A stretch of DNA of 64,000 nucleotides from Balanoglossus misakiensis (lineage: Eukaryota > Animalia > Hemichordata), in assembly GCA_040954595.2 (NCBI GenBank), contig CM082586.2, positions 2,795,124 to 2,859,123 on the forward strand, read 5' to 3'. Within the stretch, counting starts at the first letter, position 1. Every line of letters begins with the position of its first letter. The translations under genes were made by a program, and so were the position numbers. Shown piece by piece: positions 1 through 64,000 of the stretch. Below the pieces are notes generated by a model that was given only the letters and a program-made list of their open reading frames with translations, was not told the DNA's origin and searched no databases.

Positions 1-700
1 CACTTGAATGAAGCTCAGCTGATCATGAGATTTGAGATTGTCAGTTTCCACTTTCTTATAAAAAACTGCTAGCACTTTTAGTTCAGATTTTCTGGGGCAA
101 ATTATTATTTTGATTCATGTGTTATCAGGATAGTTTTGTTTTTATAGAAGTCTAGTCTGCCTCACAAGCAAAAAACAGACCAACCATTGTTGAATAGTTT
201 CTTGTGTATTTTCCCCCATGTATCAGTTTTAATGTAAGAACTTAGACAATCCGAAATGAATGTATCTTCTGCCTTGGTATTATGTTTGTAGGAAATGTCA
301 TGGTTGAAGAGATTTTAGAAAGCAGTAGCATATTTCATACCAAGGACTGCATTTGGAGTGACCATATCATTTAATCAGAGAGGGTGCTATTTGATGAAAG
401 AAAAAACTTAAAAATTAATTGGAGACAAAGGGCTTTATCTGTGGCAGAATATTCCTTCAGTTAATCAACGTTTTTCAGCAACCACTGCACTGTGCCTCAG
501 TTTTGCATCATGTACAGATAATAATTATCTGAAGGCTTGTATTTTCTTATGCAGTACTGTCAAGCAGGATTGGGTTTGTTAATGTTAATTCTCTGCACAG
601 TTGGTATATCCAAGACGTTTGTGTTTCACCTTGTTTTTTATGAGTTTAGGGGAAAATAAAGTTTTTATCGTTTGAATGTAAGGTATATTGCGTTTCGAAA
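1..700 (+). other. Probable 3' UTR end of an upstream gene outside the window
   Basis: AT/T-rich with no ORF. AATAAA at 655-660 is followed by T/GT-rich sequence, and composition shifts to CpG-containing sequence afterwards. Confidence 0.35.
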
Positions 701-1199
701 TCATTTTGATATATGTTCGCGTGACTTTGGCCATACCTCATTGTGATTATGACGAGAGTTTATTGCCCTCAATCTGAGCTCAACCAAGCAATTCCCCAAG
801 GCAGTCCTTTACGACTCGACTCTGTTTATTCTAAAACAACCAGGCAAAGCGCAGGTCTGCTAAGGTCATGGCCCGAAGCGACCTCCAATAACAATGTTAA
901 TAACGGTGCGCTGAAGTTTTTGTCCGACTGATCGCATTCACCTGGTGACGACCTGCTCAATGAACAGTATCTAGGCTTTAAAAGTAAATATGCATACCCT
1001 CACTGACACAATTCGTGCTGCCAAGACATCGACGGGTATAATAAACAACGGTAACTGGCTGAGTGGAGTGTGTTTCTTACCACTGGGCGCAACAACTCCA
1101 GAACGTCAGCGCACTTGAACTACAACGACTGTATATCTTTGCTCCGAAAACTCATTTTTGTTAATACATGTATCTACGTACTGTCCTCAGCCACGTCTT

Positions 1200-1300
1200 A
1201 AAATCGCAATTTTCATAAGCGTCTACACTGTCACCTGCCTGTCGGTGCATCAATAGAACAAACCTATGGGACCTAGGGACGATCAGATTTGATCATTGTG
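1200..1300 (+). other. Probable 5' non-coding exon of the ZU5-death domain gene, containing a short uORF (1266-1292)
   Basis: Strong donor GTG|gtaagt at 1300/1301 and acceptor (pyrimidine tract..ttgaag|) at 2292 upstream of the ATG. ATG GGA CCT AGG GAC GAT CAG ATT TGA lies in the exon. The 5' boundary is approximate. Confidence 0.45.
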
Positions 1301-2379
1301 GTAAGTTGTCCAGTGTGCTTTGATACCACAACTCTACGATTCCATTCCGTAATTTGATTCAGTTATTCTTATATAAGATGATATTACTTTCATTTTATCA
1401 CATGCTAGAATAGTTTTACCTTTTGCTCAACAAACAAGGGGCATGGAAATGCATACAAAAGACCATATTCATCGTTTTATTTTCATTTACTCCACACACG
1501 ATACGATATACGAGTCTTTGATTCGATTCTCGTTAGCACGTCGTGAAGGACAACACATCGACGCTACAATAGATATTGTCCTGTCATTCTTTGTGGCCGC
1601 AGTCACGCTAGTGGGACAACAATTCAAGGGTGTTCAACCGTATCAATACCTCCAGTCGGACCGATTCAGGTCAAATGAGAATATGAAAAAATAAGTAATG
1701 CATTAATGACTATATGATGAGAGTTATTACCCAAATTGGCCAAAACTGCCGGAATTAAAGCCGTGACTGTGAAGCTTGAACCTCAAATTGAAAGCTCGTG
1801 GGCTAAAAACCACGCAATCGACGTCGTTTATTACCCCATGAAAAGTATGAAAAGCGTAAAAAGAGCATCGGAAATCACAATATAAGCTTTATGGGGCCAG
1901 TGATCCTCGACGCCATCTTGACGGCCCATATTGAAAATATACAGCCAGGCTGAAGTCAACAAAAGTTAAATTAAACTTTACATGTTGACAATAAATCTGT
2001 CTTAAGTCGAAACACATGCTATAATTACACACATAGCTACGAAAAGTGTCTCTGTAACTGTTTGCTCATGATCTCGGTGTTGCGACGGATCAGGTACCGC
2101 AGATATGCGGAGATTTGGTTAAAGTCGCCTTAGGGAAGACATAATAAAATATCCAAGCAACCGACATAGATTCACATGTGCCTACTCATTGTTGCATCAC
2201 TGAAATCAGGCGATTATAATCTCTGTCAACCAATGTCGAGATTGTTAACTAACAACTGCTGACAAATTCATATTTTTCTATTTAATTTGAAGGTCGGGCG
2301 ATTATTGCACATTTGGCACCAACAGCCGAAAGAGAACCATTGGATCTTAACCAGAAGAGGTATACAGCCTACAAGCAAG

Positions 2380-5300
2380 ATGGCGTCCGCGAATTTTGAA
2401 CCGATCGTCATTCCAAGTCGTTGGCAAGGAGACACCCCGCCCGAGCTTCAGACATCCGTCCGATTGACCGATGAAGACTACATTCAGATGGGGGAGAAAT
2501 TACAGATGATGCTGTCCGCTTTCGACTCCAGAAAACGATCAAGGCCGCACGCCGTGGACGAGATGAAACGCTTCTTCTTGACAGAAGGACAGGGCGATGT
2601 GCCCGGGCTTTTCCCGGAGATCCATCCTCAAATTGCGGAGTCCGAAAAGTGGGAGGACGGCTATGGTCGCGAGGTTGCGCTTCTTCCCCCGGTCAAGACG
2701 ACGCGGTTGCCATGGAGAAGAAAGAAGGCCGACACGGTGGAGAAATCGAAAGCCCACGACAAGCATCGTCCGGCGATTTTGAACCTGGTGCAGAGAAAAC
2801 AGTCTCAACTGAGCAACATCGAAGAGAAATGGGACGACTTTCTGGCGGAGGAGGTAGAAGAGTTCTTATCGGGGATGAAGGCAGCGATACAGGCGAAGAG
2901 AAAAATGATTCTAGGGAAACGCGTGGAGGCGGTGTGGGAGGTAACAAGGTGTCGAGAGCACTTAAAGAAAGCGAAGGACAGACGGGCAAGTCAACTGAAG
3001 ACGTTCGAGAAGATCTACTGCGACATCTTCGACTTGAGAGAGGACCTCAAGAAGCAGCTGTCGCTGATGAAAACCGACTTGGCCAGACACGACGACTACA
3101 AGAAGATAATGAAAGAGCTGGACGCTTGGACGAAGATGATCAAGTACAGCAAGCGCAACCGACAGGCGGTGATTCTCCACAAACAGGTGAAAGAATCGGT
3201 TTCTGTCGGGAAAGGGAAGTGTGGGGGCATACTCAGCGTGGTGTCATTTTCTTTGGACAGCGCCAGGAAAATTTTGGAACACATATCAGCGGTCTGGTCG
3301 CTCTCTGCGTTCTTTCCGAGGCAAATGAGAAATGGTAAGTATAGGATGATTACAATTCTACCTATTTTGTCCAGGCTGGCCATTGTTTGAACCGGCGCAG
3401 TGGTTTGAATTAATATGCTCGCCGTTTCCCAAGTTTCGGTCACATGCGTCTTACATACCGAGTCTGCCTATTCCTGATTGATTATTCAGAAAAAAGATAT
3501 CCAAGCTAGTATTGTTGTCGACATATTTTTGTTTGCAGAATATGTCACCGAGGCGCTTGGCAAAACCGTGGTTGAGGTTCGTAAAACAGTGAGCTCGGGG
3601 TCGGGGAATAGCGGGAGGGTTTATAAAACTGAACTGTCGGCCATGTCATTGATGGATCGGAACGGAGGATTTCTGAGCGTCGACGGCAGCGGCGTTCACG
3701 TCTTCGTTCCCCCGCACGACCACTTCGGCGAGAGCCAAGAAGTCTTCCTGGCGCTGGCCACCGACTCGGCGTCGGACGCCACAGTGCCGTCGAAGATGTC
3801 CCCGCTGGCGCAGATCGACGTCTCGCCCGTCGTTCGCGTGGGACCCGCAGGGCTGAACCTGGACCAGGTGGCGATTCTCACCATACCGCACTGCTTGCCG
3901 GAGCCATCGAAATGGAAAGTGTTCCTCAAGATAAAAGAGGACAACGCGGAAGGAGACAGGAAATGGGAGCTGGCGAATCACGACGACACGCAGATCCTGG
4001 TCAGGGACCATGACGTCGTCGTCCTCATCGACAGAGCGGGCAGTTTCAAAGTCGTGGCCGAGCCAGTCGTCTTCAGCGGGTACCCAACCAAATCGGTGTG
4101 TGTTGGGTCATTCTTTTCACCAAAGCAACGTCAACAGGACACAGGCGTTTCTGAATTTCGACTTCACGTATGGAACGACACTCCATCACATTCCAAGGTA
4201 CAAAAAATAAATCTTCCATGATTTATCTCGAACTCGCGAGAAGTTGCAAAGCTATTGCTCTTTCCTTCTTTCTAAAGTTTTGCCAAAATTTTACACGAAA
4301 CTTTCGACGCTTCATGAATGCACAACTCTTTATCTCGTGACTGAAATGTAGAATTAAGAGAGTAAAACTAAACTTGCCGGTTTTTGTTTTACTTTTACAA
4401 AGATTGTGAAATTCCTGGAAAAACAGCAGTTTGGAGGAGTTATTTCTCATGCTGGATCCATATTGTTACACTCGAAGGGAAGTGACGTCTCAGCCGCCAT
4501 TACGGGTACATCGGCAGATTGGGACGTGTGTGACGACAGCAGAAACAGAGTAAGATTCTAGATTAGTATCCTATATTGGCTTAGAACTTCTCCAAGTTTC
4601 AACAGTGCTAGCATGTGAAAGCGAGCTAGATATACACGTAAATCTAATGATAGGTTGACTGTAGTATTTTGTACACATTTCAGAAGTTCGCTCTATCGAA
4701 AGTCTGGCCACTGGCCGACACGTCGGGGTTCCATCAAGTGTTCCGCGTCAAGAATTTGTCTGACGACATCAGAGTTGACGATCGACGGGCGTATCTTGTT
4801 GTAAACCAAGACAAAACACCATTGCCAGCCACGCCGCTTCTGCTCAAACACGCCGAATCACAAAATGCCGTGAGTACCAAGAAACCCGAGTTCACTTTTT
4901 AAGCCAGCTGGTCCGTTATAGTCTTGATCTAGCTTCTAAGAACTTGATGACAAGAATTAACACAGAATGGAACGATAACAGAAGTGAGTAACATTAAAAT
5001 GATTTCTATTCAACAGGTGGAAAAGGTGGCACTGGTTAATTCTGGCGAGGATATTGATTATTCAGAGGCGCCGACACATTTACACCTGGCGACCAGGCGG
5101 GAGACCTATCACGTGATACCCGAGGAAGATTTCCAGGAATTGTGCGAGATTTTGGACACGAGGGACGACAGCCGAAGAACGGCCATTCCTCCAGACTGGA
5201 GAGGTTTGGCCCTGGCTTACGATCTGGAACTGCTGCACGTCATTCCGTGGGTGGAAAGACGGCTGAACAACAGCCCGACGAGCGTGGTCTGTAACTTCAT

Positions 5301-5742
5301 CATCGGCGAGGAGTTCAGAGAGAACAAGTCGACCTTGGAAATCAGGGAGGATCTGTGGCAGCTCTGCGTCAAGATCCAGGCCACAGAAGCTGCGGAGGCC
5401 GTTGAGGGCGTCACGGTTCTAAGAGAGGAGGATATCCCGAGCGTGGCGGTCATCCTGACGGAGGCAGAGGTCGACAGCGCTGTGGAAGCAAAACTGAACG
5501 CACCCGAAGAGTCGGACGACGCCGATGTGGAAAGAGGGGACGATGGAACGGCAGAGGACGATTCCAGTGACGTCGACGCCGACGAGTTACCTGCTCACAA
5601 AATGCTGAGGAAGTGGATTGACAGGAGAGCGTCAGCCGGCCAGCGCGCAACGTTGGCGGAGCTGCTAGATGCCGTGGATGCAGTCGACAACGCGGACAAA
5701 GAGATCAAGACTCGCGTGGAGAAAGCCCTCAATATCACTTGA
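2380..5742 (+). CDS. Cytosolic coiled-coil + ZU5 + UPA + tandem death domain protein (UNC5C-like/UNC5CL-type module), ~890 aa, 5 coding exons
   Basis: Exons 2380-3334, 3539-4197, 4403-4549, 4684-4869 and 5017-5742 have GT-AG boundaries and consistent phases (2673 nt). ATG is in good context (caagATGG). ZU5: MDRNGGFLSV..GVHVFVPP..VSPVVRVGPAGLNLDQVAILTIPHC. UPA: FRLHVWNDTP..LEKQQFGG. Death domain: ELCEILD..DWRGLA..SPT. No signal peptide or TM segment seen. AATAAA at 6011. Confidence 0.85.
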
Positions 5743-7260
5743 GGCCACTTTGTTTTTCAAATGACCTCTACACTGAACTTTTACTCTTTCACTGGCACGA
5801 CGACCGCCCACCAAAATACCAGTCAAGTAAAAAAAAAACACTTGGTCGACCTTCAGATCATTCTAATGAGAATGGTTGAATACCAATCGTTAGTAGTAGA
5901 TACTGTTTCACAGAGAAGATGAAATGTAAACATTTTACCATCATGGAAAACAAATTCATTATGCGACCGACGTAAAGATTAAGATGTAACTTAAGTTACA
6001 TATATTATACAATAAAGTTAAATAATTGCACACCATTTTTCCTAGTAATTTGACAGCGTAAAAAACAGGTGTGTGTCTGGATTTTTCCTCCACCAACCCC
6101 TCACAAACCACATGGTCATCACCCAACGAAACTATAGTTCATTGACCCAGTAGGTCTCCTGACCCCAAGTGCTGACTTGGATGATTTGGAAATGTGTTTG
6201 TCACCGACGGTTTCTCCAACAACAAAGATAAGCTTTAACCTTTACGGAAATCGCACGATAACCTTACACATATGTAACCAAATCCGAAATTACCGTAACA
6301 ATCATAGCAATAGCTCAATTATGACACTGTATATCGACACTACTTATTCCTTCCATCGTGCATTTGTTCAAAACTTTCGTACCTGAAACATGTAGGTCTA
6401 ATTTGCATATTGTTGGTTCTGTGTTATTAATTTGCATAATACCAATATCTTGGAGCAATGTTTACAGTATTAAAGATAAGGACAGGTGATGTGTGGAAGT
6501 CAAGAGATGAACTATCGAGGGCACTTGCGTATCAAACATTTTGCAGACCAGATGTTTGTTTGAAGCGATCGGTTTACCAAGAAGAGATAGCCCGTTCAAA
6601 CAAAAACTACTGAGCATCATCAACACGATTTGCATTGTCGTCACCGAACACCAACCGAGCCATTGTCCTCTAAAACTTATTGTCCTCCAGTGAAAAACAA
6701 ACAAACAATCAAGCAACCTCAGCAATTCCTAGTAATTGATGTCAGCGATATTTGCTCAAACGTCCCCATTTCAGACAAATTGACCAATCGGCCTTAGCGA
6801 TTCCACTACAGGAATCATTAAAACTTGATGACCGGAAATTGGCGCTCTATTTAAAGGCAGCCACACCGAGGTTGCACAGGCAGTCCCTGGATCGACAGCA
6901 GACCCAGGCCGTGCAGAGCTGAAGAGTACATTAAGTAGGTATGTATTATTTTCCTACGGGCATAAAAAGTTTGTTTTGTAAGTTTCTTTTTGTTACAAAC
7001 AGAGTAGAGAGTTCTCTGGAATATATATGCATGCGCAGAGAAGGGAGGTACCATGTAGAGCGATTTTGCCGTAAGGTATTTTGCACATTTTTTCAGATTT
7101 CGCCAGAACTGGCAGCGCTCTCTTGCGCCAATTTGCTTGTAGTTTATAATATTGAGCTGTCGGGACAAACCTGTCCACTCTCTGCCTTGTCCACTGTCGT
7201 TTTGTCCGCATGTGCCAGACAATCTCAGTGTGTCTTTCATGATCAGGTTAATCAAGAAGA

Positions 7261-10200
7261 ATGGCTCGAGAGCAGCAGAAGTTCTTCGCTCTACTTCTGG
7301 TGTCGTTTGCCCTGATACCGCACGTGAAGCTGTCGGATCCGTATTCGTTCGGTAAGAGACAACTTTGAATTTTGCTTTCACGAGTCAACGCTCTGCCCAC
7401 GGTCACCCACACCACCGAATGTCGTGCACTTGTGGTTCACAAAAAAATGACAGCAGGGTCACCTTGACCACGAGCACTGCAGATGCCTTGACCAATCTCT
7501 AGAGTTACACTGCAAATCGAACCAAACAAGTTTGACACCAGCCACTGCACAACCCCACTACTAGTGGTAGACAGGCAATCAAACCTCGCACTTATCAGAG
7601 ATTTTTGCCAAGTTGGTCAGACTCTCTTTAATATGTTGCTTGATTCGATTCAATGAGGATGCTCATGTCAACATCCAGATGTGCGAATACATGTAGTTGT
7701 TTTCGCTCTGTAGCCATAGCTAATATAGACATTAGAACAATTATGTTAACATAGTGATGCATTGATTTCGAGCTGGTTTTCGATCCCCTGATCTCGAATT
7801 CACTCTAATCAACTATGCCGTGACCACGTAACATTGTTTGTTTTCAACACAGCGATATCAGAGCCAGTTGTTTTGTGTATCATCATAGACAGACCGCTGT
7901 CTACGGCATCATTCAATCATTCACTGCAGATCAGGAACGATTTTGGTGACGAACTGATGACGTGTGCTTGATCATAGACAAGGCTATGTTTTTTATCATG
8001 GCTGCACAATGGTCCGGCACACCTGTTGACTGTAGTGCTTTTGCACGGAATCGTAGCTTTGTGTGACGTCAGAGAGCGGGTACAGACCCAATGGATGAAC
8101 ATGTAGATACGCGAGATAAACAGGCAGGGGTTATCAGAAACCAGTGTCTGGACGGATGTGATCACGCAAGGTAGAAACGGCCGATGTATCTTATCAGCAA
8201 AGGGGCGCCTTGGAGATAGTATCATATTTACACGAGAACATTTATCATTAGTCAGTTGGCCAGTTATCAGCGAGTGATTAGAATGCGACGTCAGCCAAAC
8301 GTTTAATAATCTCAGGCATCTATTAATCAAGTCTTGCAAGATCTCACAATAAGCCGAAAATCGTCAGTTGCTAGGGAATATCTAATTCTGCACTTTTGTT
8401 TTTCACTCCCGAAGAGCATGATGGGAAAGCCTATACGGTACACCTTGATGAGGTCACTTGGAAAGAAGCCTATGATTTGTGCAAGGCGGAATTGTCAGTG
8501 TTGGCCAAAGTTCCCGACCAAGAAACGCAGGACGCCATCGCCGGCTATCTGGGCAGCGATGAAGCGTTTTCGTCAGGTAAGATTCCCCAAACCATATTGA
8601 AAATGATATCGCGACGACGGTCCAATATGTCTTCCCAAGACGTCTGAGTATATTGTCCTCAACGGTATTCTTTGAGAGAGTTTGTGATCTGCATTTCAGG
8701 GAGCTTTTGGATCGACTTGCGTGACACGGACGAAGAGGGCGTATGGAAGGACTCGGAGGGAGATGAACAAACATTCACAGCCTGGACCGCCGGCGAGCCC
8801 AACAACGGTGGTTATGAAACCAACCGGGAAAACTGTGCTCATTTGTCGTGGTAAAGTAAAAAAACAAATATTGTGTTTTCTATTAAAAAAAAGAAAGAAA
8901 GAAAAAGAAATCCTTATGAAACACACTGGAACCAGAACAGTTATCGTTTTATCATCGTGATGGGTCCCCGACCCCGCAAAACAGTCACCAAAACGATTTT
9001 AAAGTCATTGACTTCCTAGCAGTGACACTTGGCCAACACTTTCACAATGTCTTCACGTACTTCTGCACACAGGGAACACAACTTCCTATGGAATGACCTA
9101 AAATGCAAGAGTCGCATCTACTTTATATGCCAGTCAGGTAAGTCAATTGTTGAATTATAATTTATCATCGGCTGTATAGCACTAAGATGGAATAGAATAC
9201 AGTATGTCTCATCTAAAATATGCAGAAGAATGTCGGATACAGTGATTTTGAACATTTTAGCTTCTATACCGCGCGTTGTTTCACGCAGATTCGACACCCA
9301 ACAAGTGCTACAACGAGCCAGAAGGGAATGACTACGTGGGGACCGTGTCCACGACCGTGACGGGCATCGAGTGCCAGTACTGGTCCGAGCAATATCCCCA
9401 GTCGCACGGCAACTTTAAGCCCTACCCCTCGCTGAGCGGACACAACTACTGCCGCAACCCGGAGGGCAGCGGGGACAGGACGTGGTGCTACACGACGGAC
9501 CCCGACACCAGGTGGGAGTATTGTGATGTGGGTTCCTCACGGTTTCCTTGCGATCCAGGTTTGTAGCTATGTCACCTTAAAGGCCTATGATCGCCTTATG
9601 CGCATGTGCGTAATTTCTCTGGTTTGATACATGCCCACAACACGATCTTTGACCGCGCATTAAAAGAAATAGAAAAACAATTTCCGACATCATTTTACCG
9701 AGGCTACGAAACAAAGGTCACAGATTAAGCTAATAAAGGTAAAAAATATTATGTGGGAAATTGCTTCAATCACACTTTGAAAGATTATTACACATTGCGA
9801 TGTTTTTTTCAGGGCTTGTTATGACGACCTCAATTGTCTAATTGCGTAAACGTAGTGGCATTTATCGTTTGCAAAAGACAGATGTATCATATTCAAGGGA
9901 CATTAGCTGTATCCTGTGATTATTTTTCCGGTAGTTAAGTTCTGTTCTATCAAAACAAAATTTGTTTTCAAGATGACGACCCCGAATGCTATTCAAGGTA
10001 TGATGGCGCAGACTATGCGGGTCGCGTCAATGTGACTGCAAACGGAAAAACCTGCCAGAATTGGAACGAGCAGACCCCCCACCGACACTCGTACCGGGGC
10101 GATGACTATCTCGTCGGGCACAACTACTGTCGCAATCCGAGTTTTTCTCGAAACGGGCCCTGGTGTTATACAACGAACCCCGATATTCGCTGGCAGTACT

Positions 10201-13200
10201 GTGACGTCTGCGGAGAAGGTGAGGCATCTAGACATTTTGATGTGAACAATTTTCTGGTGGAGCTGCTAAATCAAACTCAATTTGTTCTATCACAGGAAAT
10301 GTCCAACAGTAATACGTTATATACTGTGACCTGACATCGCATCATTCAACCACATCAGAATATTGATTGTGGACTATCAGGTTCAGCTGTTAGTTTCAGA
10401 AAGTCCCTTCCTAGGGGCGTTAAACTACAGCGCGACATAACGACGACACCGTGCACTTTATGTTTTGCAGGTATACCCACTGACAACATCGCCCTCAACA
10501 AGCCCGCCAGCCAGAGTAGTCTGTTCCAAGACAACGCCGTGGCAGGAAATGCTGTCGACGGCTTCAAGAGTACATACTTCGGAGACGAGTCCTGCACCCA
10601 CACTGACCTTGAAAGCGAGCCGTGGTGGAAGGTCGACCTTGAAGACACGTACTTCGTCACCGAAGTAATCATTACGAACCGCAGAGACTGCTGTGGTAAG
10701 CAATGCTTAAAGTCGATGACTTTGATTCTACACAAAAATATAAGCACGTCAATCAAATATGTAATATGATCATCAAAACAGAATGATATGCGCTTTGAAT
10801 AAAGTCGGCGGCGGCCAGGAGTAAAATGTTATACTGGTTCTTTTAATCAGCGGAGCGATTGGAAGGGGCCGTGGTACGCGTTGGTTCAAAGAGAGACGGT
10901 TCTATGAATGGACAATGTGGGGAACCAGTCAGCGCTTATGACGCTGCCGAAAAGCACATCCTATATTTCCAGTGCGACAGCGACGCTGTTGGCCGCTATG
11001 TCAGCGTTCACCTGGAAGCGAAATACCAGCATTTGACATTATGTGAGGTTGAAGTCCGAGGAACAAAGGGTGAGTTTGACAGAGTGTCTCCTGTAAACAT
11101 GTAAAACACTGTGTATTTACATGTATGCTGTGAACCGATAAAACTAACAGAAAAAGTTGGGACGGAAAATTCAAAAACGACACAAGTAGTCCAAAGCCAC
11201 GACCGCATATGCAACCCTCGAGGAAGGTGCACAGCGTGGCTATTAAATGTGAAATAATTGCAGAAAATTACTGAGATCACTGACATATGTCATAAGATTA
11301 TCTATTTCATTGTACTGCAGCTGACTTGTGGAGACATGACGGCCGCTGTGGTCCGAGATACGAGGTAGTATCCAACCTGGACGGAGAATGCAATCCCAAT
11401 TCTGTCCTCACTTGCTGCTCGGGTTATGGATGGTGTGGCGCTTCGGCTGACCATTGCGAGTGTCGCGATTGCATCGACTACACGAAAGTCGACAATGTCG
11501 ACGAAACTTCTGAAGAGGATGAAGGTAAAAAGAGCGAAGGGGGGGGGGGTGAGAGTGTTGAACACCCAACACTTTGGCTAGTTGGACACAAAACCCTACG
11601 CCTACCGACGGTGTCGCAATAAATGGCAGCGAAATTTGCACAAATGGTGCAAGCTGTACCATTGATTTTGATTTTCGTTTGCCTTTAATCCAACCCCTTA
11701 ATATTAAACATGCACCTTACATGTCTTCTTAACAGAAAAAGTGAATCTTGCCCTAAACAAAGCGACTTCACAGAGCAGCCTCCACTCGGACCGAGGGGTG
11801 GCAGACCACGCTGTTGACGGCTTCAAAAGCAGCCAATGGATTGATGGTTCGTGTTCACACACTTTGTTAGACTTTGAGCCCTGGTGGAAGGTGGACCTAG
11901 GTGACACCTACCCTATTGGCCAAGTCGTCATCACAAACAGGCGAGAGTGTTGCTGTAAGTACCATGTGGAGTTATTGGGTGTGGCTGAGGTATGTTTACT
12001 TGATTAAAAAGCTTGCTTCTGCCAGCATCATACTTTAAAATTACTCTTTGAATCAAATAATCGCTCTTACCACGAGGGTAGCATTTACATTACAGGTGCA
12101 TAATCACCTATGCAAATTTAGCTAAAATTACCAAGGGCAATTGGGATCTAGCCAATCACAGACTTTTGCGGGGTGGCCGCGCGAATAAAAGTGCGCCACT
12201 TGAAGGTCACTCGAAGATTTAGACACGCCATATATGGGCATATGTAAAAGTACTGTTGACACCTTGAACCCGCCCTTCAATCCGCAGCGGAACGTCTTGA
12301 AGGCGCTGTCATACGCACAGGAACAGAGGAGAGTATCAGAGAGAACGCCGTCTGTGGTGGCGCTGTCAGCATAGACCAAGTGACTGAGAAATCCATAACC
12401 ATCGACTGCGGCGGGCGCTTTGGTCGTTTCGTCAGTGTACAGATCGAAGGCCGAGAAGAATACCTGACACTGTGCGAAGTCGAAGTTTACGAAGCTGACG
12501 GTAATGACATATCTATTTTCATTTCCCATGGCGGGAAATGTGGTTTACCATCTACCACTATAGCCGATGCCTGAAACAAGTGGTGACCTTTCACCGACTT
12601 TCCCACATCTCGACAACCAAAGCAAAGTCAGCTTTGGCATTTGGAGGGATTGAACACCTAATATAAAGCTCGGGTTGTAATGGCTACTAATTTCATCTAT
12701 ATTGATCTACAGTAAATTGGCGAGCCGACGCACAGTGCGGTCCAGGGTTCACGGCGCCAAACGGAGTGTCTCCGGCAGAGTGTGACCCGCACGGAATTTA
12801 TCCTTGCTGTTCAACGGCCAACTGGTGCGGAATCAGCGCTGACCACTGTGAATGTTACGGTTGTATTGACTACAGAGAAGTATATGGAGGTGAGTTCACT
12901 ACAATGTCTTTGTAGAGTTCAAAAGTCCACTATACCATAGAGGGACTATGACTAACGACAGATCTGAATGTATGTGTCTGTTTGAGACCACACAACACCA
13001 CACCAAACCAAGCCAAGCCAAGCCAAGCCAAGCCAAACACTCCTTACCACATATTTCATGCCATCCCATACCATATCACATAGAATACATCTTCACAAAA
13101 TGTATCAAGTCAACAGCGTCTTATCATACAGTTCAATCCAATTCACGTTTCACAGTGCTATGTGTATGTCTCTTTCTTCTAGTATCCCAGTCACCTGTCA

Positions 13201-16200
13201 GCGCATGTTCACAACCAACAAGGATTACTATTGTTGGTGACGAAGAAGTGACTGTGACGTCACCAGATTATCCTAACATCTACCCCAGTTATGCAGATTG
13301 TCGATGGTTTATAACAGCGGATTCCAATTCTGACATCCAGGTATAGTCTCTGTTACCCCAAGGTCAAGTTCCTCCGAGAAAGTGTTTGGTCGGACTTCTT
13401 TTCTGCAAATTGTGTCATTAAGATGTGTTACCAAGCAGATGTGATCTTATACACGTTCTTTTAACCTTATATGGGCATATTAAAATTAAAAGTGAATGTA
13501 TCCTTTGAACGTATAGGTTACGATCAATTACGTTGATCTGGAAAACTGTTGTGCAGATGTCTATATTGGAACAGGCGATACCATCGGAAACAATGACTTG
13601 TTCACGATAACTAACGACATGTCTAGATCTACGGTTGCCGAGTCCAACGAAGTGTGGATTCAGTTTGACAGTTCTGCAAGTGAAGTGAGGCAAGGAAAAG
13701 GTTTCAGCATCGCGTTAAGGGGACAGCCTAAAGGTAGGTTTCCTAGGGGGGCTTGGGACCTTTTAGAAGTATCGATCTTAATTCTTTCAGAGTATGAGAA
13801 TAGCACTCCTGCCAATATAAATATTCTGGTTAGATTAGAATTGATGGTGTAATCCTTTGAATATGCCACAGCGCGACACAAATGATCTACAGTTACAATA
13901 TGCCAGATGTTTTCCAAATGATCAACATGAAATGCGGAAAAGCTCAACTTTCAATCTATTTTCCTCTAAGTTTCTACAGCTAATTCATGGCGAGACGACG
14001 TACAGTGCGGTACATGGTTCGAGGCGCCAAATGGAGTACATCCGGCAGAATGTGACCCGCACGGAATTTATCCTTGCTGTTCAACGGCCAACTGGTGTGG
14101 AATCAGCGATGACCACTGCAAATGCTATGGATGTATTGATTATAGGGAAGTGTATGGAGGTGAGTTGATGATGCATAGATTGTGCATAGATTCGCATCCG
14201 CATCCATCGTACCACTTTGAAAGCATACTCCGTGTGATACCAATCATGTTGTCTATCCTCTTCCTAGTAACCGAGTCGCCTGTCGATGCGTGTTCAGAAC
14301 CGAAAAGGATAACTATTGTTGGTGACGAAGAAGTGACTGTGACGTCACCAGATTATCCTAACATCTACCCCAGTTATGCAGATTGTCGATGGTTTATAAC
14401 AGCGGATGCCAATTCAGACATCCAGGTATAGTCTCTTTTACCTCAAGGTCAAGTTCCTCCGAGAAAGTGTTTGGTCGGACTTCTTTTCTGCAAATTGTGT
14501 CATTAAGATGTGTTACCAAGCAGATGTGATCTTATACACGTTCTTTTAACCTTATATGGGCATATTAAAATTAAAAGTGAATGTATCCTTTGAACGTATA
14601 GGTTACGATCAATTACGTTGATCTGGAAAACTGTTGTGCAGATGTCTACATTGGAACAGGCGATACCATCGGAAACAATGACTTGTTCACGATAACTAAC
14701 GACATGTCTAGATCTACGGTTGCCGAATCCAACGAAGTGTGGATCCAGTTTGACAGTTCTGCAAGTGAAGTGAAGCAAGGAACAGGTTTCAGCATCACGT
14801 TAAGGGGACAGCCTAAGCCTAAAGGTGGGTTTTCTACGTGGTCTTTGGGACATTTTAGAAGTATCGATCTTATTTCTTTCAGAGTATGAGAATCGCACTT
14901 CTGCCAATATCAATATTCTGATTAGTTTAGACTTGATGATGTAATCCTTTGAATATGCCACAGCGCGACACAAATGATCTACAGTTACAATATGCCCTAT
15001 GTTTTCCAAATGATCAACATGAAATGCGGAACCGGAAAAGCTCAACTTTCACTCCATTTTCAACTAAGTTTCTACAGCTAATTCATGGCGAGACGACGTA
15101 CAGTGCGGTACATGGTTCGAGGCGCCAAATGGAGTACATCCGGCAGAATGTGACCCACACGGAATTTATCCTTGCTGTTCAACGGCCAACTGGTGTGGAA
15201 TCAGCGATGACCACTGCAAATGCTACGGATGCATTGATTATAGGGAAGTGTATGGAGGTGAGTTGACAATGAATAGACTGGGCTCTAGACTTATGGAAAG
15301 GGCGTGTTAAACGTTCTTCGCATCCGCATCCATCGTATCACTTTGAAAGCATACTCCGTGTGATTCCAACCATGTTGTTATTCCTCTTCCTAGTAACCGA
15401 GTCGCCTGTCGATGCGTGTTCAGAACCGAAAAGGATAACTATTGTTGGTGACGAAGAAGTGACTGTGACGTCACCAGATTATCCCAACTTCTACCCCAGT
15501 TATGCAGACTGCCGATGGTTTATAACAGCGGATTCCAATTCTGACATCCAGGTAAAGTCATATTTACTTCATGGACAAATTCCTCCGAGAAAGTGTTTGG
15601 TCGGACTCGGACCTCTTGCTGCAAAGCGTGTGATTGAGATGTTGGCATACGTAAGTAAAGAGTGGTTGTATCCTTTGAACTTATAGGTTACTGTCAATGA
15701 CGTCGATCTGGAAAACTGTTGTGCAGATGTCTACATTGGAACAGGCGATACCATCAGAAACAATGAATTGTTCACGATAACCAACGACATGTCAAGATCA
15801 ACAGTTGCCGAGTCCAACGAAGTGTGGATCCAATTTGACAGTTCTGCAACTGGCGTGGAACGAGGGACAGGTTTTAGCATCACGTTAAAGGGACAGCCTA
15901 AAGGTGGGTTTCCTAGGGGGCCTTTGGGACTTATAGGTGCGTTGATCTGGCCCTCTTCGCTCATATGCTGAAAAATCGCACTCCCGCTCCAAAATCACTG
16001 TGCCGTTTGCGTAAGGTTTCTGGGTATAATCTTGGGATACCGATATTCAACTCTGGAGGACACGCGTGTTCCTAATTACCAACAGCACTGGTGGAGAATC
16101 TCGCATTACCAATCTTTTTCAACTTCCACTTTCTTGAAGGACCGTCTTGGCGAGAGGACCTTCAATGCGGTGGGGGATGGACAGTACCAAATGGAGTTTC

Positions 16201-19200
16201 CCCGGCTGAGTGTGACCCCTATGGAATCTATCCCTGCTGCTCGACGACCAACCGATGCGGGATCAGCGATGACCACTGCAAATGCGACGGTTGCATTGAT
16301 TACAGAGAGACCTACAACGGTATACTCATAATATGATACGACTTTGATGCTCGGTACACAAAAAGGGCAGTGGATGAAACGACGTCTCACTTACTCAAGA
16401 CGTTTGTTTCCTCAAACATGTCTTTTGCGACTGTCTTGTGCACATATCAGATGGTACTTTTAGGTTTCTTGTGAGTCCTGGTTCCACTGTTTAACGGCAG
16501 AGCTCGGAAATCGTAATGATTTAGCAGACCTTTTTACGCAACACTCCGTTAACGCCAGTCAAATGGCATACGCTTTAGTAAACGATTGAATAGAATCCAA
16601 TGTATTTTTTCTCCAGTTGGTGACGAATCGCCTGTCGCCGCTTGCAGTGAAGTTAAACATCTCCAAATTCCGAAAGGCGGAGAGGTCAACATAACGACCC
16701 CTGGCTACCCCGGCGTCTATCCAAATTCTGCCAACTGTCGATGGATGGTTTCAACAGAAGACCCGAATGATTACATTGAGGTAACAAGAAGTTAAAAACG
16801 TATAATGGCGAGGGTACTGAATCAGATGTATACCTAGCAATGGTGACCCTCTGTCTGTCAACTTTGTTGGCTGTATCTGGCGAGGCAGCACGTGATAGAC
16901 TGAATGAATGAGCCACTGTCACTCTAGGTTTATGAGGTTTCCTTTCTGTTGATTGCAGATCCAGGTTGACAGAGTTACTATGGAACCTCGCGACACAACT
17001 TATGTGGGAATAGGGCCAAGGTTCGGTTACGATGGTGTACTTCGTGTAGAAGGAAATGTCGGACCTATAAGACATACAGTGCGGCTGTCGAAAGTTTGGG
17101 TCCAATTTCAATCGGACAACAATTATGCGTATCAAGGTTTCCTCATGACCTTAAGAAGTAAGATACCAGGTAAATGCATTTGCATAGGTGACTTTAAAGG
17201 TTCTAGCTTTCAAAGTCATATTTTTAGTCGATGCGACGATAATTTCTCATTATTAATTAACAATTATTGTAATTTATCCCTCCGACATCACTGGCTGGTT
17301 GGGGGCCGGGCCACTTGCCTGGCTGCCGACAACCCATCAGAACATGCAATATAAACCAAGCAAAAAAAAACAAATCTTGATCCAGATATAATATATCGGC
17401 ATTATTTATGATGATAACCTGAAGTCCTCACCATTTTTTTGCACTGCAGATCCAGAGCCGAGAGAGATAGGTACCGGAAGTGCATGTTGGTCCGTGGAGA
17501 ACGTTCAGTTATCAGACAGGGATATTTTCCGAATAAGTTCTCCGGGCTACCCGTCAGAGTATCCCGATGATGCAACCTGCAAGTGGTTACTCTCGACCAC
17601 CAGTCCGAACATCAGGATGAAGGTAGGTCTCCTGATTCTTTGAAGTGGTTTACTATGAAAGAGGTAGAAGTTTTCACCACCTAGGCGAGTGATAAAAATC
17701 TCGTGTGGTCACGATGGCGGATTGCTGCCATATTTGGTAAATATGAGCAGGAAAAATATCAAAAGAAATGTCAACGAGTTCTAATTATGAAGACGGAACG
17801 TGTAAACAATGTTCTGTGCATGTGCTGCAAATATGCGCTACGATTCGACGCGCACCTAGTAGGCTAGTATGTGGACACAACGTTACGTGCAAATACTGTC
17901 GTAACATATCAGCTTCATACACAGGCATATTATGTCCTCACAGCGATAACAACGCAAACATATATAAACGTTGATGTACAATGTGATTGCAGGTTGAGTT
18001 CTTGGCATTCAGTACTGAAGAAGATGGCGATATACTGGAGATTGGAAGCGGTGATACATTTGACGAGAATCGTATCATTTCAGCATCGGGCAGAGATTAC
18101 TCGGGATATGTTCCACCGCCGATAACAGACACGTACACAAACTTGTGGATGAAATTTGAGAGTGACTGGGTCTTGTCGGGTACTGGATTTCAGGTGGAAG
18201 TTACAACTGTGGTGGAATGTACGTATTGAACACAAGAGACCAGACCAGAATTCAGACAATGGACTTGGATTCAATTGAATTGAACAGGATAGATAAAATG
18301 GGACCGTATATATGAATTGAATAGAATTACAGTATAAAACAAGACATTATAAAGTAGAATAAAACAGTATACATAGTACAATACAATACAATACATAACA
18401 ATACTGTACAATATTGCAATGTTAATTGGGCGTGGTTACTGGTACTTGACTTCAAAGCTTATTTTCCATTGCACCAACTAAAGGACAATGATGTCATTGC
18501 TTCTAGATCCAGAAGACCCTGTCTGTACAAGTCGCTGGTCAAACAAATCGGGTCCTGGGGATGACGCCCAGGCGGAAGTTGAATGTGAAGACGACGAGAA
18601 GATGACGTCATGCAACAGTGCGACGAGCGACAGAGAGTCGCACGGCACAAGGGATGGCGAAAGGATTGACTACGTGACACTCAAGCCCAAGTGTGTGGCT
18701 CAAAACGGAGCCGGTGGATTGGGTATGCAGGTTTTCTATTTACTATCTGGATACCGTGCGATTTTCTGATGATTTTCACCACATTGCGAGATCTCGCGAG
18801 ACTTGGTTTATTACTGTAGTACAAGTCGAGCATTCTATCAAATAAGACCAGGTGGAGATTTAAACAAAACTAACTTTAAACTTTCACATGAATATCCTCC
18901 GATATAAACTGCCCAGCTACGTGAGATCTCGCGGGGTTCGGGAAATGGTATATTGCTCAATGATAGTACATGTTTTTCATCCCTGTTTTCCATTTCAGGT
19001 GTATATGCTGTAGCTAGATGCTGCAAGTGGCGTGGACTCCAGTGTTACTACACCGATTCGACCCAGAAGTCCGGCACTGAAGACGACGACACGGCAGAGG
19101 CGATGTGTGAAGGAAACATCAATGGCCTCCCTGTCAAAACCGTCGGTAAGACTTCTAATTTATCTTAATCCATGAGGTACAAGTAATAAGCCTTGATTTT

Positions 19201-20263
19201 GATAGACACGAGGTTCTTTTGGGGATCATTTTCTTTACTAAAAACAATGTATTTGTCCACAGGTTGTATGGCGCATACACTTGGACAGTGGCTTGATGGA
19301 GCTCGACCGTGGTCTAATTCAGACGATTTTACACCCAATCTGCAAAGTCCCTTCTCGGCGAACGGCTGCGTGGCACAGAATGGCATTTACGGCGACGGTC
19401 AGTGCTTCATCAAATATCTTTCTTTCTCTGACACCACTGCTTTGCAATGTTTATGGCCAATTGGGATACTAGTTATAGATATACGCTCTAGACCAGATGG
19501 CTGGCTGGCTGGATGGATGGATGGATCGACGGATTTTATATGATGGGTATACACAAACGGATTAGAATCTCCACAAACTCAGGATAAGGATCAGGGGCAA
19601 AATATCCTACATACGGGGCAGCTACTGTGGCTTTATCCGTTCAGAAAAATCTCCCTCCTGTACATATATTATATGTTACCCCCACGCAGGTGTTTGGGCT
19701 GGTGCAGCCTGCTGCAGTGCACCTGGTTTGCGGTGCCAGCACGTCTATTCTGAGAGAAGTCCAGGTGTTTCCAATGGCGTGGCGTTCGTCCGATGTGACG
19801 AGGGTTGGATAATGACAGGGTGTAGCGTGTTCACCTACTGGGGTGTCACTGATGGAGCTTACATTACTGGTAAGAAATTTCAGACATTTAAATAAAAGTG
19901 CTGTTAATTGTACCATTTTATAACAGTTAGCACATTAAACTCATTCAATTTGTTTCCCTTTTTGTTTGTTTTTTCTGTCACAAAGTCTCTGAACGACCAA
20001 GTTTCACTCTAGCTTTGAAATTCTATCGGCAATCTTGGAATTCTCGACCATGCGAGATTTTAATCGCTCACCTAGGTAGCCAACACCTATTTAAGGTAGC
20101 GAGAATTGAAAGTACAATCAGTAACTTAACATGAACATCCCTTCTGTTTCTCTAATCAGCTGACGGTACATGCAAGGCGATAAATGGCGGCCAAGCGAGC
20201 ATGGGCAACAACACACGCGGTGTCTGGGCAGTTGCCATCTGCTGCAAGGGCAGCGAGGACTGA
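7261..20263 (+). CDS. Secreted mosaic multi-lectin protein (~1822 aa, 30 exons): SP-CTL-Kringle x2-FTP-hevein-like-FTP-(hevein-like-CUB)x4-CUB-PCSK9-type C-terminal domain
   Basis: Exons 7261-7351, 8415-8576, 8700-8850, 9073-9137, 9289-9558, 9973-10218, 10471-10695, 10851-11069, 11321-11524, 11736-11954, 12288-12500, 12713-12889, 13183-13340, 13517-13733, 13980-14159, 14268-14425, 14602-14824, 15078-15257, 15394-15551, 15687-15903, 16140-16319, 16617-16780, 16959-17169, 17450-17622, 17993-18218, 18507-18722, 18999-19145, 19263-19397, 19690-19869, 20160-20263. All are GT-AG and phase-compatible (5469 nt). Signal-like N-terminus MAREQQKFFALLLVSFALIPHVKLS. Ends AVAICCKGSED*. AATAAA at ~20552. 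Confidence 0.85.
8415..9137 (+). other. C-type lectin domain (3 exons) with EPN and WND motifs
   Basis: TWKEAYDLC..LAKV; FWIDLRDTDEEGVW..WTAGEPNN..ENCA; WNDLKCKSRIYFIC. Confidence 0.9.
9289..10218 (+). other. Two kringle domains, one per exon (9289-9558, 9973-10218)
   Basis: CY..G.DY.G..G..CQ.W..HNYCRNP..WCYTT.P..RW(E/Q)YC in both exons. Confidence 0.92.
10471..12500 (+). other. Two F-type lectin (fucolectin/FTP) domains (10471-11069, 11736-12500) separated by a hevein-like exon (11321-11524)
   Basis: N(I/L)ALNK..SQSS..AVDG..C(T/S)HT..PWWKVDL..V.ITNRR(D/E)CC..ERLEGA..LTLCEVEV. Confidence 0.9.
12713..15910 (+). repeat. Tandem triplication (~1.1-kb unit) of hevein-like + two CUB exons, including the introns
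   Basis: Equivalent donors at 13340, 14425 and 15551. Introns 13341-13516 and 14426-14601 are almost identical, as are 13734-13979 and 14825-15077. Confidence 0.9.
13008..13036. repeat. (CCAAG)n pentanucleotide repeat
   Basis: Read directly from the sequence; lies in an intron of the mosaic gene. Confidence 0.85.
18507..20263 (+). other. PCSK9-type C-terminal cysteine-rich (resistin-like) domain, modules M1-M3
   Basis: Three 6-Cys modules. M1: CTSRWSNKSGP..VECEDDEKMTSCNS..RDGERI..CVAQNGAGGLGVYAVARCC. M2: CYY..AMC..VGCMAH..CVAQNG..GVWAGAACC. M3: SAPGLRC..VRCDEGWIMTGCS..GAY..GTC..VWAVAICC. These closely parallel the recalled human PCSK9 motifs CRTVWSAHSGP..GVYAIARCC, CCHAPGLEC..CEEGWTLTGCS..GAYA and VTAVAICC. 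Confidence 0.85.
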
Positions 20264-20922
20264 TCGTGTTCGGTGAAACAACGGGCTGGTTTAGATTTAG
20301 AACCCCAATATTAGTCGACATTTGTTAAATAGAATACTTTACGGTGTATCAACTGAATTTCTTTGGATTTCGTTTTACGCACACTTTATACTACTTATCT
20401 TATATACTCTTCAGTCCTACGTTTCGGGCGTTGCGTAACTTTACCACAACGCAGAAACGATATGCGACGTACAACGCAAAGATTATCGACCACAAATTGA
20501 GAACTCCTCCAAGGTGAGGCCATTGCATCACGCAGTGCAGCGGCCATGCAAAATAAACTCTCGCAGGAGATAACATAACAAACTTACCTCGTCTTGAATT
20601 TTGTCCAGAAACGCTGGCAAGTGTCGGTGATAGCTTATCCATTGAAATGTCGCTCCAACATCACCTGAGGTTTTCCTGTCGTATTCCGGGTATTCCACAC
20701 AAGCGACGCGATATACTAAAACTGTGACTTTCTCCGAAACTACATTCAGTCCAAATAAACGCCAATGGCATAAGGTTGTAAAGATGACCGCTTGGGAAAA
20801 AATTGAGTCTGTTTCTGTCTTTCTCCCTCGATACATGTCCCTGCATGGATTCAGCCTCGAGGTGTGCGCACGGCAAACTCCATTTTGTCTTTTTGTGATG
20901 GTAATAATCTCCCCCCCCCCCC

Positions 20923-21065
20923 CGGCTCGTTTGAGAGGGGCTGTCGTGCGTGTTGGGAACCAACCAGACTTCAGAAGCAAACACAGGTGCGCAGGTGCGC
21001 TCGGCTGGTCTGACGTCATCACTAGTGGGATATCTGTCGTGTGTGGCGCTGTACGTGGGCGTTTC
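20923..21065 (+). pseudogene. Orphan, decayed F-type lectin second-half exon fragment
   Basis: Translates ARLRGAVVRVGNQPDFRSKHRCAGALGWSDVITSGISVVCGAVRGRF, matching exons 10851 and 12288 (ERLEGAVVRVG..CG..ITIDCGGRFGRF). There is no AG acceptor (a poly-C run instead), the LTLCEVEV end is missing, and it lies downstream of the gene's stop. Confidence 0.65.
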
Positions 21066-21961
21066 CCAGCATGCAACTCGAAGGACACTACCAATTTTAA
21101 CATCGATGAGTGTATTTCACGGGACATGTCACCTTAATAAGGTGTTTCGCATTGCTTGCCGGTTTAAAAAGTCAACTTTAATTTTTCTTTGGTTCAAATA
21201 ATGACCCTTATGTATTTTGAAATTGGGTCAAAACCTTAACACATCACCAGTTTACAACGTCTGTGTAGAAAGCAAAAAAAAAAAAAAAAAAACCTCAAGC
21301 GGTATTCAAAGTACCCGTTTTCCATACGTCTCCCATCAAATCAATTCGGAATAATGTACGTGTCTGGCGAATTATTTCCTCCTTGTGAAATAGTGTAAGA
21401 AATTTTAAATGCAAATCATTCGACATTACTACCTGAGTGTTTGTTCCATCAACCCCTGGCTGTTGGAGGCCAAATTTGCATGGCACCGGCGGGCTGTTTA
21501 TCGGGACACCCGCGAGTTCATCTCGTGGTCGTGTCAGGTAACTTGACTTTGACCGCTAGATGAACTCAAATCATGCAAATGTTCTGGCCTACACGTTTGA
21601 TCATGTTTGGACGGTAATATTGCAGAGCGCCTGTAAACATGATAGTGTGTACAGTATAAGTTAAATTTTACTTACTACAGGGCCATGCAATCTTATCTTC
21701 AAAATAAATCACTTCTAAATAATTCTGAAATTGCATTCTTATCTTCAAAATAAACAAAAGTGTGCGGAATATCACTTTGACAAAATATTTAGCATCCCAT
21801 AAAACCTTTACGGCCCTGATAGAGGTCACGGTTTCGCCGGCCGCAGTCGAAAGGCCTTCCCAAAGTTCGGGCTCTCCTATCGTACAACCGCAGTCCGCAA
21901 GCCCACATCGGGACCGTAAAGAATAAAATAACACATATATCTTAGCATTGTTTCTTTCTTT

Positions 21962-23630
21962 TTAATAGTCTGGAACGAGGCTGATACCAGTCCTATTAAT
22001 ATACGTAATCAATTTGTGGGCACGTTTCTCCGTGACGTTAATGAGCTTTTCCACAAAAGGTCTTCCGCCTTGTTCTTCCCAGTACACTTTGTCAATGTAG
22101 AGAGACTGAAGCATCAGATCCTGGAATTTTCCAGATTTTAAAACCGATATTGGGTACTCGGGTATCCTGAAACAACATGAAAGAGATAAAAGTCTAGTAG
22201 ATATTCAGATGAACTATTCAAAATCTGTTTTTTTTTCTGCATCATACCGGTTATAAGTGAGATTCTAGTACAGTTTAGATTTTGGGATGATTGATCGATA
22301 CATGAATTGGATGGTCGGTCGTTTGAAAATCGCTCGCCCCTCTCTTCTCTCTCTCTCTCTCTCCATGTCGGTCACATCAGTTAAACTTACTCTTGAATTC
22401 CTTCTAGGAGCCTGTAATTCAAATGTTCGGCGCTTCTATTCAAATTAAAGACATTGTCAATAAAGACTAGACGACTTTCATCCTGCGTATGGGTGAATAT
22501 ATGAACCAAATGCTGGCGTTGTATGTCTATGCATTCGTTGTCATAGAGACCATTTGTAAAACACGGCTCGCCTTCGTCTCGGTCATAACCACAGAAACTT
22601 CTGTCGATACGGTCATGATTCTACAAAATGAAAAGAAAAGCTTGGTCAGTACATGCGCCCATATTACGAAATTTGAATTAGACAGTTTTTAAAAGAATTC
22701 AAAAAATATTTAACTTACTTGTAAAAGAAAGTCGTATATTGCTAATTTGCCCCACTCGATGTGTCTAATTTTTGCCGTGCAGTTAACATTTAGCTCCGAT
22801 TCTTCCATGTTTTCCCGCGCAAAGCAGCGATTGGCCAACTCCCGTTGGTAGTCGGTCCACCACAGGGACATAGAGTTCTGGTCTGGTTGGAGGGTTCCTG
22901 AATGGCGGATATGGGGATCCCACCAGACAATTGGCCGGCACTTGCCGTCCGAGAAGCGGCTCCCGAACGCCTCAAACACCGCGTCGTCTGTCTCGTTGCC
23001 GCCGAATCTTCTGGCCACGGTGGGTAGAACACGATTCAGACCAAGTACTCGATCTAGATGGAAAGCATACACCTCGTGGATGTCCTCAGCGCTTTTCTGC
23101 ACCCCGCACTGGTCCACACACTCTCCGAAGCTGTTAATCGCTGGTCCCCTGCTGTCTTCAAAGATTACCTCCTTGAGTCGTATGTGGCGATCGACCGAAA
23201 AGGCGCTGGAAATGTTCCCGTTTGACACCAGCTCCATCCTGAGAACATCGCTCCTGTCAAACCAGGGCGGAATATACGCATCGAACCGTAGATTCGAGTT
23301 GTTCTTTTTCCTGATTTCCCGCAGGAGGTCGCCGTCTTGCTCGTACACGAAGGGCGGTATCTCATCAACATCCACGTTCAATATTCGCTGAACTCTGTAG
23401 GCGCCGTCCCGGTTGGCCACAACGAACAGCTCTCCCGACGAAATCTGCCGGAGCGTCGCCGAAGGAACCACGCTGCTTTTTCCCGGTGAGTAGGTCACTG
23501 GAGAAGGCAGTATACTTGTGAAGTTTCCGTTCAGATATACTTGCAGCGTCACCAAGAGAATCAGAATCGCTGACACCAACAAAACTGCCCAAAATCTGTT
23601 CAGTGTTAACACTTTGGTCGCGGTAGCCAT
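21962..23630 (-). CDS. GASK1: FAM198/GASK1-family Golgi-associated kinase paralog (short stem), ~448 aa
   Basis: Exons 23630-22719, 22620-22391 and 22166-21962. N-terminal type II anchor FWAVLLVSAILILLVTLQVYL. Motifs CGVQK, EVYAFHLDRVLGLNRVLP, EWGKLAIYDFLLQ, HDRIDR, LVFIDN, LNYRLLEGI, LQSLYIDKVYWEEQGG. Confidence 0.9.
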
Positions 23631-25027
23631 GGCGACGTTCCAGAATGTCGCCAGGTGTATGTGGGCTCTCAGCTGTGCAACACACGGACGTACTTATTTG
23701 GTTTTAAGTCTGCAATGTCAAACAGACGTACAAGTTACAAAACAATACTGTTAAACACTTATTTATTATTGGTGATGACTTCATGTATGTACAGCAACAA
23801 GCACACGTTAGTATAAATAAAGGTATGTTGGTTCCGACGGTATCGTAATACCAGAAAATGTCCATTTCACCCCCATTGCAATTGAGTCAAAGACCAACGC
23901 ATGATGTCAGTTTCTTGTTGGTAAATTTCCCTTTTTCTAGTAATCAACAACCCCTCTACCAAGAAATTACACCCCACAGCAAGACGTTCTATGGCCGCAA
24001 GAATTAGCGCTTTGTGTGGTATGACACACATAGCGGTCACCGGCCGCCGCACACACAGACTCGTTTTCGCTGCGGTGATCTCAAGCAGAAGTGTTTACCA
24101 GCAAAAAGATCATTAGCATACAATGCAGTGAGTGTACACGACAGTATATTCTTTCATCTTGCACAGTATTTCACAGACATGTTCTAAAACTACACTAACG
24201 TGGATCTTTCGTGGCTGGTTTAATACGCGGCACCACGCGTTACGAGGAAAACGTGGGCCTTTCGCGTTTAGTTCGATACTTACGCACAAGTCGGTAAGTA
24301 TATTTCCGTACCATTGTAGGCCTAATAGGGTAATAACAGCAGACGACACCAGTATTTAAAAGTCAGAAAAACAAACCTGCGGCTTCTGGCGTTGGTCTGT
24401 TTACAACATCCTAGACATTTTGTCCGGCGTTTTCTGTCACACGCTATAGTCAGAATAACTGTCCAACGAACCCGAAGGTGATAAACTGATTATGATCACC
24501 ACGGACTTGACAATTTTGTACGACGGTGTGCCCCCGTGAAGGTCAGGCCACTGATAAACATGTCCCTGGTAAGGGCGTCGAACATTAACAAGACGTTGGA
24601 CAAAACCATTATGTAGTGGGGCGGACTTTAGCTGGCACGCAAATGACACTTGTGAACAATCGTTCAGCAAAATTAATTTTGCAATAGGGGGCGTAATTAG
24701 TGCTGCATTGTATCAGAGCCTTCATTTTGTATGATTTTACGGCATGCATGTAAGGAAACGGAGAGAAAAGAGTTTTGGCATAGGTTCGCCCCTGTCGTAA
24801 GCATCGTGACCCCACTCTATCGTAGTAGAATAGTTGATTTAGTATTGTATGTTAATGATTTTTCTGTTCGCACTTGAGATTTACACATGAGCCGGTAACT
24901 GGCATAATATTAGCTGCTCGAAAGAGTGACCCCGAATCATTTCATAAACATGAGTTTGTCGTTCATATTGACAAGTTGTTTAGTAAGTACCAAGGAAGTT
25001 TTATGTCCACAGGAAACGTTAACAGTG

Positions 25028-25031
<4 letters not shown>

Positions 25032-25069
<38 letters not shown>

Positions 25070-25113
25070 CCTTCGCTCTCTCTCTCTCTCTCACCCCCCC
25101 CTCTCTCTCTCTC
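25032..25113. repeat. (CT)n microsatellite, interrupted
   Basis: Read directly from the sequence. Confidence 0.95.
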
Positions 25114-25737
25114 TAACATGACATATATTTACCCCCACAGTATATACAGATACCAGGCCTAACAATTATTCCACCATGATTAATATAAGTACCAGCCTGC
25201 CAGCAATATTTTTAATACAACACAACATGACAGGTGACCTATGCGGGCATTTGATGTAGACATTGCGTGAGTAAATATGTCACTATACCATACGACCACC
25301 ACTCACTCAATTTCGACGTTGCCTTTGTAAAAGTATCCACCATACATATCACAAACAGGCCTTAATTGCATTTTTGTTATTCCTGAGCTTGTTTTGGGCC
25401 ATTGCTATTCGTTTTAGGTAAGTATGGTTTTTGGGGCATTACCTCCTGTATAGATCATTGGTCAGGTAGCGCCGCCAACGACTGATTTGAACGCTGCTAG
25501 GGTCTAGATTTCGGAAGAGGTTGATGATTCTTGACCACCGGGGCTATTTTGGTCGGCTGGACTCGTCCACAATAGCGCACCGTGCAGTTGAACAAACGAC
25601 CTTTGCACAGTTGTAGGCTGCTAATTCTTTGATTGACCGTTGCATTGTACAATGACTCTGCTTACCACGCAGCAATACTGGCATACATCCAGTAGTACAG
25701 AGGTAGACTACATATCTTTGACGGAACGCACACTCAC

Positions 25738-26340
25738 CTTATTGGCTGACTGTTCAGAACGATGACCCGACACCTTTGTTCTTCGACCACAGTCTTTCAC
25801 GGAAGTCGTCTGACCACAGTGTCGTAAAATATCTTCTACCAAATTTTCGGCTGTCGTGGTGGTATTTGGCCAATAATATATCGCCACGACCTTCGCCTGG
25901 CTTCGGTGTCCGTCAAGGCTCTGGCTGTTGTTCGCAAAACTTCTGTGCTTAGAATTTAGCTTGAAACAATATGCGTAGTCGTGAGGACGTGTGCGATTTT
26001 AGTTCCTCGTCTATCAAAGTTGTCTCCCGTCATTAGTGTATTGCAGGTATATCGAATCCAATTACAACACAGGAACTGTATGTGGCGACTTTCTGATCAC
26101 CGACAATGACTGACACCACGTCAAATGTTGCGGACAAGGTGAAAATCTAATGCTCCGACGTGTGGGGACATTACGACGTGCTGTAGTTGCCACGAGCAGG
26201 TTGAGTTTTAGCTGCAGATATTTTACCTGGGACCTACCAGTCCGCCGGGACGTGCCAACGCCATCATTAGTCCACCTTACGAAATCTAGCTGTAAGCGGA
26301 ACTTCAAGGCCGACGGCTATATCTACACTTCAGTTCAAAG
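25738..26340. promoter_or_regulatory. Candidate bidirectional promoter with non-coding first exons for the two GASK1 paralogs
   Basis: Outward-facing strong donors: minus strand AAG|gtgagt at 25738 and plus strand AAG|gtaagt at 26340. Both coding exons have an acceptor just upstream of the ATG (23672 minus; 27469 plus). The interval is CpG-rich. Confidence 0.45.
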
Positions 26341-27489
26341 GTAAGTTTGTTTTAATCGTCATACGTGACGTCACGAGCACCCTACTCATCCGAGTGGTAT
26401 ACATATGACCTTTGTCCTCGCAATCAGAACCTGGTTTCTGACGTTGCGACGACTGAGAGATCGACTGTCATCGACCCGGTAGACCTCGGCTGTCCCCCGC
26501 TCCACTTCTGGCTCAAGTCGAGCGCGCTGCATGATGGGTTCCAAAAGAAAGGCAAGTTGTGTCTCTTTAATACAATCTCTCACCGTGACAAACGGATGAC
26601 ACTTCTAGTACAGCGGAGGTCCAATGGCAAGACGAGTCGACTTTGAGCGCTCTGTCTTAATCTTCCACTTGTACAATATCTGAGACATGTGGCAAGATGC
26701 ACGATTAGATCTCAAATTATTTGAATACACTAATTGATGAAGCAACAACTCAAATTGTGCGTGTATAGTCACACGTGTTCGCAGTACAGGCCTTCTGCTG
26801 TGCAGTTTGCAGACTTTCTGGTAGAACACTGGGCGTCTTGAGGATTGAAGAGTTTCTCCTAGTCAAACACCTTGTTTGGTGAATATACATTACGATCACC
26901 TTGATTTGAAAAAGGGGATGTTTGTCCCGATACCGGGATGTCGCCTTCTGCTTCAGTAAAGCGCCTCAACTGGCATCTGTTGCTGAGATATTTATTTGGG
27001 ACCACCTGTTGATTATGGGAAAAAAAAGCTCGCAGTAATTTCTGAAAAAAACTGGTTGCAATCTTGTCACACACCGGGAAGCATTGATAACGATCTGTTC
27101 TGTTCAAGGTAGTCTGTGGGGCTACCACAACCAAACTGAGATGATCAAACAGTGCATGGACGGTTAAAATTAATGTCGGCCGTCCACTTCAAACAGCGGT
27201 TGCGATTGTCAGGTGTAACGACCTTGTGTTGGACAGTGATCGTAAATCATTTAAGAAGTACTCGGAATATTCCCAAATGCTGAGATCGGACTTCAAAAAC
27301 ATCACGCCAAAACAGTGAGACAAGTCCTCTACTAAGTTTTAAGCTTCGGTGAATCCATCGTGGTATATGCCATTTTTATGCAGGGGGTAGTTTCCTTGAA
27401 CATGTGTCCTTCTTCTTCATATATTTCAATCATTCAAAGCTTTGAACGAAAATTTTATCATTATCCAGGATCCGGCGTTTGAGGACGAG

Positions 27490-30163
27490 ATGAAGAAGAG
27501 ACGCTTCCTTGTCTTGTTCCTGCTATGTGGCGCGTTCATAGCCACTATATTCCTGTACAGTAACATCTACTCTAATCGGAGGAATGAAAACGGGGTTATC
27601 ATCGTCAACATCGGCGACGGGGCGAATTTCCAAAAGAAGGTCTCCGTGTCATCTGGTCACACATCTGGTAACAGTGTGGACAATTTGACGCGCGTCAAGC
27701 ATCCTGCTGTTTTGCGTGGCGCTGCAGGGGACGGGGAAGATGCAGCTGGAGTTGAAAACACCGTCACGGAAAAAGTTGACGACAGCCCTGCCAGTGACGA
27801 AGAGTTTCGTCATCCCCGTGCCGGTGTGAAGATAGCTGTGAGTGGCGCCGCATCCAGAGACGAGACGAGAAGAGAGCGCGACAACGTAGTGGGCGACGAT
27901 ATGAACGAGAGCGTAACACTTGCAAATAAGGCGACAGTTGCCAGTGATGTCGCAAACAGCGAAAATCGTGGTATTCAAATCGCGCACAAACTTAATTCGG
28001 GTGAGCAATATCCAGAAAAGGGAGACATTTCAGGAAAAACAACAGACACCGAGAATAATTTTTCACAGGTGAATGGGGTAGAAGAACGGGAGAATGCCAC
28101 TGAGACATTTTCTAAGGACTCGGACGGAAGACAAGGATTGGAAGGGAAGCTTGAAATTCGTGAGCACACACTCATGCCGAAAGTCAGGTCACATTTGGAC
28201 CGAGATAAATCTAACATTTTGAACATGTTGACTGAGAAAAGGAGAATGCCAACAGGGCAAGTAGATTTAGCTTCGGATGAGGATAAGTCAACTCGTCAAA
28301 AAGATGAAAACCATGTTGGTCGGGAAAGGATTGAAGACAGCAGTGAGAGAGCAGGGGAAATCGAATCTGACAGAAGGATGAAGAGTACCCAAGGCAGTGT
28401 GGTTGTTACTGATGATGACGGAAAGAACCTTAGACACGACAGCAGAAGCCAGAGCTTTGACACACCACGTGGTGATGGGGCAGATGGGTCTGAAATTAAG
28501 GCCGGCCATCACGAGGCTGCTAGGGAGTTCTTCGATCCGTCCAAATATAAAGACGAAATTCCCGAGAGGCCGACAGTTGCCTCGGATGAGTACGAAGAAC
28601 GGCGGAGAATGAAAGAAGAAATGGATAAGATGAACACAAAGGACGAGGACACGCCGAAGGGTTTATCAGCTGTTTCCAGGGAATTCTCAGAAACGACCAA
28701 GGAAGATGAAGTTGATAAAGAAACTCCCGATGAGGACCAACAGCCGGCACCAAAATGGTGGGATTTGCTTTCAGAGAAAGAGTTTATGAAATTCATCGAC
28801 GGTCTGAAGAACGAGAAGCTGAGATTCGGCGAACGAATCCCGAAGTGGTTGAGCCGCGCCGACGTCGTGCGAATGGAGATGCTGTCTGTGTCGACCGTTA
28901 CCGAAGTCTACCACATGGACGATCACGAGAGGTTAAGACTTATGATATTCAACGACGGTCGGAGCGAGCAGATTCTCGACTTTGATGACTGCACTGAGCA
29001 GTGCGGCGCCCAAAAGAGCGTCGTTGATTGGTATGAAATCTTCGCTTTTCATTTGGACCGGGTGCTGGGGCTCAATCGGGCACTGCCTTCCATCGCCCGG
29101 GTGATCAAGGCCAGATCGGACGAGAGGATTTTCCGACACGATGACCGATTCACCGATGGAATACCGCGGCCGCTCATCTGGTGGGACCCGAACATCAAAC
29201 ACGGTGGCTATCTCATGAACAACCAGAATTCATTGGATCTTAGTTTCACCGAATACCAGGAGCAATTAAAGTACAGGTGCAATTCACCTTACGAAAAGGA
29301 GCACGCGAAAAACCACTGCATATCTAGAATTAAACTGATTGAGTGGAGCAAACTCGCGATATTTGATTTTCTTTTGCAGGTAAGTGCGCCCCCTGTGTCC
29401 AGTTGTCTGTGCCACAAGACGCGATATCGATTTTGATTGACATCATCATAAAAAGCGACGCCGCTCGTCACCTTGCTAAAAATCTCCATCCCAACTATAT
29501 TGTTAGCATGTTCAGCTGAGGCCGTTCGAAATCTTCAGACACCTGTTGATAAACTCACCTCTTGATAATGCATATACATGTACTTCTGTTTCTAGATTCA
29601 CGATCGCTTGGACCGCAACTGTTGCGGATATGACGTCGACGAGGGAGAGCTGTGCATGGCCAATGGGATGCACGACGACTGCGATGACGTCGACAAACAG
29701 TTCTTGGTGCACATCATGACCCGCAAAGACGACAGCTCGCGACTTGTGTTCATCGACAATGCTGGACATCGCAAGAGGAGTGCAGAACATTTAAATTTCC
29801 GACTGCTGCAAGGAATGCAAAAGTGAGTCGTTCAAGTTCAGGTAGAAAGGCATTTTCTTTCAGTATGTTGTTCTCTTCGATTCCATTCCATCTCTTTGAT
29901 TCTTTGAAGTTACTTCGACTAATACTTTGATTATTTACACTATATATTAATTTCTTAGAGTACCACAAGAACCCATCGAAGTCTTGAAATCTGGTGAGCT
30001 GAGAGATATGCTTCGACAGTCACTGCAAATCGACAAATTGTTTATGGAAGCAGTTGGAGAAGACCAAGGGGTCAACATACTCATCGATATCATCGAAACC
30101 AGGGGAGAAATACTGCTGGACTATATTGAGGAACACAATATCGAGATAGTGCCAGATTACTGA
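27490..30163 (+). CDS. GASK1: FAM198/GASK1-family Golgi-associated kinase paralog (long acidic stem), ~773 aa
   Basis: Exons 27490-29379, 29596-29822 and 29959-30163. Anchor MKKRRFLVLFLLCGAFIATIFLY. Motifs CGAQK, EIFAFHLDRVLGLNRALP, EWSKLAIFDFLLQ, HDRLDRNCCG, LVFIDNAG, LNFRLLQG. Intron positions are the same as in the minus-strand paralog. Confidence 0.9.
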
Positions 30164-32447
30164 AGAAGTTCTCACCGTTTTGGGTTTCCAACGAGGAGCC
30201 ATGACACATGGGACGGGATTATAGGCCCTGATAAGTCAGATACACCAAAGATGTCAGCCATTGGCAGAGGGCCATGCGTACTGATGCGTACTGGGCATGC
30301 GTATCACAAGTCCCCTGCCCAGTTTCTGCCGCTGGCTGCGCTGCTCTAGAGAGCAGCGCCAGCAGTGTTAGAAAGGGGGGCAGGGAACGAGACCAGCCCC
30401 AAACGGAACCACATGTACATTGTACTCGCATCTGACATTCACCACACTACCCCTGAACAACGGGATGGAGATCACAGGCACAAGAATATCTGAGAAAATG
30501 TTTCCTGTTTTATTGTTTGGCTTGGATTACAACTCTGGAAATAAACTGGTGTACAGTCAGTCCTTTGGCAAAAATAGAAAGATTGAGGGAGAAAAGAAAA
30601 CAGACATTACTGTTGTAAATTCTGTTTGAAATAAATCTTGCTACAGGAGTTATAAAATACAATGAATATCCACATATGAATTCCTATTGTGACAGAAAAA
30701 AACATGGATAAATATCATTTTTTACAGTTGTGAAATAACTACAGAATGTAAATAAAGAAGTCATAACCAGGTGGCAATATTTCCATGTCCAACAAGGCCG
30801 TGATGTGCACATCAAATTTGCATGTCACCTAGTGAGTGCATGTCTGCGCCAACAAGGCTCTGTGTTACAGGAAAGTTAACACAGAAAGCACTATGATATA
30901 AACTCGTCAAATTATCTTTCATGTTATGGGTATTAGCTAAAAGTTTCAAGTAGTCATTTTTGGCAAATTTTAAAAATTTATTTTGGCATTTTATTGTATA
31001 TTGCAATCTTGTTTAGACACCTTATATGACAGAATACGGCACAATGCAACAGCATACTATAATCTGAATTAAAAATTAATAAAACAGGTCTCCAATATAA
31101 TACAGAAAGAAATTAAACCAGAACTGTATATTTTATACCTACAAAGCATAAATAATTTCTGCATATTTTGAAATATAAAATGGCAATGTTTTATTGGCTG
31201 ATGCTGAGAAGGCACTGACCAATCACTGCTTGAGTTACGACACATGGAAATGATGCCAACTATTTGAACCAAACTTCTGCTGTACACACTGGGTCTCCAT
31301 ACTTAGAGAAAAAAATGCTGACTGAAAAAAATAGGGCCATATATCAATAAAATGTTACAAACATGATTAATGCGCCTCACGTTTTTCAGGGGAAAAAATC
31401 ACCAAGCATGTCAAATTCAACGATCCTAAAAACTACATCATTTAAAAACATCCGAGGAACTCTGACTGAATGATTGTGAACGAGAAACACTGACAGCAGT
31501 AAAAAACTTACAGTTGCAATATTCATTTAATAATTTTTTTGACACTGAAAGCGGTAAAAATTCACAGACAATGAATTCCCTGTAAAGAGCATGACATTTT
31601 TAAATCATCAAACCCCTTTTATCACTTCATAAAATTTATTAGAAAACTATGCAGTGTCCCACTGAAGAAATTTGAAAATTATAATACTGTAAAAATTAGT
31701 CTCAATTCATCTAATCTTACAATTGCTTTACACCACCTATGACCTTTCACCCCTCAACCTTAAATTACAATATTCTACGGGAATGGTTCGAATTAAAATT
31801 GAAATACATGATAGCTATATATTTACTACACACAGTCGGAAAAAATCCATGTAAACTTCAAGTAGCCCGTCTGTACAAATTACTTTTCAAACTACAGTGG
31901 GAAAAAACGCACAATCAGAATGTCAAACATCATTGTACATAATTTACATAAACATGAATTTTTCAGAAAACCATGGATCCAGTCACTTTTATCCCTAACA
32001 GGACCACTTATGAGTGTGATATAAAAATATCCGTTTCAAAACCTAATTAATCAAGAAACGCTAACTGTAAAATGACTAATTATATCTACAGGCGAATCGA
32101 GGATTTGTGATTGGTCCTCCGAGCTGCCAATCATCTTTACTGTAGGAATGCCATTGGTCGAGACAGCAGGACGTAACCATGGTTCCCGCCCCCTTTTTTT
32201 GCATTTGCACAAGAAAGTGGCGATATTGGAGCCATTCAAAAATGAATGATAATACAAGCCACTGAACAGCCAAGGCAAATATTTTTTCGTAGCTCAGTGA
32301 AGATCCACCTATTCTAATTAAGGCCCAGGAATCTGAATATGTTTTTTTGAAGAGTACAAATAAGTCCGAGATTCAGTTGGAGATTTAAATTCTCGTTTTT
32401 TTATGAAAAGAATTACGGGTACTTGTTGAAAATACAAACTGACATAT

Positions 32448-55773
<23,326 letters not shown>

Positions 55774-58700
55774 TCATAGAAACATAAAAAGAACGTTATT
55801 TACAAGCAACATAAAAGACTGCATAATTTGTATCATCAAGGTCACTCACAAACCCAAATATTTTAATACCGTTACATTCACTGTACTGTGTTTGACCAAA
55901 AGTGCTATTACTTTGTACAAAGCCAAAACACACCATATGTAGGATACTGACACGACCTCAGTAGAAATGTCACACAGAACCATTCGCGGGTAATATTTGC
56001 ATTTGTAGGTCGCGACCTAACAAAAGGTCAGGTGACTAAACAAGCTGTTGCAGCGACCTATCCCTGAAGGTCATTCTGTAATAAAGCCCCCAAAAGATGC
56101 CATATGGTTATGATGTGTACAGTACACAAAGAATGAAAATGAAATGAAACGGGTGACAGTACGCACAGACAGACAAAATTCTCTGTGCAGAATTTAAATA
56201 CGCTTATACATGCACTGCCATGAGCAGACTTTCCAGTTTTACAGACTAAAAGGGCTTCCGTGACCCGTGTTTACGAGACAGCAGCAATAATTACTCGCAT
56301 GTTGTCAAAAACGAGAAACATGAAAAATCTTTTAAGCGAGCACGGTATTAAAAGATTTAATGGTGCGTGTCTGTTCAGCTATAAAGTGAAGACAGATTCT
56401 CTACTCGTTCTCGAGCGAGAATTGTTCGTGTAAATTATCTTCCCTGTATTATAATTTCGGTAGGTCTGTTTCACGATCAAGTCACACTCATTCACAACAA
56501 GGCCACCATGACACTGTGATAACCAGCAACTGACGTTACCATATGTCTTACCAGAAAGCGAATTGAATTTCTCGAAACATGCACTGATAGATGTACGGGG
56601 ATGGCCTCTCAATGGGCACCTGACCGCAAACACAAATCACTCATTTCTGGCAATGTTTCTCTTTTTTCCTTGGTTTACTTCAAGCTGTGAACCGTCCCAC
56701 AATTGGTTTAATTAGTGTGAACCACTTTGCGAGGACGGAGTTTTGCTTTTTAGTTCTGCCGCATATCCGAGAATTTATGACCTTGGTATTACTTCATGCT
56801 GCGATGGTCGTTATTAGCATTCACCGCTGTTTCTCTGCCACATTACTGCATTTTACCGCTTCCATCAACTTTGTGATGAAACGGGGGTGTCAGTTCCGAT
56901 GATGACATTTTGACTGAACTCAAAGGTAAAATGAAAGAACAGGTCTCCAATGCATACAGATGTGCTCTTAAATGAAGTTGTCATCTTCGCAACCTTGACC
57001 TATGATGGACTGCCACTGAAGGAAATGGGGAGAAGTCAGGCGGAAAGGTCACATGGTTTCAGGGAAACAGTTCTCATCTCATGGGCTAGGATGAGAAGTG
57101 TCTATCTGAAAGCAAAACTTAAAACGTGCTCGCTGCGATCTAACTTTCTTAATTTGTCAGTTTTCAGACATTTAGTCTTTTTGCTAAATTGTTTTTATCG
57201 AGATTTACACAATGCTTAAGCTTCTTCGCAAAAAGCCAATCAATTTCTACACTTGCTTGTCAATTTTCCATCATTTTTGAACTTGTAATTCCGGGCTTCT
57301 TACGGAATGACGAGTCTTGGGGATTTGGGAAAAGCTGGCAACCATGTAATCGGCTTGTTTCTTCTCTCCCGGTGCGTCTCTCTTAAGATGATGAGGATGA
57401 TGAAGATGGGATGGTTTTTTCTCCTCAATTTCAAGAAATTAAAGACTATCGACTTCTCCTGTCTCTGTTCAAAACACCGCCTCATCTCGGCCAATCACGT
57501 CTTAATAGTCATCTGTCTCTGAGTCGGCTGCATTTTGCGCGATCGAAATACACCCAGGGATTTGAAACTACTCTCCCCCGCTTAAAATGCTCTTAGAATT
57601 GATCACAGCTAAGTATTCTTACTTGTTTTCTGCTGAAAGTTTCTAAAAACCCCTTTCAGGTCAGCATACAAATGGCAAGACCCTCTTATACATGATACTG
57701 ATAAGACCACGGTATTCCAATTCATTATCTGAAATGTACAGTTCTCTTCTGATATCGACTGCCAACAAGCGTGGTCTGAGAAAAAAAATGTCAAATTTAC
57801 AAAAATTTGCACACTGGGTATTTCTTCCCTTGTTTTTCACTCACTTGCACATAAACCTTCTCCTTGCAATGTCACATAATCTACAAAACCTATTAATCAC
57901 AGCGACAGACTCCATGCTCCTCAAGACATTTATTCCCCATTCATGAATATCGTGGGACGGCAAGGAGCCCGTAGAGCTTCTCCATCTTGCCCGGAAATCA
58001 CCAGGAGTAATCACGGATCTATCGGTCGGCGAGACCCAAATTACGGCGATGAAATATACTTTGAAAGTCCTCATCGGAGCAGGTGTAACCCCCAAGACAG
58101 CATCTTTGGCTGTATCAGCATTTTCTGCGGTTCTTCATTCTTATCTCGTTTCCCCCGGTGACCTCAATAAAGCACAGATGCCAGAAAACCATGGCAGCAA
58201 ATCATATTGATAATTTTTCCCCAAAAAAGGCCGCTGGGAGAGTCTTCATATACCTATATTGTAATTCACCGAGCAACAGATCAGATTTGACGCTGCTGAT
58301 GTGTGCAGTTGTCAGATGATTTGGAGTATCCCTTGGCATGAAATGATGAAAAAGTATGATAAACCTTGATGAAATGGTTCGATAACGTCTTCATGTGGTG
58401 CCAGTAAGACACATATTTATCTCGTCTGGTACATTGTAAGTTCTGCATTACACATTACACCATTGGATAACATTTTGCACGCATTCATTTAAGAGTGTTT
58501 ATCATCCAATCAGTGCCCGCGTCACACAATGCTTTCGAGTTTGTGTAAGTGCGGGATGGATTTACTCCCAGCGGCCAGGAGTGACGTGACGGATTTAGTA
58601 TTATTTTTAACAAAATGTACATTTTTATGTCTAGACATCAATTTCCAAGTTACTATCTGTGCAGGATGACGGTTATGACAAATATAAGCTGTAACATATG

Positions 58701-59447
58701 CCACCAGGTTTGGTTTGATGAGCTACACTCAGTCATAATGCAGTTGCATAACTTTTTTTTAACGAGAAGCCAGATTAGTTTGGTAAATATGAAAAAAAAC
58801 AACCCTGGATTCTGACAATTTCCTGTCAAGCTTCGTACGAATCTATTTCAGGATACCCATTTCTTCATATCAGCAACACTTAAGATGGCCGACACAATTT
58901 CAAGATGGCCGATTTTTACACTGTCAAGTTCAGCTGACTAAGAGCTAAACCCCAAATCGTGACATCTCAGTGAACACTGACAGAAAATATAGGTTCGTAA
59001 TCTCCAGTAAGCTGCACGGTTTATGAATATTACATCTGTAATCCGACATAAACTTGGTACATCATATATCAAGTGACAGCAGCCCATCATTTATCCAATG
59101 TGAAATAAATTATCAAAATGTGATTTTTCTTGATCAATTGATTTATCTATTCACATTCTTATTCACCTCATTACACTCAAAAACTGGGACACTAAAACCA
59201 ATTAATACCTAAATTCCTATGATGACACAGGTGTCAACATTTTAATCATTCCACAAACAATATTCAAATTTCACATTCTTAACAGAATGGAATCTGCAAT
59301 CTACGTTTCATATCTCTGTAAAATTATATGCAACATCACAAGTAAGATTATTTTTAGAAAAATATGACCATATGCTGCATGATAAATATGAGACATATTT
59401 CATGATACTTTATAAAACCCTTAATGCAGACAAATGTGTGTTGGTTT

Positions 59448-60940
59448 TATTAGGGCCCAAGCGCACGCAAGCGCTTGGGCCCTATTGGTTTCGTTGGAAT
59501 TTTTCTTTCTTTCCGGCTTTCTTTCTTTCTTTATTCTTGTGTCAATTCTTTGGGCAACGAGATCTCAGACACCGCTGCAGGTACACTTCTCAAACTTGCT
59601 ACAGTGGTCAAGGTCAATGAGTAGATGTGCAGTGACTTGTGAATACTTAATTAGTCACGTGACCTGGCGGCCATATTGGATTTTCTGAAAAAAATCAAAT
59701 CTCAGATCTCAGAAACTACAAGTCAGATCGACTTCAAATTTGGCATGCAGGTAGACTACCTTCTACCCATCATTTTTGTAATTGGAAATTTTGCTGTCAA
59801 TGTTGCAGTTTTTTTGCTACAATTTTTTTTCTGAAATCTGGCTTAAATTTCAAAAATCTTCTTCTCCAGAACCGGTGATAAGCGAGACACAAGGTTTGGG
59901 GTATGTGGTCACCTAACTGATGTCTATCAAGTTTGCGAAGATCATTGTGATTGGTCGGAGATTATGGCGGCCATATTGGATTTTCGAAAAACCATAGTTA
60001 AACTCCAAAAATATTCTTCTCCAGAACGGGCAATGACTGAGTCGCAAGATTTGGGGAGTATGGTCACTACACTGATGTCTATCAAGTTTGCAAAGAGCAT
60101 TGTGATTGGTCGAAGATTATGGCGGCCATATTGGATTTTGTAAAAAGCAGTGAAAAATTAAAATTCCTTTTTCTAGTATAAAAATTGATAGCATACAAAT
60201 TCTTTTAATGGATATCATTCGTCATATGACTACAATATGTTACAAATTTTTGGCGATTTTTCACATGACCTTTGACCTACTTTTCACACATTATTATTTC
60301 TGCATATCTAATTCCAGGCTAACCTATAGGGCTAGACGTTTGGTTTTTGATGCATGTGGATTAGTGTGTGATCAAAATATTTTGCTACTTTTCATGACCC
60401 CTTTGACCTCTGCCGACCTCATTAATTATGTACATAGCTAATTACAGGCAAACCAATACAGCTAGAGGTTTGGTTTTTGTTGAACATGGACCAGTATGGG
60501 GTCAAAATTTTTTGCCCAAATGTTGGGTGACCTCTGGTGACCTTTGACCTACTTTCGCATATCTCAACGTCCAGAGCAGATACAGCCTTGGCATTTGGCA
60601 GGATGGGACCTAAATGTAAAGCCAAATTTTTGGGTCACCTGTGACACCTGCTGACCTCATTAAATATGTACATACCTAATTACACGCGAACCAATAGAGC
60701 TAGAGTTTTGGCTTTTGTTGGACATGGCCCAGCATGGGTCAAAAATTTTTGCCCAAATGTTGGGTGATCTCAGGTGACCTTTGACCTACTTTACCCTATT
60801 TCAGCCGCAAAAATACACACGTCCTTGTTATGTCATGAGATAATACACCCGATAGAAAATTATGTTTCTTCTCATTCATACTGCGCATATATAATTCAAG
60901 ATCAGCGCTTGGGCCCGACAATGCTGCTCGCAGCTTTAAT
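59448..60940 (+). mobile_element. Non-autonomous Helentron-associated element (HINE/DINE-1-like)
   Basis: 5' hairpin TAGGGCCCAAGCGC-acgcaa-GCGCTTGGGCCCTA (59451-59484), then a (CTTT)n tract. Internal repeats of ~155 bp and ~238 bp. 3' subterminal IR GCGCTTGGGCCC (60905-60916), short stem-loop GCTGC-tc-GCAGC (60923-60934), T-rich flanks. No transposase or Rep-helicase ORF. Confidence 0.75.
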
Positions 60941-63900
60941 TTTTCATAAAGCTACTTCTGATCAGATGTCCTCATAGGTTAAAATAGTCTCGTCTGACCT
61001 GACCTATAAAACTATGAATATTTCTGTTCAATATGATATTAAAAATAATATATACATGTACAGACAGGTCATGAAATAGCTAATGTACTACTGAGGATTT
61101 CATTATACCCTGCTGTAAAAATACAACTTCTGGTCAAAAATAATCAATATACGTTGCCTAGTTTACAAGGAAGTACAAATGACTATGATGTCGTCTGTGA
61201 ATTTATGTATATTGAAAGAAACACCTCAGGTCTATAAACTTGGTGTAAGAGGCACTTAACAAGTGCCACCTTTGCCTGGGTTCAATGTTGATGTTTAGAT
61301 TTCTAAAGTATGTCAAACACAAATATTCACATTCCGGACGTTCCGCATACGATGGGTTGTTGGGCCGGAAAGGAATAATGTTGTCTGTCAGAATGGAAAC
61401 AACAAATAGTGATGATATTGCATTAGAAAATACCAGTAGGTTTATTGAAGATGATGTATGGGAAGTGAGAGGTTATTTAACAGCTCCCGGAATGAGACAT
61501 GCCACCGTGGCTGCCACAACAGTCTAGTGTTTCAACACATAAATCAACGCTTTATTACTGTAACAACAAGGAACACACATCTAATATTTAGTAATTTATT
61601 CACAATATTCTGACCCAGAAAACCACTGGAGAGTAGCGAGAGAGATGAACCGATCACTTGTTGCTGGTGAACTCTCTTATTCATCAATTTCAATATTTTT
61701 ATTGCAGTGAATCCCTACAGAGAGATATTCCATTCCATGCGTGACAGCCCTGCACGGCTCGCCATCCAGGCATTTACAAATTCTGCAAAATAACTCGCTC
61801 TGGAGATAAATGTTTATCCGGAAAAGAAATCAACACCCTACTGCTTTTCGCAAAAAGGAGGCGAGACTCATTTTGGGTTCTCACGGAAAACATTATACTA
61901 TCATGATTTCGTTGAAAATGCAAAAAAACGGGTAAAATAAAATGTCACTCATTATACAGCCTCTGGCGTTAAAACTGCACCATTTATTTACAACAAGAAT
62001 CGCTGACAGGCATACTTTCAGAGCCTGTAACATGTACCGAGTTATCTTAGTTTATTCCTCTTCGCAAATTTGTCCAAATCTTGCTCATTTTGCTACAATT
62101 ACATCAATCAAATACACACAGTGCTTTTCGCTAATTAAGGGTATTTAGAACCCATATAAATGTTACCAGGGTTCGAGAATTGTTTTACCAGGGTTCCCTT
62201 TGGTACATATGTACTAAGACATCACATTACATGTACCAGGGTCCTTAAAATCATTTTACACTGATGTGTTAAAATCACTCTTCCGTAGTTCAGCAGCTTT
62301 GTTCAAAAGATGTGGTACTGTATTCATGTATGTGTGTACATCTGTAGGTTTGATACTCGAACAAGTGCATCTGACCTTTTGCAATCAGCATCCAATGGCC
62401 ACTGCACTTTCTACATCATTGTTTACCCCTGAAAACAAAGCAAGCACCAGGTTTTTAAAAACCTACAACTTCAGCACTATGATCGGATCTGAATGCCTAT
62501 GTAATTCCATTTGTCTGCAACCACAGCCCATCAGCTGCTACTCAGACCATAATTCAATTTCATACTGATAATTGCATTCGATAAGCGACAGCAATGATCG
62601 TGCGTTGCGATAAGACCCCCGGCTGAGATTAGCGAAATGAACATGATCACGGAACGCTTGAAGGGCGAACGGGCTGCCGATCACAGCCGACTGCACGCTC
62701 ACGACTTACTTCCAACAATGGGACTCCGATCAGCCAGAAGCTGGGAATTGTGAGGAGAGATCGGCTTTCCCTTGAAGTCAGGGCTCCAGCTTTGCGTGCC
62801 AAGGAAGTGACTCGTCAGATGGACAGTGGCATGTACATGTAACGGGGCTGTCAATGCCAACATTCCCTGAATGAAACATCTGAATCATTTCACATGTGTT
62901 GCCATACATGAGGAAACTGTCAGGGTTTAATCGCCCGGCAGTATCTATCATGCATAAAGCACGCAACCCCAATCATGGGAATATAGTGAGAATTACTTCC
63001 ATATATTGTTGTTGTCAGCCCTGGCACAATCTCCAAAGCCTGTCTTGTACAATTGCCTGTCATTCTTTCCCACAACTACATCAAAGTGACAAGTTTTGTT
63101 CCCCGGTGTGTCCTCGCCACCATAGGCCTATCAGCAAGTCTGTTTCAATTCTATCCCAGCCAAGAGACACGTTTCCGCAATCCATCGATATTCCCGACCG
63201 CAGACTATGGCAATTAAAGTACCAAGTTTTACAGAACCAACCATTCCACACAATCTGATGGTGATAGACCTCGGCCTGCTCCAAAAGATTATCCAAATGA
63301 ATATGCAACCGCCTTAGGGGATGTGCCTGCATTACTACAAACAACAGAGCAATCTGGAGGTTGTTTGCATCCACCGGCTGTAATTAAGTTACAGAAGTAA
63401 AGCCCTAGAAGTGTCCTCATTTAGGGTAATGCAAACATTGTGGAGTGTGCCCCCAGACCGTGCCTTCGGGGATGAATTCTTGAAGGAGGGCGTTTCCATG
63501 GATGTGAAAATAGGGCATGTGCTTTGATGTTGATGTTCTCACTGTGTGTTCTTATACAGATGTATCTTTTGAAGCAGAAGGTTCAGTTTGATTTACGCCA
63601 GTGAAACACCAGGTAATCACATCAGTGGACTTTCGTTCTCATTATGACTGACTCTTGTTATGCCATAAAATTCATCAAAGTCGGCCCACTGGTGATTTCG
63701 TTGGCAAACTTCATACTTTCCATGTCAGGGCACTTCGACCGACTGCCCATCCTTCAAACAACGGTTTCTGGGGCAGGTACAATTCATTGTCAATAACCCA
63801 GTGCTGCAAGCATATTACAGTTTTTTTCAGCGGAACGACACCATAAATAATGCCACTCTGTCCATTAATGAACTAGGCTGTAAGAATCACATTCTCAAAT

Positions 63901-64000
63901 GGTGACAGCTGGCATGCAGACAGGAAGTATTATGTGACAATCAAATTAGTTTTGTGGACATACACCAATTTCAGCCAGGTTTGCGTGAAATCTGCTGTTG

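What the first reader, a model, noticed from the sequence alone, without database searches (positions are those of the whole stretch)
7261..20263. Secreted multi-glycan recognition platform: C-type lectin, two F-type lectins, five hevein-like, kringle and CUB modules in one chain
Seen: one ~1822-aa protein with a signal peptide, no TM segment and no catalytic domain. Known: EPN/WND C-type lectins bind mannose/glucose-type sugars in a Ca-dependent way, F-type lectins bind fucose, and hevein domains bind chitin/GlcNAc. Inference: a soluble opsonin or agglutinin reading three glycan classes, whose PCSK9-type tail could couple captured cargo to a receptor for endo-lysosomal clearance (a natural lysosome-targeting adaptor). 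A mucus, gamete or matrix role is an alternative. I do not recognise this architecture as a named protein.
Basis: partly seen in the sequence, partly recalled or inferred. Interest (0 to 1): 0.85.

Follow-up and report, generated by a model that had tools for sequence, protein, structure and literature searches.

The report
Acorn-worm multi-lectin with PCSK9-type tail
This is a real, spliced gene, likely from an acorn worm, for a large protein predicted to be secreted; it chains three kinds of predicted sugar-binding domains to the tail of the cholesterol drug target PCSK9 without PCSK9's enzyme part, likely clumps or tags microbes, and shows that this tail is a mobile module which may bind ligands of its own.

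Summary
Observation confirmed: 30 exons, 29 GT-AG introns, 1822 aa, N-terminal hydrophobic stretch only, no catalytic domain. Order: C-type lectin, 2 kringles, F-type lectin, hevein-like, F-type lectin, 4x(hevein-like+CUB), CUB, PCSK9 C-terminal domain. Spliced contigs of one run match 13 of 29 introns among the 15 joints shown. The same layout exists as 'uncharacterized' proteins in Ptychodera flava and Glandiceps talaboti, with variable repeat numbers.

Corrections: only 1 of 5 hevein-like modules keeps both chitin-binding aromatics. The tail folds like PCSK9's, but is acidic and His-poor (3 His against 10-13). At PCSK9's R469/R496/F515 surface cluster it has D/D/A, and PCSK9's receptor-binding catalytic domain is absent. 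So the lysosome-adaptor idea is weak (about 0.1).

Best reading (0.5): a multivalent agglutinin or opsonin whose tail is likely a further binding head. The tail also stands alone in hemichordates and is fused to GH10 xylanases in gastropods. No binding is shown. The scan's notes held no earlier record of this architecture; one unchecked note describes a resistin-like head on a sea-urchin receptor.

The parts
6848..6855 (+). TATA-like box (TATTTAAA) upstream of the non-coding first exon
   Evidence: sequence; function inferred from position
6898..6938 (+). 5' UTR exon (at least this long)
   Evidence: X3 contig joint 6936 to 7245, GT..AG
7247..7351 (+). Exon 1: in-frame TAA at 7249, ATG at 7261, predicted signal peptide
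   Evidence: joint to exon 2
8415..9137 (+). C-type lectin domain, exons 2-4 (EPN117, E128, WND141-143)
   Evidence: Pfam Lectin_C pieces; motifs
9289..9558 (+). Kringle 1, exon 5
   Evidence: PF00051 E 4.7e-21
9973..10218 (+). Kringle 2, exon 6; no acidic pair in the lysine-site loop
   Evidence: PF00051 E 2e-20
10471..11069 (+). F-type lectin domain 1, exons 7-8 (H372/R399/R406)
   Evidence: best PDB hits FBP32 3cqo E 4e-32 and eel agglutinin 1k12; motif
11321..11524 (+). Hevein-like module 1, exon 9: the only one with S, Y, W, H at all four chitin-site positions
   Evidence: site defined in PMC4610682
11736..12500 (+). F-type lectin domain 2, exons 10-11 (H586, RxE, R)
12713..13733 (+). Repeat unit 1: hevein-like (first aromatic is Ala) + CUB, exons 12-14
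13980..14824 (+). Repeat unit 2: hevein-like + CUB, exons 15-17
   Evidence: 91-94% aa identity to units 1 and 3, dN/dS 0.15-0.24; closest solved relative of the hevein part is amphioxus PGRP3, 4z8i, E 6e-10
15078..15903 (+). Repeat unit 3: hevein-like + CUB, exons 18-20
16140..17169 (+). Repeat unit 4 (older, about 50% identity to units 1-3): hevein-like lacking both aromatics + CUB4, exons 21-23
17450..18218 (+). CUB5, exons 24-25; keeps an E..D..SD acidic set
18507..20263 (+). PCSK9-type C-terminal domain: three resistin-like modules, 18 Cys, exons 26-30, stop codon
   Evidence: PF18459/PF18463; P. flava counterpart modelled at pLDDT 88 matches PCSK9 7anq at Z 28.2, rmsd 2.2 over 217 residues; one spliced contig joins exon 25 to the 3' UTR
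20264..20787 (+). 3' UTR (approximate), AATAAA at 20552 and 20754
   Evidence: X3 contig cover

Best explanation
The gene encodes a 1822-residue chain of lectin, kringle, hevein-like, CUB and PCSK9-tail modules that is predicted to be secreted and likely works as a multivalent agglutinin or opsonin, cross-linking microbes or particles to each other and to host glycans in mucus or body fluid. Shown: the gene, its domain order, splicing of many joints, intact lectin motifs, conservation in two other acorn worms, purifying selection on the repeats. Inferred: the N-terminal half reads sugars (EPN C-type lectin: Ca-dependent mannose/glucose/GlcNAc type; two F-type domains: fucose; hevein module 1: chitin/GlcNAc). 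The hevein+CUB repeats, with a reduced sugar site and variable copy number, would act mainly as an adjustable stalk. The PCSK9-type tail would be a further ligand-binding head at the far end, using a conserved acidic patch (D1581, D1582, D1612, D1663, D1664, D1695, D1783), and not a pH-switched sorting tag.
For: Domain order and motifs. Same frame, CTL-K-K-FTL-hevein ... PCSK9 tail, in 5 of the 11 hits (4 P. flava clusters, 1 G. talaboti); FTL number varies 1-3 and hevein+CUB units 1-4. Window units 1-3 group together (100/99) apart from other species' units, with dN/dS 0.15-0.24 in the 5 of 6 pairs that could be computed. Tandem F-type lectins are described as opsonins, and FTL architectures are expanded in hemichordates (PMC5712786, passages and section 16 part 1). 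The tail is 72-74% identical to relatives, above the CTL (61-64%) and FTL1 (63-68%). The 7 Asp are kept 6-7 of 7 in 12 of 12 hemichordate non-protease tails and 0-1 of 7 in 8 of 8 vertebrate PCSK9; they fall in strand 1-2 and 3-4 turns of the model. D1581, D1612 and A1631 align to PCSK9 R469, R496 and F515, a surface cluster needed for LDL binding (PMC7039556, passages). The tail also occurs alone (6 of 11 hits) and behind CBM4_9+GH10 in 6 of 28 hits, 5 named as gastropods. An X3 contig differs from the window at 7 of 14 listed FTL1 codons by amino-acid changes, including triad H372Q, against 0 of 7 in kringle 2 (Fisher p 0.047).
Against: No binding, agglutination or tissue data for this gene. 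Motif retention does not prove function. The conserved Asp-Gly and Asn-Gly may be structural turns; N1629 is also Asn in 5 of 8 PCSK9. The 12 hemichordate tails are related and not independent, and the gastropod tails keep only 0-5 of the 7 Asp. That the Asp residues share one face is inferred from strand order; I had no coordinates. No lectin was among the 21 chains at Z 2 or more. The FTL1 variant rests on one contig at depth 5.2, was picked after looking, and may come from a paralog; it also removes a triad His. A possibly related Schizocardium gene (SCA26355, annotated PCSK9 plus F5/8; sequence not seen) is listed only for a neural and an endoderm cluster in the stored, cut part of the marker table, which does not point to immune cells.
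Confidence: 0.5

Rival explanations
1. Non-immune glycan cross-linker: a structural component of feeding or burrow mucus, an egg coat, or a sperm-egg recognition protein.
For: Hemichordate epidermis is highly secretory and mucins serve muco-ciliary feeding (PMC13554239, passages). Oyster sperm bindins are F-type lectins (PMC5712786, passages). Variable tandem repeats that group by species are also typical of gamete and matrix proteins (own knowledge).
Against: The closest solved relative of the hevein module sits in an immune protein, amphioxus PGRP3. No mucin-like Ser/Thr/Pro tract or collagen in the chain. Three different sugar specificities suit diverse microbial surfaces better than one self ligand (inference).
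Confidence: 0.22
2. One reading: the tail binds a recycling receptor and carries lectin-bound cargo to lysosomes, as PCSK9 does with LDLR.
For: The fold is PCSK9's (Foldseek E 1.5e-22; Z 28). In PCSK9 this domain is required for LDLR degradation and binds APLP2 more strongly at low pH. The tail is the most conserved large domain. An AU test does not reject grouping the lectin tails with protease-borne PCSK9 tails (p 0.42).
Against: The catalytic domain that binds LDLR is absent, and the isolated PCSK9 tail does not degrade LDLR. The pH-dependent contact with the LDLR ligand-binding domain is usually ascribed to His and positive charge (own knowledge); this tail has 3 His and stays negative at pH 5.3 in 6 of 6 lectin-array proteins. 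The R469/R496 cluster is charge-reversed. A Glandiceps subtilase with its own, positively charged tail groups with vertebrate PCSK9 (98/96-97, long-branch caveat) to the exclusion of the lectin tails. A sorting role is hard to fit to GH10 xylanase tails.
Confidence: 0.1
3. Targeted killer: the lectins dock the protein on microbes and the resistin-like tail permeabilises the membrane, as RELM-beta does.
For: Each module resembles resistin/RELM-beta (Z 3.6-3.7, weak) and the whole tail resembles the membrane-binding APC-beta prism of apicomplexan perforin-like proteins (Z 5-6) (PMC6294395 passages). The RELM-beta C-terminal head alone binds and permeabilises membranes (PMC13647132, passages).
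Against: RELM-beta prefers negatively charged lipids, while this tail carries -10 at pH 7. These Z-scores are in the range of a common arrangement. A 200-kDa chain is an awkward pore subunit (inference).
Confidence: 0.07
4. Artefact: several genes or an over-expanded assembly read as one.
For: No single contig spans the gene. One X3 joint skips a whole repeat unit (14423 to 15685).
Against: One open frame across 29 GT-AG introns. The same order in RefSeq models of two other species. Repeats differ by 6-14% in protein with a synonymous excess. CUB5 is spliced to the tail in one contig.
Confidence: 0.03

Closest known systems
Uncharacterized hemichordate proteins XP_070534534-8, XP_070534540-2, XP_070534543 (Ptychodera flava) and XP_077990235 (Glandiceps talaboti)
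   Same: Same domain frame and order; domain identities mostly 55-93% (CUB4/5 25-48%), tail 72-74%.
   Different: Number of FTL and hevein+CUB units differs; P. flava appears to hold three genes on one contig. None is named or studied in the searches run.
PCSK9 C-terminal Cys/His-rich domain (PF18459, PF18464, PF18463)
   Same: Three six-strand modules, 18 Cys, same predicted fold.
   Different: No prodomain or subtilase; 3 His against 10-13; acidic; D/D/A at R469/R496/F515.
Tandem and mosaic F-type lectins (striped bass FBP32, eel agglutinin AAA)
   Same: His/Arg/Arg triad at the spacing of AAA, adjacent Cys pair, gapless alignment across the motif.
   Different: Embedded in a 1822-aa mosaic; cation motif reads AVDGF, where the last position is usually N, D or S.
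Amphioxus PGRP3 hevein-like chitin-binding domain (PDB 4Z8I)
   Same: Same 8-Cys module with the N-terminal WRxD loop (E 6e-10); module 1 has S/Y/W/H at S51/W53/W55/H62.
   Different: Modules 2-4 have Ala and module 5 Thr at W53, module 5 also Arg at W55; no amidase partner.
Resistin / RELM family
   Same: Module fold resembles the resistin head (Z 3.6-3.7); some stand-alone hemichordate tails have a short N-terminal segment that looks coiled-coil-like (by eye).
   Different: Single-chain pseudo-trimer with 3 predicted disulfides per module, acidic; no sequence hit to resistin at E up to 10.

Membership tests
Ca-dependent mannose-type C-type lectin | EPN plus WND and the intervening Glu (five Ca-site-2 ligands; positions recalled from MBP-A), four core Cys | tested here: met
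   E117, N119, E128, N142, D143 in the window; same pattern in 8 of 8 relatives' sequences listed
Ca-dependent mannose-type C-type lectin | Ca-dependent sugar binding | not testable with these tools
   needs glycan array
F-type lectin | His...RxD(x4)R/K fucose motif with adjacent Cys-Cys | tested here: met
   H372/R399/D401/R406 and H586/R/E/R; motif definition in PMC5712786. One X3 contig reads H372Q
F-type lectin | h2DGx cation motif with small hydrophilic x | tested here: inconclusive
   AVDG present in both domains, x is Phe; the review notes frequent replacements
Hevein-like chitin-binding module (PGRP3 type) | 8 Cys core | tested here: met
   8 invariant Cys in 5 of 5 modules
Hevein-like chitin-binding module (PGRP3 type) | Ser plus two aromatics (W53/W55 of PGRP3, whose double mutant loses binding): module 1 | tested here: met
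   S/Y/W/H
Hevein-like chitin-binding module (PGRP3 type) | Ser plus two aromatics: modules 2-5 | tested here: not met
   A/W in modules 2-4, T/R in module 5; Ala in all 13 CUB-linked modules of the 5 representative relatives. The single mutant was not reported in the parts read, so weak binding is possible
PCSK9 (proprotein convertase) | I9 prodomain plus S8 subtilase domain | tested here: not met
   no PF00082 or PF05922 on any of 30 exons or in the 5 relatives
PCSK9 C-terminal domain | Three pseudo-symmetric Cys-rich beta modules | tested here: met
   PF18459 E 1.8e-12; model of the P. flava counterpart, Z 28.2 to 7anq
PCSK9 C-terminal domain | Histidine richness and positive charge at endosomal pH | tested here: not met
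   3 His, -5.2 at pH 5.3; 8 vertebrate PCSK9 rows 10-13 His, +7 to +18
PCSK9 C-terminal domain | Drives receptor sorting to lysosomes | not testable with these tools
   needs uptake assay
Lysine-binding kringle | Acidic DxD pair plus Arg and aromatic cleft (recalled from plasminogen kringles) | tested here: inconclusive
   K1 has E/D separated by three residues and RW; K2 has no acidic pair
Ca-binding CUB | Glu, Asp, Asp acidic triad (recalled) | tested here: inconclusive
   CUB1-3 lack the last Asp in register (FDSS); CUB4-5 keep SD; read by eye
Known lectin folds, for the tail | Structural match to a solved lectin | tested here: inconclusive
   none listed at Z 2 or more among 48,161 chains; an unlisted family is not excluded

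The most novel reading that the evidence does not exclude
The PCSK9 C-terminal domain is an ancient, free-standing recognition module, probably a Ca-dependent or direct sugar-binding pseudo-trimer with an acidic site at the spot where PCSK9 has its disease-linked R469/R496/F515 cluster. Invertebrates use it alone, on lectin arrays, on kringle proteins and on GH10 xylanases; vertebrate PCSK9 rewired the same site to basic residues. This protein would then read four ligand classes and define a new lectin fold.
Probability: 0.25. Interest if true: 0.85.

Novelty: new variant of a known kind. Interest (0 to 1): 0.55.

Why it matters
Mosaic multi-lectins are common in invertebrate deuterostomes, so the lectin chain alone is modest news. 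The tail is the point. What PCSK9's C-terminal domain binds is still debated, and it is known almost only attached to the protease. Here it appears without a protease in at least four settings, two of them carbohydrate-directed, with a conserved acidic patch at the position of PCSK9's LDL-binding mutation cluster. The small stand-alone hemichordate versions (287-321 aa) are ready-made constructs for asking what this fold recognises by itself. The gene also gives a candidate broad-range recognition protein in a phylum whose immunity is barely studied.

Tried and rejected
No whole genome is held, so paralogs and synteny in this species were not checked. The look-up of sequencing runs: no RNA holder listed (3 runs, 1 sample, 1 study). 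Contig depth in X3 rises towards the 3' end, but the tool says contig depth cannot rank parts of a gene, so I did not use it. The opposite-strand joint 9644/11275 in X1 looked like an inversion of exons 6-8; both ends fall on GATC and an X2 contig runs straight through 9217-10552, so I took it for a ligation product (inference). The joint 14423 to 15685 may be a contig of exons 18-20 placed partly on the 96-98% identical exons 15-16; not counted as alternative splicing. A word search with exon 26 alone found 0 of 34 candidates. The full HMMER search of cluster representatives was never run, so the range of the tail outside the hits is open; the absence of this architecture from Saccoglossus, echinoderms and amphioxus in those lists is weak evidence. 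ESM Atlas: best cluster 0.90, mostly molluscan, PCSK9_C1 on 10% of members; bacterial rows under 0.9 ignored. No solved lectin matched the tail model. 'The tail comes from a lineage apart from PCSK9' was tested and not established (AU p 0.42). Trees left out P0020, P0037 and isoforms, then 2 near-duplicates and 10 more long or redundant rows. Literature searches for the architecture or for invertebrate non-protease PCSK9 tails found nothing relevant: (search listings only; open-access library only). PMC1976225 is not held. Supplements of PMC11618098: 0 occurrences in 2 files. No complex was folded: no candidate partner is known.
Full report
Gene. Reading the splice sites and joining exons in a script gives 30 coding exons from 7261 to 20263 on the + strand: 5469 nt, 1822 aa and a stop, with no internal stop. 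All 29 introns are GT-AG; 23 are phase 1, including all those between domains, the pattern expected of exon shuffling. An in-frame TAA lies 12 nt before the ATG and the 5' UTR has no ATG. Hydrophobicity peaks only at residues 1-30. The protein is 201 kDa, pI 4.4, with 102 Cys.

Transcription. Three runs of one sample hold the stretch; none is on record as RNA. X3 behaves as RNA: its contigs skip introns at GT..AG, and the five spliced joints listed have no depth in X1 or X2. Of 25 joints 15 are shown: 13 match model introns 1, 2, 9, 15, 20 and 22-29, one is a 5' UTR intron, one jumps between near-identical repeats. One 1101-nt contig joins the end of CUB5 to all five tail exons and the 3' UTR. 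No contig spans the gene, so the single chain is inferred from overlap and from relatives.

Domains. The F-type domain's best solved relatives are FBP32 and eel agglutinin, the hevein module's is amphioxus PGRP3, the tail's is PCSK9.

Relatives. A profile of three tail exons found 11 proteins among 458 candidates: five with the same lectin frame (four P. flava clusters, one G. talaboti), and six short proteins (287-351 aa) holding only the tail, from P. flava, G. talaboti, Saccoglossus and an unnamed source. The window is therefore likely an enteropneust hemichordate. RefSeq calls the long ones uncharacterized; consecutive accessions on one contig suggest three P. flava genes. The frame CTL-K-K-FTL-hevein and the tail are constant; FTL number varies 1-3 and hevein+CUB units 1-4. 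A second profile found 28 proteins among 7993 scored candidates: these five, a Glandiceps kringle protein, a Glandiceps subtilase, six GH10 xylanases (five named as gastropods, CBM4_9-GH10-tail) and 15 PCSK9 or PCSK9-like rows.

Binding sites. The CTL keeps all five Ca-site ligands (positions recalled from MBP-A) and both FTLs keep His/Arg/Arg (definition in PMC5712786, passages). For the hevein type, PMC4610682 (parts 1-2 of 5 read) shows S51/W53/W55/H62 as the site and loss of chitin binding in W53A/W55A. Only module 1 has both aromatics. Modules 2-4 have Ala at the first, as do all 13 CUB-linked modules in the five representative relatives, and module 5 has neither. The repeats are recent, with similar introns, dN/dS 0.15-0.24, and units 1-3 group by species. 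I read them as a stalk with at most weak sugar binding (inference).

The tail. A model of the P. flava tail (pLDDT 88, 18 strands) matches PCSK9's domain (Z 28.2, rmsd 2.2 over 217 residues), and only weakly APC-beta prisms (Z 5-6) and resistin (Z 3.7). It is 72-74% identical across three species. It differs from PCSK9 in the features tied to receptor sorting. It has 3-5 His and a charge of -5 to -15 at pH 5.3 in 6 of 6 lectin-array tails, against 10-13 His and +7 to +18 in 8 of 8 rows labelled PCSK9; six further vertebrate PCSK9-like rows range 3-14 His. PCSK9 binds LDLR through the catalytic domain, and the isolated tail is inactive though required (PMC5403857 and PMC4298671, passages). Seven Asp in the strand 1-2 and 3-4 turns are kept 6-7 of 7 in 12 of 12 hemichordate non-protease tails, 0-5 in six GH10 tails and 0-1 in eight PCSK9. 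D1581, D1612 and A1631 align to R469, R496 and F515, which cluster on the surface of PCSK9 module 1 and are needed for LDL binding (PMC7039556, passages). So a known ligand-binding surface is conserved here with reversed charge. That it binds Ca2+ or sugar is a hypothesis; no lectin fold matched. In trees the protease-borne tails form one clade (98/96-97) without the lectin tails, but a sister relation is not rejected (AU p 0.42).

Expression lead. The marker table of a Schizocardium single-cell atlas (PMC13554239; passages, section 11 part 1, and searches in supplements) lists a gene, SCA26355, annotated both PCSK9 and F5/8 domain. It appears for cluster 2 (neural; 38% against 21% of cells) and cluster 8 (endoderm; not significant). 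The file is cut at 16,936 rows and row 12,801 is still cluster 10, so most immune and secretory clusters were probably not visible; the sequence was not seen, so orthology is unproven. The uncut table may bear on the best explanation.

Verdict. The most likely role is a multivalent agglutinin or opsonin with a variable stalk and a binding head at each end (0.5). A mucus, matrix or gamete role comes next (0.22), then the lysosome adaptor (0.1) and a RELM-like killer (0.07; PMC13647132, passages). Searches of the open-access library and of this scan's notes found no description of the architecture. It is a new variant of a known kind, the mosaic multi-lectin; its main interest is the protease-free PCSK9 tail.

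Noticed in passing
window 20921-21110 (+): Orphan second-half F-type lectin exon behind the gene: no AG acceptor, two frameshifts, 39% identity to FTL2. X1 and X2 contigs carry one extra base at 21066, and contigs of all three runs continue from 21097 into sequence like exon 11, so an intact copy may exist on another haplotype or at a paralog.
   Followed up: partly
window 10471-11069, run X3: A spliced contig differs from the window by 7 amino-acid changes in FTL1, including the fucose-site His372 to Gln, while the kringle 2 differences listed are all synonymous. Allele or paralog not settled.
   Followed up: partly
P0022-P0024, P0026, P0030, P0031: GH10 endo-xylanase-like proteins (five named as gastropods) end in a PCSK9-type C-terminal domain; not found described in the searches run.
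   Followed up: partly
P0020 (Glandiceps talaboti, 668 aa): Three kringles are inserted inside module 1 of a PCSK9-type domain, at the point where the window gene has a phase-1 intron, behind a coiled-coil-like N-terminus. Could be exon shuffling or a gene-model error.
   Followed up: no
P0006-P0011, P0019: A family of small hemichordate proteins labelled 'PCSK9-like' holds only a signal-like start, a short linker and the tail domain, with no protease.
   Followed up: partly
window 2379-5742 (+): Separate upstream gene with a ZU5 domain (E 2e-12) and a weak Death-domain match, own stop at 5742.
   Followed up: no
window 22710-23693 (-) and 27400-30163 (+): Two divergently oriented FAM198/GASK1 genes (E 2e-45, 2e-44).
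   Followed up: no
window about 33800-54000 (-): LRR and PDZ-like exons of a Scribble-type gene (label by eye); one intron near 53050-53690 holds a tandem repeat that opens spurious ORFs.
   Followed up: no
PMC13554239 supplement file 5: Schizocardium genes named Pcsk9 are numbered up to at least 61, most annotated as aqualysin-like subtilases: a large family in hemichordates.
   Followed up: no

What the first reader, a model, noticed from the sequence alone, without database searches (positions are those of the whole stretch)
18507..20263. Complete PCSK9 C-terminal Cys-rich domain with no protease, attached to a giant lectin
Seen: five exons splice in frame into three tandem 6-Cys modules (18 Cys) ending AVAICCKGSED*, and no prodomain or subtilase catalytic motifs occur anywhere in the gene. 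Known: this three-module resistin-like domain is characteristic of PCSK9, where it follows the subtilase domain and is required for routing LDLR to lysosomes. Inference: the domain is a mobile module re-used outside convertases. Unlike the His-rich human domain, I count only about 3 His and many acidic residues, so the proposed pH-sensing role may not carry over.
Basis: partly seen in the sequence, partly recalled or inferred. Interest (0 to 1): 0.9.

Follow-up and report, generated by a model that had tools for sequence, protein, structure and literature searches.

The report
Acorn-worm lectin with PCSK9-type tail
A 30-exon gene, most likely from an acorn worm, encodes a large, likely secreted sugar-binding protein that ends in the three-part tail domain of the human cholesterol regulator PCSK9 but has no protease; this tail is a mobile module common in invertebrates and likely serves here as one more surface-binding head.

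Summary
Exons 18507-20263 splice in frame into a 260-residue, 18-cysteine PCSK9 C-terminal domain. It ends a 1,822-residue protein: signal peptide, C-type lectin, two kringles, two F-type lectins, five hevein-like and five CUB domains. No subtilase lies in the window. Orthologues with the same architecture sit unnamed in RefSeq for two acorn worms (tail 71-73% identical). One orthologue's predicted tail matches human PCSK9 (Z 28.6).

The protease-free domain is not rare: 16 of 17 profile hits lack a subtilase. It occurs alone, on mollusc and brachiopod xylanase-family proteins, on a crinoid membrane protein and in protist-like sequences. This scan noted it before on other DNA (a foraminifer gene, bacterial look-alikes). 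Low histidine is also seen in amphioxus PCSK9, so it does not mark loss of the protease.

New here: a Ser/Asp/Asn loop triad is kept in 70 of 88 non-vertebrate modules and 0 of 24 bird modules. It suggests a ligand-binding face lost in vertebrates; this is untested. Ten literature searches found no description. Verdict: new variant of a known kind, moderate interest.

The parts
7261..20263 (+). Whole gene, 30 coding exons, 1,822 aa; 23 of 29 introns phase 1
   Evidence: orthologue P0001 aligns along it
7261..7351 (+). Exon 1: start codon and likely signal peptide (the only strongly hydrophobic stretch of the protein)
   Evidence: hydropathy scan; no signal-peptide predictor was run
8415..9137 (+). 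C-type lectin domain (exons 2-4) with EPN and WND motifs
9289..10218 (+). Two kringle domains (exons 5, 6)
   Evidence: E 7e-21 and 7e-20
10471..11069 (+). F-type lectin (F5/8-like) domain 1, H-x26-R-x-D-x4-R motif
   Evidence: motif as in PMC5712786 (written there with x24)
11321..11524 (+). Hevein-like (Chitin_bind_1-like) domain
   Evidence: E 5.5e-4, below the Pfam cut-off
11736..12500 (+). F-type lectin domain 2 (Glu in place of the motif Asp)
12713..17169 (+). Four [hevein-like + CUB] units (exons 12-23); units 1-3 recently duplicated or homogenised
17450..18218 (+). CUB domain 5 (exons 24, 25)
18507..18722 (+). Exon 26: PCSK9_C module 1, strands 1-5
18999..19145 (+). Exon 27: last strand of module 1, start of module 2
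19263..19397 (+). Exon 28: middle of module 2
19690..19869 (+). Exon 29: last strand of module 2, most of module 3
20160..20263 (+). Exon 30: end of module 3 and stop codon

Best explanation
The gene encodes a likely secreted multi-domain lectin that ends in a PCSK9-type three-module tail with no protease, and the tail likely works as one more multivalent surface-binding head rather than as an LDL-receptor sorting signal. Shown: the exon structure, the domain order, the absence of a subtilase, the orthologues, and the tail being the best-conserved part of the protein. Predicted: the PCSK9 beta-prism fold, from an orthologue's tail. Inferred: the module was added by exon shuffling at phase-1 introns. 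Inferred: the C-type, F-type and hevein-like domains bind microbial or food-particle glycans in mucus or body fluid, with CUB and kringle domains as spacers or protein-binding units. Inferred: the conserved S-x-x-x-D-D, D-G and N-G loops lie at one end of each module and form three ligand sites, probably for a glycan, perhaps with calcium.
For: Domain order, in-frame splicing and no transmembrane stretch. Same architecture in Glandiceps and Ptychodera RefSeq models. Tail modules 1 and 3 are 73-78% identical to the orthologues and module 2 63-67%, against 51-72% for the lectin, kringle and hevein blocks. Model of the orthologue tail: pLDDT 94, Foldseek 7anq E 4.9e-18, Z 28.6, rmsd 1.9 over 213 residues. 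The same module sits at the C-terminus of GH10 + CBM4_9 proteins of molluscs and a brachiopod, a place often held by carbohydrate-binding modules (general knowledge). It also occurs as stand-alone proteins with signal-peptide-like N-termini. The Ser+Asp+Asn triad is present in 70 of 88 non-vertebrate protease-free modules and 3 of 3 window modules, against 0 of 24 bird modules, so the fold does not need it. The three motifs fall in the strand 1-2, 3-4 and 5-6 connections, which point the same way in an antiparallel sandwich (inference from topology). In P0010, three kringles are inserted exactly at the position of intron 26. The related PLP1 beta-prism is a target-surface-binding domain (PMC6294395).
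Against: No ligand, binding or expression data exist for any protease-free member. The triad could be turn-capping or protein-binding rather than sugar-binding. It is weaker in the GH10 fusions (8 of 15 modules), where a glycan role would be most expected, and amphioxus PCSK9 has it in 1 of 3. The bird contrast is one lineage, and most non-vertebrate rows are related hemichordates (54 of 88). Co-location of the loops was not measured on coordinates. Known ligands of the human tail are proteins (CAP1, HLA-C, annexin A2; PMC9816786). No lectin of known specificity matched the fold at a convincing score.
Confidence: 0.5

Rival explanations
1. The tail is the effector end of an opsonin: the lectin domains bind the target and the tail docks on a host-cell receptor to drive uptake, as the PCSK9 tail engages protein partners for lysosomal sorting.
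For: The human tail binds CAP1, HLA-C and annexin A2 and is needed for LDLR degradation (PMC9816786). The tail is constant and more conserved than the lectin domains, while the number of middle domains varies between relatives, which fits a fixed host partner.
Against: The tail is acidic and His-poor, whereas positive charge matters for PCSK9 sorting (PMC9113161). Its use on GH10 enzymes and in protist-like sequences fits receptor docking poorly.
Confidence: 0.25
2. The tail binds lipid membranes of microbes and may damage them, like the PLP1 APC-beta domain or, as recalled, resistin-like molecule beta.
For: Fold matches to PLP1 (Z 5.8) and RELM-beta (Z 4.6). PLP1 inserts a Trp-tipped loop into membranes. 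The tail has 8 Trp in the profile-matched span against 1-4 in birds.
Against: Net charge is about -14 at pH 7.4, unfavourable for anionic membranes without calcium. The Z values are low and identity is 11-24%. A shared fold shows no function.
Confidence: 0.12
3. The tail is structural: it oligomerises or stabilises the protein, or aids its secretion, and binds no outside ligand.
For: Resistin assembles the same module as a homotrimer. Constant C-terminal position in 6 of 6 family members.
Against: The three modules are predicted to close into one compact prism within the chain. Stand-alone forms made of nothing else are numerous in acorn worms. Loop residues are conserved beyond what the fold needs.
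Confidence: 0.1
4. The fusion is a modelling artefact and exons 26-30 belong to another gene, such as a subtilase or a stand-alone tail protein.
For: No transcript was seen for this gene. Stand-alone versions exist in relatives.
Against: The 288-bp intron after CUB5 leaves little room for a promoter and signal-peptide exon, and exon 25 has no stop before its donor. There is no subtilase in 64 kb. Five independently annotated relatives show the same fusion.
Confidence: 0.03

Closest known systems
PCSK9 C-terminal Cys/His-rich domain (CHRD, V domain; Pfam PF18459/PF18464/PF18463; PDB 7anq)
   Same: Three tandem six-Cys modules, same predicted fold (Z 28.6, 34% identity for the orthologue tail), C-terminal position.
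   Different: No prodomain or subtilase. 3 His against 14 in human. Acidic. Keeps an S/D/N loop triad absent from bird PCSK9. Longer loops in module 2. No PCSK9_C2 hit.
Uncharacterised acorn-worm proteins XP_077990235.1 (Glandiceps talaboti) and XP_070534535.1 with relatives (Ptychodera flava)
   Same: Same domain order from C-type lectin to PCSK9_C; tail 71-73% identical; one clade with the window protein (99/98).
   Different: The number of hevein-CUB and F-type units varies. None is named or studied in the papers searched.
Stand-alone 'PCSK9-like' proteins of Saccoglossus, Ptychodera and Glandiceps; GH10 + CBM4_9 + PCSK9_C proteins of molluscs and Lingula
   Same: Protease-free PCSK9_C domain, 32-50% identical to the window tail.
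   Different: No lectin array, or an enzyme in its place.
Apicomplexan perforin-like protein APC-beta domain (PDB 5ouo, 6d7a, 7pln); resistin and RELM-beta (1rgx, 1rh7)
   Same: Double-layer beta-prism or its single module; binding domains outside convertases.
   Different: Z only 3.8-5.8. APC-beta has four Cys per repeat and a membrane-inserting loop; resistin is a trimer of single modules.
Mosaic F-type lectins of invertebrate deuterostomes (PMC5712786)
   Same: F-type domains shuffled with C-type and other domains; the review notes their diversification in hemichordates.
   Different: The review's text has no occurrence of 'kringle' or 'CUB'; it was not searched for PCSK9.

Membership tests
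PCSK9 C-terminal domain (CHRD) | Three tandem modules with six Cys each | tested here: met
   18 Cys, 6+6+6. Spacings 19/8/26/16, 20/13/33/16 and 19/8/19/22; module 3 fits the ranges in PMC9113161 section 10, modules 1 and 2 have longer loops.
PCSK9 C-terminal domain (CHRD) | Pfam PCSK9_C1 and PCSK9_C3 above cut-off | tested here: met
   C1 met on exon 26 (49.5 vs 31.3 bits). C3 reaches 25.9 vs 26.7 on a partial exon, and both pass in the whole orthologue (77.8, 68.6).
PCSK9 C-terminal domain (CHRD) | Pfam PCSK9_C2 for the middle module | tested here: not met
   No C2 hit on the window exons or on P0001. Amphioxus PCSK9 P0008 also has none, so the model looks vertebrate-specific.
PCSK9 C-terminal domain (CHRD) | Pseudo-threefold double-layer beta-prism fold | tested here: met
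   Predicted on the 72%-identical orthologue tail, not on the window protein itself.
PCSK9 C-terminal domain (CHRD) | Histidine-rich | tested here: not met
   3 His; birds 5-11, amphioxus 3; human 14.
PCSK9 (proprotein convertase, peptidase S8) | Inhibitor I9 prodomain and subtilase domain with Asp/His/Ser triad | tested here: not met
PCSK9 (proprotein convertase, peptidase S8) | Binds LDLR through the catalytic domain and routes it to lysosomes | not testable with these tools
   The catalytic domain that binds EGF-A is absent.
F-type lectin | His...R-x-D-x4-R/K fucose motif | tested here: met
   Present in domain 1 with 26-residue spacing; domain 2 has Glu for Asp. Sugar binding is untested.
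C-type lectin (calcium-dependent) | EPN or QPD plus WND motifs | tested here: met
   EPN...WND in the window and in 5 of 5 relatives; the motif definition is recalled.
Hevein-like chitin-binding domain | Pfam Chitin_bind_1 above cut-off; Ser plus aromatic residues | tested here: inconclusive
   All five score 15-21 bits against a cut-off of 27.8. Only the first keeps the Tyr/Trp pair after CCS.

The most novel reading that the evidence does not exclude
The PCSK9 tail descends from an ancient, pre-chordate three-site lectin-like module. Its S-x-x-x-D-D, D-G and N-G loops bind glycans, perhaps with calcium. Acorn worms expanded it as stand-alone and lectin-fused recognition proteins, molluscs and brachiopods use it as the binding module of xylanase-family enzymes, and chordates fused it to a subtilase, after which vertebrates erased the sites and made it His-rich. 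This would define a new animal lectin family and give the origin of a drug-target domain.
Probability: 0.3. Interest if true: 0.72.

Novelty: new variant of a known kind. Interest (0 to 1): 0.43.

Why it matters
The PCSK9 tail is treated as a speciality of one convertase, and its original job is unknown. Small, natural, protease-free versions and a loop triad lost in vertebrates make that question directly testable by glycan array and point mutation. The caution: the protease-free forms are already visible in public annotation, so the news is the synthesis and the predicted binding face, not the existence of the domain outside convertases.

Tried and rejected
Word-indexed search with exon 26 alone, longer proteins: 0 of 34 candidates scored. 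No whole genome is held, so paralogues and a separate PCSK9 gene in this species could not be sought. RNA runs for 17400-20400: no RNA holder listed, so no reads were laid. Atlas search with exon 26: best scores 0.84-0.87, leads only; one mollusc-rich cluster had PCSK9_C in 10% of members. AU test: a tree joining the lectin tails with the subtilase-bearing tails is not rejected (p 0.465), so direction of origin is undecided. Literature searches listed no paper on protease-free PCSK9_C proteins, judged from titles and abstract starts plus the passages read. Cameron et al. 2008 (PMID 18631360), which I recall included mollusc homologues and may already describe the GH10 fusions, is not held; neither is Hampton et al. 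2007. One supplementary file of PMC10210618 had no PCSK9 mention. Supplements of PMC13554239 were not searched and those of the bioRxiv version are closed; marker lists there may show where these genes are expressed. Earlier-finding searches by sequence and by hemichordate words returned nothing. The sea-urchin lectin SUL-I hit in Foldseek (E 1.5e-4, TM 0.19, rmsd 17.7) was rejected as not a fold match.
Full report
Observation. The window is animal DNA with short introns. Splice-site scanning and translation give one + strand gene of 30 coding exons from 7261 to 20263. It encodes 1,822 residues, all introns are GT-AG and there is no internal stop. Pfam on single exons finds PCSK9_C1 above cut-off on exon 26, PCSK9_C3 just under cut-off on exon 29 and no PCSK9_C2. 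17 of 18 PDB sequence hits for exon 26 are PCSK9. Subtilase patterns (recalled) find nothing in the model. tblastn with amphioxus and bird pro/catalytic regions finds nothing better than E 4.6 in the 64 kb, while the amphioxus tail as control reaches E 4.5e-9.

The rest of the protein. In order: a hydrophobic N-terminus, a C-type lectin with EPN and WND, two kringles, an F-type lectin, a hevein-like domain, a second F-type lectin, four hevein-like + CUB units, a fifth CUB, then the tail. No other hydrophobic stretch suggests a membrane anchor. 23 of 29 introns are phase 1, including every domain boundary, the usual signature of exon shuffling (general knowledge). Introns 26 and 28 sit at the same place in modules 1 and 2, a trace of the internal triplication.

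Relatives. A full phmmer scan with exon 26 returned 17 proteins; 1 of 17 has Peptidase_S8, amphioxus P0008. The best hit is Glandiceps talaboti XP_077990235.1, with the same architecture. A search with its tail among 806-2,568-residue proteins gave 5 of 409 candidates: itself and four Ptychodera flava clusters of the same build. The window tail is 71-73% identical to all five, and in all five a CUB domain runs directly into module 1. These are gene models, not transcripts I saw. A profile of eight stand-alone forms gave 63 of 6,428 candidates: 49 bird PCSK9 entries and 14 protease-free proteins, ten of them named acorn-worm 'PCSK9-like'. Other hosts: GH10 + CBM4_9 proteins of Babylonia, Liolophura, Bulinus and Lingula; a crinoid protein with Sushi and membrane segments; Glandiceps proteins with three kringles inserted at the position of intron 26; and unnamed six-module sequences, one with a MMETSP cluster member. 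Some unnamed hits come from short contigs and may be fragments. Proteins of 616-805 residues were covered only by the exon-26 scan, so non-chordate subtilase fusions could have been missed. The window is most likely from an acorn worm.

Fold. The window's spliced tail was not folded; the 72%-identical tail of P0001 was, with 37 further rows: pLDDT 94.1, pTM 0.92, three six-stranded modules. Foldseek's top 30 ranks are PCSK9 (best E 4.9e-18). The wide VIA search gives PCSK9 Z 28.6 (rmsd 1.9, 213 aligned), then PLP1 APC-beta Z 5.4-5.8, RELM-beta 4.6 and resistin 3.8. The PLP1-PCSK9 likeness is published (PMC6294395, passages).

Histidine and charge. In the profile-matched span the window has 3 His, its orthologues 3-5, acorn-worm stand-alone forms 1-5, amphioxus PCSK9 3 and 48 bird entries 5-11; two mollusc GH10 tails have 7 and 8. 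Human has 14, proposed to act as a pH sensor (PMC9113161 section 10).

Conserved loops. I split 39 tails (31 non-vertebrate, 8 of the 48 birds) into modules and aligned them. I dropped two mis-split rows and counted amphioxus apart. A Ser before the 1-2 loop, an Asp at the start of strand 4 and an Asn after strand 5 occur together in 70 of 88 protease-free modules: 48 of 54 hemichordate, 10 of 13 unnamed and only 8 of 15 GH10. They occur in 1 of 3 amphioxus and 0 of 24 bird modules. At least one Asp of the Asp-Asp pair is present in 55 of 88 against 1 of 24. All three window modules have the triad; module 3 lacks the Asp pair. By strand order these motifs lie in the 1-2, 3-4 and 5-6 connections, on one end of each sandwich. 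This is an inference from topology, not a measurement. The rows are related, so the counts are not independent. Tail modules 1 and 3 are the most conserved blocks of the protein (73-78%).

Tree. 38 tails. Left out: six near-duplicates, one truncated and one register-shifted row, five incomplete matches and 40 birds. Lectin fusions (99/98), GH10 fusions (96/94) and subtilase fusions (amphioxus plus birds, 98/95) each form one side of a branch; stand-alone forms do not. This fits a mobile module that joined a subtilase once in chordates. But the backbone is unresolved, there is no root, and joining lectin and subtilase tails is not rejected (p-AU 0.465).

Mechanism. I commit to a secreted multivalent recognition protein in which the tail is one more binding head, most likely for glycans (0.5). 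The rivals are a host-receptor docking end (0.25), a membrane-binding head (0.12), a structural module (0.10) and a gene-model artefact (0.03). Acorn-worm epidermis is highly secretory and immune cells express C-type lectins (PMC13554239 and its preprint, passages), but neither text mentions PCSK9 and expression of this gene is unknown.

Novelty. Ten searches listed no paper on these proteins. Term searches in PMC7929951, PMC9113161 and PMC2034530 found no mention of invertebrate homologues. PMC9816786 and PMC5712786 were seen as passages. Cameron et al. 2008 was seen only as a reference entry; I recall that it included mollusc homologues, which may lower novelty. Orthologues and stand-alone forms are already in RefSeq with Pfam hits, and this scan noted protease-free forms in other genomes. 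Verdict: real, correctly identified, a new variant of a known kind. Interest 0.43, carried mostly by the testable loop-triad hypothesis.

Noticed in passing
window 2263-5742 +: Upstream gene with a coiled-coil-like N-terminal ORF, a ZU5 domain (E 2e-12) and a weak Death domain hit, a type often tied to innate signalling (recalled).
   Followed up: partly
window 22713-23693 - and 27400-29433 +: Two divergently oriented FAM198 (GASK1-like) genes; the second has a long charged low-complexity stretch before the family domain.
   Followed up: partly
window about 40400-54000 -: Exons with LRR and PDZ hits, likely a Scribble/LAP-family gene; a 16-codon tandem repeat at about 53045-53709 opens long spurious frames.
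   Followed up: partly
window 12713-15903: Hevein-CUB units 1-3 are 85-98% identical in exons; introns 13 and 16 are 98.9% identical while others are 29-89%, pointing to recent patchy duplication or gene conversion.
   Followed up: partly
window 9973-10218 (kringle 2): An RGD tripeptide is kept at this place in the window and 4 of 5 relatives; possible integrin-binding site, untested.
   Followed up: no
P0010, P0020 (Glandiceps): Three kringles are inserted inside module 1 of the PCSK9-type domain, before its last strand, at the position of the window's intron 26.
   Followed up: partly
P0009, P0014, P0017, P0032, P0090: Mollusc and brachiopod GH10 xylanase-family proteins (most with CBM4_9) end in a complete PCSK9_C domain and form one clade.
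   Followed up: partly
P0013 (crinoid), P0015 (unnamed): Membrane-anchored-looking proteins with N-terminal PCSK9_C modules, so the module also occurs on likely cell-surface proteins.
   Followed up: no
P0021-P0024; P0003, P0027-P0030; P0001 with P0004: Each group shares one contig length in its species, which suggests gene clusters; P0004 is also the stand-alone form nearest the lectin clade (93/92).
   Followed up: no
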